NCBI GenBank assembly: GCA_963665295.1
Contig: OY762209.1
Span: 5,056,001-5,120,000 of the forward strand
Direction: 5' to 3'
Source of the DNA: Syntrophorhabdaceae bacterium
Lineage (GTDB): Bacteria; Desulfobacterota; Syntrophorhabdia; Syntrophorhabdales; Syntrophorhabdaceae
DNA: 64,000 bases
In this document: positions 1 through 64,000 of the stretch, one piece after another
How the letters are laid out: each line of letters opens with the position of its first letter
Position numbering within the stretch: position 1 is the stretch's first letter
Position numbers and translations under genes: made by a program
The notes under the pieces: model-generated
What the model saw: only the letters and a program-made list of their open reading frames with translations
Told to the model about the DNA's origin: nothing
Databases searched by the model: none

Positions 1-301
1 TCTCTGCCGTTGCCAGGGGGTCCATGTCGGGGTGACCGGCATTGTCGAGAAGAAAGGCCTGGTCCGCTCCCATGGCTATGGCGGTCCTCAAGGCCTCTAT
101 CGCTTTATGGGCGCCCAGGGCGCATACCGTCACCCGGGACTCCTTTATCTTCTCCTTTATCCGTATGGCCTCTTCCACGGCAAACTCATCGAAGAAGTTC
201 ATGGTGTACTTGTTTTCTATCTCAAGGGACTTTTTGTCTCCCGAGATTACGATCCTTGCCTCCGTATCGGCTACCTGCTTTATGAATACCAGAATGTTCA
301 C
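1..301 (-). CDS. etfB: Electron transfer flavoprotein beta subunit (5' part; runs off window start)
   Basis: Not in the ORF track. Manual translation from GTG at 301 (SD GAGGAGG upstream) gives MNILVFIKQVADTEARI...MNFFDEFAVEEAIRIKE...ALRTAIAMGADQA, the EtfB/FixA N-terminal pattern (KQVxD, NxxDxxAVEEA, A-MGAD). Confidence 0.92.
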   Translation of the reverse strand, partial: MNILVFIKQVADTEARIVISGDKKSLEIENKYTMNFFDEFAVEEAIRIKEKIKESRVTVCALGAHKAIEALRTAIAMGADQAFLLDNAGHPDMDPLATAE

Positions 302-388
302 GTTTATAACCTCCTCGCTCGCCCTTTTTTTAAAAACATTTTTGAGGTCCTGTCAACACAAAATTATCCCTTCCATGGGCGATGATGG

Positions 389-405
389 TTGTATACCGTA
401 TACTA
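389..405. promoter_or_regulatory. Palindromic operator GTATAC-C-GTATAC, copy 1 (etfB side)
   Basis: ttGTATACCGTATACta; an identical 13-mer recurs at 673-685 in the same divergent intergenic region. Confidence 0.6.
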
Positions 406-670
406 TATTTTAACGGTCAGACTTTGTCAAATAAAAAGGAGAAGAATTCGCATCTCTCCGCCGTGACCCGGGCCGCCCGCGGGAAGGCACAAGTAACAGG
501 CTGCAGTAGGCAGCCGAAGTATCCCCGGGGGACTGCGGGTGGACGTCGGCCGCAAAATGACGAAAGCCTCTCTGAGGGATTCAAGGGAAATCGCGTTGCC
601 GAGGACATGTCCCTTCGCGAATAATCCCTTGACAAATGGGGAAAACAATGTAAATCTGTTGTAAGTTTAA

Positions 671-687
671 TAGTATACCGTATACAC
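671..687. promoter_or_regulatory. Palindromic operator GTATAC-C-GTATAC, copy 2 (ior operon side)
   Basis: taGTATACCGTATACac, downstream of a TTGACA at 629-634. Confidence 0.6.
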
Positions 688-790
688 CTACCGCGGGGAA
701 ACGGCTTCCTCTCCGGGTTCCTGACGGGAGGGCGAGGCGGCGTCCCCGGCGACCGGACCGGGAATCCATCCAATAAGGAAGGACGAAGTC

Positions 791-2017
791 ATGTATGAAC
801 GTGTTTCAAGATTGCTTATAGAGAAAGGCGCAAGGCTGGTCTATACTGCGAGCAGGCCGGTGGGCACAAGCCTCGAAGGGCTCTTTGCGGAGTACCCCTC
901 CTTTCACTACGAAGTCTCTACCAATGAAAAGGTTGCCTTCGAACTCGCCTTTACCGGGGCTGTCACCGGAAAGAAGGTGGCCTGTATACTCTCCACGGAG
1001 GGACTCTACGAGGCCCTCGACCCTGTCATGACGTCCGCTTATATGGGGGTCGTCGGCGGGTTCCTCGTGGTGTGCATCCGCGAGACCGAAGAGGAGGTAA
1101 CACCTGTCGGCCTCTTCTCGAAGCTCCCCCTCATCGTGACGGAGACCCACGAAGCCCTTGTCAAGGCAATCGATTTCGCCTTTGACGCATCGGAGAGGCA
1201 CCACATACCCTTCATCATCCAGGCGACACCCGGAAAAGGCGAAGACGCCACGACAAGTCCCGGCGGATACGGGCCGCTTCCCGAACCTCAGCCGTCCCAT
1301 TTCGCCAAAGACCCTATGAGGTGGGCTGCCCTGCCTCAGTCGAGATACCGGCTTCACGGGGAGCTTAACACAAAGATAGAACTGATCAGGGAAGAATTCG
1401 AGACTTACGGGGGCAACAAACTGACCCTCATCGGGCGGACAGGCCTCATCACCGATAAGGAGCCCGACCTCCTGGAATCCGGGGAGGATACAGATGTCTT
1501 CCACATGGAGACCATTTTCCCCCTGCCCACCGGACCGGTCCGGGGCTTTATCGACATCATGGACAGGACGGTCGTTTCGGAGGGCCGGTATCCCGCAATC
1601 GAGCTACAGATACCCGACAGGAGCAAGGTGGAGACAGTTCACTCCGGAGAGCCGAAGGATCGGGCAAAAAGAGAGGAGACCATGTATGGTTTCCACGTGG
1701 TGCGGGACAAGTTAGGACCCGCGTCGTCTATCAACATGGCCCACGGCTTGAAGACCCTCGATCCGGATAGGAAAGTACTCGCCATCACCTTTGAAGACCA
1801 CTTTTTTCACTCCGGCATGCCTGCCCTCGTAAACACGATTTACAACGGCTCATCTTATGTGCTCCTCATCCTGACCCACAAGAGGGAGGATGAGATATCC
1901 GGAATGATGGAAGCCTGGGGCCTCAAAAACGTTTTTCACCTCGAAAACACGTCGGAGGTGGAACGCTACAAAGACGCCCGGGAGCTTACCGTGCTTCTCT
2001 GCAAGGGGATCATATGA
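791..2017 (+). CDS. Degenerate/truncated indolepyruvate:ferredoxin oxidoreductase alpha-like protein
   Basis: STNEKVAFELAFTGAVTGKK and HFFHSGMPALVN align with IorA, but YPGTP, CxGCP, the GD of the TPP motif and the ferredoxin domain are absent. Confidence 0.75.
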   Translation: MYERVSRLLIEKGARLVYTASRPVGTSLEGLFAEYPSFHYEVSTNEKVAFELAFTGAVTGKKVACILSTEGLYEALDPVMTSAYMGVVGGFLVVCIRETEEEVTPVGLFSKLPLIVTETHEALVKAIDFAFDASERHHIPFIIQATPGKGEDATTSPGGYGPLPEPQPSHFAKDPMRWAALPQSRYRLHGELNTKIELIREEFETYGGNKLTLIGRTGLITDKEPDLLESGEDTDVFHMETIFPLPTGPVRGFIDIMDRTVVSEGRYPAIELQIPDRSKVETVHSGEPKDRAKREETMYGFHVVRDKLGPASSINMAHGLKTLDPDRKVLAITFEDHFFHSGMPALVNTIYNGSSYVLLILTHKREDEISGMMEAWGLKNVFHLENTSEVERYKDARELTVLLCKGII

Positions 2018-2565
2018 ACTATCAGATAGTGTGTGCCGGAATAGGCGGCAGGGGCGTGCTCCTTGCCTCGACGATTCTCATGGAAACGGCGATACGGTCG
2101 GACCTGCACGCCCTCGCATCGGACGAATACGGCATGAGCCAGCGGGGCGGGTCGGTGGTATCCCTCATTAAGATCGGTGATTTCAAAAGCCCCCTTATCG
2201 GCAGGGAGAGTGCCGACGTCCTGCTCGCCTTCGAGGAGAGCGAATTCTTCCGGAACCTCCAGTTCCTCAAAAGGGGCGGCATCACCGTTATCAATTCCCA
2301 TAATGACTCCCTTCCCGGGCCGGTCCAGGACCTCCTGAGAGCGAGGAACGTCGGCTATTACCTCGTCGACGCGGACGGCATCGCCATGGCCGCCCATACG
2401 GTACAGGCGTCAAACATGGCCCTCCTGGGATTCTTCTCTCATCTCGGCGTCGGCCCTTACACCTACCAGAATGTGAGGGACACCATCAAGGAAAGGAAAT
2501 CGGGAAAATTCGTCGAAAAGAACCTCGAGGTTTTTGATACGGGATATGGACGGGCAAAAAAATGA
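2014..2565 (+). CDS. iorB: Indolepyruvate/2-oxoacid:ferredoxin oxidoreductase beta (gamma-type) subunit
   Basis: AGIGGRGVL, YGMSQRGGSV and NMALLG motifs; 4-nt overlaps with both neighbours. Confidence 0.88.
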   Translation: MNYQIVCAGIGGRGVLLASTILMETAIRSDLHALASDEYGMSQRGGSVVSLIKIGDFKSPLIGRESADVLLAFEESEFFRNLQFLKRGGITVINSHNDSLPGPVQDLLRARNVGYYLVDADGIAMAAHTVQASNMALLGFFSHLGVGPYTYQNVRDTIKERKSGKFVEKNLEVFDTGYGRAKK

Positions 2566-4382
2566 AGAAAGAAAGGGTAGATATTTCCGGAGGTCATGGT
2601 GTGAAGGCTATTGAAAGTGAAGTAATGATAGGGAATTTCGGCATCGCAAGGGGACTCGTGGAAGCGGGGCTGGAACTGGCCGCCGCGTATCCGGGCACCC
2701 CGAGTTCCGAGATCATCCCCGGTATCGTGGAATTCAACAAGAGGGACAAGGGGCACATCCACGCCGAATGGTCGTCAAACGAACGTTGCGCCTTCGAGGT
2801 TGCCTTCGGAGCCGCGGCGGCCGGGAAGAAGGCCGCGTGTATGATGAAACAGGTGGGTCTCAATGTCGCCTTTCCCCCTTTCCTTCACTCCCGGGGCAAG
2901 GCCATTCAGGGCGCCCTCGTGATTGTCTCCTGCGACGACCCCGGCCCCCAATCGTCCCAGACGGAACAGGATACACGCCTCATTTCGACCCTTTTCGGCG
3001 TTCCCGTCTTCGACCCCTCCTCCCCCGCAGAGGCCGCCGACATCGCATATTTTGCCATGGAATACTCATACGAGCACAAGGTGCCGGTGATCGTCCGTTC
3101 CACTCACCGGGTGAGCCACGCGAGGGAGTCCATACCCCTCTACGCGCCGGGCGCGCGGAAGGTGACCATTGACCGCGGGGTCCGCGGGCAGCCCTTCGGC
3201 CCCTCGGGCAAGAATACCCACGGCATGGCAAAACTCGGGGTAGTCGCCTCGGGCATGAGCTATTCCATCGCCGCGGACGCGGTGCGGGGAATGGCCCTGG
3301 AAAACGCGGTACCCGTTTACAAGGTGACTCAGGTATTCCCCCTGGACCCGGACCTCTCCTTTTTCATTGAACGCCATGACTGGGTCCTGGTCATCGAAGA
3401 AACGGACAGCGTCCTCGAAGCGCTCATCGGGAAAGGCGGCAAGATCCTGGGCAGGGCAAACGGCTACGTGCCGAGCGCAGGAGAGCTTACCTATGACGTG
3501 GTGCGGGGCATCCTCGAGAAGATCGCAGAAGAGCTGGAACTGACCGGGATACAGTTTGTCCCCGACTCCTCCATCGAGGAATCCCTGAAAGAGGTTCCCT
3601 TTACGTCGCGGCCCCCTAAACTCTGCTCGGGCTGCCCCCACAGGGCTTCCTTTTATGCCATGCGGCACGCCCTCCCCAAGGCGATCTTTACGGGGGACAT
3701 CGGCTGTTATACCTTGGGCATTTCCATGGGCGCAGTCGATACCTGCATCGACATGGGCGGCGCAGTTACCATGGCATCCGGATTTTACGACGCATTCCAA
3801 CAGGACGGCGTATTGACGCCCATCGTCGCGTCCGTGGGCGATTCAACCTTCTTCCACGCCTGCCTGGAACCCCTCTATGACGCGGTAAAGAAGAAAAAGA
3901 AGTTCATCCTCGTCATTATGGACAACTCCACCACTGCAATGACGGGCATGCAGCCCACTCCGCAATCCGGCGTAACCGCCGCGGGCGGCCCGGCCGGGTC
4001 GGTAAGGATAGAAGACATCGTGTCCGGCTTCGGCGTGGGGTTCCTCACCATTCTCGATCCCTACGACGTTCCCCACATGGCAAAGACACTGAAGGAAGCG
4101 TACGCCTTTCTCAAAAAGAGGGACGAAGGTCCCGCGATCATCATCGCAAGGAGGGAGTGTATCCTCTACACGAAGAAGAAACCTGACGACACCTTCCAGT
4201 ACGCCCATATCGAGGAAGACTGCACCGGTTGCAAGCACTGCATAAACCGCTTTGAGTGCCCCGCCCTCGTTTTCGACGAGGCCCTGAAAAAAGTGAAGGT
4301 AGACAGGGGACTCTGCGTCAAGTGCGGGATTTGTCTCTACGCCTGCCCGCCGAAAAAGAAGGCGAAAGGTATCCGCATGTAG
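2562..4382 (+). CDS. iorA: Indolepyruvate:ferredoxin oxidoreductase alpha subunit
   Basis: YPGTPSSEI, MKQVGLNVA, LCSGCPHR, GDIGCY, GDSTFFH, DNSTTAMTG and a C-terminal 2x[4Fe-4S] domain (CTGCKHC...CP, CVKCGICLYACP). Confidence 0.92.
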   Translation: MKKERVDISGGHGVKAIESEVMIGNFGIARGLVEAGLELAAAYPGTPSSEIIPGIVEFNKRDKGHIHAEWSSNERCAFEVAFGAAAAGKKAACMMKQVGLNVAFPPFLHSRGKAIQGALVIVSCDDPGPQSSQTEQDTRLISTLFGVPVFDPSSPAEAADIAYFAMEYSYEHKVPVIVRSTHRVSHARESIPLYAPGARKVTIDRGVRGQPFGPSGKNTHGMAKLGVVASGMSYSIAADAVRGMALENAVPVYKVTQVFPLDPDLSFFIERHDWVLVIEETDSVLEALIGKGGKILGRANGYVPSAGELTYDVVRGILEKIAEELELTGIQFVPDSSIEESLKEVPFTSRPPKLCSGCPHRASFYAMRHALPKAIFTGDIGCYTLGISMGAVDTCIDMGGAVTMASGFYDAFQQDGVLTPIVASVGDSTFFHACLEPLYDAVKKKKKFILVIMDNSTTAMTGMQPTPQSGVTAAGGPAGSVRIEDIVSGFGVGFLTILDPYDVPHMAKTLKEAYAFLKKRDEGPAIIIARRECILYTKKKPDDTFQYAHIEEDCTGCKHCINRFECPALVFDEALKKVKVDRGLCVKCGICLYACPPKKKAKGIRM

Positions 4383-4434
4383 CGCGTTCACACGGGTTCA
4401 CACCTGTGCTCAATTAAACCGCAAAGGGGGATTT

Positions 4435-5652
4435 ATGAAAAAACTTTTCTCAGGTATCCTCATTTTGGCCCTCGTCCTTACCGTCGCCCATCTCCTCAAC
4501 ACCCCGGCTCACGCTGCCGAGCCTATCAAAGTCGGTGTTATAGACACCTATACAGGACCTGCCACCACCTATACCCAGGATGTCCTCGACGGGTTCAAGC
4601 TCGCCATAGGCGAGGTGAACGCCAGGGGAGGCGTATTGGGGAGGAAGATCGAATTCGTGGTCAGAGACGACAAGTTCAAACCCGATATCGCCCTTGCCAT
4701 GGCCAAGGACCTCGTCATGAGGGAGAAGGTCAATGTCCTCATGGGCTCCACCAACAGCGGAGGCGCCCTTGCCGTATCGGACTTCGCCCGGAAGGAGAAG
4801 ATCCCCTTCATCGTAACCGACGCGAAGAGCGACAAGATCGTGGGTGAGAAGGGCCACCGCTATGTATTCAACGCAAACGAGAATACCGCCATGATAGGAC
4901 GGGCAACCGCCATCGCCCTCGCGAAGAAGCCCTACGTGAAATATTGGATCGCCGGAGAGGACTATGAGTTCGGCCACGCATGCGCCGACGCGATATGGAC
5001 CCACCTTAAGGCCATCAAGCCCAATGTCCAGCTCCTGGGGCAGTCGTGGAGGAAGGTAGGGGAGACCGACCTTGCCCCGTACTTAAGCCCCATCCTCCAG
5101 GCCAAGCCCGACTGCCTCATAAGCGCAGCCGGAGGCGGAGGGGTGGTCAACTTCCTGAAGGCTGTAAAGGCCATGGGCCTTGAAAAGAAACTCCCCATCT
5201 ACCAGCACTATGCCACGGACACCATCGCCCTCGCCCCCCTCGGGTTCGAGGCCCCTGAAGGGATAATGGGAAGCTCTTCCTACCACTTCTACTTCCCCAA
5301 TACCCCGGAGAACAAGGCCTTCACTCAGGAGTTCAGGCGGGCCTACAAGAGATACCCCGGCTCAACGGCCCTCTACGGCTATGCGGCAGGGGCCTTCATC
5401 GCCAAGGCCTACCAGAAGGCAGGCTCAATCAACACGGAGAAGTTCATCGATGCTCTTGAGGGCCTCACCGTAGAAAGCCCCATAGGGAAGCTCGAAATGC
5501 GCGCCTGCGACCACCAGGTGACCCTCCCCATGTACTACGGGGTCACGAAAAAGGTCCCGGGTTATGATTTTCTCATAGGGGCGGACATTGTCACCATCCC
5601 CGGCAAGGATTATCTGCCTACGTGCGACGAGATGCTGAAGCTCAGGAAGTAA
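4435..5652 (+). CDS. ABC transporter substrate-binding protein, LivJ/branched-chain amino acid (aromatic acid) type
   Basis: Signal peptide ending AHA; NARGGVLGRKIEFVVRDDK; type I periplasmic binding protein pattern. Confidence 0.88.
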   Translation: MKKLFSGILILALVLTVAHLLNTPAHAAEPIKVGVIDTYTGPATTYTQDVLDGFKLAIGEVNARGGVLGRKIEFVVRDDKFKPDIALAMAKDLVMREKVNVLMGSTNSGGALAVSDFARKEKIPFIVTDAKSDKIVGEKGHRYVFNANENTAMIGRATAIALAKKPYVKYWIAGEDYEFGHACADAIWTHLKAIKPNVQLLGQSWRKVGETDLAPYLSPILQAKPDCLISAAGGGGVVNFLKAVKAMGLEKKLPIYQHYATDTIALAPLGFEAPEGIMGSSSYHFYFPNTPENKAFTQEFRRAYKRYPGSTALYGYAAGAFIAKAYQKAGSINTEKFIDALEGLTVESPIGKLEMRACDHQVTLPMYYGVTKKVPGYDFLIGADIVTIPGKDYLPTCDEMLKLRK

Positions 5653-5670
5653 ACCTTAAAGACCCTGTTG

Positions 5671-5704
5671 AAGCGGGCAGGCCCCTGGGCTGCCCGCTTT
5701 TTTT
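5671..5704 (+). terminator. Intrinsic terminator between convergent genes
   Basis: AAGCGGGCAG...CTGCCCGCTT stem followed by a T-run. Confidence 0.8.
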
Positions 5705-6863
5705 ATGTCCCGTGTTTCACGCGCGGCAGCATGAGTGAGAGAATTGTGCAGATTACCGGGAGGAACGCTACCACAGTGATGGTGGCACGAAGCCCGTAGT
5801 GGTCCGCAATCGACCCCAGGAGCGGAGTCGTGAGCCCCCCGAAGGAAAAGGCAAGACCCAGCGTAATCCCCGATGCGAGTCCCACCCGGTTCGGCAGATA
5901 GGTCTGCCCCAGCACCACCATGGGGCCGAAGGGAGCGGCGAGGACAAAGCCGATGGGGATAAGAAGAAGGATCGCCCACAGGGCGTCATGGGTGAAGGCG
6001 AGAAAGGGAAGAAAGAAGGTAAGGAGCACAAACCCGCTGATGGTAACCGCGCGGTACCCGAAGCGGTCGGCCGTCCTTCCGCCCATGAAGTTTCCCGCGA
6101 TGGCCGACCCCAGAAGGACCGCCAGGGCGGAGCCGCCCGCCCCCTTGGACTGGTGGAGGACGTTGATCCAGAAAAGGGGAAGGAAGGTGTTGAGTCCGTA
6201 GAAGACCACGGAACGGCAGAGAAGGGCAACAGCGAGGCAGATGAACCCGGGCCAGTTATCCACCCTGCCCTCACTCGACGCTTTTGCGGCATGACCCGGC
6301 CCCCTTCTCTCGTACCCCTTCTCAAGGCCAGGCAGCATGTACATCACAAGGGCAGCCACTATGGCAGTAGGGATCACGAGGTACACCGTGCCTCTTAACC
6401 CGGAAAACAGGAGGAATGCGGTGGCGATGAGGGGGCCCACCGCAAATCCGAGTTGGCCGCCGATGCCGAAGAGGCTCATTGCAGTGGCCTTCCTGTCTCC
6501 GGCGAGATGATTCATGAGCCGAGCCCCTTCAGGATGGAACATGGCGATGCCGAGGCCGCTCACCATCAGGGCGGCGAGACCCATGCCATAGCCGGGCGCG
6601 ATCCCCGTAAAGGATACGCCGCACCCGATGGCGAGCATGGACACGGGGATAAGCCAGGGTCTCGACTGCCGGTCCACCACATATCCGAAGAGGGGCTGAA
6701 AGATGGTGGAAACCAGGTTGACTGCGAAGACCACCCCGGCCGCCGCAGCATAGCTGATGTGATGTTCGGCGATAAAGAAGGGCAGGAGTACGGGTATGGC
6801 GCCCTGGTTGATGTCCGCGGACGCGTGGGCGATGACCAGGAGGCCGATGGATCGGATGTTCAC
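5703..6863 (-). CDS. MFS transporter (Fsr/fosmidomycin-resistance-like)
   Basis: About 12 hydrophobic segments; QPLFGYVVDR, FHPEG, GGQLGFAVGP and GGRTADRFG motifs. Confidence 0.88.
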   Translation of the reverse strand: MNIRSIGLLVIAHASADINQGAIPVLLPFFIAEHHISYAAAAGVVFAVNLVSTIFQPLFGYVVDRQSRPWLIPVSMLAIGCGVSFTGIAPGYGMGLAALMVSGLGIAMFHPEGARLMNHLAGDRKATAMSLFGIGGQLGFAVGPLIATAFLLFSGLRGTVYLVIPTAIVAALVMYMLPGLEKGYERRGPGHAAKASSEGRVDNWPGFICLAVALLCRSVVFYGLNTFLPLFWINVLHQSKGAGGSALAVLLGSAIAGNFMGGRTADRFGYRAVTISGFVLLTFFLPFLAFTHDALWAILLLIPIGFVLAAPFGPMVVLGQTYLPNRVGLASGITLGLAFSFGGLTTPLLGSIADHYGLRATITVVAFLPVICTILSLMLPRVKHGT

Positions 6864-6876
6864 TCAAGTCTCCTTG

Positions 6877-7794
6877 TTACTGAGGCTTCCCTTTCCCCGC
6901 GAGGTGGGTTACCTGGGCTCTCAGGTTCAAAAGGTACGGGCCCTCGGGCTGCTTTATCCCCTTATTGGTGTCGTACTGTTCCGCCTTTATCCTTGCGACC
7001 GCGCGGTCTATGTCGCCTTCTTCCGTCTTCAGGGCCTCGTATACCCTTTCCTTGAAACGGACCGCCTCAACAAGAGACCGGTCGAAGAAAGCCTTGACCT
7101 CGTCTTTTCCCACAACGACGATGCGGTGGCCCTGGCAAAGGACTTCCGTGTCGAGGCGGGCAAGGCGCGTGAGGGAAGAAAAGTACGCATCATAGTCGGA
7201 AAGGAACTCGGTAATAATGGCGCCCGTGGCGTCGAGAGCCCCCGATGCCTCCGCGGAGAGCAGTATCTTTTCACCGGGGATATAATAGCTCATGTGGTCC
7301 CTCGTATGACCCGGAGTAGCGAAGACTTCAACGGTCGAGCCTGCCTCCGGCCGGATGACCTGCCCGTCTTCGACCTCCATGTCAACTTCGAAGGGACGAA
7401 AGGGTTCGTCTATCAGTTTCGAGGAATCCACCTCAGGGAAGGACGCCACGATGGGCCTGGTACTTTCGTTCAGTTCCGCCATGAGTTCCAGGGCGCGGGG
7501 CCGCTTGAAGACTTCCGCCGCCCTCCGGGACGCCGCCACCTTGAGAGACGGGAACGCGTCTTTGAGGTAAGCGACCGCTCCGCAATGGTCCCAATGACTG
7601 TGGCTGATAAGGAGCAACCAGGGCTGTCTTTTACCGAGGACGGCCCTGATGGCCTCCACATAGAGCCTCCCGCCCGGCGTAATGCCCGCGTCGAAGAGCA
7701 CGGGCCTTTCCCCGTCAAGAAGATGGACGGGATAAGAAGCAAGCCCCAAAATGTAAAAGTGGTCCTTTATAAGGCCCGTTGTCGTAAAAAGCAT
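6877..7794 (-). CDS. MBL-fold metallo-hydrolase
   Basis: HSHWDHCG (HxHxDH), TPGHT and QGH motifs. Confidence 0.88.
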   Translation of the reverse strand: MLFTTTGLIKDHFYILGLASYPVHLLDGERPVLFDAGITPGGRLYVEAIRAVLGKRQPWLLLISHSHWDHCGAVAYLKDAFPSLKVAASRRAAEVFKRPRALELMAELNESTRPIVASFPEVDSSKLIDEPFRPFEVDMEVEDGQVIRPEAGSTVEVFATPGHTRDHMSYYIPGEKILLSAEASGALDATGAIITEFLSDYDAYFSSLTRLARLDTEVLCQGHRIVVVGKDEVKAFFDRSLVEAVRFKERVYEALKTEEGDIDRAVARIKAEQYDTNKGIKQPEGPYLLNLRAQVTHLAGKGKPQ

Positions 7795-7922
7795 GATTCA
7801 CCTTCCTTATGCCCGCCCCCCCCGGAGTTCCCTCATATAACTTATAGTCCGTCACCATGGGACCGGCAATACGTCCCGCCCGGTTGCCTTCCACGCTCCG
7901 GGCATCCATGCCGCAGCCCTCA

Positions 7923-8552
7923 TTACTTTCTTATCACTGCCCACAACCCGCCGTCGGATATTACCTCCACATGTCCTTCCGCCGCGCCGCCCTTCGCCGC
8001 TTTCCGTATGTGGTCCGGCGTAATCGCCGTCTTCCCGATCCTCCGATTGAGGTCCCTTGATTCCTCCCCGATGGCGTCAATGACGGGCTGGGGCGTGTAT
8101 TTTCCGAACCCTCCCCCTACAAAGGCGACCCCGCCAGTATCGAGAACCCGGTATATGGCCGGTAGATCCACGGAAAAGAGGGAGGGGAAAAAGAAGGCCC
8201 CCCGGAAGACGATAAGGTCGATCGCATTATCCCTTATACACGCCAGGGAAGGGTCCGTTTCGATCACGTCGATTCCGTCTGCCACCTTTCGCCTCTTTAT
8301 TTCCTGTTGGAAAAACCCCGGCATACCCTTGGGGAAAGCGGCGATAAGGAAGCTGTCCCCTATCCCTTTGTCCTTAAGATCAATGGCAATCCCTGAAAAA
8401 GGCCCCATGTCGACGACCTTGCCGCGGCTTCGGCCATAGGCTTCCCCCACATGTTCCGCGAGATAGGGACAAACCGGTTCCCAGAGGCGGTCTATCCTCT
8501 GTATAAGACCCGGTATGGAAGAACTGTCGGGCATCGGTTCACTTTCATTCAT
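7923..8552 (-). CDS. Class I SAM-dependent methyltransferase-like protein
   Basis: VVDMGPFSG (degenerate motif I), IDLIVFRGAFFF, IYRVLDTGGVAFVGGGFG. Confidence 0.7.
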   Translation of the reverse strand: MNESEPMPDSSSIPGLIQRIDRLWEPVCPYLAEHVGEAYGRSRGKVVDMGPFSGIAIDLKDKGIGDSFLIAAFPKGMPGFFQQEIKRRKVADGIDVIETDPSLACIRDNAIDLIVFRGAFFFPSLFSVDLPAIYRVLDTGGVAFVGGGFGKYTPQPVIDAIGEESRDLNRRIGKTAITPDHIRKAAKGGAAEGHVEVISDGGLWAVIRK

Positions 8553-8600
8553 AGATAATTGTCCCCTCCTTCTTTTTCAAGGCCTGCCCCGGCCCGCAAC

Positions 8601-9248
8601 TCATACCCCTCGCGCATCAGGGTCCCAGATGAGCTTGTGGAGTTGGACCTGTAACCGGACGTCGAGATGGTCCTCAATGATCCACCGGGCGAGCATGGCA
8701 AGGTCGATCCTGCCGAAAACAGGAGAAAACAAAGGGGGTTTCAAACCCGTGCGGCCCGAAAGCCCTCCGGAAAGGACGGCTTTCGCATATTCATAATCTT
8801 CCCTGTCTCCGATAACAAACTTGATTTCATCAAGGCCCGTCAACTTCGCCTGATTCTCCGGGAGGTTTTTTTCCGACTCTCCGCTCGATGGGCACTTCAC
8901 GTCAAGGATCCTCACGCACCGCTCGTCAACACAGCCGATATCCAGGCTGCCGTTCGTTTCCAGGAGGACCGTGAACCCCTGATCGAGGAGCCTCCGTATA
9001 AGCTCCGGCGTGCCTTCCTGAATCAACGGCTCCCCGCCCGTTATCTCCACAAGGGGGCACCTGTAAGAGGTCACCGCCTCTATGACGTCCGCAATTCCGA
9101 GGTGTTGCCCCTCGTTATCCGCATACCGCGTGTCGCAATAAGAACAACGAAGGTTGCACCCGGCAAGGCGGACAAACACCGAGGGCCTGCCCGCGTAGGA
9201 AGACTCCCCCTGTATGCTCATGAATATCTCATTGACTTTGAGGGTCAC
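8601..9248 (-). CDS. queE: 7-carboxy-7-deazaguanine synthase (radical SAM)
   Basis: EIFMSIQGE, FVRLAGCNLRCSYCDT, ITGGEP, QVQLHKLIW; adjacent to queD. Confidence 0.95.
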   Translation of the reverse strand: MTLKVNEIFMSIQGESSYAGRPSVFVRLAGCNLRCSYCDTRYADNEGQHLGIADVIEAVTSYRCPLVEITGGEPLIQEGTPELIRRLLDQGFTVLLETNGSLDIGCVDERCVRILDVKCPSSGESEKNLPENQAKLTGLDEIKFVIGDREDYEYAKAVLSGGLSGRTGLKPPLFSPVFGRIDLAMLARWIIEDHLDVRLQVQLHKLIWDPDARGV

Positions 9249-9629
9249 CTAATCCTCCCAGTAGAAGGCGCCTGCGTCCGCGGTCTCCGAGACACCGATC
9301 TTCGAGATCCTTGCGTCTTCCGAATTGATGCGCCTGCCCAGTTCCCCATAAAGGTATCGGGCAATGTTCTCCGCCGTGGGATTAACCTTTTGAAACGGTT
9401 CGAGGTCATTGAGATGAGAGTGGTCGAGGGTTCTCAATACGTCTTCCACGCTCTCCCTGATGACACGGAAATCGACACCCATGCCCGTATCGTCAAGGGC
9501 GCGGCACCGGACATAGACCCTGATGGTCCAGTTATGCCCGTGAAGGCGGGCGCAATCTCCTTCGTAGCCCCTCAAGGCGTGGGCAGCGGAAAAACTGGTT
9601 TCCGTGTAGATTTCATACAGACCGGGCAT
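9249..9629 (-). CDS. queD: 6-carboxy-5,6,7,8-tetrahydropterin synthase
   Basis: FSAAHAL, CARLHGHNW, LDHSHLND, PTAENIA; start set at ATG 9629 behind SD GGGAG. Confidence 0.95.
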   Translation of the reverse strand: MPGLYEIYTETSFSAAHALRGYEGDCARLHGHNWTIRVYVRCRALDDTGMGVDFRVIRESVEDVLRTLDHSHLNDLEPFQKVNPTAENIARYLYGELGRRINSEDARISKIGVSETADAGAFYWED

Positions 9630-9754
9630 AAGCTCCCTTCCTTCCTTCGTCACCCTGGGGTGCCCCTATGGTGTACCATATTTTTGCTGCAATTTCTGAG
9701 ATTTTGTGGTCACCGGGTTCGGGCGGGTCCGCATTTCCGCCACGCAAATCCCCT

Positions 9755-9781
9755 TAAGCAAACCGCCCGGCCGGCCGACAA
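9755..9781 (+). promoter_or_regulatory. Sigma-28 (FliA)-type promoter of the chemoreceptor gene
   Basis: TAAG-N15-GCCGACAA versus consensus TAAA-N15-GCCGATAA, 100 nt upstream of an MCP. Confidence 0.75.
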
Positions 9782-9881
9782 CAGTATTGGTGCATGACCG
9801 GGTTCATGCGCCGGCGCAAGGGACGAAAGGGGCTCCATGGCACCAGCCCGGGAAGGTAACAAAAATAACAGGGAGGGTTTT

Positions 9882-11495
9882 ATGACTTTGCAGAACGTGC
9901 GCATCGGGAAAAGGCTCGTGGGAGGATATCTCATATTCATCGTGATTATGCTGGTCCTTTGCATCATAAGCTTCAAGAACGCGAGTGACGTCAACAACAA
10001 AGCGAATGAAATCACCAACATCACCTTTGAAAAGGCGATGCTCGCAAATACCACCCTTATAAACCTGCAAACTATCGACAAAGAAATGATGAAGGCCGTA
10101 TACACAAAAGACAAAGCACCCCTGCAGGTGGTGGCGGAAAGCAGAAAACAATATCGGGCTTCCCTCGAAAAGATCGAACAGATGGAAACGACTCAGCAAG
10201 GCAAGGAGATCATCGCCAAACTCAAGACCGCCGTTGCGGAGGGCAGAGAGTCGAACATGAAGCTCGCCAAAATGCTGGACGAAAACAACTGGACCGAAGC
10301 AGTTCCCTTCTACCACGCGAATGTCGAGCCCCCGATCAAGAAATTCCTCCAGATCGTGGGCGAGCTCGCAAGATACCAGGGACAGGGCGTCCAGCAGAAG
10401 TACACGGAGATCCTGCAGGGTAACCAGCGCGTCCGGATATTGCTCGTTACCGTGGGGGTGATCTCTCTCATCCTCTGCGTGGTGGTCAGCTTCGTGCTCA
10501 CCCGTAGTATCGTGGTGCCCATCCAGAAGAACATCGAGGTAGCGAAGACCCTCGCCGAAGGCAACCTGTCCGTGGACATTATCACGGACCGCAAGGATGA
10601 ATTCGGCGATGAGATGCGGGCATTCAAACTCATGGTGGAAAAATGGAAGGTCCTCATTACCGAGGTCAAGGGCTCCGCCGCGAGCGTTGCCTCCGCGAGC
10701 CACGAACTGAGCGCGAGCGCAGAGCAGTTGGCCGGCGGTGCGTCGGCCCAGGTAGAGCGGACCATCCAGGTATCCACCGCCTCTGAACAGATGTCCCAAG
10801 CTTCTCTCGATATTGCCAAGAATGCGAACAATATATCCGATTCGGCAAAAGACATGGTCAGCACGGCGCAGAACGGTAACGGGATTGTGGCGAAATCGGT
10901 GGAAGAAGTGAAGGAGATCGCGAGGACGGTCCACAAATCGGCGGACTTCGTAAAAGAACTCGGGGATCAGTCGGGAAAGATAGGCGAGATAGTCCTCGTC
11001 ATCAATGAAATCGCCGACCAGACAAACCTCCTCGCCCTGAACGCGGCCATTGAGGCGGCTCGGGCGGGTGAAGCAGGCAGGGGCTTTGCAGTGGTGGCCG
11101 ATGAAGTAAAGAAGCTTGCCGAGAGGACGAGCAAGTCGACCCAGGAGATCGGCGGCATGATCAATGCCATAAAGTCGGGCGTGGACCGGGCAGTGGAATC
11201 CATGGGAGAGGCCTCGGAAAAGGTGAAGACCGGCGTACAGCTTTCCAGCGAGGCAGGCATGGCCCTGAGCGAGATCGTAAGCAGTTCCTCCAACCTTCAA
11301 TCCATGGTGCAGCAGATTGCCACGGCCATAGAAGAAATGAACTCCACCACGGATGAAATAGCGAAAGACATAGAACAGGTTGCCGCCGTGACAAGGGACT
11401 CTTCGAGCGCGGCGGAACAGGTGACCCATGCGGCCCTCGATCTCTCCACCCTGTCCGTCACCCTGGAAAACTCCGTAAGCGGGTTCAAGGTGTAA
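9882..11495 (+). CDS. Methyl-accepting chemotaxis protein (4HB sensor, HAMP, signalling domain)
   Basis: Two TM segments, [56 protein letters not shown] before ATG 9882. Confidence 0.96.
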
Positions 11496-11616
11496 AAGAC
11501 CGGGAACACCCGGGTTGTGATGTTCCAGGAGGGCCTCAGCGCAGTTGCGGAGGCCCTCCTGTCCGTTCCCGTCCGCGGTATTCTCCAGCAGCCCGGAGGA
11601 CATCCGCCAGAATAAC

Positions 11617-11645
11617 TTGCATTTTTTTTTGCTTTGTGCGATACT
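11617..11645 (+). promoter_or_regulatory. Sigma-70 promoter of csp gene (implies ~110-nt 5' UTR)
   Basis: TTGCAT-N17-GATACT with TGn extended -10. Confidence 0.6.
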
Positions 11646-11764
11646 ATATCACGAAGTCGTACCGGAACTGGTTGTTAGTAGTAACCGCAGAAATGAACGT
11701 TTTTGTCGTCTCTTCGTAACTCAACTCCGTATGCTTCAAATTCTAAATAAAGAGGTATGTCTAC

Positions 11765-11965
11765 ATGGCAAAAGGTACAGTGAAGTGGTTCAACGATGCA
11801 AAGGGTTTCGGCTTTATCACGAAAGATGACGGATCGGATGTATTTGTCCATTATTCCGCGATCAAGACTGACGGCTTCAAATCCCTCACCGAGGGCGACG
11901 AAGTGAATTTTGACGTAGTGAGCGGCCCCAAAGGCCCCGCTGCTGCGAACGTAGTAAGAGGCTAG
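11765..11965 (+). CDS. cspA: Cold-shock protein (CspA family)
   Basis: [34 protein letters not shown]; paralog letter is nominal. Confidence 0.97.
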
Positions 11966-11978
11966 ACTTAGTCCTCTG

Positions 11979-12015
11979 GAGCAGGTCTGGACCCGTTCAG
12001 ACCTGCTCTTTTTTT
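11979..12015 (+). terminator. Intrinsic terminator of csp
   Basis: GAGCAGGTCTG...CAGACCTGCTC stem plus T-run. Confidence 0.85.
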
Positions 12016-12351
12016 ATCTACCCGCCGAACATCTTGAATTCCACCTTCATCCCTATCTTCTCTCCGCACAGGACGGACCCGAAACGCCGTCGGTCGCATG
12101 GAAAAAACACCCGAGCAGGAAAATACGCGAACACCCCACCCTCCGCTGTGGCATAGTCTCCCACTGGCGCTGACTTAAACAGAGGGCGACCGGTAGAAGA
12201 CGGCCGGGGAGGACCGCCAATCCGGACAAAGGGCGCCCGCGCCGGAACAGGCACGGGCAGTTCTTCGTAGCTCGGAATTTTGGAATTGCGCGTGTTTCGG
12301 CTTCGTGTTATCCTGTCTTTAAAGCAAATAAACCAGTCCAGGGGGACAAGA

Positions 12352-14802
12352 ATGAGTGAGAGGACATGCGGATGTCTTTCAAATTCCAGATCAACAGGAA
12401 GATGGGCGGGGGCATGGTCGATCATCCTCTTCCTGTTTCTCGGCATGGCCGCCGGTTCCTTCCCGTTGCCGGCCTGTGCCGGGACACAGGGCCCTTCCGG
12501 TACGGACGCCCTGATCCGGGTGGAAGTAAAAGGACCGGTTGAGACCCTTGGTGTGCCCGTTTATGCCAACCTCCTCGACGGGGCGGGTAATGAATATATC
12601 CTGACCATGGCTCCCCCGGAGTATGTTGCCCGTGCGGGTCTTGCTCATCAGGTCATCGATACCGCCGTTTCCCCCGGCGCTTATTTTCTGGCCCTCGAAC
12701 GACGGAAGGGCGCGCGTGCGGCGGCCCAGGGGAAGTTTACCATAATGTTCGACGACGGACTCCGTATCCTGGTGAAGGGCGGAACCGGGACGGCCGATAG
12801 ACTGGCGTCGTTAGGCTTCGATATCAAGGCACTGCCCACTGAACCGATCGTCCTGAAGGCACCGCGCCTTGCCGTGGAGCCGAAACTCGCCCTCGCCTAT
12901 GACCAGCGCGTGGCCGACATGATCAGCCAGGTTGAAGAAGGGGCGCTTTACGAAGAGGTGGGCAACCTTTCGGGCGAGAACTTCGTCATGGTCGGAGGCA
13001 GTCCGTATACCTTCGAGACACGGCACACCGAATCAGGCATACCTATCAGGAAGGCGACGCAGTATGTGAACGAGCGCCTGACGGCGATGGGGCTCAAGGT
13101 CTCCTACAATGACTGGTCGTTGGGAGGGCTCTCGGGGCGAAACGTTGTCGGCGAAAAGACGGGCAAGGCGAAACCTACGGAGATATTCCTCATCACCTGT
13201 CATCTTGACGACATGCCCGATTCCGGTCGGGCTCCCGGCGCCGACGACAATGGCTCGGGCTGTGCGGCCCTCCTCACGGCAGCGAGGATCATGAGTTCGT
13301 CCACCTTCGATCGCACGGTGCGGTTTGTCTTCTTTACCGGCGAAGAGCAGGGGCTGTTCGGAAGCGCCATTTACGCAACAGCGGCCCACTCGGCCAATGA
13401 AGATATTGTGGCGGTCTACAACATGGACATGATCAGTTGGGACGCCGAAAACGGGCCTACCCTGAGGCTCCACACCCGCACTTCGGGCAATCCCGGCTAT
13501 AGTGCGGACCTCGCCATCGCCAATACCTTTTCCGATGTGGTCTCAACCTACGGCCTTTCAGAGAACCTTACGCCCATCATCACGTCCGACGGAGAGGAGG
13601 CGTCCGACCATTCCAGTTTCTGGGACAAGGGGTACGCCGCAATACTTGCCATCGAAGACGACTATGATGATTTCACTCCCTATTACCACACCCCCAACGA
13701 CACCCTGCAGAGTCTCAATATGGCCTACTTCACCAATTATGCCGGGGCATCCGTAGGCGCCGCCGCCCATCTCGCGATCTTGTCCGAAAGTTCGGAGACT
13801 GCGTTGCACGTCATCAGGGCAGGCACCGGTTCAGGTACGGTGACCAGCGCTCCCGCGGGCATCCGTTGCGGGTCCGCATGCTCGGCTTCCTTTACCCCGG
13901 GCACTTCCGTAACCCTTACCGCCGCGCCTTCCAGAGGATCGGCCTTTGCCGGCTGGTCGGGAGGATGTGCCGGTTCGTCCGCCTCGTGCACGGTTGTCGT
14001 GAACGGCGAGATAGGGGTGACCGCTACCTTCGAAAAGGAGTACAAATTCACCGCCGCAAAGAAGAAGGTGAACGCCGGTGATGGAACGATCACCTCCGCC
14101 GACGGCGAGATCAATTGCGGGACCACGTGCAGTACCCTGTACCATGCCAATACTCTTGTCACCCTCTTCGCGGTTCCTGTGGACTATTCCACTTTCGCGG
14201 GATGGAGCAGTCCCTGCTCGGGAACGGATCCGTGCAATGTGACTATAGACAAGGCAATGACGGTGCGCGCGACCTTTGTGGGACCGCAAACATTGACAGT
14301 GCGGAAACAAAAGGTAAGTAACGGCACCGGAGCAATCACCAGCGATCCGCCCGGCATAAGCTGCGGCACGGATTGCTCATCCGCCTCCTGGAAACAGTTT
14401 CTCTTTCAGCAGCAGGTGACCCTCACCGCCGTCGCAGATGAGGGTTCCGTCTTCTCCGGATGGTCCCCCTCCTCCATATGTTCGGGCACAGGGACGTGCG
14501 CGGTCACCATGGACAAGGCAAAAACCGTTACCGCAAAGTTTGTGGGACCCCAGATGCTCACAGTGAGGAAGGTATCAGCGAGTAAGGGAACGGGAACGGT
14601 GACAGGGCCCGGCGGCATCGACTGCGGGGAGACCTGCAAGGCGGGCTTCACCTATGACAGCGAGGTGACCCTCACCGCCGTCGCAGATGAGGGTTCCGCC
14701 TTCTCCGGATGGTCCCCTTCCTCCATATGTTCGGGCACAGGGACGTGCACGGTCACCATGGACAAAGCAAGGACCGTAACCGCAAAGTTTACCGGGGAAT
14801 AG
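12352..14802 (+). CDS. Secreted M28-family zinc peptidase with four C-terminal InlB-B-like (Flg_new-type) repeats
   Basis: Hydrophobic N-terminus; HLDD, GADDNGSG, GEEQGL, NMDM, SDH, YHT motifs; repeats GxGxVTSxPxGIxCGxxC...FxGW..C. Confidence 0.88.
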   Translation: MSERTCGCLSNSRSTGRWAGAWSIILFLFLGMAAGSFPLPACAGTQGPSGTDALIRVEVKGPVETLGVPVYANLLDGAGNEYILTMAPPEYVARAGLAHQVIDTAVSPGAYFLALERRKGARAAAQGKFTIMFDDGLRILVKGGTGTADRLASLGFDIKALPTEPIVLKAPRLAVEPKLALAYDQRVADMISQVEEGALYEEVGNLSGENFVMVGGSPYTFETRHTESGIPIRKATQYVNERLTAMGLKVSYNDWSLGGLSGRNVVGEKTGKAKPTEIFLITCHLDDMPDSGRAPGADDNGSGCAALLTAARIMSSSTFDRTVRFVFFTGEEQGLFGSAIYATAAHSANEDIVAVYNMDMISWDAENGPTLRLHTRTSGNPGYSADLAIANTFSDVVSTYGLSENLTPIITSDGEEASDHSSFWDKGYAAILAIEDDYDDFTPYYHTPNDTLQSLNMAYFTNYAGASVGAAAHLAILSESSETALHVIRAGTGSGTVTSAPAGIRCGSACSASFTPGTSVTLTAAPSRGSAFAGWSGGCAGSSASCTVVVNGEIGVTATFEKEYKFTAAKKKVNAGDGTITSADGEINCGTTCSTLYHANTLVTLFAVPVDYSTFAGWSSPCSGTDPCNVTIDKAMTVRATFVGPQTLTVRKQKVSNGTGAITSDPPGISCGTDCSSASWKQFLFQQQVTLTAVADEGSVFSGWSPSSICSGTGTCAVTMDKAKTVTAKFVGPQMLTVRKVSASKGTGTVTGPGGIDCGETCKAGFTYDSEVTLTAVADEGSAFSGWSPSSICSGTGTCTVTMDKARTVTAKFTGE
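14414..14790 (+). repeat. Intragenic near-identical ~128-bp direct repeat (14414-14541, 14663-14790)
   Basis: AGGTGACCCTCACCGCCGTCGCAGATGAGGGTTCCG...GCAAAGTTT repeated at offset 249 (83 codons). Confidence 0.9.
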
Positions 14803-14819
14803 AGAATGGGAGGCATATC

Positions 14820-14996
14820 ATAGGCAGGGAGAACGCCGGAAAGAAGATCGAGAGTCTGTGGTCGGTCTGGCGGCAAGATGACAATGGTAATGTATTCCCG
14901 GTGAGAAGCGACCTCACGGAGCAGGATGCATTGAAGCTTGTACGGGAATTCGAAGAAGAAGGCCACAAACAGACATACTGGGTGAAGCCGGCCTGA
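14820..14996 (+). CDS. Small conserved hypothetical protein (WxVWRQDDNGN...GHKQxYW type); start codon non-canonical/uncertain
   Basis: LWSVWRQDDNGNVFPVRSDLTEQDALKLVREFEEEGHKQTYWV resembles a small family I recall; SD GGGAGG is followed only by ATC/ATA in frame. Confidence 0.65.
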   Translation: MGRENAGKKIESLWSVWRQDDNGNVFPVRSDLTEQDALKLVREFEEEGHKQTYWVKPA

Positions 14997-15095
14997 TATC
15001 CAGGGAGGCTTCGCCGCCGGACTGTACGGGCCTATGGCCGGTCCGAAGATCTCTCCGTCCGGAGGTCGAAGCGCGGTCCGCCTTCAAACGCGGGA

Positions 15096-15857
15096 TCAAA
15101 ACACGAACAGGTCAAGACCGCCCATCATGTTCATAATAGCGCCGGTCATGTACGCGGCTTTGTCCGATACCACCCAGGCTACGGCGTCTGCTACCTCCTG
15201 AGGAGCCGCGGGTCTGCGGAAGGCCGTCCTTCTTTCAATAGCCTGACGTGCCGGCTCGGGGAGCCGGTCATGGCAGTCTGTCGCGCTTATTCCTATAAGA
15301 ACGCTGTTCGCCGTGATATTGAACTTCGCTCCTTCCAGGGCCGCCGACTTCGCGAGGGCAATGAGACCCGCCTTGGAAGCTGCGTAACTCGACTGTCCGG
15401 CCCCGCCCATGACGCCCGCGACGGACGTCATATTGACGATACGGCCATAGTTGCCGGCGCGCATGTCGGCCCACGCCTCCTTGATGCAATAAAAGGCGGA
15501 GCTGAGACAGAGTTTTACCTCATAGTCCCACTCTTCGACGGTGGTCTTCGCTATGCTCACGTTGTGGCCCATGAGGGCCGCATTGTTTACGAGAATGTTC
15601 ACAGAACCCATTTCCGCTTTGATGGCGGCAAATCCCCTTGCCACGTCCGCCGCATCGCTCGCATCCATTTGGATGGCCAACGATTTCCGCCCCATGGCCC
15701 TGATCTCTCCGGCGAGGATCTCCGCCCCCTCCATGTGGTGAAAACCCGTTACCACCACGTCCGCCCCCTCCTTCGCAAGAGTGAGCGCGACAGACCTCCC
15801 GATGCCTTTCGGCATCGAAGCGCCCGTAACCAGTGCAAGTTTTCCTTCTAACGGCAT
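15096..15857 (-). CDS. Short-chain dehydrogenase/reductase (FabG-like)
   Basis: VTGASMPKGIG, LVNNAA, YAASK. Confidence 0.92.
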   Translation of the reverse strand: MPLEGKLALVTGASMPKGIGRSVALTLAKEGADVVVTGFHHMEGAEILAGEIRAMGRKSLAIQMDASDAADVARGFAAIKAEMGSVNILVNNAALMGHNVSIAKTTVEEWDYEVKLCLSSAFYCIKEAWADMRAGNYGRIVNMTSVAGVMGGAGQSSYAASKAGLIALAKSAALEGAKFNITANSVLIGISATDCHDRLPEPARQAIERRTAFRRPAAPQEVADAVAWVVSDKAAYMTGAIMNMMGGLDLFVF

Positions 15858-16033
15858 GGCGACCTCCTGTACAATGAATTTGTGATAGGTTCTACCTAGC
15901 GAACTTAAGTTCTTTAGAACGTATCATGACGTGCAGGAAGTGTCAAGGAGAATTGACTATCCGGGGAAAGGGGGGGATCGGAAAGATTCCGGGAGGGAAG
16001 GCTCCCTCCCGGATATGTGCGAGTTGACGTGGT

Positions 16034-19000
16034 TTACGGCAGCGTGGTGCCGGCGACTACGTTGCTATACGCGCTGGAACCGTCGGCATTGTACGCGACA
16101 ACCCGGAACCAGTAGGTCTTGTTTTTCGATAACCCGGTGCTTGTGTAGGTGAATGTATTGGCTTTCGTTGTTCCCACCTGAGCGAATCCCGAGGTAGCGG
16201 AGGAACTGCTTCTCTGGATCTTGAAGCCCGTCTGATTGGTGGCGTTGTTGGTCCAGGAGATCGTAATGGAGTTGGACGTGGAGCTGACCCAGGTCAGGTT
16301 CGACGGGGCTATGGGCAGCTGACCCACGGTGGTGGCCGACGCGGTGCCGGACCATGCGGAATTCCCTATCCCGTTAAAGGCAAGCACCCTGTAATAGTAT
16401 TTGGTTTTGAGGACGACCGTGCTGTCCGTGTATGTCGTTACCCCTGCTCCCACGGTGAAAGTGGTGATACCTGCGGTGAAGCTGCTGTTCGTCGCCCTCT
16501 GAATGAGGAACCCTGTCTCGTTGGTGGAGTTGTCTTTCCAGGTCAGGACCATCGAAGGCGGGTTCACGCTTACCGCCGACGACTTGGCTGTCAGGCTCGA
16601 CGGGGCTGTCGGAGCGCCTGTTATCGGTCCCGGCACCGTCACGACCGCGGTGTTTGAAGCCGCTGAATTGCCTGCGGCGTTGTAACCGATGATGCGGTAC
16701 GTAAATTTGCTGGATGGTACGACCGTGGTGTCCACATAAGTCGTCACATTAGCACCGACCGTCCCTATGACCGCAAAGGCCTGACTTCCGGTGGACCGCT
16801 CTATCCTGAAGCCTATCTCGTTGCCGGCATTGCCCATGGAAGTAGCCGGAGGCGTGGGATCGGTCCAGGCGAGGCTGACCTGAGACCCTGACAACGACGC
16901 GGTGAGGCCCGTGGGCGCGGGAGGAATCGTTGCCGTATACTGCATCACAAGGGGACGCATCATATCATTTTCTTCATGACCCAGCAGGTGGCAATGCCAC
17001 ACATATTCCCAACCGAAGTTCGTGATCACGTTCGCCACAACGATGGGGAGATTGTTCGGGTCTACATTGGTAAAGGGACACGCCGTGGAGCCCACGGGGC
17101 ATGTCACGTCAAGAGGACGGGAGCTTTCGGGAATCCCGAAGGGAAGAGCAGGCGACGCGGCCTTGGCAGCCACTACGATGTCTTCCAGAGGGTTCATCCT
17201 GACCGTCTCCTTCCAGCCTAGTTCATTCGCGTCCGGAGGTCTTATCCCTCCATCCCAACCGACCCGGTTGATTACCTGTACGTTGACCAGGTGAAAATGG
17301 ACGGAATGGGTGTCAACACCGTTATGGGTGATCTTCCAGATCTGGGTTTCACCGTCCGCTACCATCTCGGTGGTAGGATCAATGTATCCGTATGGGATCG
17401 TGGTCTGGATCACCGCGGTGGTAAAGGGCAGTTCCACACCCAGGGTTGAATTCATCCTCCCGTACTCAACTTCGAAAAGCTCCTGTATGGCCTTGCTCTT
17501 CATCACCATGGTTACCGGTGTAGTCGAGCCGTAGGGGGTGAACGTCAGGGAGGTGTCCTGGATACGGGCATACGTGTCGGTTGGGGCGCTGTATGGCGCC
17601 GGATATGTCGTTTGAGGTATGACAGGCGGTGGCTGGGACGCCACATAGGCGGTCGTCAAAGCGGCGCTGTCAAGGGTGAATGGAGCGGGGGTGCCTGCTG
17701 CGACCCGGAACTGCATAACGGTCCGCGTATTCGGCCCATAACCCGCTGCCGTCGGCGGGGTGCCTCCCATCCAGGTGTTATCCGGACCACCCGTGTAATA
17801 GTCGAACCGCGGGTCAAAGGCCGGGACCGGCGCAGGTGCATCATTATAAAGAATGACCGTTTGCCCTGCAAAAGCCGAGAAATCTATGATTACGTCCGCC
17901 CGCTCGGCGGGACCCATGAAAAGGGTCTTGTTCGAAACGTTAAGAACTACGACGCTCCTCCGATTATACTCATAGTTTACCGGTTGGTTGGGAAGGATTG
18001 CCGGTTTAGACAGAAGGCCTCCTTCGCTGCCGATCTGGATCATCTGAGGGCCTGCTGTTGCAGGATCGGGCACGCCCCCGGCCCTCCCGTCCGTGGGCCA
18101 CGTCGAAGGGAAACATCCCGTGGGCGAGAATGAGGTGGTGCAGACGCAGTTCGTAACGACCGTCGCGGAACAGTTGGCCCGAGGGACCGCCTCCACCATC
18201 TTTATTTCCGAAGGATACCCGGAGGGTCCCACGGGGACTGTGGTGTCGGCGACATACAACTGCACATTGGGGTTACGGTCGTTGGACCCGTTCAGTATCC
18301 TGAACCGGTACGCCTGGGACTGCACATTGAGATAGGGGTACGCGGTACCGTTCACCACCATGGTGTCCATAAAACCTTCGGGTACGCCTGAAGGCTGCGG
18401 CAGCACGGGGTTGTTCACAGGGAACACGGGCCAGAACCAGGGGCCGTAATCCCATCTGCCGAAGTTATTGGAGCCGCTCAAATCCGGGTTGGAGGGCCAC
18501 TGGTTCGTCTCGTACACATGGGGCAACCAGAGTTCACCGTACGACCCCCAGGTCCAAAGGGAATCCTGGACCCCCACATCCTTGGGCACGAAGGACTTGT
18601 CCTGGATTATCAGAGGAATACCATAGCGGTACACGGCAGGCATGGAGGCGCCCGGGATCTTTCCGCTGCTGATCAATGCCTCCTCCTGAGGGTCCGTGAG
18701 CAGGTACCCTGCCACCTCGCCGGCATAGACGTTGAGGCGGGTCATGCCATAGGTATGGTCGTGGTACCACATGAGCCTGCTGCTCTGCTGGTTGGGAAGG
18801 TAAAGAGTGGCCTATACCGTCGGTCGAGGTGGGCTTCGGGATCAATGTCCCCGTGCCCGCCATGTCGGGCACATTCTGGAAACTCAGGCCCTTCGGATAA
18901 TGCTGTTTATCCCCCACAGGGGTAATCCACTGGTGGGGTGTGCCGTCGCTGATCCACGGGTTGAACCCCCCATGGAGATGGATGTTGGCCCGGTTCTGTG

Positions 19001-19571
19001 AGTAAAGACCTCCTGTGGCCCCGTCCGGCCCCATTCCTGCCCCCATATAGGTGGTATCCACAGGAAGAAAAAGGTTGCCCGCAAAGCCCAAGCCAAGACG
19101 GTTCTCGAATCTTATACGCACCGGTTTTCCGTTTCCCGCCACGCCCGCGGGCTTGGTGGGATCATATCGTTTCGCTACTATAAGAGGTCCGAGGTACTGG
19201 GATGTATGATCCGTTCCATTGATCTGGTAGTAACCCCTGAGCTTGGTGCCGGTTCCGAAGCCGTCGGCGGTTAAAGGCAGGTCGGAATGCATGCGCGCCC
19301 TGTAATCCTTGAGCCCGATTACATAGTAATCCGCGTCCGGATAGGTCGTGGTATCGGGAACCGCGACGGGGATATATTGACCCAGATTGTTTGCGTTGGT
19401 AGCCCCAAGTCCCGCAAGGCTGTCCACAAATTTTCTCATAGCCGTGCCGGAATCGCTTGTGGCGCCGCACACCCCTGCGGCGTTGCAGCATCTCCACACG
19501 CCCGCGGGGCTGTTGGCAAAAAATGTGCCGCCGCTCGGCGTCGCCGCCGCCTCCGGGGCCGGGTTGCCCAC
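16034..19571 (-). pseudogene. Multicopper oxidase (CotA/bilirubin oxidase-like, MofA/OmpB type) with three FN3 domains, split by a 1-nt frameshift at ~18810
   Basis: Upstream ORF carries IHLHGG; downstream ORF carries WYHDH, HSVHFH and WHCHLLGHEENDM. Removing one base in ATAGGCCACT restores ...DGIATLYLPNQQSSRLMWYHDH. Confidence 0.85.
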
Positions 19572-19698
19572 CCGCGGACCTCCCCAATTTACAGGAAAGC
19601 AAGGTGAGTTTTCGCCGGCCGGGGGGTTCTCGCCGATGTATACATCCTTTCCGTCAAAGCGGAACCGGGAGGCGCGGACAGGACTTCTCCGGGGGCGG

Positions 19699-19728
19699 TT
19701 GCCCCTTTCCCCACAAAAATGGTATACT
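19699..19728 (+). promoter_or_regulatory. Sigma-70 promoter immediately before uvrA start
   Basis: TTGCCC-N18-TATACT with TGn extension, ending 7 nt before GTG 19736. Confidence 0.6.
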
Positions 19729-19735
19729 CCTTGCA

Positions 19736-22540
19736 GTGAACAGGATTTTCGTCAAGGGCGCACGACAGCACAACCTCAAAAACATCGACGTTGAGCTTCC
19801 CAGGAATAAGATGGTGGTGATCACCGGACCGAGCGGTTCCGGCAAGTCCACTCTCGCCTTCGATACGATCTACGCGGAGGGACAGCGCCGTTACGTGGAA
19901 TCCCTCTCTTCCTATGCGAGGCAGTTCCTCGAACTTATGGACAAGCCCGATATGGATTATATCGAGGGTCTTTCCCCTGCCATCGCCATCGAACAGAAGA
20001 CGATCAGCAAGAACCCCCGGAGCACGGTAGGAACGGTAACCGAGATCTATGATTATCTGAGGCTCCTCTTTGCGAGGATCGGCCATGTCTTCTGCTACGG
20101 GTGCGGCAAGGAGATAAAGAGCCAGCATGCCCCCCAGATCGTGGACCGCATATCAGCCCTCCCCCAGGGGACCATGCTCACGATCCTCGCGCCCATCGTG
20201 CGGGGAAGAAAGGGCGAATACCGGAAGGAGATAGACGATCTAAGAAAACACGGCTTTTCCCGGATAAAGGTGGATGGGTCGGTCGCCGATCTTTCGGAAG
20301 AGATTGTTCTCGATAAGAACAAGAAACACGAGATCGATGTGATCGTAGACAGGGTGACCCTGAGGGAAGGGGTCGACAGACGGCTTTTCGAAGCAGTTGA
20401 GCTTGCCTTGCACAGGGCGGACGGCATCGTCAAGATCGAAACCCCGGAAGAGACCCTTGTGTTCAGCGAGAAGTTCGCCTGCCCCGATTGCTCCATCAGC
20501 TACCCGGAGATCGCCCCCCGTATCTTCTCCTTCAACAACCCTTACGGCGCGTGCCCCACCTGTCTCGGCCTCGGGGTAAAGGAATATTTCGATCCCGCCC
20601 TTATTGTCCCCAACCAGGACCTCTCCCTGAGAGAGGGAGCAGTGGTTCCATGGGGAGAAAAAAGCGCCGTCCATTTCATGCCCCTCCTGGAAGCCCTTGT
20701 GGGCAGGTACAAAATTGACATCAGACAACCTTTCAAGGACCTCCCCCAGGAAGTGCGGGACGTGATCCTTTACGGTTCCACGGAAGAACTCGAATTCTTC
20801 GCGGACAAGGGAGGAAGGAGACAGTTCGTCAAGAAAACCTTCGAAGGGGTAATAAAGGAGCTTCAAAAGGATTGGGAACGGGCCGACTTTTTCGAAAAGG
20901 CGAGGCTCGAACGGTTCATAAACCTTATCCCCTGCCCTTCCTGCAACGGCGCAAGACTGAAGAAGGAGATACTCTGGGTAAAGGTCAACGACCTCAACAT
21001 TGACGAAATATCGCGCATGACCATAGCGCGCTGCCTCGATTTCTTCACCGCCCTTCCCCTCACGGAAAAGGAGAGGGAAATCGCAAAGGCGATCCTCAAA
21101 GAGATTGTCTCCCGCCTCAAATTCCTCATGGACGTGGGACTGGACTACATTTCCCTGGGTCGGAACTCAGCCACCCTCTCTTCAGGGGAATCTCAGCGGA
21201 TACGTCTCGCCACGCAGATCGGCTCGGGCCTGACCGGAGTCCTCTACGTCCTCGACGAACCGAGCATAGGGCTTCACCAGAGGGACAACGAGAGGCTCCT
21301 CGGCACCCTATTCAAGTTGCGGGACCTGGATAACACGGTCATTGTGGTGGAGCACGACCACGACGCCATCGTCTCCTCCGACTACGTCATCGACCTGGGA
21401 CCGGGGGCCGGGGAAAACGGAGGCTACCTCGTGTTCCAGGGCACCCCTGAGGACCTTGCCCGCCATGAGACCTCCATCACGGGGATGTATATCTCCAGGA
21501 GACGAGAAATCAAGGTGCCTGACACCCGGAGGACGCCGACAGGATGCATCAGCATAAAGGGGGCGCGGTCCCACAACCTGAAGAATATCGATGTGGATAT
21601 CCCCCTCGGGGTTTTCACCTGCATTACAGGCGTTTCCGGTTCGGGGAAGAGCACCCTTGTGGTGGATACCCTTTTTCCCCTTCTTAAACAGAAACTTTAC
21701 AAGTCGAAGGAAAGGGCCGGGGACACAGACGGGATCGAAGGTTACCAGTGCATCGACCGCGTGATCGATATAGACCAGTCACCCATAGGCAGGACCCCCC
21801 GCTCCAACCCTGCTACCTATACGGGCATCTTCACCCCCATAAGGGAACTCTTCACGAGGCTCCCGGAGTCCCGTATGAGGGGATATAAGGAAGGGAGGTT
21901 CTCTTTCAACGTCAAGGGGGGGCGATGCGAGACGTGCGCCGGGGAAGGGTTCGTAAAGATAGAGATGCAGTTCCTCCCTGACGTTTACATCGTGTGCGAC
22001 GCCTGCAAGGGGAAGAGGTACAACAGGGATACCCTGGAGGTCACGTTCAAGGGAAAGAGCATTGCCGATGTGCTGGAGATGACCGTGACCCAGGCCATGG
22101 ACTTCTTCGACCCCATACCCGCGGTAAAAACGAAACTCCGGGTCCTGAATGAAGTGGGACTGGGTTACATCAAACTCGGTCAGGCGGCGACCACCCTTTC
22201 CGGCGGCGAAGCCCAGAGAATAAAACTCTCGAGGGAGCTTTCCAAAAAGGATACGGGTTCCACCCTCTATATACTCGATGAGCCCACCACGGGCCTCCAC
22301 TTCGCTGACATAGAGAAACTCCTCCATGTGCTCATGGAGCTCACGGACAGGGGGAATACGGTGGTGGTAATAGAACACAACCTCGATGTGATAAAATGTG
22401 CCGACCACCTCATTGATCTCGGCCCTGAAGGGGGAGACAAGGGTGGGACCGTACTCGTGACGGGGACACCGGAAACCGTCATGGCCATGGCAGAAAGTTA
22501 TACGGGTCTATTCCTGAAACGATATATAGGAGGCGCATGA
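19736..22540 (+). CDS. uvrA: Excinuclease ABC subunit A
   Basis: GARQHNLKNI, two Walker A motifs (GPSGSGKS, GVSGSGKS), zinc fingers, LSGGEAQR; start placed at GTG 19736 by homology. Confidence 0.98.
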   Translation: MNRIFVKGARQHNLKNIDVELPRNKMVVITGPSGSGKSTLAFDTIYAEGQRRYVESLSSYARQFLELMDKPDMDYIEGLSPAIAIEQKTISKNPRSTVGTVTEIYDYLRLLFARIGHVFCYGCGKEIKSQHAPQIVDRISALPQGTMLTILAPIVRGRKGEYRKEIDDLRKHGFSRIKVDGSVADLSEEIVLDKNKKHEIDVIVDRVTLREGVDRRLFEAVELALHRADGIVKIETPEETLVFSEKFACPDCSISYPEIAPRIFSFNNPYGACPTCLGLGVKEYFDPALIVPNQDLSLREGAVVPWGEKSAVHFMPLLEALVGRYKIDIRQPFKDLPQEVRDVILYGSTEELEFFADKGGRRQFVKKTFEGVIKELQKDWERADFFEKARLERFINLIPCPSCNGARLKKEILWVKVNDLNIDEISRMTIARCLDFFTALPLTEKEREIAKAILKEIVSRLKFLMDVGLDYISLGRNSATLSSGESQRIRLATQIGSGLTGVLYVLDEPSIGLHQRDNERLLGTLFKLRDLDNTVIVVEHDHDAIVSSDYVIDLGPGAGENGGYLVFQGTPEDLARHETSITGMYISRRREIKVPDTRRTPTGCISIKGARSHNLKNIDVDIPLGVFTCITGVSGSGKSTLVVDTLFPLLKQKLYKSKERAGDTDGIEGYQCIDRVIDIDQSPIGRTPRSNPATYTGIFTPIRELFTRLPESRMRGYKEGRFSFNVKGGRCETCAGEGFVKIEMQFLPDVYIVCDACKGKRYNRDTLEVTFKGKSIADVLEMTVTQAMDFFDPIPAVKTKLRVLNEVGLGYIKLGQAATTLSGGEAQRIKLSRELSKKDTGSTLYILDEPTTGLHFADIEKLLHVLMELTDRGNTVVVIEHNLDVIKCADHLIDLGPEGGDKGGTVLVTGTPETVMAMAESYTGLFLKRYIGGA

Positions 22541-23265
22541 AAAAACTGGTCGTGATCCCTGCCCGCTTCGGTTCGACCCGGCTCCCGGGCAAACCTTTGA
22601 GACATATCCTCGATAAACCCCTCATCCAGTGGGTATACGAGAAGGCTGTCTCGTCTTCCGCGGACAAGGTAATTATCGCCACCGACGATGCGAGAATAGA
22701 AGATACGTGCCTTTCCTTCGGCGCCACGGTGGTCATGACCAGCCCGGACCTCCGGTCCGGCACGGACCGCGTTCATGAGGCCCTCACGGGGCTGGAAGGC
22801 GATTTCATCGTCAACCTCCAGGGGGACGAACCCTTCATCGAACCCCCCATGATCGACGCCCTTTTTACGCTTCTCGAAAAAGAGCGCCTCGACATGGCGA
22901 CCTTGTGCACACCCATATCCACGGACGAGTACGAGAACCCCAATATGGTAAAGGTGGTCCTCGACAAGGCCGGGTTCGCCCTTTATTTTTCCCGTTCACC
23001 CATACCCTTTCTCCGGGGGAAAAAGGTCCCCCTCTACGGTCACATAGGGATATACGGGTTTTCGAGGTCTTTCCTCGCCCGGTTTGTCGCCATGGGAAAG
23101 GGGGTCCTCGAAGAGGCGGAATCCCTGGAGCAGCTCCGTGTCCTCGAACACGGTCACAGGATCAGGGTGATCCCCGTTGACTATCACGGATTCGGTATAG
23201 ATACTGAAGAAGACCTCCAAAAGGCCGGGCGGGAGGTTCTGAAGATAAACGGGCCAAGCTATTGA
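22537..23265 (+). CDS. kdsB: 3-deoxy-manno-octulosonate cytidylyltransferase
   Basis: IPARFGSTRLPGKPL, SGTDR, NLQGDEP, ALYFSRSPIP, ESLEQLRVLE. Confidence 0.97.
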   Translation: MKKLVVIPARFGSTRLPGKPLRHILDKPLIQWVYEKAVSSSADKVIIATDDARIEDTCLSFGATVVMTSPDLRSGTDRVHEALTGLEGDFIVNLQGDEPFIEPPMIDALFTLLEKERLDMATLCTPISTDEYENPNMVKVVLDKAGFALYFSRSPIPFLRGKKVPLYGHIGIYGFSRSFLARFVAMGKGVLEEAESLEQLRVLEHGHRIRVIPVDYHGFGIDTEEDLQKAGREVLKINGPSY

Positions 23266-23329
23266 CAGGAAAGCAAAAATATAGTTTATTATTACCCTTT
23301 TGATACACACTTTAGGAGGTGATGTCGTT

Positions 23330-23614
23330 ATGATATGCGTAACATTGAAACCAGGAACCGAGTGCTTGTTTATGAAGAAGAGCGGGTGTTCCTACAGTGG
23401 CGGGAAGTGCTTCACAATCGTGGAAAGCTGCGAAGGCTGCACGAGGATAGTCGAATTCGAAACCGGAAAGTATTGCACAAGTTTTCCTTATCCGGCACAG
23501 AAATGGCAGAAGGGCAACTGCACCATGTCGTCTCATGTGAAGAAGACCAAAACAGTCGAAGAGCAGAAGATCAATCCGTTGAAAGCTTCGAAAAGAGCCG
23601 CCGGGAAGAAGTAG
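23330..23614 (+). CDS. PxxKW-family cysteine-rich small protein
   Basis: 94 aa, 8 Cys, PAQKW motif, C-terminal KINPLKASKR; strong SD AGGAGGT. Confidence 0.85.
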   Translation: MICVTLKPGTECLFMKKSGCSYSGGKCFTIVESCEGCTRIVEFETGKYCTSFPYPAQKWQKGNCTMSSHVKKTKTVEEQKINPLKASKRAAGKK

Positions 23615-23832
23615 TTCATCTCCTCCCCGGGAGAGTGGTTATCTCTGAAAGGGCCTATCGTTCGACAATACCGACGTATGGGATTGAACAGAATTTGGTT
23701 GCGGCATAAATAGCCGCCTCCTGTCTCTCGGTTCACGTCCTAGGCCCTTCATCTCTTTTCAACGCTATTTTATGTTTGACTTTTGGTTGGAATCAATGGT
23801 AAATAAAGGACAAATTATCTGGAGGGTTGATT

Positions 23833-24105
23833 TTGAGGAAAAATAAATCGGCAGTAAAGAGAGCACGGCAGTCCGAAGAGAGAAGACTGAGAAATTCGCA
23901 TGTGAAGTCTACCATGAAAACATACATGAAGAAGATCGCGACGGTCATGGAGAACAAGGACAAGGAACATGTGGATGAGGCTTTCAAAACAGCCGTGTCC
24001 TTTATCAACCGGGCAGCTTCCAAGGGCGTTATCCACGCAAACAACGCATCAAGGAAAGTATCAAGACTCTCGAAAAAGGTTCATGCTTTTTTGAGCAAGG
24101 CCTAG
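23833..24105 (+). CDS. rpsT: 30S ribosomal protein S20
   Basis: KSAVKRARQSEERRLRN...KGVIHANNASRKVSRL; TTG start 7 nt after GGAGG. Confidence 0.96.
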   Translation: MRKNKSAVKRARQSEERRLRNSHVKSTMKTYMKKIATVMENKDKEHVDEAFKTAVSFINRAASKGVIHANNASRKVSRLSKKVHAFLSKA

Positions 24106-24253
24106 TCGGCCCGCTTCCCAATCTTTAGACCCGGAGTTACCCTACAACAATAAAAGCATGTCTGTTTTTGCCCTCAATCCCCCACTTAAACGGGGGAATG
24201 AGACCGGCAGCGGCTTGTGCGGTCCGGACAGTGAACTACGCTGCCGGGCCTGC

Positions 24254-24772
24254 TCAGTAATCGATAAGCACGACGGCGGCAAATTTCCTCGCCATCCTCC
24301 CCGAGATGGTCTGAAAAGCAATCCTCTTGTTGTAATCTTCGGCCTGCACGTCATCGACCCTGTACGGCTCCGTATCGGTAAACATCCACCTTCTGATAAA
24401 TTCACCGTTTTTCTTGTATAGAGTGATGTCTACGTTTATGGTGGCCTGCTTTTCGATGACGACTCCCTGGGCATTCATGGACGAGGGGACAACGAGTATG
24501 CGTTGGATCGTGCCCTCAAGGTAGGCGTCAGCGCCCGGCTTGTTCAGCTGAAAAAGTCCGGTCGATATGAGTTCCTGCGAGAAGGCGTTGGTTACATAGA
24601 GAGATGCGTGGGGCTCGTAGGTGACGTTCTTGAATGCGCCGAGGGAGACGGACGAAATATCCCCGCCGAATATACCCTTCTCGGTGACCAGTTGATACCC
24701 GCAGGATGCCGTTATGGCGGCAACGACCATGGCCGCCATGAGGTGCACAATCCATCCGTTCTTTTTTGCCAT
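24254..24772 (-). CDS. lptE: LPS assembly lipoprotein LptE
   Basis: Lipobox TASCGY, FKNVTYEP; directly downstream of leuS. Confidence 0.8.
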   Translation of the reverse strand: MAKKNGWIVHLMAAMVVAAITASCGYQLVTEKGIFGGDISSVSLGAFKNVTYEPHASLYVTNAFSQELISTGLFQLNKPGADAYLEGTIQRILVVPSSMNAQGVVIEKQATINVDITLYKKNGEFIRRWMFTDTEPYRVDDVQAEDYNKRIAFQTISGRMARKFAAVVLIDY

Positions 24773-24785
24773 ATCCCGACGCTCC

Positions 24786-27272
24786 CTATCCTGAGACCAC
24801 TATGTTGACGAGCTTGTTAGGCACCACAATCGTCTTTCTTACCGTTTTGCCTTCAATGAGGCGCTTCACTTTTTCAAGACCTCCCACGATCTCCTTGAGT
24901 TGCTCCTCTCCTATGTCGCGTTCCACTTCACACCCGTCCCGGAGCTTGCCGTTGATCTGGACCACAATCATCACCTTGTCCTCTTTTATGTAACTCTCGT
25001 TATACCCGGGCCATGAGGTCCCAAGGGCGCGGTCTTTTATGCCGATCATCTCCCAGAGTTCCTCCGTGATATGGGGGACAAAAGGGAAAAGCATGACAAT
25101 GATCGTTTCAATAACACCTTTCAAGAGAGGCCTTGCCTCCTGCTGGGTCCTCTCCGCCTCCAGAAACTTGTAGGTTGCGTTGACAAGCTCCATAATGCTC
25201 GCAATTGCGGTATTGAGGTGAAACCTTTCGATATTCTCCGTCACCTTCTTGATGGTTTGATGAAGTTTGTAAGTCAACTGGGCAAAGTCGGATTCAGAGG
25301 CCGACGCCTTCGGTACATAGATCGCATCGACGGCCTTCAATTCCTCCGTCCTCTCTTCCACGAGCCGCCAGACCCTCTGAAGGAACCTGAAAGAACCTTC
25401 CACCCCTTTGTCGCTCCAGTCCAGGTCTTTCTCCGGAGGAGAGGCGAAAAGACAGAAAAGCCTCGCCGTATCGGCTCCGTATTTCTCGATGAGATAATCC
25501 GGGTCGACCACGTTGCCCTTCGATTTGCTCATCTTCGATCCATCCTTGATTACCATGCCCTGGGTAAGAAGGTTCTTGAAAGGCTCCCTCTCTCCCACCA
25601 GGTCGAGATCGTTCAGGACCCGGTTAAAAAACCTCGAATAGAGGAGGTGGAGCACCGCGTGCTCGACCCCGCCGATGTATTGGTCTACAGGCATCCAGTA
25701 ATCGACGCGCTTCCGGTCGAGGGGGCCCTTGTCGTAATCAGGGCAGGAGTACCGGTTAAAGTACCATGACGATTCGACGAAGGTGTCCATGGTGTCCGTT
25801 TCCCTACGCCCCGGTTTGCCGCACCTGGGGCAGGTGGTCTCGTAAAAAGCCGCGTATTCGGCAAGAGGAGACCTGCCGACCACCTTTACTTCCAGGTCAA
25901 GGGGCAGGACCACGGGGAGGTCCTCGTAAGGCACGGGCACTATGCCGCAGTCTTCGCAGTATATGATGGGGATAGGAGCGCCCCAGTATCTCTGCCTCGA
26001 TATACCCCAGTCTCTGAGCCGAAAGTTCACTTTCCCCCTGCCCATCCCCTTCTCTTCAAGATAGGCGATGATCCTGGGGATGGCTTCCCTGTTCTTCGTG
26101 CCGTCAAAGGGGCCCGAATTCGCGAGCACTCCTTCGTCCACGTATGCCTCGACCATATTCTTCGGATCGAGGGTCTTTCCGGGAGGCATGATGGTGGCGA
26201 TAACGGGTAGATCATACTCTCTGGCAAATTCATAATCTCTTTGGTCATGGGCGGGGACCGCCATGATGGCGCCTGTCCCGTACTCCATAAGCACGAAATT
26301 CCCTATATATATGGGGACCTTTGTCCCTGTCAGGGGATTGGTCACGTATCTTCCCGTAAAAACACCCTCTTTCTTCATCTCGGCTTCCGCCCTGAAACCT
26401 CTGTCCCGGGCCTTTGCCTTTTCCACGAAGGCACGGACCTCTTCCTCGTGGGGCGTGCCCTTCGCAAGGGCATAGGCAAGGGGGTGTTCGGGCGCAAGGA
26501 CCATGAACGTCACCCCGTAGAGCGTATCGGGTCTCGTGGTGAAGATGGTAAGGGCGCTTCCATCCTCCATGGGAAAATCGACTTCCACGCCGTAGCTCTT
26601 CCCGATCCAGTTCTTCTGCATGCTGAGGACCTTCTCGGGCCAACCCGGCATGTGGTCACAGTTCTCATAAAGCTCATCGGCGTATTTCGTGATGGCGAAG
26701 AACCACTGGGTAAGCTCCTTCTGCACAACCTCCTCACCGCACCTCCAACAGGCGCCGCTTTCCACCTGCTCGTTTGCAAGGACGGTCTGACACTTCACGC
26801 AGTAATTGACAGGTGAGCTTTTTCTGTACACAAGGCCGAGCTCGTACATCTTCAGGAATACCCATTGTTCCCACCGGTAATATTCCACATCGCACGTCGC
26901 GAACTCCCTTGTCCAGTCGTAGCTGAACCCGAGCCTCTTCAATTGCCTTCTCATGTAGTCTATATTGTCGCGGGTCCACGTTCCGGGGGCGATACCACGC
27001 TCTATGGCCGCATTCTCCGCGGGCATTCCAAAGGCATCCCATCCCATGGGGTGAAGGACGTTAAATCCCTGCATCCTCTTGTATCGGGCAATGACATCCC
27101 CTATGGAATAGTTCCTCACGTGACCCATATGTATTCTTCCCGAAGGATACGGAAACATTTCGAGGAGATAGTATTTTTCTTTTGATGTGTCCTCGGAAAC
27201 ATTGAACGACCCGTTCCGCTCCCAGGCAGATTGTCTCAGTTCCTCAATTGCATGTGGTTCATAAGGCTTCAT
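24786..27272 (-). CDS. leuS: Leucine--tRNA ligase
   Basis: [33 protein letters not shown]. Confidence 0.99.
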
Positions 27273-27551
27273 GGTAATTAACCCCTTTTGAAACTAGTTT
27301 AATGGCAGTCGAAGGGCAGCCTCTGAAAGGCAGTTCAAAAACAGTTCGGAAGCAGTCTGAAGGCAGATAGAATCGGCAGCCCTCATGGACAGTCGTTAGT
27401 TCAAAAACACCTGTTCGTCTGCAAAAGCATACACCGAAAGGCAGTAGCGAGTCCATAGCCTCGCCGCTGCCTTTCGCTTCCCGCTACATGTTACCTGAAG
27501 GGCTGCCCCAGCATGTCTCCAGGCTACCTTCAGGCTAGCCCTCTACCTGTC

Positions 27552-28751
27552 TTATTTGTTCACCATCGCCCGTACGCGCAGCCGGAGGGCATTCAGCTTT
27601 ATGAAGCCTCCCGCGTCTCTCTGGTCGTATACCGCGTCCTTGTCAAAGGTGGCAAAATCTTTCATATAGTACGACTTATCGGACTTTCTGCCTACTACCG
27701 TGCAGTTGCCCTTGTAAAGTTTCACCCTCACCGTGCCTGTCACGCCCTTCTGCGACTCGTTGACAAAGGCCTTGATGGCCTCCATCTCCGGGGTATACCA
27801 GAACCCATAATAGATGAGGTCCGCTATCTTCGGGATCAGGCTGTCCCTGAGATGCATTACTTCCCTGTCCATGGTGATGGTTTCCATGCCCCTGTGGGCG
27901 GCCATCAGGACCGTGCATCCCGGTGTTTCATACACGCCTCTCGATTTCATACCCACGAACCGGTTCTCCACGATATCGACCCGGCCTATGCCGTTTGCGC
28001 CGGCAAGCTTATTGAGATGGATAATGAGGTTGGCGGCGGACATCTCTTTCCCGTCCACTTTTACAGCCTCGCCGTCTACAAACTCGATTTCTATGTAGGT
28101 AGGTTTATCCGGCGCCTTTTCGGCGGAGACAGTGGTGAGGAACATGTCTTCAAGCGGCTCGTTCCACGGGTCTTCAAGCACGCCCCCCTCGTAGCTGATA
28201 TGCATGAGGTTCCTGTCCATGCTATAGGGTTTCGCCTTGCTCACGGGCACGTCGATGCCGTGTTTCTTTGCATAGTCTATGAGTTCGTCCCTCGAGGTAA
28301 AGTCCCATTCTCTCCAGGGGGCTATGATCTTTATGTTCGGCTCCATGGCGTAGAAGGTCAGCTCGAACCTTACCTGGTCGTTGCCTTTTCCCGTTGAGCC
28401 GTGGCATACGGCATCCGCCTTTTCCGCCCTCGCGATCTCTATGTGCCTTTTCGCGATAAGGGGTCTTGCAAGGGATGTGCCCATAAGATACGTACCCTCG
28501 TAGACTGCGTTTGCCTTTACGGCGAAAAAGATGAAGTCTTTTGCGAATTCTTCTTTCAGATCCTCTATATAGCACTTGGAAGCGCCCGTCTTGATGGCTT
28601 TTTCCTCAAGTCCGGTCAGTTCCTCTTCCTGGCCCACATCCGCCGCATAGGCGATAACCTCGCAATCGTACACGTCCTTCAGCCATTTGACGATTATCGA
28701 CGTATCGAGACCGCCCGAATATGCCAGCACTACCTTCTTCACTTCTCCCAT
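27552..28751 (-). CDS. argG: Argininosuccinate synthase
   Basis: [32 protein letters not shown]. Confidence 0.99.
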
Positions 28752-28883
28752 CTTAAACCTCCATCGTTTAAATCAGTGTAAAATCAGGAATGAACACCAC
28801 ATTACCGGCGCCTTTCGCGCGCCCTTCCGCCTTTCATTCCCCGTCACTCTTCATTTTCCGTCCACGGGTCCGTGGCTCAGGGT

Positions 28884-29801
28884 TCACTGTCCCGTTATGA
28901 GCCATTCCAGGAGGGCCTTCTGTGTGTGCAGCCGGTTTTCGGCCTGGGCGAAGATCACGTCCTGATTCGTCTCGAATACCTTGTCCGAGATCTCCTTATT
29001 CCTGTGGGCCGGAAGGCAGTGCATCACCACCGCGTCTTTGCCGGCCACGTCCAGGAGCTTCTCGTCGACCTTGAAGGAGGCGAACTTCATCGTCTTCTCC
29101 GTCTGCTGGTTCTCCTGACCCATACTTACCCATACATCCGTATAAACTACATCGGCGCCCTTCACCGCCTCGAAGGGGTCGTTCGTAAACTCGAACCGGG
29201 GGTTCTCCTTTGCCCTGTCAAGCAATGTCCTTATGGGCTCATATTTCTCCGGCGTCGCCATGGAGAACTGGAGTCCGAAAAGTATCGACGCCTCCAGCAG
29301 CGAATTCGCCACATTGTTGCCGTCCCCGACATAGGCGATCTTGACGTCCTCAAAACTCCCTTTGAACTCCTCTATGGTAAAAAGATCGGCAAGTATCTGG
29401 CACGGATGGTAAAGGTCGGATAGGCCGTTAATGAGGGGCACCCTCGACCATTGGGCGAACTCATCCACCAGGGCCTGTCCGTAGGTCCTTATCATTATGG
29501 CATCCACGTAACGGCCCAGCACGCGCGCCGTATCTTTAACGGGCTCGCCCCTCCCCACCTGGGTGTCCGTGGAGCTTAAGAACATGGCGTATCCGCCCAG
29601 TTCCCACATTCCGATCTCGAAGGAAACCCTCGTTCTCGTGGACGACTTTTCGAATATCATGGCAAGGGTCTTGTCCTTGAGGGGCTTATACTCCTTCCCC
29701 TCCTTCCTCATATCTTTCAGGAACCGGGCCCTGTCCAGGAGGTACCGGCATTCCTCCTTGCTCACATCGAGGAACTTCGTAAAATCTCGTTTTGGACTCA
29801 T
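28884..29801 (-). CDS. argF: Ornithine carbamoyltransferase
   Basis: SSTRTRVSF, HPCQ, TDVWVSMG, HCLP. Confidence 0.98.
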   Translation of the reverse strand: MSPKRDFTKFLDVSKEECRYLLDRARFLKDMRKEGKEYKPLKDKTLAMIFEKSSTRTRVSFEIGMWELGGYAMFLSSTDTQVGRGEPVKDTARVLGRYVDAIMIRTYGQALVDEFAQWSRVPLINGLSDLYHPCQILADLFTIEEFKGSFEDVKIAYVGDGNNVANSLLEASILFGLQFSMATPEKYEPIRTLLDRAKENPRFEFTNDPFEAVKGADVVYTDVWVSMGQENQQTEKTMKFASFKVDEKLLDVAGKDAVVMHCLPAHRNKEISDKVFETNQDVIFAQAENRLHTQKALLEWLITGQ

Positions 29802-29810
29802 AGCTCTTCC

Positions 29811-31016
29811 TCACACCTTATTGCCCACGGGCTGTCTTGAAAAGATGCCGTCCGCTGTTTCGAGAAACAGGTCGATCTCTTCTTTTTTTACAATCAAAGG
29901 AGGCACCAACCGCAGTATTTTCCCCTTGGTGCAATTCAGGATAATACCCTCCTTCATGAACTCCCGTTGCACGGCGTCCCCGTCGATATCAAGCTCCGCT
30001 CCGAGGATAAGTCCCATGCCCCGTACATCCTTTATGAAAGAATACTTCTTCTGCAGCGACAGGAGACCTTCGTAGAGGTACTTCCCCACCACTTCACAGT
30101 TCTTTATCACCCCTTCATCGATAAGGGTGTTGATCGTGGCGATCACAGCCGCCGACGCAAGGGGGTTCCCGCCGAAGGTCGATGCGTGGGTCCCCGGCTC
30201 GAAGGCCTGCATCACCTCGTCCTTGGCCACGATGGCGCCCACGGGAAAACCGTTTCCCAGGGCCTTGGCGAGGCTCATGATATCGGGCTCGATGCCATAG
30301 TGCTCGTACCCGAAGAACGTGCCCGTCCTCCCCATGCCCGTCTGAACCTCATCGAGGATGAGGAGTATGTCCTTTTCCCTGGTAAATGTCCTCAGGGCCT
30401 GGAGGTATTCCTTCTTTGCGGGATATATGCCTCCCTCCGCCTGTATGGGTTCGAGCATTACCGCGCAGGTCTTGTCGGTTACGGCCTTCTCCACTGCCTC
30501 CATATCATTGAAGGGCACATAGGTAAACCCGGGCAGAAGGGGCGCGAACCCTTCATGAAATTTGAACTGCCCCGTGGCGGACAAGGTGCACATGGTTCTG
30601 CCGTGGAAAGAGTTTTCCATGACCACTATTTCATACCGGCCCTCTCCGTACTTCTTCCATGAATATCTCCGGGCAAGCTTTATGGCGGCCTCATTGGCTT
30701 CCGCGCCGCTGTTGCAGAAAAAGACCTTGTCTCCGAATGAATTCTCCACGAGAAGCCTCGCGGCTTTTATTTGAGGCTCCATATAAAAGAGATTCGAGGT
30801 ATGAAAAAGCTTCGCTGCCTGGGCGCTCAACCCCTCGGCCACTTCTTTCCTCGCATGACCCAGGTTACACACCGCGATGCCCGCAAGAAAGTCGAGGTAC
30901 CTCCTGCCGTCCATATCCCACAGCCAGCACCCCTCGCCTTTCGTGGCCACTATGGGATACCGGGTATAGGTGTTCGCAATATACCGGCCGGCCCTTTCCA
31001 TCAGTTCCTCATGCAT
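29811..31016 (-). CDS. argD: Acetylornithine aminotransferase
   Basis: NSGAEANEAAIK, SFHGRT, DEVQTG, AKALGNG, STFGGNP; arg operon context. Confidence 0.96.
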   Translation of the reverse strand: MHEELMERAGRYIANTYTRYPIVATKGEGCWLWDMDGRRYLDFLAGIAVCNLGHARKEVAEGLSAQAAKLFHTSNLFYMEPQIKAARLLVENSFGDKVFFCNSGAEANEAAIKLARRYSWKKYGEGRYEIVVMENSFHGRTMCTLSATGQFKFHEGFAPLLPGFTYVPFNDMEAVEKAVTDKTCAVMLEPIQAEGGIYPAKKEYLQALRTFTREKDILLILDEVQTGMGRTGTFFGYEHYGIEPDIMSLAKALGNGFPVGAIVAKDEVMQAFEPGTHASTFGGNPLASAAVIATINTLIDEGVIKNCEVVGKYLYEGLLSLQKKYSFIKDVRGMGLILGAELDIDGDAVQREFMKEGIILNCTKGKILRLVPPLIVKKEEIDLFLETADGIFSRQPVGNKV

Positions 31017-31019
31017 CTG

Positions 31020-31859
31020 TCAGCCTCCTATGATCTCGGTGCCGACACCGGAATCAGTAAATATTTCAAGTAAAATAGCGTGGGGAACCCTTCCGTCGAC
31101 CACGTGGGTCTCTTTCACCCCGGCCCTCACCGCGTCAATGCAACACGTCACTTTTGGAATCATCCCGCCGGACACGGTCTTGTTTTCCACAAGCTTCATC
31201 ACTTCACTTTCCTTCAAGGTGGAGAAAAGCTTTCCTTCCCTGTCGAGCACGCCTTCCACATCAGTGAGGAGGATAAGCTTCTCCGCCGACATGGCCTTCG
31301 CGATACTCCCTGCGGCCGTATCGGCGTTGACATTGTAGGAATGCCCGTCCACGCCGTCCGCGATAGGGGCCACAACCGGGATATATCCGTGTCTGCTTAT
31401 ATCCTTCAGGATATCGACGTTCACGTTCACGACCTCGCCTACAAAGCCAATTTCCTTATTCTTTACCTGCTCGGCGACAAGAAGTCTTCCGTCTTTTCCC
31501 GAAAGACCTATGGCCTTCCCCCCCATGTCGTTGATGTTCTTCACGATCTCTTTGTTCACGTGGCCGGAGAGGACCATTTCCGCGATCTCCAGGGTCTTCT
31601 GGTCCGTAACCCTGAGGCCGTCGATAAAGGCGGAAGGTATCTTGAGTTCCTTTAAGAGCCTGCCTATTTCCGGACCACCTCCGTGGACGACGATGGGGTT
31701 TATCCCTACGTATTTGAGGAGGACCACGTCCTTGGCGAACTCTTTTTTCAGGCTCTCTTCCTCCATGGCCGCCCCGCCGTATTTGATTACGAAGGTGGCG
31801 CCTGCGAAGGCCTTTATATAAGGAAGGGCCTCAAGTAAGGTTTCAATTTTTTCTCTCAT
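31020..31859 (-). CDS. argB: Acetylglutamate kinase
   Basis: VIKYGG, VHGGGP, GLRVTD, NVNADT, GGMIPK. Confidence 0.98.
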
Positions 31860-33187
31860 AATATGTACCTGCTCAGATCGTCTTTTTCGAGAAACTCTCC
31901 GAGTTTCTCCCTTACATACTCTTTTGTCACGGTAATCTTCTCTTCCTTTGTATCCGGCGCGGAAAAGGATATGTCTTCAAGGAGTTTCTCCATCACCGTG
32001 TAGAGCCTTCTGGCTCCTATGTTCTCGGTCATCTCATTGACCTTCTGGGCAATATCCGTAATCTCCCTGATGGCGCTCTCCTCGAACTCCAGGTCGATGC
32101 TCTCTGTTTTCAGGAGCGCTTTGTACTGCTTGAGGAGGGCATTATCAGGCTCGGTGATGATTCTGTAAAAATCATCCCTGGTCAGGGCATCGAGTTCAAC
32201 CCGGATCGGAAACCGCCCCTGCAGCTCCGGGATAAGGTCGGAAGGTTTCGACATATGAAAAGCACCCGCCGCGATAAAGAGCACGTGGTCCGTCTTCACC
32301 ATGCCGTACTTCGTGGTAACCGTCGTGCCCTCGACTATGGGCAGGATATCCCTCTGGACACCTTCCCGCGAAACATCGGGTCCATGGGTGTGGTCGCGGC
32401 TCGCGATCTTGTCAAGCTCGTCAAGGAATATGATGCCCGACTGCTCGACCCGTTCTATGGCGTCCTGAACCACCCTGTCCATGTCGATCAGCTTCTTCGC
32501 TTCATCCTGTATGAGCAGTTCGTATGCTTCCTTTACCTTGATCTTCCTCTTCTTCGTCTTCTTGGGCATCATGTTGCCGAACATGTCCCTTATCTGCATA
32601 TCCATCTCCTCGAGCCCTGAGGCGGAGAAGATCTCTATAATAGGGAGGGCCTTGTCCGGCACTTCTATTTCCACGGACTTCTCGTCGAATTTGCCCGCCC
32701 TGAGCTGGTTTCTTATCTTGAGTCTCGACAGCTCCGCCGGGTCTTCTTCACGGGCCGCGCGGCTGAGCTTCTTCTGGGGCAAAAGCAGGTCAAGGACCCG
32801 CTCCTCTGCCAACTCCCTGGCCTTCTGCAAAACTCTCTCGTGCTCTTCCTTTTTCACCATATTAATGGAAAGCTCGGTGAGGTCCCGTATCATGGACTCC
32901 ACGTCACGCCCCACGTATCCTACTTCCGTAAACTTGGTGGCCTCGATCTTGAGAAAGGGTGCGCTCGCGAGTTTCGCAAGACGCCGGGCAATCTCCGTCT
33001 TCCCGACCCCGGTAGGCCCTATCATGATGATATTCTTCGGGGCTACCTCATCCCTCAGTTCCTTGGGTATCATCTGCCGTCTCCACCGGTTTCTCAAGGC
33101 TATGGAGACCGCCTTCTTCGCCTTGTTCTGCCCTATGATAAACCGGTCCAGCTCCTCCATGATCTCTTTAGGCGTCAGTATCTTCAT
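31856..33187 (-). CDS. hslU: ATP-dependent protease ATPase subunit HslU
   Basis: [28 protein letters not shown]-terminal DLSRYIL. Confidence 0.99.
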
Positions 33188-33711
33188 TACAACTCCTCTA
33201 TTACGATATTATCATTGGTGTAGATGCAGATCCCGGACGCAATGTGCATCGATTCCTCCACGATCTCCCTGGCCGACAGGTTCGCGTGCTTCACGAGCGC
33301 CCTTGCCGCCGACTGGGCATAGGCGCCGCCGGACCCGATGGCGGCCACGCCGTCATCCGGCTCGATCACGTCACCTGTCCCGGAGAGCATGAGAGTATGT
33401 TCCTCATCCGCCACTATAAGCAGGGCCTCGAGCCTCCGGAGCATCCTGTCCGTTCTCCAGTCCTTTGCAAGCTCCACGGCGGCCCTGGAGATATTCCCGT
33501 TATACTGCTCCAGTTTCTTTTCGAACCTCTCGAAAAGGGTAAAGGCATCCGCGGTGGCCCCTGCGAAACCGGCGAGACATTTTTCGTGATAGAGTTTCCG
33601 TACTTTCTTTGCCGTATGTTTCATGACAATATCACCCATCGTGACCTGTCCGTCGCCTCCAATGGCAACTTTCCCCTCGTGTCTTACACATATGACTGTC
33701 GTCGCTTCCAT
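33187..33711 (-). CDS. hslV: ATP-dependent protease subunit HslV
   Basis: N-terminal TT nucleophile, [19 protein letters not shown]. Confidence 0.99.
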
Positions 33712-33713
33712 TT

Positions 33714-34601
33714 TTACCTTCTTGGGTGAGATTTGTCGTATATCTCCATCAGCTTTTCCATGGAGACATGGGTGTATTTCTGGGTGGTAGATAATTTTGA
33801 ATGCCCGAGCAGTTCCTGAATACTCCGGAGGTCCGCGCCGCTGTCGAGCATATGCGTCGCAAAAGAATGACGCACGCCGTGGAGGGCGAGGTTCTTGAAC
33901 AGGTGAGCATGCAGTTGATGCTTCTTCATAATTTTCAGAAGACCCCCGTAAGAGAGCCGGTATCCCCTCGCGTTCACGAACAGGGGACCTCTGACCGCAC
34001 TTTTCCGGGCCTCCTTCAAGGCCGTCCGGTACTCCTCAACGGCAAGTTTCGCCTTGTCTCCGAAAGGGATTATCCTTTCCTTGCCGCCCTTGCCTTTTGC
34101 CTTCACCCACATTCCATCCATGTGTACGTCTTCCACATCCATATTAAGCGTTTCCTGAGCTCGCATGCCCGTCGAATACATGAGCTCGAAAATGGCCCGG
34201 TTCCTTAAATTAAGCCATCCGTCCTTCGGCAGAAAATCAAGGAAATGGAACATCTCGTCTATGGTGTAGAACTTGGGAAGATGCTTCTCTATCCTCGGGT
34301 TCTTGATCACCAGCGCCGTGTTTTCCTCAATATATCCCTTCTTCTTCATAAATCTGAAGAAGACCTTTATGGACGAAACCTTCCTCGACAGGGAAGACTT
34401 CTTGAGTCCTTTGTAAATACTTACGATGTACGCCCTTATTGCGCGATGGTCCACTACATCGTAAGAACTCTTCTCTATAAAGGCGACAAAGTCGTCGATA
34501 TCCCCCTTGTACGCCCTCTCCGTATTAAAGGCCACGCCTTTTTCACTCTTCAGATACTTGTAAAACTCCCTGGACAACACCCTCATCGTATGTTTATCCA
34601 T
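33714..34601 (-). CDS. xerC: Tyrosine recombinase XerC
   Basis: R (TGMR), [28 protein letters not shown]; conserved xerC-hslVU synteny. Confidence 0.9.
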
Positions 34602-34910
34602 AAGAGTATTATTTTATTACATTTCAGCAAATAATCAAGTAAATTCCCGGGACAAAACCGAAGCCGTCCAGAGGACGGGGTCCCCCGTTACACAGGAAAG
34701 GCCCCTTCCTCCTCCCCATTTAAGTGTTCGCGACAATAGGCGACAACCACCATATGCAGGAAAATACTGTGCAAGACCACCCCGGCTTAACAGTCCTCTT
34801 CCCACTCCGGATGCACGGCTCGAAAGAGACGGTCACCGCTATAAGAGCAGAGAGAACAGGGGTCCGATGGTCGGACCACGGACATTGACGAAGTAAAGGA
34901 GGAAATCATC

Positions 34911-37346
34911 ATGCCCCAAAAGAATTTTCCACCAGATCCGCTAAACCAGGTCCGTAAGAAAGGCTCCATCATGCGAAAAGCGGTGACGCCGCTCATCCTG
35001 TTCATATTGTTCATTGCAGCCCTGCCCTTCCAGGGATATCCGGCACAGCCCACCTATCCGATCTCGACGCCCGTTCAGACTACACGGGAGCGCACGGTGA
35101 GCCCTGATCCGATACCCGACGCACCCCAGATTGCCATAGGGGAGGTGGACCAGTACCAGGCGTACGGATACAGTAGTTGGAGCGTCGGGGCCGGTGTCGA
35201 TTACGGGATACTTTCGCCGGAAGGACCCTATGTGGACTCCTACAACGCGGTGGAGACCCTTCTCACGTATTTCACCATGAGCGATATCCATATCACCGAC
35301 AAAGAATCCACTGCCCAGGCCCTCTATATGTCATACGGGCTCGGAACGTGGGGAAACTCCAACACCTCGGCATACTCTCCGATTATCCTGTCCACCACGC
35401 ACGTGCACGACGCGGCGGTGCAGACGATCAACGCCCTCCACAAGGAGGCGCCCTTTGATTTCGGCCTCTCCCTGGGCGACGAGACGAACAGCACCCAGTA
35501 TAATGAGGTCAGGTGGTTTATCGACGTCATGGACGGAAAAAAGATCACCCCAAGTTCGGGGGCGCACAAGGGAGCGGGCTCCATCGATTACCAGAAGCCC
35601 TACCAGTCGGCCGGGCTCGACAAGTCGATTCCCTGGTATGTGGTCATCGGCAACCATGACCAGTTCTGGTGCGGCTCCCTCTACCCCAACGACTATGTCC
35701 GGAGAGTCATGGTCGGCAATACGGTCCTCGATATGGGCAACGACGCAACAGGGGCGCTCTCGCTGGAAACTCGCGGTAACTACATGGGTGTGGTTGACGG
35801 GACGACACCGTACGGAACCGTCATAGACTATGGACCCGCTTTCAGCGCCATGCCCACGCCCATCGTGGCCGCCGACTCGAACCGCCGGAGCCTCAGCACC
35901 TCGACATCCACAACCTTGAACTGGATGAAAGAGTTTTTCAAGACCACGTCGCAACCGAAGGGCCACGGGTTCACCCAGGTAAACCTCGATAATGACTTCG
36001 CGTCCTACACCTTTGAGCCCAAATCAAGCGTGCCGGTGAAGGTCATTGTCCTCGACGACACCTGCAAGGAGAATCCTCTCAGCAGCCTGAGCCATTCATA
36101 CGCAAGAGGCTGCCTGGACCAGCAACGGTACGACTGGCTCGTCAGTGAGCTTAACCGGGGTCAGGCCGAGGGTAAGCTCATGATTGTGGCCGCCCACGTC
36201 CCGGTGGGACCTCAGCTCAATGTCCCCGACTACCCGGTGCCTCCGGGCTATCCCGCAAACTCGACGCCCGTGGCCGTCTTCCTCTCCACCTGCAACGCCC
36301 CCGGCTCAACTGTCGGCGTGCCTTGTAATAAGAGCATCGGGATCGCCAACAATAGCCCCGTTCTCCCTTACTCGGTCGTCACCGACGAGTCGCTCCTTAC
36401 AACGCTCCACAATTACTCGAACCTGATTCTGTGGCTCTCGGGGCACCGCCACCTCAATACCGTCAGCCCCAAGCCCGCGCCGAACGCGGAGACTCCCGAA
36501 TTCGGTTTCTGGGAGGTGGAGACCGCATCCCTCCGGGACCACCCCCAGACCTTCCGCACCTTTAAGATCGTCCGGAACGACAACAATACGGTCTCCATAT
36601 TCGTCACCAACGTGGACCCCTCCGTTGCCGGCACAGGCTCTCCCGCGGATAAATCCCGCGGCTATGCGATCGGCGCACAAAGGATCTCCATGGGCACCAC
36701 CTACGGGGGCCTCACCGATACCTACCCTCACGTCTATAACGCGGAGCTTATCAAACAGCTGGCCGCCCCCTATACCATCACGGTCAACGTGACCGGGCCG
36801 GGCTCCGTGCAGATGGGCCCCTATCAGGCCGCCACATGCTCCTCAAGCAGCCCTTGCTCAGCGTCCTATCTTCCGGGCACGGCGGTAAATCTCGCCGCCA
36901 CTCCCGCCTCCGGGGCCGTCTTTGCCGGGTGGTCAACCTGCGCGGGGACATCAACATGCAACGTTACCATGACCGACAATCTCACAGTAACCGCAGCCTT
37001 CACTCAGGCCCCCACCGCAATCACGACTCCGGCCTACAAGAACCTCGGGGCGGTAAAGAGGGGCAAAAAAGCGACCGCTACTTTCACGGTGAGAAATGCC
37101 ACGACCAAAGGCGTCGCCGATCTCACTCTCGGAACCGCTTCAATTACCGGAGCGGACGCGGGGCAGTTTCAACTTGTAGCGGGCAAAGACCGCTGCTCCG
37201 GCCAGACCATCAAACCGGGCAAGAGCTGCACCTTCCAGGTTTCTTTCGCACCCACTGCGACAAACACAAGGATGGGAACGGTTACCGTACCCTCCAACGA
37301 CTCCGGTTCACCGGCGACCGCACAGGTCGCGGGTACAGGAAAATAG
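34911..37346 (+). CDS. Secreted metallophosphoesterase (TIGR03768/RPA4764-like) with InlB-B-like repeat and C-terminal ASH/choice-of-anchor-D Ig domain, paralog 1
   Basis: SDIHITDKES, LGD, GNHD, AHVP, GHRH motifs; hydrophobic signal; C-terminal CSGQTIKPGKSCTFQVSFAP. Confidence 0.85.
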   Translation: MPQKNFPPDPLNQVRKKGSIMRKAVTPLILFILFIAALPFQGYPAQPTYPISTPVQTTRERTVSPDPIPDAPQIAIGEVDQYQAYGYSSWSVGAGVDYGILSPEGPYVDSYNAVETLLTYFTMSDIHITDKESTAQALYMSYGLGTWGNSNTSAYSPIILSTTHVHDAAVQTINALHKEAPFDFGLSLGDETNSTQYNEVRWFIDVMDGKKITPSSGAHKGAGSIDYQKPYQSAGLDKSIPWYVVIGNHDQFWCGSLYPNDYVRRVMVGNTVLDMGNDATGALSLETRGNYMGVVDGTTPYGTVIDYGPAFSAMPTPIVAADSNRRSLSTSTSTTLNWMKEFFKTTSQPKGHGFTQVNLDNDFASYTFEPKSSVPVKVIVLDDTCKENPLSSLSHSYARGCLDQQRYDWLVSELNRGQAEGKLMIVAAHVPVGPQLNVPDYPVPPGYPANSTPVAVFLSTCNAPGSTVGVPCNKSIGIANNSPVLPYSVVTDESLLTTLHNYSNLILWLSGHRHLNTVSPKPAPNAETPEFGFWEVETASLRDHPQTFRTFKIVRNDNNTVSIFVTNVDPSVAGTGSPADKSRGYAIGAQRISMGTTYGGLTDTYPHVYNAELIKQLAAPYTITVNVTGPGSVQMGPYQAATCSSSSPCSASYLPGTAVNLAATPASGAVFAGWSTCAGTSTCNVTMTDNLTVTAAFTQAPTAITTPAYKNLGAVKRGKKATATFTVRNATTKGVADLTLGTASITGADAGQFQLVAGKDRCSGQTIKPGKSCTFQVSFAPTATNTRMGTVTVPSNDSGSPATAQVAGTGK

Positions 37347-37379
37347 CGCGATACCCGACACCTGAATTCAACCAAGCAT

Positions 37380-37410
37380 ACGCATCCCCGGCGCAAAGCC
37401 GGGGATGCGT
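37380..37410 (+). terminator. Stem-loop downstream of phosphoesterase 1
   Basis: ACGCATCCCCGGC-GCAAA-GCCGGGGATGCGT perfect 13-bp stem; weak U-tail. Confidence 0.6.
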
Positions 37411-37585
37411 CCTATATGCTGATAAAGATGCCCGGCAATTCCACACTTTCTCTTGTAATCCTATCCGGGTGGGCCTATGATACTGTAAGATGCTTCCGTG
37501 GACTTATGCGCAGGCAGGTCTGACCGTTCGCCGCCCGCCCGCACAGGGAGGAATGCGACCGACCACAACAATGAGGAGGTGCACG

Positions 37586-37702
37586 ATGGGAGACAAGGGT
37601 GGGAAAAAAGGCAGGGACAAGGACCAGAAACAGAAGGCAGCGAAGCAGGAGCAAGCCCTGAAGGAAAAGAAGGACAAGGAAGTGAAACGGACGGCCAAAT
37701 AA
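37586..37702 (+). CDS. 38-aa lysine-rich small protein
   Basis: MGDKGGKKGRDKDQKQKAAKQEQALKEKKDKEVKRTAK with ideal SD GAGGAGGT upstream. Confidence 0.65.
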   Translation: MGDKGGKKGRDKDQKQKAAKQEQALKEKKDKEVKRTAK

Positions 37703-37869
37703 GGGAAACGAACGACCCCTCGGCACGGCACGGAGTATCGAAGGCGAGCATAACACCCTTAAGACCATTTCGAGCCGAGCTTCGGGGTATGGACCCGCGG
37801 GACGATGAGGGTATTTCGGGCCGGACGTCTTTCGACCCGGCCCGCCTTTATCTGTCTCCCGGCTTTTGA

Positions 37870-38361
37870 CTATTTGTTCATCATCCTTTTGTGGCTGCTC
37901 ATCTTCATGAACATCACGGACCTCATCTTCTTGAACTGTTCCTCCGTCAGAATAGACCGCATCTGTTTCATGGCCCTCAGCATTTCCAGGTGTTGGGCTG
38001 TCCGCATATCTCCAAGTTTCTTGACCGCAGCGCTCGCCTTATCCAGGTCAAAGTCCTTCACATCCATGATTTCCATCAGATCGATCCGCGCGATCTTCTG
38101 ATCGGCTTTGAACCTGGCTTGTTTCTTCATCATTTCCCTGTGCAAGGACTTCATCTTCGTGATCTGATCATCGGTAAGACCCATACCGACCGCATTCTCC
38201 ACGCATATCCCCATCATAGAGCCCATCATATCCATATCGTGCATACCCGTCATTTGTCCATGTTCCCCCCTGCGGTCGTTCATGGACATGCCCGTCATCT
38301 GTGAGAAAGCGGGCGCTACCAGCAAAACCGTCATCAACAATGCAAATACCAGCTTCTTCAT
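37870..38361 (-). CDS. Periplasmic Spy/CpxP/ZraP-like Met-rich protein
   Basis: Signal peptide, Met/His-rich N-region, GLTDDQ and ILTEEQ (LTxxQ) motifs. Confidence 0.85.
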   Translation of the reverse strand: MKKLVFALLMTVLLVAPAFSQMTGMSMNDRRGEHGQMTGMHDMDMMGSMMGICVENAVGMGLTDDQITKMKSLHREMMKKQARFKADQKIARIDLMEIMDVKDFDLDKASAAVKKLGDMRTAQHLEMLRAMKQMRSILTEEQFKKMRSVMFMKMSSHKRMMNK

Positions 38362-38827
38362 AATTTCCTCCTGTTTATGTGAGAAATGGAAACGTCATTA
38401 ATCCTTTTGATACCTTTGGTCCGACCCGCCGCGGGTCTTATCGCGCCCGACCGCCGGCTCCGCCCTGCAAGGCAGCGGTTCTTGCGTGCCTCCATTTCTG
38501 AACCGCGGGCATCTCCCTGAGAATCTGCACGCACGGGTTACCCCGCCGGCTATTCGGCCTTACCAGGAAGATAAGGATTGAGAAATCGGTTTGCAAGGAC
38601 CGGAGGCAGACGACGTACAGGAATACACGGGCGATCAAAGGGCGTTCCCGTGCTCCCCCCTTCGTTATTGTCTGCATACGAGATGGACCGTCACAAAGAT
38701 GACAGCCCTTCCAACAAGTGATTTCACTTTAAACCCGGTGCAGTGTATAATTTCATATTGTGAACCCGTGGCAGGTTCTTTGCAGAAAATGGATTTCAGA
38801 CATTACAGAGACAAGGGAGGAAAGTCT

Positions 38828-41248
38828 GTGATACACAAAAATGTTACCGAAAACCGGAACAGCCTGCTTTCTCAAAAAAGCTGCATAATCCGAAACGTGA
38901 CCGCACTGTCATTCCTGGTCTTCCTGTTTATTATGACCCTGCCGTTCCACGGATACCCGGCAGGACCCACGTACCCCATCTCCACTGATGTCCAGACCAC
39001 AAGGCAGAGGACAGTACGTCCCTCCCCTATACCCGAAGCGCCGGAGATCCCGATATGGCAGGTCGAGAATTATGCCGGATACGGGTACAGTAACTGGACA
39101 TTCGGAGACCCTGTCGACTACGGCAGACTCTTGCCGGACGGCTCCGAACCTGATGTATCCAACCCGGTCGAAACGCTACTAAATTACTTTTCCATAAGCG
39201 ATACTCACATCACCGACAAGGAATCGCCGGCCCAATCGCTCTACTTCGGGGTGCAGGGAGGTTTTGGAAGCGCCAACCTGCCGATGTACTCACCCGTTAT
39301 GCTGTCCACCACCCACGTTCTTGACGCGGTGGTCCAGACCATCAACGCCCTCAACACGGGGACGCACTTCGATTTCGGCATAGGGCTTGGCGATCCGGCG
39401 AACAGCAACCTGTACAACGGGCTCAGGTGGCATATCGACATTCTCGACGGAAAGTGGATCACTCCGAGCTCGGGTGCGCACAAAGGAGCGAAGACTATCG
39501 ACTACCAGAAACCCTACCAATCGGCGGGGCTCGACAAGTCGATTTCATGGTACCAGGTCATCGGCAACCATGACCAGTATTGGTCCGGCGCCTTCTATCC
39601 CAACGATTACCTTCGAAGCACCCTCGTGGGAAACACCGTTCTCAACATGGGCCTCGTGGGAGGGAACCCTTCCCTTGAGGCGCGCGGCATCTATATGGGC
39701 GTAATTGACGGGACTACCCCCTACGGGACCGTCGAGGACGACGGCGCAGCCTCGACCATGGAGCCGCCGAAGGTAGCCGCCGACAGTCGCCGCCGCGCAC
39801 TCACGACCCCCACGTCGTCGTCCCTGAACTGGATGAAGGAGTTTTTCAACACCACTTCGAAACCGAAGGGCCACGGGTTCACCCAGGCCAATCTCGATCA
39901 GGACTTTGTCTCCTACACCTTCGAGCCCAAATCGAGCGTGCCGGTAAAGGTCATAGTCCTCGACGACACGTGCAAGGAAAACCCGTACTACGGTTCGTAT
40001 TCCCACGGCTGCCTGGATCAGACACGGTATGACTGGCTTGTCAACGAACTTGACCAGGGTCAGGCCGAGGGCAAGCTCATGATCGTCGCCGCCCATGTCC
40101 CGGTAGGACCTCAGACAAATGTCCCCGACGCCCCGATTCCGCCGAACCCGCAGGCCCCCGCCGTTCCCAACGATACGGTCATCCCCATGTTCTTCTCCAC
40201 GTGCAACACTAACCCGACTTCCATAGGGGTCACTTGTGCCGCCGGTGTCGATATATCAAACAATGACCCGGTCTTCCCTTATACCGTCGTCACCGACTGG
40301 ACGCTCCTTCAGACTCTTCATAACTACTCGAACCTCATCCTCTGGATGGCGGGGCACCGTCACATGAATACCGTCACCCCGCAACCCGCACCCGTAGACA
40401 AGGGCCCGGAGTTCGGCTTCTGGGAGGTGGAAACCCCATCGACCAGGGACTTCCCTCAGGGGTTTCGCACATTTCAGATCGTTCGTAACGACAACAATAC
40501 GGTTTCCATATTCGTCACCAACGTGGACCCCGCGGTCCAGAACGGTTCTCCCGCGGACAAGTCCCGTGGGTATGCGATCGGCGCATACAGGATAGCAACC
40601 GGCACGCCCGGTCTCACTGATACCACCTCTCATGTATATAACGCGGAGCTTATCAAGCCCCTTGCCGATCCTTATACCATTACGGTCAACGTGACCGGGC
40701 CCGGTACGGTAGACATGGGCCCCTACCAGGCTGCCACATGCTCCGTGAGCAGCCCTTGTTCGGCGGATTATCTCCCGGGCACGCAGGTGGTCCTTGCCCC
40801 CATTCCCTCCACCGGGGCTGCCTTTACCGGGTGGTCGGTCTGTCCGGGGACATCAACGTGCAACATCATCATGACCGGTGATACCACGGTGACGGCAAGA
40901 TTCATCCAGTCTCCGACCGCGACCGCCGCCCCGACCTACAAAAACTTCCCTGTTACAAAGACCGGGAAGAAGGCCGTCTCCACCTTTACGGTCAGCAATA
41001 CCCGGGCGAAAGGCATCGTTGATCTTGCAATCGGTACCATTTCGATAGGCGGGCTAAACGCAGACCAGTTCCAGGTCGTGGAAGGCAAGGACCGTTGTTC
41101 CGGACAGATTGTCAAGCCGGGCAAGAACTGCACCTTTCAGGTTTCTTTCAATCCCACTTTGACGAATACCCGGGTGGCAACGGTTACGATACCCTCGAAC
41201 GACTCCGCTTCACCTACGACCATACCGATCACCGGAGCGGGAAAATAG
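38828..41248 (+). CDS. Secreted metallophosphoesterase (TIGR03768-like), paralog 2
   Basis: Collinear and highly similar to 34911-37346 (SDTHITDKES, GNHD, GHRH); GTG start behind SD GGGAGG. Confidence 0.85.
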   Translation: MIHKNVTENRNSLLSQKSCIIRNVTALSFLVFLFIMTLPFHGYPAGPTYPISTDVQTTRQRTVRPSPIPEAPEIPIWQVENYAGYGYSNWTFGDPVDYGRLLPDGSEPDVSNPVETLLNYFSISDTHITDKESPAQSLYFGVQGGFGSANLPMYSPVMLSTTHVLDAVVQTINALNTGTHFDFGIGLGDPANSNLYNGLRWHIDILDGKWITPSSGAHKGAKTIDYQKPYQSAGLDKSISWYQVIGNHDQYWSGAFYPNDYLRSTLVGNTVLNMGLVGGNPSLEARGIYMGVIDGTTPYGTVEDDGAASTMEPPKVAADSRRRALTTPTSSSLNWMKEFFNTTSKPKGHGFTQANLDQDFVSYTFEPKSSVPVKVIVLDDTCKENPYYGSYSHGCLDQTRYDWLVNELDQGQAEGKLMIVAAHVPVGPQTNVPDAPIPPNPQAPAVPNDTVIPMFFSTCNTNPTSIGVTCAAGVDISNNDPVFPYTVVTDWTLLQTLHNYSNLILWMAGHRHMNTVTPQPAPVDKGPEFGFWEVETPSTRDFPQGFRTFQIVRNDNNTVSIFVTNVDPAVQNGSPADKSRGYAIGAYRIATGTPGLTDTTSHVYNAELIKPLADPYTITVNVTGPGTVDMGPYQAATCSVSSPCSADYLPGTQVVLAPIPSTGAAFTGWSVCPGTSTCNIIMTGDTTVTARFIQSPTATAAPTYKNFPVTKTGKKAVSTFTVSNTRAKGIVDLAIGTISIGGLNADQFQVVEGKDRCSGQIVKPGKNCTFQVSFNPTLTNTRVATVTIPSNDSASPTTIPITGAGK
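40987..41084 (+). repeat. 98-bp direct repeat, copy 1 (inside phosphoesterase 2 C-terminal domain)
   Basis: Matches 46295-46392 without gaps, about 10 mismatches by manual count. Confidence 0.9.
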
Positions 41249-41274
41249 CCGATTCCCGGTACAAACATGGTCAA

Positions 41275-41321
41275 ATCCCTGGTGGGTCCCCCGGCGCGGA
41301 AACCGGGGACTCACCAGGGAT
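41275..41321. terminator. Hairpin between convergent phosphoesterase 2 and RiPP operon
   Basis: ATCCCTGGTGGGTCCCC...GGGGACTCACCAGGGAT long stem. Confidence 0.65.
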
Positions 41322-41400
41322 ATCGAGTGTCCACCCGCCCGGCCTTTCCTCAGGGAATTCCCGGATTCATTTGTGGGGAGTGTCGGCCATTTTCACCTGT

Positions 41401-42909
41401 TCAGGGCGCCCGGCAGAGCCATTTTCTCCTCTCTTCTTCGTATTTCTCCTCTGCAATCGCCAATCGGGAAGGGTCCACAAGCCACCGCCAGGGAGCATCC
41501 ATATGCCACTGCCGGTGGACGTATTGCCCTATGCACTTGTCGTCAACAAACACTTTCATGGCTCCCCCCGGTACTTTGCCGAATAGAACGAATCTGAGCC
41601 TCAATCTGCCTTGCCCGAAAAAACGCAACATAGACTTGATGTGAAGATATCCGTCGAGCCTTCTCAAAACAATATTCCTGGTATTTCTCAATATTCTTGA
41701 GATGCGGGCATAGGCATAGACGCACATGCCCGCTAAGCCCCCGGCAACCGGGCGATGCCTCCCTTGCCCGTGCACGGCCGTGACACGGCCTTCCACCGCA
41801 CTCATGGGGACCGGGAAGGGGTCGTTTTCAGAGTTGTTGTCGCCGCGGGTCAGGAGACCGTCGGCGTGTACGGCCATGATCCGGTGGACCACCCTGATGC
41901 CCTTTACAGGATCGTGAAAACAGGCGACGTCGCCGCGGCGGGGATTCTTACCGTTGTAGGGTTCAACATCCAGAAAATCGGGCGCTTTCAACGTGGGATA
42001 CATGCTGTTTCCAGAGAGCGTCACACCCCAAGGCATGACCGGAACCCTCACGGAACTGCCGCCGGCAGATGGGTGCGCCACAGGGTATCCGCTCAGAAGG
42101 GGCTCTTTTTTTAACGACTCTTCGACCAGCTTCCAGAATTCTCCGGTCAGACCCAGATGAAGGATGTACGCATGCAGCGCCGCCGTCAGTGCACAGACGA
42201 TCGAGAATTGCCTCAAGCGGTTTTCCCGCACCTCGGGAAGGGATAATTGCCGGTCGAAAACACCGTTTACCTGTCCTACCGAGTCGATAAGCATGGCTGC
42301 AGCCTGGGTCGGATTGATTTCTTCTAAAGTATCTTCCGGGGAGCGACGGAGAAAGTAGAGAGCAGCGAGCGGTACGGCAGCGCCGGTATCCCAGGCGCCG
42401 CCCGGGCCGTCGTCATAAAAGCGGCTCCAAGTCGGCCAGGGATGTGCCAGATACTTTCCCTCCGGATCCCGTACGATAAGGACCGTATCGTCACAGAGCG
42501 AATGCCAGGGAAAAGGGAGCCTTAAAGATGCCGTGGTTTTTCCGGTACCTCCCGGCGCCGCAAAAAGAACCCCTTTCCCTTCGTACTCTGCGAGCGCGCC
42601 ATGCACAAGTACGCCGCCGTGGGTTTGGACTTCATGGGCAATGACCAGGCTAACCTTCATAGCCCTGGATACAAGGTCGAACCTATTTTGGGGTCGGGAG
42701 AAGCGGTAGACAATCATATCATCGTCTACGGAAAAGGCTTCCTCTTGCTCTTCCCGGGCGGTCATAACGCAAAGAGAACGACTCGCGACGCCGGTCTTGA
42801 GCATCATGGCGTTCGCCAGGAGTTCCACGACGGGCTCCATTTCCTTTGTTCCCGCGTGGATTTGTCTTCGGGAGCCGTCAGTCAGAGACAGCAGGTATGA
42901 TTTCCCCAT
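41401..42909 (-). CDS. scmC: SynChlorMet ScmC-like P-loop (HprK-like) protein fused to S24/S26 peptidase domain
   Basis: VHGAL, AAPGGTGKTT (Walker A), LCDD, AHPWPTWS; C-terminal SGNSMYPTL...VVHRI...TRGDNN signal-peptidase-like motifs. Confidence 0.8.
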   Translation of the reverse strand: MGKSYLLSLTDGSRRQIHAGTKEMEPVVELLANAMMLKTGVASRSLCVMTAREEQEEAFSVDDDMIVYRFSRPQNRFDLVSRAMKVSLVIAHEVQTHGGVLVHGALAEYEGKGVLFAAPGGTGKTTASLRLPFPWHSLCDDTVLIVRDPEGKYLAHPWPTWSRFYDDGPGGAWDTGAAVPLAALYFLRRSPEDTLEEINPTQAAAMLIDSVGQVNGVFDRQLSLPEVRENRLRQFSIVCALTAALHAYILHLGLTGEFWKLVEESLKKEPLLSGYPVAHPSAGGSSVRVPVMPWGVTLSGNSMYPTLKAPDFLDVEPYNGKNPRRGDVACFHDPVKGIRVVHRIMAVHADGLLTRGDNNSENDPFPVPMSAVEGRVTAVHGQGRHRPVAGGLAGMCVYAYARISRILRNTRNIVLRRLDGYLHIKSMLRFFGQGRLRLRFVLFGKVPGGAMKVFVDDKCIGQYVHRQWHMDAPWRWLVDPSRLAIAEEKYEEERRKWLCRAP

Positions 42910-42950
42910 GGTCTGTCAACCCTCTCATTCAACATTGCCGGAGAGGGTCT

Positions 42951-44144
42951 TCAACGGACCGTATCCGGCATGAGGCGTGTTGTCCCTTGCGTGCTCCGGC
43001 CTTTCCTGCGGCGACTTGCCGGGAAAAGCCCTTGCCTGTCGGCCTCCCGGCATCGCGTGCCCGCCCATACCATACCTCCCCCTTTCCGGTAGTTTGCGGC
43101 AACGCAGCCGGTGCGGCACACGCGCGAGAGGATGCAATCCCCGCATATTCCCGGATACCCGAGATAATCTTCAAGCTCCCGCCGGAGACTTTGCAGTTTC
43201 GGGTGATGGAACCATATCTCCCGCACGCTGTCGCCCAGACGTCCATAGACAAGGGAGGGGACCGTCTGCCCAATGCCGCACATAGCGATCTCGCCCGTGC
43301 CCAGGATACCCAGAATACCGATGACGCCGCAATCCCCCGTGCGGCCCCCGGTTTCCATGAGCGTCCTGAAAGACCGGACGGCCGGCGGCAAATTGAGGAT
43401 GAAACCCTTGATGGACGTCTTTTCCTTCAGTTCGCCATACACATATTTCTCAAGGGCCCGCAGTTCCGTGATGCCGAGGGTTTCCCTGCGCGCCGTCATC
43501 TGCTTGCCCCGCCCGCTGTCGGTGACAGGATTGAATTTTACCGAGGCCACGCCATGCTTTGCCGCCAGGGATGCAACGCCGTCTATTTGAGAAACGTTTC
43601 CTCTATGGAGGCTCATGATGACCTGCGTGTTGTCGTATCCCGCTTCTTTGAGGCAGTCAAGTCCGCTCAAGGCGGCGGCAAAAGCGCCTCGGGCGCCTCT
43701 GAAGGCGTCGTGCGCCTCCTCGTCGGGATCGTCGAGGCTCACGGAAATGGAGCCTACTTTTGTGTTGTTCTTGAGCCAGTGCGCCAGCTCCCGCGTCATC
43801 AGGGTGCCGTTGGTCTCCATGTTCATGGTGAGGCCCATGTCGGAGAGCCCCGCCGCAATCTCCTTGAAGCGTGGATGAAGAAGGGGCTCGCCGCCCGTGA
43901 GTTTTGCCCTTGTCAATCCCAGGTTTTTGGCCTCTTTCACCGCGGCAAAAAGCGGTTCCGGGTCGATGCATTCCCGCGGGTCGGGCCTGCCGTCGATAAA
44001 ACGCGGCGTGACCCAGCAGTGGCGGCACATGAGGTTGCAGCCGGAGGTGAGATAGAGGTAAAAGGAGCGGAGCGGCGGCACACCTTGCGGCAGCTCCGGG
44101 AAAGATGACGATTCAACGGGAATTTCCGGATCGCAAAGGGACAT
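42951..44144 (-). CDS. scmF: Radical SAM/SPASM peptide maturase, ScmF-like
   Basis: YLTSGCNLMCRHCW, TGGEP, SPASM cysteines CGV...MCGIG...CGDCILSRVCRTGCVA...C; start ATG 44144 after SD GAGGA. Confidence 0.85.
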   Translation of the reverse strand: MSLCDPEIPVESSSFPELPQGVPPLRSFYLYLTSGCNLMCRHCWVTPRFIDGRPDPRECIDPEPLFAAVKEAKNLGLTRAKLTGGEPLLHPRFKEIAAGLSDMGLTMNMETNGTLMTRELAHWLKNNTKVGSISVSLDDPDEEAHDAFRGARGAFAAALSGLDCLKEAGYDNTQVIMSLHRGNVSQIDGVASLAAKHGVASVKFNPVTDSGRGKQMTARRETLGITELRALEKYVYGELKEKTSIKGFILNLPPAVRSFRTLMETGGRTGDCGVIGILGILGTGEIAMCGIGQTVPSLVYGRLGDSVREIWFHHPKLQSLRRELEDYLGYPGICGDCILSRVCRTGCVAANYRKGGGMVWAGTRCREADRQGLFPASRRRKGRSTQGTTRLMPDTVR

Positions 44145-45258
44145 TCTTATCCTCTTTATATTTCTTGTAGCAGTTCCTTGGGTCAACGGCGTTTAACGTG
44201 CCGCATTGGGCGAAAACGACCGCCGGGCAGCCTCCTGTGCAAAATCCGGCATAGCTGCAGTCCCCGCATCCGGCGACCGTGGTGATCGGGGTTTCATAAC
44301 GTGTGCGCAGGATATTGATTTCCCGTCCTGAAAGCCACGCCTCGCGAAGCGGCGTAGAGCCGATCTTCCCCATGACCATAGTAGGCAGCATAGTGCAAGG
44401 GACGATAGCGCCGTCGTGGCGAATCGCCATCTTATTGAAAACTCCGCCACAGGCGGCAAGTTTTCCCCTGCCCGGCAGGCCGGTCTTGCCTTCGGCGAGG
44501 GCTCCTTCGATCTGAGCGACGTTTCTGGTGAAGGCCAGGGGTCCCGCTGCGGCTTTAATGCGTCCCGGGTAGCGCAGGGCAAGCTCTTCCATGGTTTTGA
44601 CGGCCACGTCCCACTCTTCGTTGGAGAGGATCACGTCCTGACCGGAGCAGCGGGCGGAGCCGAAGGGGTTGGCGCCGTCGGTGCTGAAGGATTTCAGCCC
44701 TGCGTCTTCGAGGAGCAGGACGGCGACGTTTTCCAGATCACGCACATTGTAGCGATTGACCGTGACCCGGACGGTAACAGGAAAATCATGTTTCTTGAGC
44801 AGGCGCAACCCGCGCAAAGCCCGCTCGAAGCTCGCAGGCGAACGAGTTGAGTCGTGGATCTCAGGCGTGGCTCCGTCGATGGATACCTGAATGGAATCGA
44901 GGCGCAGCCGGCGCTTGCCTTCACGGAAGGCGTCGATGACCTTGTCGTCGATGAGGGTGCCGTTGGAGAGAACGCTGTAGCGCATGCGGTTTTCGATCAC
45001 GCTGTCAACCAGTGTGAAAAAATCAGGACGAGTAAAGACCTCGCCGCCGCTTAAGGTGAGGCGCTCGACGCCTATTGCACCCGCCTCAACAAAAAACTCA
45101 CGCCACCGATCCGTAGGAAGATCGTCAAGGGCGGTCATTTCATCGGCGTAGAAGCAATAGCGGCACCGGAGGTTGCATTTACCCGTCAGACTGACCTGAA
45201 GGTTCGCGGGTGCGCCGCGTACACCGAAAGGATTGTTTTCACGTCTCCGAGGTTTCAT
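44113..45258 (-). CDS. scmE: Radical SAM/SPASM peptide maturase, ScmE-like
   Basis: LTGKCNLRCRYC, DLPTDRW, NRMRYSVLSNGTL, SPASM CGG...PCTML...CGDCSYAGFCTGGCPA...C. Confidence 0.85.
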   Translation of the reverse strand: MKPRRRENNPFGVRGAPANLQVSLTGKCNLRCRYCFYADEMTALDDLPTDRWREFFVEAGAIGVERLTLSGGEVFTRPDFFTLVDSVIENRMRYSVLSNGTLIDDKVIDAFREGKRRLRLDSIQVSIDGATPEIHDSTRSPASFERALRGLRLLKKHDFPVTVRVTVNRYNVRDLENVAVLLLEDAGLKSFSTDGANPFGSARCSGQDVILSNEEWDVAVKTMEELALRYPGRIKAAAGPLAFTRNVAQIEGALAEGKTGLPGRGKLAACGGVFNKMAIRHDGAIVPCTMLPTMVMGKIGSTPLREAWLSGREINILRTRYETPITTVAGCGDCSYAGFCTGGCPAVVFAQCGTLNAVDPRNCYKKYKEDKNVPLRSGNSR

Positions 45259-45514
45259 CGTGGACGATTACAAAATCGGGCAGCAGGGATTCAATAAACC
45301 TCTCGACATCCTCCTGCACATGCGTGGCGCCTTCGGTGTTTGCCGCCAGATATGCCGAGATTTCCGCGGAGGTCCGGGGCCGGGCGATTCTGTCCCATAT
45401 GAGCCGTCCCGTTTCGTTGATCAGCACCACTTCGTCCGTATCGGGGTTGAAAAGCAGCGCCCCTTCGTCCTCGTCCCTTAGAGACACTACAGGATTTACT
45501 GCGTAACGCTTCAT
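45239..45514 (-). CDS. PqqD-family RiPP recognition element (RRE) 2
   Basis: 91 aa: NPVVSLRDEDEGALLFNPDT..LINETGRLIWDRI...VQEDVERFIESL. Confidence 0.88.
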   Translation of the reverse strand: MKRYAVNPVVSLRDEDEGALLFNPDTDEVVLINETGRLIWDRIARPRTSAEISAYLAANTEGATHVQEDVERFIESLLPDFVIVHDETSET

Positions 45515-45807
45515 AGATTGACCTCATACCCGATTAATCCCGTATCCAGGAGAATATCCAGAATGGCCCGCACATCGTCCTCCAGCGTCGGTGGCGCATC
45601 AATAAAACATTTTGCCGTTTCCTCGATGATGTCCCCCACGGTGCGGACGCCGTTCACGAGCCGCCAGATCAAAAGTCCGGTTGAGTTGAGCGCAAGACCG
45701 GTCGGAACGTCCAGATTGACGATAACCGCCCAGCCGCCTGCGTCTTCCTGCAGGGCATACGCCGGATTGCCGACAGGCAGCGAATCTAAACCGATTTCCC
45801 CGATCAT
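45511..45807 (-). CDS. scmD: PqqD-family RiPP recognition element (RRE) 1, ScmD-like
   Basis: 98 aa: LNSTGLLIWRLVNGVRTVGDII...LEDDVRAILDILLDTGLIG. Confidence 0.85.
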   Translation of the reverse strand: MIGEIGLDSLPVGNPAYALQEDAGGWAVIVNLDVPTGLALNSTGLLIWRLVNGVRTVGDIIEETAKCFIDAPPTLEDDVRAILDILLDTGLIGYEVNL

Positions 45808-45963
45808 TCAGATTTCCATTCAATGTCGTTAAGTTCTATTTATAGCGTATAAATCACTAATTGGCAATCACAATAATATATTGGCGGAATAATTTGTTGA
45901 AGTTGCAATCGTAAATGTGGTATTCAAATGATAAATCACAGATCAAAAGGAGGTTCGGTCAAC

Positions 45964-46164
45964 ATGAAGAAAACATCCTCCCCCACATCGACACCGGTCA
46001 TGGACAGCCCGGAGACTAAAGCGGCCAAGCGGTACGTCCCACCCACTGCGCTTCGGTTCGAATACTCTGTGGCGCACGCAGCCTGCAGCTATGGATCCGA
46101 CGCCCCCACCGGGTGCAGTACCGGCGCCGTCGCCTTCGGCTGCACCAATGGGACCAACGAATAA
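45964..46164 (+). CDS. Candidate RiPP precursor peptide (66 aa; KRYVPP leader, three C-[S/T]-x-G repeats)
   Basis: Strong SD AAAGGAGGT; MKKTSSPTSTPVMDSPETKAAKRYVPPTALRFEYSVAHAACSYGSDAPTGCSTGAVAFGCTNGTNE; divergent from the RRE/rSAM operon. Confidence 0.78.
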   Translation: MKKTSSPTSTPVMDSPETKAAKRYVPPTALRFEYSVAHAACSYGSDAPTGCSTGAVAFGCTNGTNE

Positions 46165-46294
46165 GCAGATAAAGAATGGGGTTTCTTAAGATACCCTGAC
46201 TGCCCCTCTCGCTGCCCGTCCTTACAGCCCGAGGGACTCTCCTACTATCAGGACTATCAACTCCGTGCGGAAGGGCTCTTTGGCTGGGACCGTG

Positions 46295-46392
46295 TACGGT
46301 CAACAATACCCGGACGAAAGGCATGGTTGATCTTGTAATCGGCACCATTTCCATAGGCGGGTTGAACGCGGACCGGTTCCAGGTCGTGGAAG
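46295..46392 (+). repeat. 98-bp direct repeat, copy 2 (orphan fragment of phosphoesterase C-terminal domain)
   Basis: Encodes TVNNTRTKGMVDLVIGTISIGGLNADRFQVVE versus TVSNTRAKGIVDLAIGTISIGGLNADQFQVVE in paralog 2. Confidence 0.9.
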
Positions 46393-46532
46393 TGTCCGCC
46401 CGTACCCTGTCTCTTCCCGGCCTTTCCTCACTGTTAAAGGCGGATTCGCCTTGAAATCAACGAGTGCAGGTGGTAGTAAATAGACAAACCCCGGTCTGAC
46501 CCCGGGCATTGCGTGCTTTTCGCGGAGAAACA

Positions 46533-46997
46533 ATGCAGAACTCCACCGATAATGAAGAGTTGTTTTCCGTCATCAACGAGATGTTCAACGAGATCCCCTT
46601 CAACAGAGTGCTGGGCCTTAGAGTCGAATCACTGGGTCATGACCGGGTCGAGGCTTCATTCGAGATGCGGGATGACCTGCTCGGACACTATTCCCGTCGC
46701 ATGCTCCATGGAGGCGTCATTTCGGCTGTTATCGACGTTACGGGTGGCCTCGCGGCATTCATGGGTGTTGAAGAAAGGATGAGCGGTGAGAGCCTGGAAG
46801 CCAAACTCAAAAAGTTCGGTAAGGTAAGCACCCTTGATCTGCGCGTCGATTTCCTGCGCCCCGGTCTCGGCAACCGGTTTGTCGTAAGGGCCCACACCTT
46901 GAAGACGGGGAGCAAGGTTGCGGTTACAAGAATCGAGTTGAGAAACGATGAGGATGATCTCATTGCCGCGGGCACGGGATCATATATAGTGGCATAA
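46533..46997 (+). CDS. PaaI/hot-dog fold thioesterase (YigI-like)
   Basis: IPFNRVLG, LHGGVISAVID, STLDLRVDFLRPG, IAAGTGSY. Confidence 0.9.
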   Translation: MQNSTDNEELFSVINEMFNEIPFNRVLGLRVESLGHDRVEASFEMRDDLLGHYSRRMLHGGVISAVIDVTGGLAAFMGVEERMSGESLEAKLKKFGKVSTLDLRVDFLRPGLGNRFVVRAHTLKTGSKVAVTRIELRNDEDDLIAAGTGSYIVA

Positions 46998-47009
46998 AGG
47001 AGGCACACC

Positions 47010-47459
47010 ATGTTCGTCCCACCGAAGGTTATTCTCGTTCCCACGGATTTTTCCGGTTTTTCAGACAATGCGCTGCAGTACGCTTTGGATATCGCGGTCC
47101 AGCACGGGGCAACGGTTTATGTACTCAATGTGCGCGAAAGAAAGGTATATTCGGACCACACCGTTACCATGGAGCTTATAGAAAGTATGGAAAAACGAAG
47201 GATCGAGTCTGCACAGCATGAACTTCTCGAAGAACTGAACAAGTTTCCCCTGAGCAAGAACGTGCCTGTTTTGCCCATAGTGCGGATCGGTCTCGACTAT
47301 GAGGAAATACTCAACCTGGAGGACGAACTCGGGGTGAACCTGATCGTGATCGGGTCACACGGAAGGACAGGGGCAATGGCCCTTCTTATGGGAAGCGTGG
47401 CGGAAAAAGTGGCAAGAAACGCAAAGTGCCCCGTATTGGTGGTGAGGACAGCGGGCTGA
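47010..47459 (+). CDS. Universal stress protein
   Basis: ILVPTDFS, LIVIGSHGRTG, LMGSVAEKVARNAKCPVLVV. Confidence 0.95.
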   Translation: MFVPPKVILVPTDFSGFSDNALQYALDIAVQHGATVYVLNVRERKVYSDHTVTMELIESMEKRRIESAQHELLEELNKFPLSKNVPVLPIVRIGLDYEEILNLEDELGVNLIVIGSHGRTGAMALLMGSVAEKVARNAKCPVLVVRTAG

Positions 47460-47560
47460 CGCTTTCCGGCTCCCGGGTTGGAAATGCAATGACACAGGCA
47501 ATCGAATCCGTTGTCGGAATCACCGGTATCGGTTGCCGCAAAGATTGAGAGGGACAAGGA

Positions 47561-49360
47561 ATGAAGAACATTTTGCGGATTCTCGGAGTATTGCTCATTG
47601 GCGCGGTCTGTCTTTTTGCAACGGATTGCCTTGCCCAAGGTAAACCTCCATTGAAGGTTGCCCTCATATTCGACATAGGCGGGAGAGGGGACGGCGGGTT
47701 CAATGATTCCGCATACCATGGTCTTCAAAAAGCGGCCCGCGACTTCAACATAAAGACGGACCTTGTCGAACCCCGGAGAAGTCTGGACAGGGAACAGGCC
47801 TTAAACGCCCTTGCGGTTTCCGATGCGGACATGGTTATTGGAGTGGGGTTCGCCTTTACTGAAAACATGAATGCCCTTGCCGCCCGGTATCCCCAAAAGA
47901 AGTTCGTATGTGTCGATTACGGCGTCAAGCACGACCACAAAGGGGCCGTCATACCCCCTGCGGCAAACCTGGCAGGCCTGCTTTTCAAGGAAGAGGAAGG
48001 CTCTTACCTGGTAGGAGTCATGGCAGCCTTAAGGAGCGGGACAGGCAAGATCGGATTTATGGGCGGCATGGATTGCCCCATCATTCGTAAATTCGAAGCC
48101 GGCTACATGGCGGGCGCCAAGGCGGCGAGGCCCGATATCATCGTGCTGTCACGGTTTGCGGGGATTACGGGAAAGTCGTTCAACGACCCTGAAAAAGGAG
48201 AAGCCATGGCAACCGCCATGTACCGGGATGGGGCGGACGTTATCTTTCACGCCGCCGGACCTACTGGGGAGGGTCTCTTCAAGGCCGCAAAGAAGTTCAA
48301 CAGGTTCGCCATAGGCGTTGACAGCGACCAGTACATGCAGGCGCCCGGTCTAGTCCTCACGAGCATGACCAAGAATGTGGACGTGGCGGTTTTTGAAAGC
48401 ATCAAGTCCCTGGCGGACGGAAACTTCTCCGGGGGCCTCAAGGTTTTCGGCCTGAAAGAGAACGGCGTGGGATTTGTCTATGACGATCACAACAAGGGCC
48501 TCATCCCCCCGGACGCGTACAAAAAGGTCCTCGAGGCGCGGGAAAGGATTATAAAAGGAGAAACCGTCGTCCCCACCTCTACCCAAAACAAGCGGTTATT
48601 TGCAAGATCGGACCTGCGCGAACTCCTTTCCCGGTTGCAGAGCGAGACCCTTGCCGTACTGGCCGGACTGGAGGGGGATCTCACACGAAGCGCCCGGGCC
48701 CTCTCGGGAAAGACGCTCAAGGGCAACCACGCCCGGAAGGTGCTCAAGAAACTCTACGCCTCGAACCCTTATATCATCGATTGTGAAACAGTGAGCAACA
48801 AAGGGATCATGCTCGTGGTGGAGCCGTCCCGGTTCAGTTCATCCGAAGGAGCCGATATAAGCAAGCAGGCACACATGGTGACCCTTTTCCGGACAAAGAA
48901 ACCCGTGTTAAGCGGGGCCTTCCGTTCCGTTGAGGGCCCGGAGGCGGTGGCGTTCCATTATCCTGTCTTCTCTTCCCCGGGCAAGACATTTTCAGGGTCC
49001 GTGTCAACCCTTTTCGCTCCCGAATACCTTTTGTCCCGCATAATAGGCCCCGTCGCATCTCTCCAGCCCGTGGATATATCGCTCATGCAGACGGACGGCA
49101 GGATGATCTACGACATAGACACAAAACAGATAGGCTTGAATGCCTTCACCGACCCCCTGTATCAGCCGTTCCCCGAGGTCCTTGCCCTCGTCAAGAAGGT
49201 AGCCGCGGAAAAGGAAGGCACCGCCACCTACCGTTTCTACCGTCAGGGATCACAGACACCCGTAGTAAAAGAAGCCCACTGGAAGACCATAGCCTTCCAC
49301 GGTGCCGAGTGGAGGCTCATAGTAGCCTGTTCAAAGGATGACATGGAACCGGACAAATAG
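47561..49360 (+). CDS. BMP/PnrA-family periplasmic binding protein fused to a C-terminal Cache-like domain
   Basis: GGRGDGGFNDSA, FKEEEGSYLVG, FHAAG, AIGVDSDQ; extra ~250 aa with GADISKQAH, QTDGRMIYD..QIGLNAFTDPLY, WRL. Confidence 0.8.
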   Translation: MKNILRILGVLLIGAVCLFATDCLAQGKPPLKVALIFDIGGRGDGGFNDSAYHGLQKAARDFNIKTDLVEPRRSLDREQALNALAVSDADMVIGVGFAFTENMNALAARYPQKKFVCVDYGVKHDHKGAVIPPAANLAGLLFKEEEGSYLVGVMAALRSGTGKIGFMGGMDCPIIRKFEAGYMAGAKAARPDIIVLSRFAGITGKSFNDPEKGEAMATAMYRDGADVIFHAAGPTGEGLFKAAKKFNRFAIGVDSDQYMQAPGLVLTSMTKNVDVAVFESIKSLADGNFSGGLKVFGLKENGVGFVYDDHNKGLIPPDAYKKVLEARERIIKGETVVPTSTQNKRLFARSDLRELLSRLQSETLAVLAGLEGDLTRSARALSGKTLKGNHARKVLKKLYASNPYIIDCETVSNKGIMLVVEPSRFSSSEGADISKQAHMVTLFRTKKPVLSGAFRSVEGPEAVAFHYPVFSSPGKTFSGSVSTLFAPEYLLSRIIGPVASLQPVDISLMQTDGRMIYDIDTKQIGLNAFTDPLYQPFPEVLALVKKVAAEKEGTATYRFYRQGSQTPVVKEAHWKTIAFHGAEWRLIVACSKDDMEPDK

Positions 49361-49439
49361 GATAGGGGCCGGGGGGAGACAGGCGTCTCAAGGGCTTGTG
49401 GATGTCCCCGGCGCTACCCCCGTCAGGGGCCGACGGAGG

Positions 49440-49540
49440 GTTCTCCCCGGTTGCGTCTCCCGTTATTTTGCGTATTATCTGAGGAACAAGCCCTTCGCTG
49501 AAACCGGCCACAAAGGACCGGAACATCAGCTTGGCGAACT
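49440..49540 (-). pseudogene. Relic C-terminus of a membrane protein (AGFSERLV-type motif)
   Basis: Reads FAKLMFRSFVAGFSEGLVPQIIRK, one-base changes away from the recalled FAKLxxWSFxAGFSERLVP motif; no plausible 5' part. Confidence 0.5.
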
Positions 49541-49572
49541 CGCAACCGGATTGGGGGGGCCGAGCGCCGTAA

Positions 49573-49800
49573 TCACTTTTCAACCGTTTGCGAAATCAGT
49601 ACCTTCTCAAGATCCTTTATGGGTAGGGTGAACACGTTCCTGCCGAAGGGATACGCCTCTTCCCCTGGATAGAAGGCAAGGCCCGCCCTGCAACCAAGGC
49701 CCTCGAAGGCGTTCCGGAGCCCCTTCGTTATCGACGGACTCAAGGAATACTTCACCTCGACCGCGACAGAGTGCGAACAAGGCCGGAGTCCCGGACAAGG
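49573..49800 (-). pseudogene. Relic of AAA-ATPase/DUF4143 gene 3' end
   Basis: Out-of-frame joined pieces VRDSGLVRTL and AVEVKYSLSPSITKG...YPGEEAYP, typical of DUF4143 C-termini. Confidence 0.6.
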
Positions 49801-49865
49801 AGGTAGTGATGTAGTTTAAGATGTCCCTGATGGCTCTCCTGATCGTAAACAGATTCAGTCATCGA

Positions 49866-51914
49866 TCATTCGAGGGTGCCCTTCCCCGTCCCGGGTTTCA
49901 GGAAGACCGCAGTAACCGCACGGGCTTTATCCATGGTAACTATACAAGGCTCCGTGCCCGGACAATTCAGGGAAGCAGGTTTCCATCCCGTGAAAAGGGA
50001 ATCATTGTTTGCGGTTGCCGTGAGGGTTACCGCGTCATGGAAGGGATAGTATGCGGAGCAGGTGGAGCCGCAGGTGATACCGGAAGGCACGCTTGTCACG
50101 ACGCCATTGCCCTTTCCCATCTTGCGCTTTGAAACGGTCAGCTTCTGAGTTCCCGCAAACGTGGCGACCACTGTTTTTGCCTTATCCATGGTGACCGAAC
50201 AGGCTCCGGTCCCCGAACAGGCTCCGGTCCATCCCGTGAAGGTGGAGTTCGCTTCCGGGGAAGCAGAAAGGACCACCGCGTCATGGAAGGGATAGTATGC
50301 GGAGCAGGTGGAGCCGCAGGTGATACCGGAAGGCACGCTTGTCACGACGCCATTACCACCCTTTCCCGTCTTGCGCTTTGAAACGGTCAGCTTCTGAGGT
50401 CCCGCAAACGTGGCGACCACTGTCTTTGCCTTATCCATGGTGACCGAACAGGCTCCGGTCCCCGAACAGGCTCCGGTCCATCCCGTGAAGGTGGAGTTCG
50501 CTTCCGGGGAAGCAGAAAGGACCACAAGAGTGTTCGGATAGTAGCGAGTTCTGCAATGGGTGCCGCAATCGATCATGCCGTCCGTGCTCGTAATGGCTCC
50601 ATTCCCTGAATTCATCCTTCTCCTGATTGCTGCAAGCTCAACCTTCTTCGTCTCTGCCGGCTCAAACACAGCGGTCACATTCATATCGCTGCTCATGACT
50701 ACGGTGCATGTGGGTGATGCCCCGATACACGCTCCTGTCCAGTAAGCAAAGACAGACCCGGAAGCGGCTGCTGCAGTGAGCGTTACAGTGGTGTCGGGGA
50801 TAAAACGGGCGGCACAGGTTACGCCACAATCAATTTCGGCAGAAGAAGAACCAATGCTGCCGGAGCCGTTGCCGCATCTCGTGACAGCGAGGATGGGGAT
50901 GGCCGGCGACAGGAAGGCATAGGGCCCGCCGGATGTAGTATAGAAATACCCCACCACATCTCCTGCGTTATTTATGGCGGTGGCATAGGCCGTTGTTCCT
51001 CCCGGCGGAGTTCCGAGGTCCATCATGGCCCCATTGCTGTAAAGAAAAGCGCGGATATCGCTATCGTCATTATAAGAAATTCCCACCACCTGCCCTGCGT
51101 CGTTGATGCCATAGGCATAACTATTGGTTCCTCCCGGCAGGGTTCCGAGGTCCGTCATGGTCCCATCACTGTAAAGAAAAGCACGGACCAGATGATCCGC
51201 AGTATTGGCATAACCCACCACCTGTCCTGCGTTATTGATACCAAAGGCGTGACTATAGGTTCCTCCCGGCAGGGTTCCGAGGTCCGTCATGGTCCCATCA
51301 CTGTAAAGAAAAGCATGGTTGCTGCCGGAGGCAGCCCCTACTACCTGTCCGGCGTCGTTGATGCCATAGGCATCAACAGAGTACCCGAGTTTGATCAGCC
51401 GACGACTATTAACATTAAAAAGAAAAGACCAGGAGGTAACAATGCTCATTGGTCCTATTTCGTTGTAATACCCCACCGCGTCTCCGGCATTATTGACGCC
51501 ACGGGCAATGGTGTATGATAGCCTTTTTGGCGGATATCCGAAATGGATCACCGTTCCATTGGTGTAATAAAAGTTGCCCAAAGAGGACAACCCTACCACA
51601 TCCCCCGCGTCGTTAATACCGGTTCCGTGGCTATACTCCTCTCCTATCAGGACTCCGATATCCGTCATGGTCCCATCGCTAAAAAGAAAGGCGTGATACT
51701 GACCGGATGAAGTAACGGCTGTTCCCACTACCTGTCCGGCGTTGTTGATGTCCTTGGCCTGGCTCCAGGCTCCTCCCAAGGTTCCGAGGTTGATCATGTT
51801 TTCGGCTGCAAATGATCCGGGGGGATAGGACAAGAAAACCAGAAGGGTGTACAAAAATAGAGTTCCCGGAATACCCACCACAGATTTCGTTCGTCGCTGA
51901 GAACTTTTCTCCAT
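49866..51914 (-). CDS. Secreted HAF-repeat protein with four C-terminal InlB-B-like repeats
   Basis: Signal peptide ending SFA; about 7 repeats of (H/R)AFLYSDGTMTDLGTLPGGxxSxAxGINxAGQVVG. Confidence 0.88.
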   Translation of the reverse strand: MEKSSQRRTKSVVGIPGTLFLYTLLVFLSYPPGSFAAENMINLGTLGGAWSQAKDINNAGQVVGTAVTSSGQYHAFLFSDGTMTDIGVLIGEEYSHGTGINDAGDVVGLSSLGNFYYTNGTVIHFGYPPKRLSYTIARGVNNAGDAVGYYNEIGPMSIVTSWSFLFNVNSRRLIKLGYSVDAYGINDAGQVVGAASGSNHAFLYSDGTMTDLGTLPGGTYSHAFGINNAGQVVGYANTADHLVRAFLYSDGTMTDLGTLPGGTNSYAYGINDAGQVVGISYNDDSDIRAFLYSNGAMMDLGTPPGGTTAYATAINNAGDVVGYFYTTSGGPYAFLSPAIPILAVTRCGNGSGSIGSSSAEIDCGVTCAARFIPDTTVTLTAAAASGSVFAYWTGACIGASPTCTVVMSSDMNVTAVFEPAETKKVELAAIRRRMNSGNGAITSTDGMIDCGTHCRTRYYPNTLVVLSASPEANSTFTGWTGACSGTGACSVTMDKAKTVVATFAGPQKLTVSKRKTGKGGNGVVTSVPSGITCGSTCSAYYPFHDAVVLSASPEANSTFTGWTGACSGTGACSVTMDKAKTVVATFAGTQKLTVSKRKMGKGNGVVTSVPSGITCGSTCSAYYPFHDAVTLTATANNDSLFTGWKPASLNCPGTEPCIVTMDKARAVTAVFLKPGTGKGTLE
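50031..50523 (-). repeat. Intragenic near-identical tandem duplication (~245 bp x2)
   Basis: 50031-50274 versus 50277-50523 almost identical, with one 3-nt indel. Confidence 0.9.
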
Positions 51915-52103
51915 GACGATCCCCCCTTCCGCCCACACACCGGTGAACCGGTTATGGGCCCCTTCATTCAACCTGTGCTACTCTATGCAGGTATTGTCAA
52001 TACCATAAATCCGCCTCTGCCGACCAAAAATCAAAACTGCATAATTCAAAGATGACTGAAGAATTAAAAGGAGCAGTAAAGGGACCGGCCCTTTTACGCC
52101 CGT

Positions 52104-55100
52104 TTATTCTTCGTCGCCCCCACCTTCTTCCCTTGCAGCGGCCCCGTCGTTACCCGCAAGACCCACAGTGACTACGGGGGCATCGGGATCATTGGAAGGT
52201 ATGCTGAGGGTCGCCGTTGCAGGAGAGGTTGAGACAGGAGCGAACATCACCGATACGTGACACGTCTGGTTGGCGGAGAGGCTTTTCCCGAAGCACGTGT
52301 TTCTCGTAATATGGAATGAAATATCATCGCTCAGGGAGGCCGTACCCACGGTCAAAGCTTCCTTCCCTTCATTCTTGATCGTGAAGGAGGCAGTCTTGTG
52401 TGCCGGAGGCTTTACCATTCCGTAGTTCTTGTTTAAGGGACTCACGACAATGTCGGCTTCATCCTTGAACATCGCAGTCGCATTGATTGCGCCGTTCATA
52501 GTCACCCTGCAGGTATGTACCCCCGAACAATCCCCCGACCATCCCTTGAAGATCGAACCTTTGGCTGCTCTCGCGGTAAGGGTGACCTTTGTGGCCTCCC
52601 GGAAGTCGTATGCGCAGGTGTCCCCGCAATCGATCCCCTGAGGGGAGCTGGTTATGACGCCTGTGCCGGAACCTGCCTGGGAAACGGCCAAGGTGTAGAT
52701 CGGAGCGAAAGTCACCACTACCGTATGTTCTTTGGTCACATTGGTAATCACATAGGGGTTCGCGATAGCCACCGACCTTCCGTTGTCGGTAATTTTCGTT
52801 ATCCGGCAACCCGCGTCGGGAGTCATTGCAATAGATGCGCTATCCCCCTGTCTCACCTCCAGAGTGGCAGGGCTCACCGATCCGTGGCCGCTCAGGACCC
52901 AGGCACCGACTGTGTACGCTTTTGCCTCAAAATTGGCGGTCACGGAGGTATACTCGGTCATAGTAAGGGAGCATGTGGTCTTTGTCCCCGAACAGCCTCC
53001 CGACCATCCCGTAAACGTCGCATCCCTGGCAGGTTTTGCGGTAAGAGTGACCTTCTTGCCGTCGGTAAACCCGTAGGTACAGGTATCCCCGCAATTGATC
53101 CCTCGGGGATTGCTCGTAACCGTACCCGTGCCGGAGCCGGTCTTCACGACCTCAAGGGTTGCGATGGTGGAAAAAGTGACGGTCACATTGTGATCAGCGG
53201 TAACGTTGGACAGCAGGTAAGGGTTGGCAACGGCCACCGGCTGTCCGTTATCGATGATGCCGGCGATATTATAGCCGCTGTCGGGGGTGATGGTGATAGA
53301 GGCCGAGGCCCCATAGTTTACCTTCTGCGTCGCAGGGCTTACAGATCCATGGCTGCCGGAGACAACGGCGTTTACCGTGAAGGCATTGAGGGTGAATGTG
53401 GCCGTCACGGATTTGTTGGCCGTCATGGTAACGGTGCACACAGCGCCCGAGGATGAATCGCATCCGCTCCAGCTTGTGAAGGCGGAGCCTGTGCCGGGTA
53501 TGGCGGTGATGTTTACCACGGAACCCGTACTATAGGCTCCCGTACAGGTGGAACCGTTGCAGGTAAGGCCCGTTGCACTGAACGTGCCCGTACCGCTGCC
53601 TGTCTTCGAGACGGTGAGTACGTTCAAATCGGTTTGGAAGGTTACCACCACGGTGTGATCGGAAGTGACGTTGCTTATTACGTAAGGATTAGGGATCGCG
53701 GCTTTTCCGGATGCCCTCATTTTCGCAGCCGCCACACGGCCCTTCACGGTGGAGCGTTGATTGGCGGAACCCGTGACCGGCTGACCGTTATCGGTAATGG
53801 CGGCGACATAATAGTTCGTCTCGGGGGTCATGGTAATGGAAGCCGAGGCCCCATGGGAGACCTTCTGGGTTTCAGGAGAGACTGTCCCGTGCCCCTCCGG
53901 CGCGGAGGCGCCGACAGTATGAATGGCTGCCGCGAAGGTCGCGGTAACGGTGATGTCTCCGGTCATGGTTACCGTGCAGGTTCCTGTCCCCGAGCATCCC
54001 CCTCCCGACCATCCGGTGAAGGCGGAACCCGTATCAGGGACGGCTTGAAGCGTGACCTCAGTGTCTTTGACGAATGGCGCAGAGCAGGCATGGCCGAAAG
54101 GACCGCATGAGATGCCGGCGGGCGAAGAGCCGACCGCGCCTACACCGGCGCCCGCCCTTTCTACCGTGAGGATAGGGTTACCCAACGAATCCGACTGTGC
54201 GATACCAAAACTACCTACCCCCACAAAGGTATCGTTGCCGTAGATTATGCCTTTTAAAGGGGCAGACAAGCCGGCGGAATGATCAGTCCACGTAATGCCA
54301 TCGGGAGATCCAAGGAGAACCGGGGTAGTCGAATCACAACTCCCCACTGCCGCAAAGGTCCCGCCGCCATAGGCGATACCGTTCAGTCCACATTTTGTTC
54401 CCGATGATTGTTCAGCCCACGTGACGCCGTTCGAAGAGGTAAGGACAACTCCACCCGCCCCCACCGCCACGAAGGTGTTGTTGCCGTAGGCGACCCCATT
54501 AAGGCCGGTACCGCTTCCCACACTCCCTACGGACCACTCGACGCCATCGGGCGACGTAGCAAATACCCCCGTATACGTACCCGAATTGACTCTCTGCCCC
54601 ACTGCCACGAAGGTGTTGTTGCCGTAACTTATGGCCTTCAGAGAATCCGTTGTTCCCGATGATTGTTCAGTCCACGTAACGCCGTTCGGAGAGGTAAGGA
54701 CAGCTCCACCCGCCCCTACCGCCACGAAGGTGTCATAGCCGTAACAGATACCCCATAGATCATGCGTCGTCCCTGATGATTGCTTAGTCCATGTATTTCC
54801 GTCCGGAGAAAGGCAAACGTTGGCGGAGCCGCCTGCGACCGGGCTTCCCACGGCTGCGAAGGTATTATTGCCGTAAGCCACGCTCCTGAGCGAGGAAGTT
54901 ACACCAAAAACCGGCGGTCCCGCGTTAAACACCTCCGCCCATGTGGTGCCCCCGGAAGAGCTGAAAATGGTCCAAACCGGCCAACTTCCCGCGCCTCCCA
55001 CAGCTGCAAAGGTACCGTTGTCATAGGCAACGCCCGCAAATTGATAATACATGGAAACACTTACATATCTTGTGTGCCAGTTGTCAAGGGGGTTATACGC

Positions 55101-55274
55101 CGTACTGGAGGAGGTAACCGCCCGGCCTTCAGCGCCGGGACAGGCAACTTTGTTACCCGCACTGCCATAGCACCCTGTCTGTCCCGTTCGCGCCGGAGCA
55201 CCGACAGTTTCCGCGTAACCGGGCAAGACCCCACAGAACAGAATAATCAACGCGAGAACAAATGATCGTTTCGT
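52104..55274 (-). CDS. Large secreted beta-propeller (WD40/YVTN/BNR-like) protein with InlB-B-like repeats and C-terminal ASH/choice-of-anchor-D domain; apparent start codon ACG
   Basis: Repeats L.GVAYGNNTFVAVG..G.VLTSPNGVTW; Ig-like repeats; signal peptide (M)KRSFVLALIILFCGVLPGYA behind purine-rich SD. Confidence 0.82.
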   Translation of the reverse strand, partial: TKRSFVLALIILFCGVLPGYAETVGAPARTGQTGCYGSAGNKVACPGAEGRAVTSSSTAYNPLDNWHTRYVSVSMYYQFAGVAYDNGTFAAVGGAGSWPVWTIFSSSGGTTWAEVFNAGPPVFGVTSSLRSVAYGNNTFAAVGSPVAGGSANVCLSPDGNTWTKQSSGTTHDLWGICYGYDTFVAVGAGGAVLTSPNGVTWTEQSSGTTDSLKAISYGNNTFVAVGQRVNSGTYTGVFATSPDGVEWSVGSVGSGTGLNGVAYGNNTFVAVGAGGVVLTSSNGVTWAEQSSGTKCGLNGIAYGGGTFAAVGSCDSTTPVLLGSPDGITWTDHSAGLSAPLKGIIYGNDTFVGVGSFGIAQSDSLGNPILTVERAGAGVGAVGSSPAGISCGPFGHACSAPFVKDTEVTLQAVPDTGSAFTGWSGGGCSGTGTCTVTMTGDITVTATFAAAIHTVGASAPEGHGTVSPETQKVSHGASASITMTPETNYYVAAITDNGQPVTGSANQRSTVKGRVAAAKMRASGKAAIPNPYVISNVTSDHTVVVTFQTDLNVLTVSKTGSGTGTFSATGLTCNGSTCTGAYSTGSVVNITAIPGTGSAFTSWSGCDSSSGAVCTVTMTANKSVTATFTLNAFTVNAVVSGSHGSVSPATQKVNYGASASITITPDSGYNIAGIIDNGQPVAVANPYLLSNVTADHNVTVTFSTIATLEVVKTGSGTGTVTSNPRGINCGDTCTYGFTDGKKVTLTAKPARDATFTGWSGGCSGTKTTCSLTMTEYTSVTANFEAKAYTVGAWVLSGHGSVSPATLEVRQGDSASIAMTPDAGCRITKITDNGRSVAIANPYVITNVTKEHTVVVTFAPIYTLAVSQAGSGTGVITSSPQGIDCGDTCAYDFREATKVTLTARAAKGSIFKGWSGDCSGVHTCRVTMNGAINATAMFKDEADIVVSPLNKNYGMVKPPAHKTASFTIKNEGKEALTVGTASLSDDISFHITRNTCFGKSLSANQTCHVSVMFAPVSTSPATATLSIPSNDPDAPVVTVGLAGNDGAAAREEGGGDEE

Positions 55275-56028
55275 GATACCCCCCTTCTTTTCAACGAAAC
55301 GTGGTGAACGCTTCCGAACACTGATGGAATGCAGCCATTGCGTGATGTCCACCAGGCCGGCCGACGGCATCCATGAGATGTCGCATGAACCGGTTGAACC
55401 TGGATCGCACAAATGATGGACAGGCATCCTTGCAACACCCCGTCCGGCACAAATGCCGTGTATACTTGAATATTACTCCACTGAGAAAATAAGTCAAGAA
55501 ATATCGTGGAAAAGGCACTATAGTCCTAGTTTCGGACTATAGTGCCGCTCCCGACGCTCGAATCCGTGATGGTGGCAAGGTTTCCCCACAGTCACGGTAT
55601 CGCTGTGACACATTGAAGGCCGTCGGCCTCGGCCAAGAGGGTTCGGCCGCTCCGGAGGCGATTCGGTGGGGCGTAAATGAGGAAACAACGCATACGAAGT
55701 CAAACACTTTCTTCCTATGCGTCATCCACAGCCGCAGAGGTGGTAATGAACTACTGCTTTGCGGATACAACAACCAAAAATTATGCGACTTCTCGATCGA
55801 ATACCGCCTGAAAGCACGGGCCCCCGTCCCGGGTCTGTGGGAGACGTGTTGACTGGCGTGACAAAGTTTCCGATTCTGCCTCGTTAAGGGTTCTACAAGT
55901 CGATCCTTCTTAATTATGCCGTCCAGATGTCTATTGTCGCTCTATTTCACGCCCCATTTCCAAGCGGAAGAGTTCTGCAAACACTGTCAGACACCAGAAA
56001 GAGGTCATTTTGTCAATTCTGGTGCGCT

Positions 56029-56293
56029 TGCCCTGATTTCAATCTGCGCTTTACTTTTCCGGCGTCAATCGTTTGATAAATTCAATAGCGCCGGGTGGTG
56101 TAGGCGGGTGCATGGGGTGGAAGCTCAAGATGTGTCCGGCTGTGAGGCCTTGTAGGCCGTCGGCGTACTTGCCGTACGCCAGAGGACCAAGGCGTCGCAG
56201 AGGGGCGCATATTGAGTTTTCACCCCATGCACCCGCCTATCCACAAATAACTTAACCAACTTGCTCAATCAAACAAACAAACAAACAAACATC
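56029..56293. repeat. Long-hairpin repeat element, copy 1
   Basis: Aligns to 59722-59973; core 56095-56244 folds into a ~150-nt unbranched stem-loop. Confidence 0.9.
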
Positions 56294-56477
56294 AGTACCC
56301 ACTAAACTCCGACGGCCTCCGGCGCCATGACCCGAAACCGCCACTTACCCCAAGGGGCATTCTGGAAGACCGCAAAGAGGTGTCCTGGTTGAACAGGCTG
56401 CCCGACGATTCCTTGGATTATGGTCTATCTTTCCGCGCCAAGCGGTGCTATACTCCGAAATAATAAGGCGGAATTAA

Positions 56478-59400
56478 ATGGTTAACCGACGTTCCAAGAC
56501 AAAACGCGAACCTCTTCGCCCGCGCCGGCAAAATGTTCCGAACCAAGGCCGGAGCTTTCTACCCGGCGACGGGGAGATGAGAGCGCTGATTAACTCGAAG
56601 GACTGGTCGGCCACGCCGATAGGGCCGAGACAAGACTGGCCCGAAAGCTTGCATGCCGTCACCAATCTGGTCCTGGCCTGTAGTTTCCCTATGGCCATAC
56701 TCTGGGGAGCCGACCTCATTCTCATCTATAATGACGCCTACCGGATTATCGCCGCGGATAAGCATCCGGATGCATTGGGGCGGTCCACCAAAGATGTGTG
56801 GCCGGAAGTCTGGGAATTCAACAAACCGGTCTTCGAAAGGGTAATGATGCAAGGGGAAACCGTTCATTTCGAGGATCAGCTTTTCAGCATCTTCCGGAAC
56901 AGCCGCATGGAAGATGCCTATTTCACCCTTTCCTACAGCCCCATACGTTCCGAAGACGGCCACGTCGCGGCCACACTGGTGGTACTCGTTGAAACCACCC
57001 AACGGATACGTGCCGAAAATGAGCTTAAGACCTCCCACAGAGATCTGGAGAAGCGGATCAAAGAGCGGACCGCCGAATTGCAGGCCGAGATCACCGAACG
57101 CAGGCGGATGGAGAGGGAAACCCGGAAACTTTTAGCCGCTGTTCAAGAGGAAAAGGACAGGTTATCGGCTTTGGTAAGCAGCATCGAAGACGAGGTCTGG
57201 TTTGCGGACATGGACCATAACTTCACTCTCGCGAACCCGTCGGCCCTTCGGGAATTCGGCTTCGGAGTCGTCGATGGTATTGATGTAACGAAACTGGCAG
57301 CCGATCTGCAGGTTTGTCGCCCTGACGGCAGCCCCCGTCCCGCTGAAGAGAACCCTGCGTTGCGTGCCCTCAAGGGAGAGGTAGTCAGTAATCACGAAGA
57401 GATCGTCTGGAGTCCGGCAAGAGGCGAGTTACGCTACCGCGAAGCCAGCTCGGCGCCGGTGAGAGATGCAGGGGGCAGTATCGTCGGCTCGGTGTCGGTC
57501 GTTCGTGACATCACCGACCGAAAGCGGATGGAGGAAGCGCTTCGCGACAGTGAGCGCCTTTACCATGCCATAGGCGAGTCCATAGACTACGGCGTCTGGG
57601 TTTGTGCACCCGATGGCCGTAACATCTACGCAAGTGAGTCCTTTCTTAAAATGGTGGGCATGACTCAGGAACAGTGCTCCAACTTCGGCTGGGGCGACGT
57701 GCTCCATCCCGATGATGCAGAGCGGACCTTAGAGGCATGGAGGGAATGCGTAAGAACGGGAGGCACCTGGGACATCGAGCATCGTTTCCGTGGCGTGGAC
57801 GGCAGATGGCACCCGGTCCTGGCTCGGGGGCTCCCGGTGAAAAATGAGCATGGCGATATCATTTATTGGGCAGGCATAAATCTCGACATCAGCCGCATCA
57901 AGGATGCCGAACAAAAGCTGATGGTGAGTGAAGCCACCATGGAGGCTTTCTTTGACGCTTCACCCGGTATTCTCAATATTGAGGATGAAGCGTTCACGTA
58001 CATAAAGACGGACCGCGTGACCCCGACATACTTCGGACTCGATCGCCGGAGTATAATCGGAAAGTCGGTAAAGGACCTGGCGCCTGAATTCTTCGAGGAA
58101 AATGGCGCGATGATGACTCGCGTGATCGAATCAGGCCGGGCCGAGGTGAATGTCGAGGTGAAAAGCCCGGTATCGAGCAGGCCGGGAGAGATAGCTTATT
58201 GGCAGGCGTCCTATTTCCCGGTTCCTTTTCCCAACGGAAAACGGGGTATAGGGATAGTCGGTGTCGAAATAACTGAGATCAAAAAGGCCAGGGAGGCCCT
58301 CAAGCGCGCCCACGACGAACTGGAAGTCCGGGTAAAGGATCGCACTCTTCAATTGAGTCAAGCCTACGAAACCCTCCAACATGAAGTGAAGGAACGCAAG
58401 AAAACCGAAGACCAACTCCGTCAGTCCCAAAAGATGGAAGCCATTGGCACCCTCGCGGGAGGCATCGCACATGACTTCAACAACATCCTCGCGGCAATCC
58501 TCGGCTTCACGGAAATGGCCATCGATGATGTTCAGGACCGGCCGCTGGTGGAACAAAATCTTCATAATGTCCTCAAGTCTGCAATGAGGGCGAGAGACCT
58601 GGTGAAGCAGATCCTTGCTTTCAGCAGGAAAACCAATTACGAGAAAAAGCCTTTAGCTCTCACCCCGCTCATCGAAGAGACCATCCAACTCCTGAGAGCC
58701 TCCATCCCGACAACAGTGAAGATCAGGTCTTCTTGCACCGCCGGCACCGATACAATTCTCGCGTCCCCCGTGGAAGTGCAACAGGTTCTCATGAACCTCG
58801 CGACCAATGCCTCTCTCGCCATGCAGGAGGGCGGCGGGACCCTGGATATCAGTCTTAGCGATATAGATTTCACATCGGGCTTGTCGGTATCGGGCGTGGA
58901 TGTAGCGGCGGGAGAGTACCTGCAGCTGATGGTCAAGGACACCGGCGTCGGTATGAGTCCCGAGGTGATGAAGCGTGTCTTTGAGCCCTTCTTTACCACG
59001 CGGGAGGTGGGGAAAGGCACCGGCATGGGCCTTGCGGTAGTATATGGGATCGTGAAGGATTTGCAGGGCACGGTCTCCGTTGAAAGTAGACCCGGCATGG
59101 GATCCACTTTCCGGGTGATTCTCCCCAAGACAAAGGACGGGCTTAAAGAAGAGCGGCGACAGGCTGCTCAAACCCTTGGCGGCAACGAGACGGTCCTCTT
59201 TATCGATGACGAACCCATGCTCGTGGAATGGGGCCGGACCGTCCTTGAACGGCTTGGCTACAGAGTGATTGCCGTAACCGATAGCGCTGAGGCATTAAGA
59301 ACCTTCTCTTGCGATCCCTCCCCATTCGATCTTGTCGTTACCGATCACACCATGTCGGGATTGACGGGACTCCAACTCGCCGAAGAGCTGCTCATGATAC

Positions 59401-59567
59401 GACCCGATATCCCGATTATCCTCTGTACCGGCCATAGCGAGACGGTCTCCCCTGACATAGCAAAAGAGGTCGGCATAGAAGAATACCTCATGAAGCCTCT
59501 TTCCAAGCAGCAACTGGCTACCGCGGTTCGCCGTGTACTGGATACATGCATGGAGAAGAAATGGTAG
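56478..59567 (+). CDS. Multi-PAS hybrid sensor histidine kinase with receiver domain
   Basis: Four PAS-like domains, GGIAHDFNN H-box, DTGVGM, PFFTT, GTGMGL, receiver FIDDE...VTD...KP; no TM segment. Confidence 0.95.
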   Translation: MVNRRSKTKREPLRPRRQNVPNQGRSFLPGDGEMRALINSKDWSATPIGPRQDWPESLHAVTNLVLACSFPMAILWGADLILIYNDAYRIIAADKHPDALGRSTKDVWPEVWEFNKPVFERVMMQGETVHFEDQLFSIFRNSRMEDAYFTLSYSPIRSEDGHVAATLVVLVETTQRIRAENELKTSHRDLEKRIKERTAELQAEITERRRMERETRKLLAAVQEEKDRLSALVSSIEDEVWFADMDHNFTLANPSALREFGFGVVDGIDVTKLAADLQVCRPDGSPRPAEENPALRALKGEVVSNHEEIVWSPARGELRYREASSAPVRDAGGSIVGSVSVVRDITDRKRMEEALRDSERLYHAIGESIDYGVWVCAPDGRNIYASESFLKMVGMTQEQCSNFGWGDVLHPDDAERTLEAWRECVRTGGTWDIEHRFRGVDGRWHPVLARGLPVKNEHGDIIYWAGINLDISRIKDAEQKLMVSEATMEAFFDASPGILNIEDEAFTYIKTDRVTPTYFGLDRRSIIGKSVKDLAPEFFEENGAMMTRVIESGRAEVNVEVKSPVSSRPGEIAYWQASYFPVPFPNGKRGIGIVGVEITEIKKAREALKRAHDELEVRVKDRTLQLSQAYETLQHEVKERKKTEDQLRQSQKMEAIGTLAGGIAHDFNNILAAILGFTEMAIDDVQDRPLVEQNLHNVLKSAMRARDLVKQILAFSRKTNYEKKPLALTPLIEETIQLLRASIPTTVKIRSSCTAGTDTILASPVEVQQVLMNLATNASLAMQEGGGTLDISLSDIDFTSGLSVSGVDVAAGEYLQLMVKDTGVGMSPEVMKRVFEPFFTTREVGKGTGMGLAVVYGIVKDLQGTVSVESRPGMGSTFRVILPKTKDGLKEERRQAAQTLGGNETVLFIDDEPMLVEWGRTVLERLGYRVIAVTDSAEALRTFSCDPSPFDLVVTDHTMSGLTGLQLAEELLMIRPDIPIILCTGHSETVSPDIAKEVGIEEYLMKPLSKQQLATAVRRVLDTCMEKKW

Positions 59568-59721
59568 GCAGACCGATTCCGTTCGTTACCGTACCCACCA
59601 TGATCAACTGAAGCCTTTCTACGCGTATTCCACAGTCGCAGAGGCGGTAACCGCCCGGCCTTCGGCGATGGGATGCCGCCGGGATATCCGCAAAGGTCTC
59701 CCCTGTCATTGCGGCCACACA

Positions 59722-59973
59722 TGCCCTGATTCAAACTGCTCTTTATTTTCCGGCGTCAATTCTTTAATAAATTCAACAGCGCCGGGTGGTGTAGGCAGGT
59801 GCATGGGGCGGAAGCTTCAGACATGTCCGGCTGTGACGCCTTGTAGGCCGTCGGCGTACTTGCCGTACGCCAGAGGACCAAGGCTTCGCAGAGGGGCGTG
59901 TATGGAGTTTTCGCCCCATGCACCCGCCTATCCACAAAATAACTTACCCAACCGGTCAAACCAGCACACATCA
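59722..59973. repeat. Long-hairpin repeat element, copy 2 (same orientation)
   Basis: Core 59786-59935; compensatory substitutions relative to copy 1. Confidence 0.9.
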
Positions 59974-60094
59974 TGAAACCATCGATGGGATTCCGACATA
60001 GTCCGATCCCTCCTTCGCGTTGATTTGCCTTCAATTGATTTCATGATTTCATTGCCCCCGTCGATGCCTGCGCCTTGGCCGGGGGCGGCGCGTC

Positions 60095-61792
60095 TCACCC
60101 GTCCAGGGGCACAAACTCTTTTATATTGAGGTGGATAAACCTTTCCCCCATATCCTCCTTGACCATAGGGGACGCCACGATACTCATCTTCGCAGCCTCA
60201 AGAAGGGGCGCCTGTCCGTAAAAGGTGCCGTACCACGTGCGGTTCTCTTCGTCGGTGATCTTAGCAAACCTGTTCGTCAACCTCACATGGGACGGGGTAA
60301 AAAGCAGGTTCGGCCTCGGGTTGCCCATGCCGAAGGGCGAGGCCCGGTCTATGAATTCCACCAGGGCGGGGTTCAGTTCCTCAAAGGCGGCCCGGGTGTC
60401 CACCCTGGTCTTCCGCTCCCGGTCCCTGATCGCTCCCTGCACGGCATCATCGAAAGCGTCCCTGAAGGGGACGAGGTTCTCCGCGCTGAGGGAGATCCCG
60501 CACGCAAACTTGTGGCCCCCGAACTTCAGCACGAGATGGGCCACGGATTCGATGGTCTCGTGGAGGTCTATGCCGTCCCCTCCCCTGCCGGAGCCTTTCC
60601 ATACCCCATCCACCTCGGTGATGACGATGGAGGGTTTCTTGTACATCTCCGTCAGCTTCTGGGCGACAATGCCGATAACGCCCACGTGCCAGCCCTCCTT
60701 GAAGAGAACGATGGAATTCCTGCCGGTCATCGCCTCCGCACTGATCGCCTCCACGGCCTCCTTCACTGTTTCCTGTTCGATCCTCTGCCTCCGCCTGTTT
60801 ACATCGTTCAGCTCCGTGAGCATGCTCCTCGACGCGGACTCGTCCTCGGAGATAAGGAAGTTGAGGGCCGTGGTGGGGCTCGACACCCTTCCCGAGGCGT
60901 TGATGCGGGGGATGATGATAAACCCGAGGGTAAATTCATCAATGGCGTTCCTGGGGACTATGCCGCTCCTGAAGAACGACTTCAGCCATGTCCGGGGTCG
61001 TTTCCTCATGACCTCCATGCCGAATTTCACGATCACCCGGTTATCTCCTGTGAGGGGCACCATGTCGGCCACGGTCCCCAGGGTCACGAGGTCAAGTTCC
61101 CTCTTGAGGTTGATGGTCGTTTTCAAAAGGCCCTTTCCCGCCATTATCCTCCTCAGTCCCAGGAGGAAGAAGAAGGTAACCCCACATGCCGCGAGTTCCC
61201 TCGTGGGAAACCGGGCGTCCCTTCGCTTCGGGTTTATGACCGCAAGGGCAGGGGGCAGTTCTTCTCCGGGTTCGTGGTGGTCGATCACGATGGTTTCCAT
61301 GCCGAGCTCGTCAGCGGCCCTGATCTCAGCCACGTTGGTCGACCCGCAGTCAAGGCATATGAGGAGCTTCACCCCCATTTCCTTCATCTTTCGGACCGCG
61401 CCCACGTTGAGGCCATACCCTTCCCGCCTTTCAGGCAGGTACGTAACGGGCTCTGCCCCGAGGTGCCGGAGAAAATTGATCATGAGCGCAACGGAGGTGA
61501 TCCCGTCGGCGTCGTAGTCACCATAAAGGCCGATCTTCTCTTTTGCGGTCACCGCCTTTATGACCCTTGACACGGCAATCTCCGCATCAGGGAGAAGAAA
61601 GGGGTCCGAAAGGTCTTCGATCCTGGGATGGAGAAAGGTTTCCGCAAGGACGGGGTCCGTAAAACCTCTGGAAACAAGGATTCTCGCGCACAGATGGCTC
61701 AAATCAAGGTCCCTCTGGAGCGCTCCTATTATGGCATCAGTTTCATCCATTATAGATGTGCCGGCCTCTTCTTTCTTTGAATGGGCGCCCAC
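60095..61792 (-). CDS. recJ: Single-stranded-DNA exonuclease RecJ
   Basis: GDYDADG, EGYGL, LDCG, IDHH, GTVAD, PRINA, FGGH, PFGMGNP. Confidence 0.97.
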   Translation of the reverse strand: MGAHSKKEEAGTSIMDETDAIIGALQRDLDLSHLCARILVSRGFTDPVLAETFLHPRIEDLSDPFLLPDAEIAVSRVIKAVTAKEKIGLYGDYDADGITSVALMINFLRHLGAEPVTYLPERREGYGLNVGAVRKMKEMGVKLLICLDCGSTNVAEIRAADELGMETIVIDHHEPGEELPPALAVINPKRRDARFPTRELAACGVTFFFLLGLRRIMAGKGLLKTTINLKRELDLVTLGTVADMVPLTGDNRVIVKFGMEVMRKRPRTWLKSFFRSGIVPRNAIDEFTLGFIIIPRINASGRVSSPTTALNFLISEDESASRSMLTELNDVNRRRQRIEQETVKEAVEAISAEAMTGRNSIVLFKEGWHVGVIGIVAQKLTEMYKKPSIVITEVDGVWKGSGRGGDGIDLHETIESVAHLVLKFGGHKFACGISLSAENLVPFRDAFDDAVQGAIRDRERKTRVDTRAAFEELNPALVEFIDRASPFGMGNPRPNLLFTPSHVRLTNRFAKITDEENRTWYGTFYGQAPLLEAAKMSIVASPMVKEDMGERFIHLNIKEFVPLDG

Positions 61793-61807
61793 CGGTCGGC
61801 GGACCAG

Positions 61808-62725
61808 CTACCGGGCGTTCTCTTCATGATGGGTGCATCCGATAATCCCATCCAGGTCCGGGTAGTTCTCCCGGGTGAGATAGCTGTCTATTCCTTCTAT
61901 GATCTTGGGTATTGTGTAGGGGTCCACGAAGGTGGCAGTCCCGACCTGGACCGCTTTTGCCCCTGCCATGAGGAAACAAAGGGCGTCCGCGCAATCCATT
62001 ATCCCTCCTGAACCTATGATGGGCAAAGGGACCGCCTTCGAGACTTCGAATACCGCTTTCAGGGCAATGGGGCGAAGCACGGGGCCCGAAAGCCCTCCCC
62101 GGAGCGGCACGCTTCTTCGCGCAGTGTCGACTACCGCCGCAGGAAAGGTATTGAGGAGGGTAAACCCGTCAACGCCTGCTTCGTATGCCGCTTGGGCGAT
62201 CTCCACTATATTCTTGACCTCGGGGGTGAGTTTGGCGATCACGGGGATCGGGGTAACCGACTTCACCCGCTTTATGATCCCTCCCACCATATCGGGGTCT
62301 TTCCCGAAGCTGATGCCTCCCCGCTTCACGTTGGGACATGAGAGGTTCATCTCGAGAGCCACGATCAGGGCGTCGGGTTTTATGCTCTCCGCACACGCCA
62401 CATATTCGTCCTCCTCGAACCCGAAAAAGTTGACGATTATAGGAGTCTGCCGTTCCCGGAACAAGGGGAAATAGTCGCGGAAGAATCGTTCGACACCCAC
62501 ATTCTGAAGGCCGATGCTGTTTATAATCCCGTAACGCTCTTCCCACACTCTGGGAAGGGGGTTTCCGTGATGGGGTTTCAAGGAGAGCCCTTTGGTCACA
62601 TAAGCGCCGAGGGTCTGAACCGGCCAGAGAGGTTCGATCTCTCTCCCGTACCCCAGCGTGCCCGAGGCATTCATGACCGGGTTCTTAAGGATCTTTCCGA
62701 AAAGTTCTAGAGACGTATCTGCCAT
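61808..62725 (-). CDS. pyrD: Dihydroorotate dehydrogenase B catalytic subunit
   Basis: NASGT, NSIGLQN, NLSCPNV, KLTP, GGLSG, VQVGTA. Confidence 0.96.
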   Translation of the reverse strand: MADTSLELFGKILKNPVMNASGTLGYGREIEPLWPVQTLGAYVTKGLSLKPHHGNPLPRVWEERYGIINSIGLQNVGVERFFRDYFPLFRERQTPIIVNFFGFEEDEYVACAESIKPDALIVALEMNLSCPNVKRGGISFGKDPDMVGGIIKRVKSVTPIPVIAKLTPEVKNIVEIAQAAYEAGVDGFTLLNTFPAAVVDTARRSVPLRGGLSGPVLRPIALKAVFEVSKAVPLPIIGSGGIMDCADALCFLMAGAKAVQVGTATFVDPYTIPKIIEGIDSYLTRENYPDLDGIIGCTHHEENAR

Positions 62726-63465
62726 AAATCGAATACCGGCCCTTCCTTACATACCCTTTTATAGGGTTCCGTTTCATCGTTCGTTTCGATCACGCAGCCG
62801 AAGCACAAGCCCAGGCCACATGCCATCCGTTCCTCCACAAGGGCCTGACACGGCTGCCTTTCCTTATCGAGGAGGCCCTTGAGGCTTTTGAGCATGTTCA
62901 CGGGACCGCAGGCAAAAATCTCGATATTTTCGCCCTTCATCTCCGCAAGGCTTCTGCCGAGAAGGGAGACCACGTCGCCTTTGAAACCCTCCGACCCATC
63001 CATGGTGGCCACCGCGGGATTGAGGTGTCGGAGGTCTTCGATGATGGCTGTTTCCTCCTTGCGCGAGCAACCGAAAAGAAGGGTTGTCTTTCCCTTCAAG
63101 GTCCCGATAAGGGTGCGGACCCCCGCAATACCGATGCCGCCTGCCACCACGAGATAGCGGTCTCTCTTTCCTACATGGAAACCCTTACCCAGGGGGCCGA
63201 GGACGAAGACGGTTTCATTCTTCACCGCCTTGCTCAGACGTTCCGTCCCTTTACCCACAACCCTGTACATGAGGGTAAGGACCTGCCTCGCATAGCGATA
63301 GATACCGAAAGGCCGCCTCAGAAACACCTCGCTGCCCGGTATGCGGAGCATCACGAACTGGCCCGGGCTGCCTGGGTCCATGGGCTTTGAAAGCCTTATA
63401 GTGAGCATGTGATAGCCCGGAATGAGCATCCTGTTCGAGGTAATTCTTCCTTCTATATCATCCAC
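62707..63465 (-). CDS. pyrK: Dihydroorotate dehydrogenase B electron transfer subunit
   Basis: PGQFVM, RRPF, GPLGKGF, AGGIG, MACGLGLCFGC...VCKEGPVF. Confidence 0.96.
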   Translation of the reverse strand: MDDIEGRITSNRMLIPGYHMLTIRLSKPMDPGSPGQFVMLRIPGSEVFLRRPFGIYRYARQVLTLMYRVVGKGTERLSKAVKNETVFVLGPLGKGFHVGKRDRYLVVAGGIGIAGVRTLIGTLKGKTTLLFGCSRKEETAIIEDLRHLNPAVATMDGSEGFKGDVVSLLGRSLAEMKGENIEIFACGPVNMLKSLKGLLDKERQPCQALVEERMACGLGLCFGCVIETNDETEPYKRVCKEGPVFDLWQIRL

Positions 63466-63467
63466 AA

Positions 63468-64000
63468 TTACTCATCCCTTACGGCAAGGAGCATGACAAG
63501 GGCATCCTCGTTCGTATCCGTATAATACTTCTTGCGCTTGCCTATCGCCTTGAAACCGAATTTGTCATAGAGGCGGAGCGCCTCCTTGTTGCCTTCTCTC
63601 ACTTCAAGGTAGAACTGGGTGATCCCCTTTTCCTTCAGCCCCTCTATCACGCCGGCCATCAATGCCGACGCGTACCCCATGTTCCTCTTTCCGGGATGAA
63701 CCGCGATATTGAGAATATGGGCCTCGTCCTCTACCGTGTAGAAGCAAAGGTAACCTGTGACTTCCGTCTCCGTGGTGATGACGAAATTTTCGGCAATGGG
63801 AGAGAAAAGGGCCTCTTCAAAAAGCCTCTTCGTCCAGGGAGAGGTAAAGGACCCCTTCTCTATGACGAGAACCTGGGGGAGGTCATTTTCCGTCATGGTC
63901 CTGATCTCGACGTCGCGGCCTTTATCGAATCTTGTGGCGGCCAAAAGGTCCTCCTCCGTATTGACATTGGTGAATACCGCCCGTCCCCTTTGCAGGAAGA
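63468..64000 (-). CDS. rimI: Ribosomal protein S18-alanine N-acetyltransferase, apparently fused in frame to an upstream MobA-like domain (5' end off window)
   Basis: FTSPWT, AHILNIAVHP, LEVREGN, LYDKFGF, KKYY...EDALVM; frame stays open to the window edge through FTNVNTEEDL. Confidence 0.9.
   Translation of the reverse strand, partial: FLQRGRAVFTNVNTEEDLLAATRFDKGRDVEIRTMTENDLPQVLVIEKGSFTSPWTKRLFEEALFSPIAENFVITTETEVTGYLCFYTVEDEAHILNIAVHPGKRNMGYASALMAGVIEGLKEKGITQFYLEVREGNKEALRLYDKFGFKAIGKRKKYYTDTNEDALVMLLAVRDE

Follow-up and report, generated by a model that had tools for sequence, protein, structure and literature searches.

The SynChlorMet gene set is defined in silico by the NCBIfam models TIGR04248 (ScmD), TIGR04249 (ScmC), TIGR04250 (ScmE), TIGR04251 (ScmF) and TIGR04252 (SCM_precur_ScmA). 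The Scm cassette is widespread, and in the literature searched its product is an orphan: no paper on the cassette and no biochemistry for any Scm protein were found. LPP peptides, described in 2026 (PMC13381572), come from the LppA-K-B-S-D-N cluster of Paenibacillus alginolyticus. This cluster combines a YxxP leader and a stand-alone RRE with a HprK-like kinase, an archaeal-type signal peptidase with Ser-His-Asp, an NTP transferase and an ABC exporter, and such clusters are often linked to polysaccharide loci. LppK phosphorylates Ser3, and LppS (S29/H68/D93) cuts the leader with Tyr at −16, in an RRE-dependent manner; TIGR04249 matches are classed there as 'HprK kinase' (PMC13381572). Among sactipeptides, a review describes streptosactin, in which a SPASM enzyme installs a sactionine between Cys31 and Gly34 (PMC8172795). 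The thuricin CD cluster encodes two radical SAM enzymes. TrnC has a seven-Cys SPASM pattern, with three Cys ligands for AuxI, and TrnD, too, works as a radical SAM enzyme, although the system can do without its chemistry (PMC12093266).

Here, a six-gene cassette was analyzed in a 64,000-nucleotide window of a Syntrophorhabdaceae genome. It is a variant of the catalogued SynChlorMet gene set; databases had predicted both this type of system and a precursor for it, and nothing is overturned. We read it as a RiPP cassette that gives its peptide Cys-Gly rings and a phosphate and removes the leader. Taken as a whole, this reading has about an even chance of being right. If true, it would join two modules known apart, the LPP kinase/peptidase and sactionine rings, and explain the constant retention of two radical SAM enzymes.

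Cassette layout and family assignment

All six open frames reported in a first-pass annotation were present, five minus-strand genes and a divergent plus-strand peptide gene. The minus-strand genes encode the stand-alone PqqD-family RRE proteins D1 (45511..45807, 98 aa) and D2 (45239..45514, 91 aa), the ScmE-like (44113..45258, 381 aa) and ScmF-like (42951..44144, 397 aa) radical SAM/SPASM enzymes, both without a built-in RRE, and a ScmC HprK-like kinase/S26 peptidase fusion (41401..42909, 502 aa). The most likely ScmF start is ATG 44144, with TTG 44186 less so. The overlaps are 4 nt (D1/D2), 20 nt (D2/ScmE) and, counted from this ATG, 32 nt (ScmE/ScmF); ScmF and ScmC are 41 nt apart. The ScmA-like precursor gene (45964..46164, plus strand) most likely starts at ATG 45964, behind an AGGAGG, giving 66 aa rather than the 78 aa of the whole ORF. 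The AT-rich spacer between the divergent units (45808..45963, 32% G+C) probably holds the promoters of both. A promoter scan returned one site, against 2.4 expected by chance, and the combined promoter and terminator scan stayed at chance level.

The cassette sits between two copies of a 98-nt direct repeat, both on the plus strand. To the left of the cassette is a metallophosphoesterase gene, and the left copy (40987..41084) lies inside its 3′ end; the right copy (46295..46392, 90% identical) is a remnant of a gene from that family. Of four sequencing runs compared, two each yielded a public contig that covers positions 39500-48000 without difference. These contigs may be the source of this DNA, so the agreement speaks only against a misjoin made at the final assembly stage.

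An Scm model was the best NCBIfam match for five of the six proteins, which bears out the assignment to a SynChlorMet-type peptide-maturation cassette. The clustered genes (PqqD, two radical SAM/SPASM, ScmC) also keep the SynChlorMet order D-E-F-C. The earlier statement that they match the ScmC/D/E/F set was too strong, as ScmC alone, at 148.7 bits, lies above its curated cut-off (125). ScmE reached 365 bits on TIGR04250 and ScmF 299 on TIGR04251, both against cut-offs of 400, with the next models at 122 and 119 (margins of 243 and 180). On TIGR04248 (ScmD, cut-off 100), their best NCBIfam model, D1 and D2 scored 47 and 34 bits. All four exceeded their Pfam cut-offs, D1 and D2 for PF05402 (50.8 and 42.9 bits) and the enzymes for PF04055. 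Unlike the catalogued set, this copy has two RREs, a kinase-peptidase fusion and a divergent precursor missed by TIGR04252, and it lacks a linked exporter or NTP_transf_5 gene. Among 300 other genomes of the phylum, 14 held a ScmE above the TIGR04250 cut-off; the window ScmE fell into a large clade apart from such proteins.

Precursor peptide and its family

The divergent 66-residue peptide is very probably the substrate of the cassette, as the first-pass annotation had proposed. A profile of 30 peptides built without it ranked it first among 99,165 genome segments (25.6 bits, the next at 16.3), and an 83-peptide profile again put it first, at 27.4 against 16.3. ScmA-like peptides adjoin ScmE in 41 of 44 well-flanked loci, and profile peptides occurred in 8 of 13 loci with an over-cut-off ScmE that were not used for profile building. 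A search of 66 further genomes from the host family gave no match. With a profile of the leader alone, the window peptide came only fifth (8.3 bits) and so did not stand out; at a position that is Leu in 73 of 83 leaders, it carries Phe. A protein database search with the peptide alignment gave 10 matches among 342 candidates, all named only 'hypothetical'.

The first-pass annotation also described SynChlorMet as defined without an identified precursor, but NCBIfam already contains the precursor model TIGR04252. The window peptide had no direct match in NCBIfam, including this model (cut-off 35), or in Pfam. TIGR04252 is narrow, with no sequence above its cut-off in 401 genomes or in 21 genomes with ScmE. 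The best relative scored 32.5 bits on it, 10 of 69 family members matched at E ≤ 1, and five of these were colinear at E ≤ 0.022. In the other direction, all four best TIGR04252 genome matches scored 29.5-48.7 bits on the new precursor profile. The precursor thus shares a broad family with ScmA.

The family leader consensus is YxxPxAx[RD]L...[AG]xG, and the window leader carries the RRE motif Y24-x-x-P27. Of the 83 leaders, 58 have small residues at Y+14 and Y+16, whereas shuffling gave 22 (at most 34 in 1000 rounds). Cleavage is predicted after A37-H38-A39, a site placed by comparison with the LPP system (PMC13381572), and would leave a core of 27 aa in which the C-x-x-G unit occurs three times (C41/G44, C51/G54 and C60/G63). 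Across the family, the cores are hypervariable, with 3-10 Cys, a repeat length of 10-11 residues and no fixed C-terminus. Gly stood at Cys+3 for 267 of 375 core Cys and at +4 for 95 more (362/375 together), compared with 39% in shuffled cores (maximum 46% in 500 shuffles); this count is partly circular, as a CxxG filter had supplied the starting peptides of the set. The two distances were mixed within 42 of 82 peptides. The cores had no conserved Ser/Thr position (at most 41%), which differs from the conserved LPP Ser3. Three residues past the Gly, Ala, Pro or Val occurred in 273 of 360 units (Pro in 82), a third seemingly invariant position that a single ring chemistry does not account for.

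Selenocysteine was considered and rejected: the TGA flagged in the ScmE matches of two genomes (G013 and G023) is the stop of the gene, and an in-frame TGA in one precursor of locus L016 falls outside the Cys positions.

Radical SAM/SPASM pair and predicted rings

We propose that the 66-aa peptide is held through its YxxP leader by the RRE proteins and handed to the enzymes, which have no RRE of their own. The radical SAM/SPASM enzymes would then take the Cα hydrogen from the Gly of each C-x-x-G and join the Cys sulfur. For the window peptide, the spacing and the sactipeptide analogy slightly favor three small, unnested α-thioether (sactionine) rings, C41-G44, C51-G54 and C60-G63, each at a cost of 2 Da. 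The predicted core mass is 2539.99 unmodified, 2533.94 with three rings and 2613.91 with one phosphate. With six compact genes and a core of the shortest type, in which one ring motif occurs three times, the window copy is a convenient test case, and the family profile yields residue-level predictions.

ScmE and ScmF each have a CxxxCxxC motif and seven SPASM Cys, with all ten Cys invariant in 81 homologues of ScmE and in 72-73 of ScmF. Neither SPASM domain has an invariant eighth Cys. Seven auxiliary-cluster Cys together with a Cys-rich core are necessary for a type II sactipeptide, not diagnostic of one. Seven-Cys SPASM domains also serve other chemistries, for example in MftC and PqqE. Structure models were confident (pLDDT 91 for ScmE, 93 for ScmF), and fold searches with both gave generic SPASM matches (13-22% identity, TM 0.6-0.7) that ranked CteB, SuiB, SkfB and anSME alike. 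SkfB and PqqE came out best for the two enzymes in PDB sequence searches. A complex prediction for ScmE and ScmF scored under the mark, with controls that did not fold, and so speaks neither for nor against a complex. Ranthipeptides of the CX3D type have Asp/Glu four residues after Cys. Here, Asp/Glu stood at Cys+4 in 22 of 377 cases, and the PapB model gave 75 bits against a cut-off of 340.

Streptosactin, a type II unnested sactipeptide made by GggB, is similar in its forward four-residue units from Cys to the +3 residue, one with a Gly acceptor, and in its SPASM enzyme; it differs in having one enzyme, two rings, Ser as an acceptor too and no kinase (PMC8172795). Thuricin CD resembles the cassette in having two radical SAM enzymes per cluster, Cys-containing precursors and, in TrnC, the same seven-Cys SPASM motif (PMC12093266). 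By analogy with TrnC/TrnD, both ScmE and ScmF may be needed and, most simply, would work as a pair on one chemistry, a suggestion we make weakly. ScmF was present in all 44 loci, whether their peptides held only CxxG or only CxxxG. A division of labor with one enzyme per ring size is disfavored: 25 CxxG-only loci, the window included, and the CxxxG-only loci L028 and L040 retain both enzymes.

Possible, though on the unlikely side, is that ScmE and ScmF catalyze different reactions, Cys-Gly thioethers and a change at a second position of the repeat, such as epimerization or desaturation of the Ala/Pro/Val at G+3. The frequency of these residues speaks for it, as do the low alignment score between the two enzymes (77 bits), the retention of all radical SAM/SPASM Cys and of separate conserved motifs in each, and a locus with two ScmF and five precursors (L041). 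Pro at G+3, however, is easier to reconcile with a structural function than with a site of reaction, and TrnD is a precedent for a partner whose chemistry is not needed (PMC12093266).

It is improbable that the Cys are not linked to Gly at all, being instead converted otherwise (thio-oxazole or thioamide) or left free for metal, with Gly serving only as a turn. Chemistry of the thio-oxazole or thioamide type is that of SbtM. A Cys-Gly distance that varies within one peptide would be compatible with this, and SbtM is among the weak model matches (59-63 bits), but far below its cut-off of 350. The near-invariant Gly at a fixed short distance, as in the sactionine of streptosactin (PMC8172795), argues for the thioether rings.

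Kinase, peptidase and fate of the product

Returning to the proposed pathway of rings, phosphate and leader removal, the fusion protein would supply the last two steps. Its ScmC domain has H103, a P-loop (118-126) and the acidic pair D140-D141. This set was retained in 46 of 53 P-loop-bearing homologues; the P-loop pattern was unmatched in 13 of 66 ScmC-like sequences. A PDB sequence search with ScmC gave weak HPr kinase matches (E 0.2-0.3). These motifs and the LPP kinase make it fairly likely that the domain phosphorylates a core Ser or Thr. The peptidase part exceeds the PF10502 cut-off, scores 48.8 on TIGR02228 (cut-off 51.85) and has archaeal/SipW-type S26 motifs (S302, H342 and an Asp in the GD motifs at 327 and 357). 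The SM..HR..GD motif occurs in 57 of 62 S26 proteins, 19 of which are kinase-peptidase fusions. By its triad and its resemblance to LppS, the fused Ser-His-Asp peptidase is likely to cut after A39 and free the 27-aa core. The C-terminal part of the fusion belongs to no known family, and an Atlas look-up with its last 118 residues gave no usable match.

As judged from the published description of the Lpp proteins (PMC13381572), the cassette shares with LPP clusters the RRE, the HprK-like kinase, the archaeal-type SpI peptidase and the YxxP-leader precursor; counterparts of the linked NTP transferase and MsbA-like exporter of LPP are absent at this locus and occur in related Scm loci. The LPP leader (YxxPxVLxHQxIxFETxxS) ends in FET, in contrast to [AG]-x-G/A here. 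LPP clusters have no cyclizing enzyme, with no mention of radical SAM in the main text of that paper, whereas two such enzymes are encoded here (PMC13381572).

No transporter gene was found in the cassette or in the seven flanking genes scanned (34911-51971), in agreement with the first-pass annotation. Its description of the system as complete and self-contained is doubtful, because an ABC exporter and an NTP_transf_5 gene each occur in 26 of 44 well-flanked loci, the exporter also in the two closest family relatives, and homologues of both are encoded elsewhere in the host genome. Here, export and nucleotidyl transfer, if any, would either depend on such unlinked genes or not take place. The unlinked exporter C1:391426 fell near Scm-linked ones in the ABC tree, with long branches and weak support; that at C1:3121763, which judging by its neighbors lies among lipid A genes, is probably MsbA. 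An intracellular, cofactor-like product, as first suggested, is disfavored by the hypervariable cores with 3-10 Cys and by the exporters in related loci, and an exported or envelope-associated peptide is more likely.

It is quite improbable that this copy is a partly stranded remnant, reduced by loss of the exporter and nucleotidyltransferase, whose product is never finished or is completed only with the help of unlinked genes. Loci L011 and L012 run D1-D2-E-F-A-C/S26-ABC-NTP5 in one direction, and in the window the precursor gene has instead been turned around and stands at the opposite end; the cassette also lies between direct repeats, and ScmE was found in none of three same-genus genomes. 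Against such decay, all frames and catalytic motifs are intact, 18 of the 44 loci (L027, L028 and L038 among them) likewise lack the ABC gene, and the single NTP_transf_5 gene of the host, at C1:2870074-2871306, clusters with its counterparts from L022, L011 and L012. A small-molecule pathway of the heme d1/Ahb type or a PQQ- or mycofactocin-like cofactor pathway, with the peptide gene as bystander or feedstock, is very improbable. In its favor, AhbD ranks second among the models for ScmF (119 bits) and third among those for ScmE (116), and the locus has no exporter. The first-pass annotation had named a best score to heme enzymes as grounds for dropping its reading, but no AhbC/D or NirJ model exceeds 119 bits, where the cut-offs are 500-650. 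The Scm models lead by 180-240 bits, RRE, peptide and peptidase co-occur with the enzymes, and the cores vary widely without a fixed C-terminus.

The host had been taken for an anaerobe, which is plausible given five FeFe-hydrogenase domain matches, although one COX1-family match points the other way. More broadly, the family might be a hybrid RiPP class, found in numerous lineages of anaerobic bacteria and in methanogenic archaea, in which an LPP-type kinase/peptidase joins two radical SAM enzymes, one making 3-10 Cys-Gly rings of two sizes and the other carrying out an undescribed second reaction per repeat, with a nucleotidyltransferase, here acting in trans from the exopolysaccharide locus, that decorates the phosphate, and an envelope-tied product; we regard this as unlikely in full. 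Among species-level genomes, 302 candidate stretches encode a ScmE relative, and the best 80 of these include Anaerolineae, Desulfobacterota-type deltaproteobacteria, WOR-3, Elusimicrobia and Methanothrix.

Organization and assignment of the cassette

All six genes reported in the first-pass annotation were found at their positions. The minus strand carries five of them, whose ends overlap or nearly abut: two PqqD-family (RRE) proteins (45807-45511 and 45514-45239), two radical SAM/SPASM enzymes (ScmE, 45258-44113; ScmF, 44144-42951 if translation starts at the more probable ATG) and an ScmC kinase/S26 peptidase fusion of 502 aa (42909-41401). The gene for a 66-aa peptide (45964-46164), preceded by AGGAGG, faces away from them across a 156-nt spacer of 32% G+C. 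The region 39500-48000 was matched without difference by one contig each in two of four public runs, possibly the source of this DNA.

The SynChlorMet assignment was borne out, Scm models being the best NCBIfam matches for the five minus-strand proteins. ScmE scored 365 bits and ScmF 299 bits (cut-off 400 for both; next models 122 and 119), ScmC reached 148.7 bits, above its cut-off of 125, and the ScmD model gave 47 and 34 bits on the two PqqD proteins (cut-off 100). That the radical SAM proteins score better as heme enzymes, the alternative named beforehand, was dismissed because heme-pathway models reached at most 119 bits.

In ScmE and ScmF the CxxxCxxC motif and seven SPASM cysteines are conserved without exception, across 81 homologues of the former and 72-73 of the latter; no invariant eighth SPASM cysteine was found in either set. 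Both are too short at the N terminus to hold an RRE, and their structure models (pLDDT 91 and 93) matched CteB, SuiB, SkfB and anSME equally. The kinase part of the fusion retains the HprK-type His, P-loop and Asp-Asp, a set matched in 46 of the 53 ScmC homologues with a P-loop; 13 of 66 had no P-loop match. Its S26 domain comes closest to the model for archaeal signal peptidases (48.8 bits, cut-off 51.85), with an SM..HR..GD pattern present in 57 of 62 homologues. No N-terminal anchor was found in the fusion, and its most hydrophobic 19-residue stretch (residues 237-255; 1.7) lies at the end of the kinase part. Among long PqqD proteins of Scm loci, 18 of 22 (L024, L025, L047, L057 and others) are tandem double RREs, the fused form of the two PqqD proteins here.

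Relatives of ScmE were found 302 times among 370 stretches. The best 80 of these 302, with eight related-genome regions and minus one duplicate (L036 repeats L012), gave 87 loci, 44 of them well flanked (at least 2.5 kb upstream and at least 5 kb downstream). Within these 44, ScmF and PqqD were always present, followed by S26 peptidase (43), ScmC and precursor (41 each), and full-length ABC exporter and NTP_transf_5 (26 each). In a midpoint-rooted FastTree of 75 ScmE proteins, the window copy groups with L029, L030, L034, L035, L011 and L012, away from the ScmE proteins that pass the cut-off. Judged by its sequences, the cassette works like SynChlorMet and is part of a large, divergent branch, most of which escapes the curated cut-offs; the two RREs and the kinase-peptidase fusion set it apart as a variant. 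No paper on the Scm cassette was among the matches listed in the open literature, and subscription journals or supplements may hold one. The cassette is a widespread orphan pathway, open to sharp, cheap tests. Among other loci, the stretches retrieved for L123, L124 and L128 contain an over-cut-off ScmE but neither ScmF nor ScmC nor a precursor, and L038 has a broken ScmE in three pieces (7953-9085).

The peptide and its family

Profile comparisons indicate that the 66-aa peptide is very probably the precursor of the cassette. Short frames with CxxG or YxxP were taken as seeds, and one recurring family emerged. When a profile of 30 members, the window's excluded, was run against the 5.5 Mb host genome, divided into 99,165 stop-to-stop segments, the window peptide came out on top (25.6 bits, E 6e-5; runner-up 16.3); with 83 peptides it scored 27.4 bits against 16.3 for the next. 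Above 18 bits there were 84 peptides in 65 loci, window included. Of 13 fresh loci with over-cut-off ScmE, eight gave matches to the same profile, nine peptides in all; of the remaining five, three are without ScmF and two are short contigs. Only three of 69 host-family genomes matched the peptide alignment, exactly those used in building it, with no match in the other 66. Two points count against the substrate assignment: seeds were chosen with a CxxG filter, and a leader-only profile placed the window peptide fifth (8.3 bits).

Contrary to the first-pass annotation, a precursor is not lacking from the SynChlorMet set, as NCBIfam holds TIGR04252 (SCM_precur_ScmA). This model matched 10 of 69 family peptides (best 31.4 bits, cut-off 35) and not the window peptide. 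At E 0.001 it misses 10 of 11 canonical-locus peptides, including that of L017, where ScmC, ScmD, ScmE and ScmF are all above cut-off; no above-cut-off match occurred in 401 genomes or in 21 chosen genomes. Because its four best genome matches also scored 29.5-48.7 bits on the family profile, the family is, on sequence grounds, ScmA broadened.

The leader consensus is Y-x-x-P-x-A-x-[R/D]-L, with Gly at Y+16 in 57 of 83. Small residues occupy both Y+14 and Y+16 in 58 of 83 leaders (1000 shuffles: mean 22, maximum 34), as at the -3/-1 positions of signal peptidase substrates. With a leader shorter by one residue, the window peptide has A37-H38-A39 at the equivalent site. In the cores of 82 peptides, with two broken ones left out, there are 3-10 Cys each, mostly 10-11 apart. 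Gly stands at Cys+3 in 267 of 375 cases, at +4 in 95 more and at neither in 13; in shuffled cores 39% have this spacing. Ala, Pro or Val follows at Gly+3 in 273 of 360 units. CxxG occurs alone in 33 peptides, CxxxG alone in seven and both in 42, and no core Ser/Thr position is conserved above 41%. The precursor genes of L016 (9510-9776) and L027 (6348-6596) are broken by an in-frame stop inside the core.

Proposed maturation

From the genes, motifs and co-occurrence observed directly, we infer the rest of the mechanism. Combining the LPP, streptosactin and thuricin-type (Jia et al.) precedents, the best reading, about evenly balanced in our judgement, is that the product would carry three unnested Cys-Gly rings and a phosphate and would lose its leader; the role of the second radical SAM enzyme is its weakest step.

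In Popov et al. 2026 (PMC13381572), the archaeal-type peptidase LppS (S29, H68, D93) depends on its RRE to cut a YxxP leader with Tyr at -16, Ser3 is polyphosphorylated by the HprK-like LppK, and TIGR04249 is entered 67 times in a table as 'HprK kinase'. Setting Tyr24 at -16 would place the cut after Ala39, in agreement with the A-x-A site. This predicted cut would also put Ser42 at core residue 3, the number of the Ser phosphorylated in LPP, although the position is not conserved. According to a review (PMC8172795), a SPASM enzyme makes the Cys31-Gly34 alpha-thioether of streptosactin, which has the same C-x-x-G geometry as the window core. Jia et al. 2025 (PMC12093266) showed that two radical SAM enzymes can be an obligate pair in which only one chemistry is essential. 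One enzyme per ring size is unlikely, because loci with a single ring type retain both ScmE and ScmF.

Unlinked genes and surroundings

Of the complete stand-alone pathway proposed earlier, the six genes and their motifs are intact; self-containment is doubtful, as the exporter and NTP_transf_5 of the closest relatives within the family are missing here. Those relatives read D1-D2-E-F-A-C/S26-ABC-NTP5, all in one direction, whereas the window cassette is without the last two and its precursor is encoded opposite the other genes; the precursor shares the ScmE strand in 73 of 77 cases (L022-L101). The short form is not rare, since the exporter is also absent from 18 of the 44 well-flanked loci (from the best 80 of 302 plus eight regions). 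The cassette is patchy among the host's kin, in none of three same-genus and two of 24 family genomes.

Unlinked genes may help in trans. The host's only NTP_transf_5 gene (G000:C1:2870074-2871306, L102), at the end of an exopolysaccharide locus (Wzz, Wza/SLBB, YjbH), groups with the L022, L011 and L012 copies (support 0.96 and 0.80; tree without outside controls). A lasso-peptide-like cluster (G000:C1:385087-393255; L020, L103) contains, besides PqqD, an asparagine-synthase-type cyclase, an HprK-like kinase and a sulfotransferase, an unlinked ABC exporter that shares 39-40% identity with those linked to Scm genes. A second such cluster (G000:C1 5486537-5489063, L021) has PqqD and the cyclase. 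The host genome also has one match to the COX1 family and five to FeFe-hydrogenases.

L019 (G000:C1:660112-666436) is another radical SAM peptide system: besides PqqD and an S26 peptidase it has three radical SAM genes, one of which is joined to a kinase-like part, and it encodes two small Cys-containing peptides. Its peptide leader differs from that of the Scm family, the one peptide scanned had no NCBIfam match, and we take the system to resemble the geopeptide/GeoRSP type. Genes of this type lie upstream of Scm cassettes, on the opposite strand, in L040 (1-1400), L041 (1-996) and L054 (2179-5923), from two Methanothrix records and one bacterium; several RRE pathways thus adjoin at one locus.

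A 98-nt direct repeat brackets the window cassette (40987-41084 and 46295-46392, 90% identical). It is a piece of the Ig-like tail of a metallophosphoesterase gene, with the second copy on the cassette's far side, and the pair is probably a scar of insertion or rearrangement; a third, weaker copy lies at 37085-37182. A Spy/CpxP-like gene lies between two tandem metallophosphoesterase paralogues of TIGR03768 (34911-37346 and 38591-41248), which have InlB-like and choice-of-anchor D domains and are about 75-80% alike in DNA blocks. At 47561-49360, a Cache-like sensor domain is fused to a Bmp-type substrate-binding domain.

Follow-up and report, generated by a model that had tools for sequence, protein, structure and literature searches.

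The 66-codon open reading frame (ORF) at positions 45964-46164 of the window, which is the whole 64,000-nucleotide stretch of the Syntrophorhabdaceae contig OY762209.1 analyzed here, very probably encodes the ScmA-type precursor peptide of a divergent SynChlorMet-like cassette, as judged from sequence comparisons. The peptide is a new, divergent member of the catalogued ScmA family. It ranked first among 120,437 reading frames of its own genome when these were searched with a profile of peptides from other genomes, and comparable peptides with the same leader, Cys spacing, Gly at position +3 from Cys and C-terminal tail recur at ScmE loci elsewhere. On these two grounds the peptide was assigned to the five-gene minus-strand cassette that starts 156 bp away and is divergent from it, in agreement with the role proposed in the earlier note. 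That note also called the SynChlorMet precursor "missing," which is not the case, since the NCBIfam family TIGR04252 (SCM_precur_ScmA) already models it.

The features of the region are listed in Table 1. The 66 codons of the precursor ORF translate to MKKTSSPTSTPVMDSPETKAAKRYVPPTALRFEYSVAHAACSYGSDAPTGCSTGAVAFGCTNGTNE. The coordinates and the strong Shine-Dalgarno sequence previously reported for this ORF were correct, and both the KRYVPPTAL stretch in the leader and the cysteines at positions 41, 51, and 60 were present in the translation. Each Cys is followed by x-x-G, reading C-S-Y-G at Cys41, C-S-T-G at Cys51 and C-T-N-G at Cys60. An earlier in-frame ATG at 45928, giving 78 aa, was rejected as start codon since the Shine-Dalgarno sequence would fall within the ORF. 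The GC content was 0.48 in 45500-45999 against 0.56-0.61 in the flanking bins. Scanning for promoters and terminators relative to shuffled sequences revealed neither a consensus promoter on the plus strand nor a terminator after the precursor ORF, and a promoter-like site on the minus strand from 45900 to 45873 was no better than shuffled controls. An Rfam search of 45600-46700 gave no match. The genes located 3' of the precursor encode a hotdog thioesterase and a universal stress protein, which do not look related to it.

Table 1. Location of the precursor gene, its predicted parts and the genes of the adjoining cassette (positions are those of the window).
Feature	Position	Strand	Remarks
Precursor peptide gene, divergent ScmA-type	45964..46164	+	ATG 45964, TAA 46164; 66 aa plus stop
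Shine-Dalgarno AAAGGAGG	45946..45953	+	10 nt 5' of ATG 45964; sequence reading
Leader recognition motif KRYVPPTALRF, residues 22-32	46027..46059	+	Family K-x-Y-x-x-P-x-h-x-x-h; putative RRE docking site
Putative leader cleavage site A37-H38-A39, cut before A40	46072..46080	+	Small residues at P3 and P1
Predicted core, residues 40-66 (27 aa)	46081..46161	+	Modules start at C41, C51, and C60; 6-residue tail
Divergent intergenic region, 156 bp	45808..45963		AT-richer; between precursor and first PqqD gene
PqqD-type RRE 1, 98 aa	45511..45807	-	Pfam PqqD 50.8 bits; TIGR04248 ScmD 47 bits (cut-off 100)
PqqD-type RRE 2, 91 aa	45239..45514	-	Pfam PqqD 42.9 bits; TIGR04248 34 bits (cut-off 100)
ScmE-like radical SAM/SPASM protein, 381 aa	44113..45258	-	TIGR04250 365.4 bits (cut-off 400); next family 122
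ScmF-like radical SAM/SPASM protein, 411-aa ORF	42951..44186	-	TIGR04251 298.9 bits (cut-off 400); Pfam Radical_SAM
ScmC fused to S26 signal-peptidase-type domain, 502 aa	41401..42909	-	TIGR04249 148.7 bits (cut-off 125)

Two radical SAM/SPASM enzymes, PqqD, ScmC, and a small peptide were found within 41401-46164, which is the gene neighborhood of SynChlorMet. TIGR04248 (ScmD) was the best NCBIfam match of both PqqD proteins, and both passed the Pfam PqqD model. RRE 1 is the copy nearer to canonical ScmD, and the single PqqDs of canonical cassettes scored higher to RRE 1 than to RRE 2. RRE 2 is the extra copy typical of a window-type subgroup of cassettes, with orthologues in loci L018, L019, L040, L042, L043, L045, and L063. 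For ScmE and ScmF, TIGR04250 and TIGR04251 were full-length and by far the top matches, though below the cut-off. The CxxxCxxC motif was found in both enzymes. The ScmE-like protein contains the Pfam Radical_SAM and SPASM domains, and its CxxxCxxC motif and seven SPASM cysteines were invariant in an alignment of ScmE proteins (A1). The true start of ScmF probably lies later than that of the 411-aa ORF. By sequence the nearest solved relatives of the two enzymes were the thioether synthase SkfB (E-values of 1e-12 to 3e-13) and PqqE, a similarity that is at superfamily level only and does not indicate the chemistry. The model of the StsB sactipeptide maturase scored 96.9 bits with ScmE and 75.9 bits with ScmF.

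ScmC is laid out as a P-loop PEPCK/HprK-like fold (about residues 1-273), an S26-type domain (about residues 295-380) and a C-terminal tail. The TIGR04249 match spans residues 91-266 and was the sole match above the cut-off in the genome. The C-terminal half matched TIGR02228, archaeal signal peptidase I, with 48.8 bits (cut-off 51.85) and Pfam Peptidase_S26 with 23.4 bits (cut-off 22.9). HPr kinase and PEPCK share one fold. In the structure model of ScmC (pLDDT 86.5), residues 1-273 resembled the nucleotide-binding part of PEPCK (Foldseek E-value of about 1e-7; Z 14.6, rmsd 5.0, 250 residues aligned), and the protein carries the Walker-A loop GGTGKT. HPr kinase matched ScmC only weakly by sequence (E-values of 0.49-0.67), with an E-value of 0.49 for its P-loop region. 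HPr kinase itself was absent among the best 50 matches of either fold search with ScmC, both of which were filled by PEPCK entries. Neither an ABC exporter nor NTP_transf_5 was found beside the cassette; their best matches in the genome were located at 0.39 Mb and 2.87 Mb, respectively.

Membership of the ScmA family was assessed with a leave-out profile of 36 peptides from other genomes, made without the window peptide and its relatives in the genomes G013 and G023. All stop-to-stop frames of at least 25 aa in the 5,508,164-bp genome served as target. The precursor frame was the best match with an E-value of 6.3e-6 (29.0 bits), and the next two frames had E-values of 0.086 and 0.11. Since the best frame of the genome adjoins the one cassette with a ScmC above the cut-off, this match is more than chance. 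When the precursor was aligned with 29 cassette-linked peptides, P27, C41, G44, C51, G54, C60, and G63 were invariant in all 30. The precursor also fits the other measures of the family, with 17 residues from Y24 to C41, Cys spacings of 10 and 9, Gly at +3 in three of three modules and a tail of 6 residues. Searching a collection of 5.8 billion proteins with the single sequence returned the precursor peptide itself only, and no paralogue was found in its own genome. A scan of metagenome contigs for close relatives gave 593 pattern matches, none of which was confirmed. With both of these searches null, we know of no orthologue that shares this divergent arrangement.

Because the single-sequence search found nothing else, homologues were sought via the enzymes. 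ScmE matches were found in 9 of 61 related genomes, with G000 counted in both figures. The ScmE proteins of G013 and G023 are 68-69% identical to that of the window and belong to the same divergent class. Both genomes encode a homologue of the peptide, of 56 and 57 aa, between ScmF and ScmC, having a K-I-P-Y-E-P-P leader and three Cys spaced by 10 and 10, each in a C-x-x-G module. The two homologues differ by 14 synonymous-only and 10 non-synonymous codon differences and are identical at 32 of 56 positions, with all Cys, Gly and Y-E-P-P residues conserved between them. ABC exporter and NTP_transf_5 genes were observed in the cassettes of both genomes; in G013 the two (NTP_transf_5, 188.8 bits) lie 3' of the ScmC fusion gene. 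In the canonical cassettes of G037, G040, and G046, longer peptides with this architecture are encoded right after ScmF. No peptide was found at the ScmE/ScmF pairs of G043, G047, and G051 or at the first such pair of G046, which are also without an adjacent ScmC.

From alignment A1 we obtained 80 ScmE loci on contigs of one genome per species, covering many bacterial phyla as well as methanogenic archaea. A seed profile of six peptides was searched against 16,205 ORFs of the window and 88 loci, and dozens of short ORFs with a precursor-like design were found. With the 36-peptide profile (E < 0.01), at least one peptide was identified in 52 of the 80 ScmE loci, a count that is partly circular since the profile was built from matches in those same loci. 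Short ORFs with YxxP and CxxG are accordingly found near scmE/scmF homologues of other genomes, where the earlier note had suggested looking for them. The lack of such peptides beside related cassettes, which that note had named as grounds against its reading, was not observed. Among 60 loci that combine ScmE with ScmF, 49 contained a peptide, as did 32 of the 36 in which ScmC was present in addition; altogether the survey yielded 67 distinct cassette-linked peptides. The 11 loci with ScmE and ScmF in which no peptide was found were L039, L053, L057, L060, L070, L073, L079, L080, L084, L112, and L113. Two discrete PqqDs and a ScmC-S26 fusion, the hallmarks of the window-type subgroup, were shared by G013, G023, L042, L045, and L063, and by L043 at least for the PqqDs.

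In 56 of 63 cases the peptide ORF and the cassette gene closest to it shared one strand, with 25 ORFs immediately following ScmF and 15 immediately preceding ScmC. A divergent position upstream of PqqD was seen for only three peptides, in L043 (Methanoregula), L068 (Chlorobium), and L111 (Syntrophus), at distances of 538-2,638 bp compared to 156 bp in the window. The suggestion that divergent orientation causes such precursors to be overlooked does not hold for this distribution, and the window ORF is already present as a called protein in a public protein collection.

The anatomy of the family was deduced from 58 distinct peptides with a recognizable leader; eight of the 66 peptides examined failed the leader pattern and were left out. 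The leader reads K-K-h-K-Y-E-[P/K]-P-x-L-x-D-L, with the Tyr in 53 and the Pro in all 58 peptides. The YxxP motif, singled out before in the window peptide, is thereby the most conserved leader feature of the family, and it fits the motif [Y/W]xxPx[L/V/I/F/A] by which leaders of lasso and linear polyphosphorylated peptide (LPP) pathways are recognized by discrete RREs (PMC13381572). The distance from Tyr to the first Cys is mostly 17-23 residues. Adjacent Cys are spaced by 10 (118 cases), 11 (66 cases) or 9 residues (20 cases), and mostly 6-8 residues follow the last one. A core contains 1-16 Cys with a median of 5, compared to three in the window peptide. Ahead of the first Cys, position -2 is Gly or Ala in 40 of 58 peptides and position -4 is Ala or Gly in 27 of 58; the window peptide has A37-H38-A39 here, followed by A40-C41.

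The repeated Cys module described for the window peptide proved to be the hallmark of the family in the form C-x-x-G, with Gly at Cys+3 in 277 of 332 modules. The narrower pattern C-[S/T]-x-G applies to all three modules of the window peptide but not to the family, where Ser or Thr is found at Cys+1 in only 83 of 333 modules and conservation is instead seen for the Gly at +3 and for an Ala at +6 (133 of 328). Since Cys+1 is not conserved, a Ser or Thr next to Cys is a poor candidate for the target of the kinase-like domain, contrary to what had been suggested. Nor did we find a Ser or Thr at any other fixed position across the family peptides that could serve as a kinase target.

The existing precursor model TIGR04252 has 49 positions and a cut-off of 35 bits. 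It gave no match to the window peptide at E-values up to 10, and the peptide was not among the four weak matches in its genome. None of 66 cassette-linked peptides reached the cut-off; 25 of them gave sub-threshold matches at E-values up to 10, of which 11 had E < 0.01, and the best scored 24.6 bits. A 97-aa peptide located elsewhere in G040 scored 32.5 bits. The ScmA family is thus catalogued, yet TIGR04252 covers little of its diversity. This explains why ScmA-type precursors are left unnamed by automatic annotation. A search of the 5.8-billion-protein collection with the family profile gave 34 proteins at E-values up to 0.001; source names were available for seven, six of which were "hypothetical protein" and one an uninformative metaclust entry. 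Our literature search found no paper naming SynChlorMet or TIGR04248-TIGR04252, the matches listed for ScmE and ScmF were unrelated acronyms only, and Scm terms were absent from the main texts and supplements of the mapping papers PMC9062424 and PMC10288494. The ScmA family is therefore chemically uncharacterized as far as the literature search shows.

Several observations were counted against the identity of the ORF: the null result with TIGR04252, the scores of ScmE, ScmF, and both PqqDs below the NCBIfam cut-offs, the rarity of a divergent placement, the null searches for orthologues, and the 11 ScmE/ScmF loci in which no peptide was seen. We weighed two other origins of the ORF. It could be a chance open frame in the divergent promoter region that does not code for protein, for which speak its shortness, the lack of a consensus promoter and a terminator in our scan of the plus strand, and the lack of a close orthologue among 5.8 billion proteins and the metagenome contigs. 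Such a frame would not be expected to possess a strong Shine-Dalgarno sequence at the right distance, to come out on top of all frames of the genome for a profile built from other genomes while adjoining the cassette, or to retain the seven invariant columns of the family, and this explanation is very improbable. The ORF could otherwise encode the precursor of a lasso peptide or of another RRE-dependent class that merely happens to lie beside the cassette. Its Y-x-x-P-x-h leader is lasso-like, and one family member weakly matched the lasso leader model NF033521 (E-value of 0.072). Against this, neither a lasso macrolactam cyclase (C) nor a B2 protease was found by NCBIfam and Pfam among the five cassette proteins and the two proteins encoded downstream, the core has no macrolactam-type layout, and peptides of the same family are embedded within the Scm cassettes of other genomes, so that we regard an origin of this kind as extremely unlikely.

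As the precursor of a SynChlorMet-like cassette, the peptide can be compared to several known systems. With ScmA/SynChlorMet (TIGR04248-TIGR04252) the window shares two radical SAM/SPASM enzymes, PqqD, ScmC, and a small Cys-repeat peptide, and its Y-x-x-P leader and C-x-x-G modules are common to the peptides with sub-threshold TIGR04252 matches. Compared to canonical SynChlorMet it differs by having two discrete PqqDs and a ScmC fused to an S26 peptidase domain, by a precursor gene placed divergently upstream rather than between ScmF and ScmC, and by three modules where the median number of Cys is 5. It also has no exporter adjoining the cassette, in contrast to its closest relatives. Lasso precursors served by discrete B1 RREs are similar in their Y-x-x-P-x-h leader motif and stand-alone binding protein of the PqqD family, and the affinity of PqqD-type B1 proteins for lasso leaders lies in the nanomolar range (PMC5067487). 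The window cassette differs in having no cyclase and no B2 protease, and the core is unrelated.

The LPP pathway (Nat Commun 2026) was compared to the remainder of the cassette. According to PMC13381572, its YxxP leader motif is required for the complex of RRE and precursor, LppK phosphorylates Ser3 of the core and the SpI-like LppS removes the leader. The LPP core set is given there as an SpI-like peptidase, a stand-alone RRE, a kinase similar to HprK, an NTP transferase and an exporter resembling MsbA. In the window we found the RRE, an S26/archaeal SpI-type domain and a P-loop PEPCK/HprK-like fold, with NTP_transf_5 and the exporter not adjacent and with the kinase-like and peptidase parts in one protein. 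The LPP clusters are found in Bacillota and differ by being without radical SAM enzymes and without a Cys-repeat core; their leader consensus is longer, YxxPxVLxHQxIxFETxxS (PMC13381572).

Sacti- and ranthipeptides, including streptosactin (GggA/GggB), are similar in that a core containing Cys is the substrate of a radical SAM/SPASM maturase, and streptosactin has a Cys-x-x-Gly ring (PMC8172795). Its S-C-alpha links join Cys25 to Ser28 and Cys31 to Gly34, each i to i+3 and unnested (PMC8172795). Only the prerequisites of these classes are present in the window, where each module has its Cys and the cassette encodes two SPASM enzymes. The Scm systems differ by two enzymes and discrete RREs and by modules of 9-11 residues in up to 16 repeats; a thioether is hypothetical in Scm, and the Scm enzymes are similar to StsB, SkfB, and PapB at superfamily level only.

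From these comparisons a route of biosynthesis can be proposed. Leader residues 22-32 would dock to one of the PqqD-type RREs or to both, and the RREs would present the core to ScmE and ScmF. Complex prediction for the two PqqDs and peptide residues 14-50, with an own alignment for each, gave 0.27 and 0.20 (mark 0.32). ScmE and ScmF would then modify each of the three Cys modules. As Cys and Gly+3 are near-invariant and 6-8 residues follow the Cys of every module, the reaction partner of each Cys is probably a residue that follows closely on its C-terminal side. The product may be a small, unnested thioether ring per module in which the Cys sulfur is directed toward the C-terminal side and Gly+3 is the favored acceptor by analogy to the Cys31-Gly34 sactionine of streptosactin, an assignment that we make tentatively and that is open to considerable doubt. 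For a string of such rings, the bond could link the Cys sulfur with the Gly+3 C-alpha or represent a hitherto undescribed type of crosslink. The P-loop (PEPCK/HprK-like) domain of ScmC would use ATP on the peptide, and its S26-type domain would subsequently remove the leader between A39 and A40, after the order of kinase and then peptidase seen for LPP. The fusion of kinase-like and peptidase domains in ScmC would be compatible with an LPP-type coupling. The small residues at positions -4 and -2 of the first Cys would, from the sequence, be compatible with a signal-peptidase-type site.

A different fate of the peptide has to be weighed against this route, in which it would be a real ScmA-like peptide that is mainly phosphorylated and then cleaved from its leader as in LPP, with the Cys free or metal-bound and the radical SAM enzymes not crosslinking Cys. 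The role of the latter would then be, e.g., epimerization or C-C bond formation. The cassette does contain the LPP-type trio, with its discrete RRE, its HprK/PEPCK-like P-loop protein and a peptidase of the SpI type, the ABC exporter and NTP_transf_5 encoded after ScmC in G013 complete the LPP core set, and PqqE, which forms C-C bonds, is as close to ScmE and ScmF as SkfB. However, the near-invariant positions of the core are Cys and Gly+3 only, with no fixed Ser, and the tail of mostly 6-8 residues suggests that a Cys is partnered by the residues immediately following it. The conservation of two SPASM enzymes together with a peptide, in the 49 of 60 loci given above, also argues against phosphorylation as the main modification, and we consider this fate unlikely.

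Returning to Cys-derived rings, ScmA may represent a RiPP class in which 3-16 bead-like C-x-x-G rings are combined with a removal of the leader by a signal-peptidase-type enzyme that is gated by a kinase-like protein, and which would in the window employ a fused ScmC and a divergent promoter of its own. This overall picture is offered with low confidence.

For the family, the survey shows that TIGR04252 misses essentially all of the ScmA diversity. For the half of the cassette that does not involve radical SAM chemistry, the LPP pathway represents a tested precedent (PMC13381572). What the window contributes is a minimal substrate, 66 aa long with three modules and a predicted core of 27 aa. 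Since this short substrate is accompanied by two RREs as separate proteins and by one protein that joins the kinase-like and peptidase parts, the genes make a compact set for co-expression with which the chemistry of the ScmA family may be worked out.

Downstream of the precursor gene, a 36-aa remnant starts 130 bp past the stop codon. The remnant was found to be 78% identical to residues 800-835 of an 885-aa protein encoded in the window (E 5e-14), and an 811-aa paralogue of this protein also matches it, more weakly. Because the remnant resembles the 885-aa protein, copies of one gene family lie on both flanks of the cassette. These flanking copies are a hint that the cassette and precursor were acquired or rearranged as one unit. 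Annotation with phmmer also matched a minus-strand ORF far from the cassette to the ScmF of the window; this ORF probably represents an unrelated radical SAM gene.

A second RiPP-like locus was observed on the minus strand of the same genome outside the window (contig C1, about 660100-666450), and part of it corresponds to surveyed locus L002. The small frame in this locus ranked third when all frames of the genome were searched with the family profile, which was built from cassette-linked ScmA-like peptides of other genomes (E 0.11).

Features of the window, the second RiPP-like locus of the same genome (G000, contig C1) and loci of other genomes
Feature	Location	Strand	Remark
36-aa remnant	window 46296-46403	+	
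885-aa protein gene	window 38591-41248		gene end just past the cassette end opposite the remnant
811-aa paralogue	window 34911-37346		
ORF matching ScmF	window 8601-9248	-	
668-aa radical SAM protein	G000:C1, second locus	-	weak ScmC-like stretch, 28 bits
Further radical SAM ORF	G000:C1, second locus	-	
Two ORFs resembling S26 peptidase and PqqD	G000:C1, second locus	-	likeness by eye only
Small frame, Y-C-K-P-E-L leader and several Cys	G000:C1 662656-662880	-	
97-aa ScmA-like gene, genome G040	L030 1468-1761 (contig C1)	+	
Methanospirillum stamsii cassette	L063 7292-10990		
159-aa protein, genome G046	L023 9654-10133 (same DNA as L062 6148-6627)	-	PqqD domain and C-terminal ScmA-like part

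Among the related genomes, the 159-aa protein of G046 carries a ScmA-like leader and the first modules C-terminal to its PqqD domain (family profile E 6e-07). Such an architecture would correspond to a fusion of an RRE with a precursor-like tail. The chromosome of Methanospirillum stamsii has a cassette of the window type with two PqqDs and the ScmC-S26 fusion, in which ScmE is the sole radical SAM match. Between its ScmE and ScmC genes there is a weak candidate for the peptide (E 0.085). The cassette may represent a one-enzyme variant.

The 97-aa ScmA-like gene of G040 had the top score seen for the ScmA precursor model TIGR04252 (32.5 bits; cut-off 35 bits). The cassette of that genome is located on another contig and has its own peptide, and the 97-aa gene may be an orphan additional precursor. 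Several surveyed loci (L071, L078, L081, L086, L099, L106, and L109) contain two to four ScmA-like genes each, and in some of these loci ScmC or ScmF is duplicated as well. The number of precursors therefore differs widely among cassettes.
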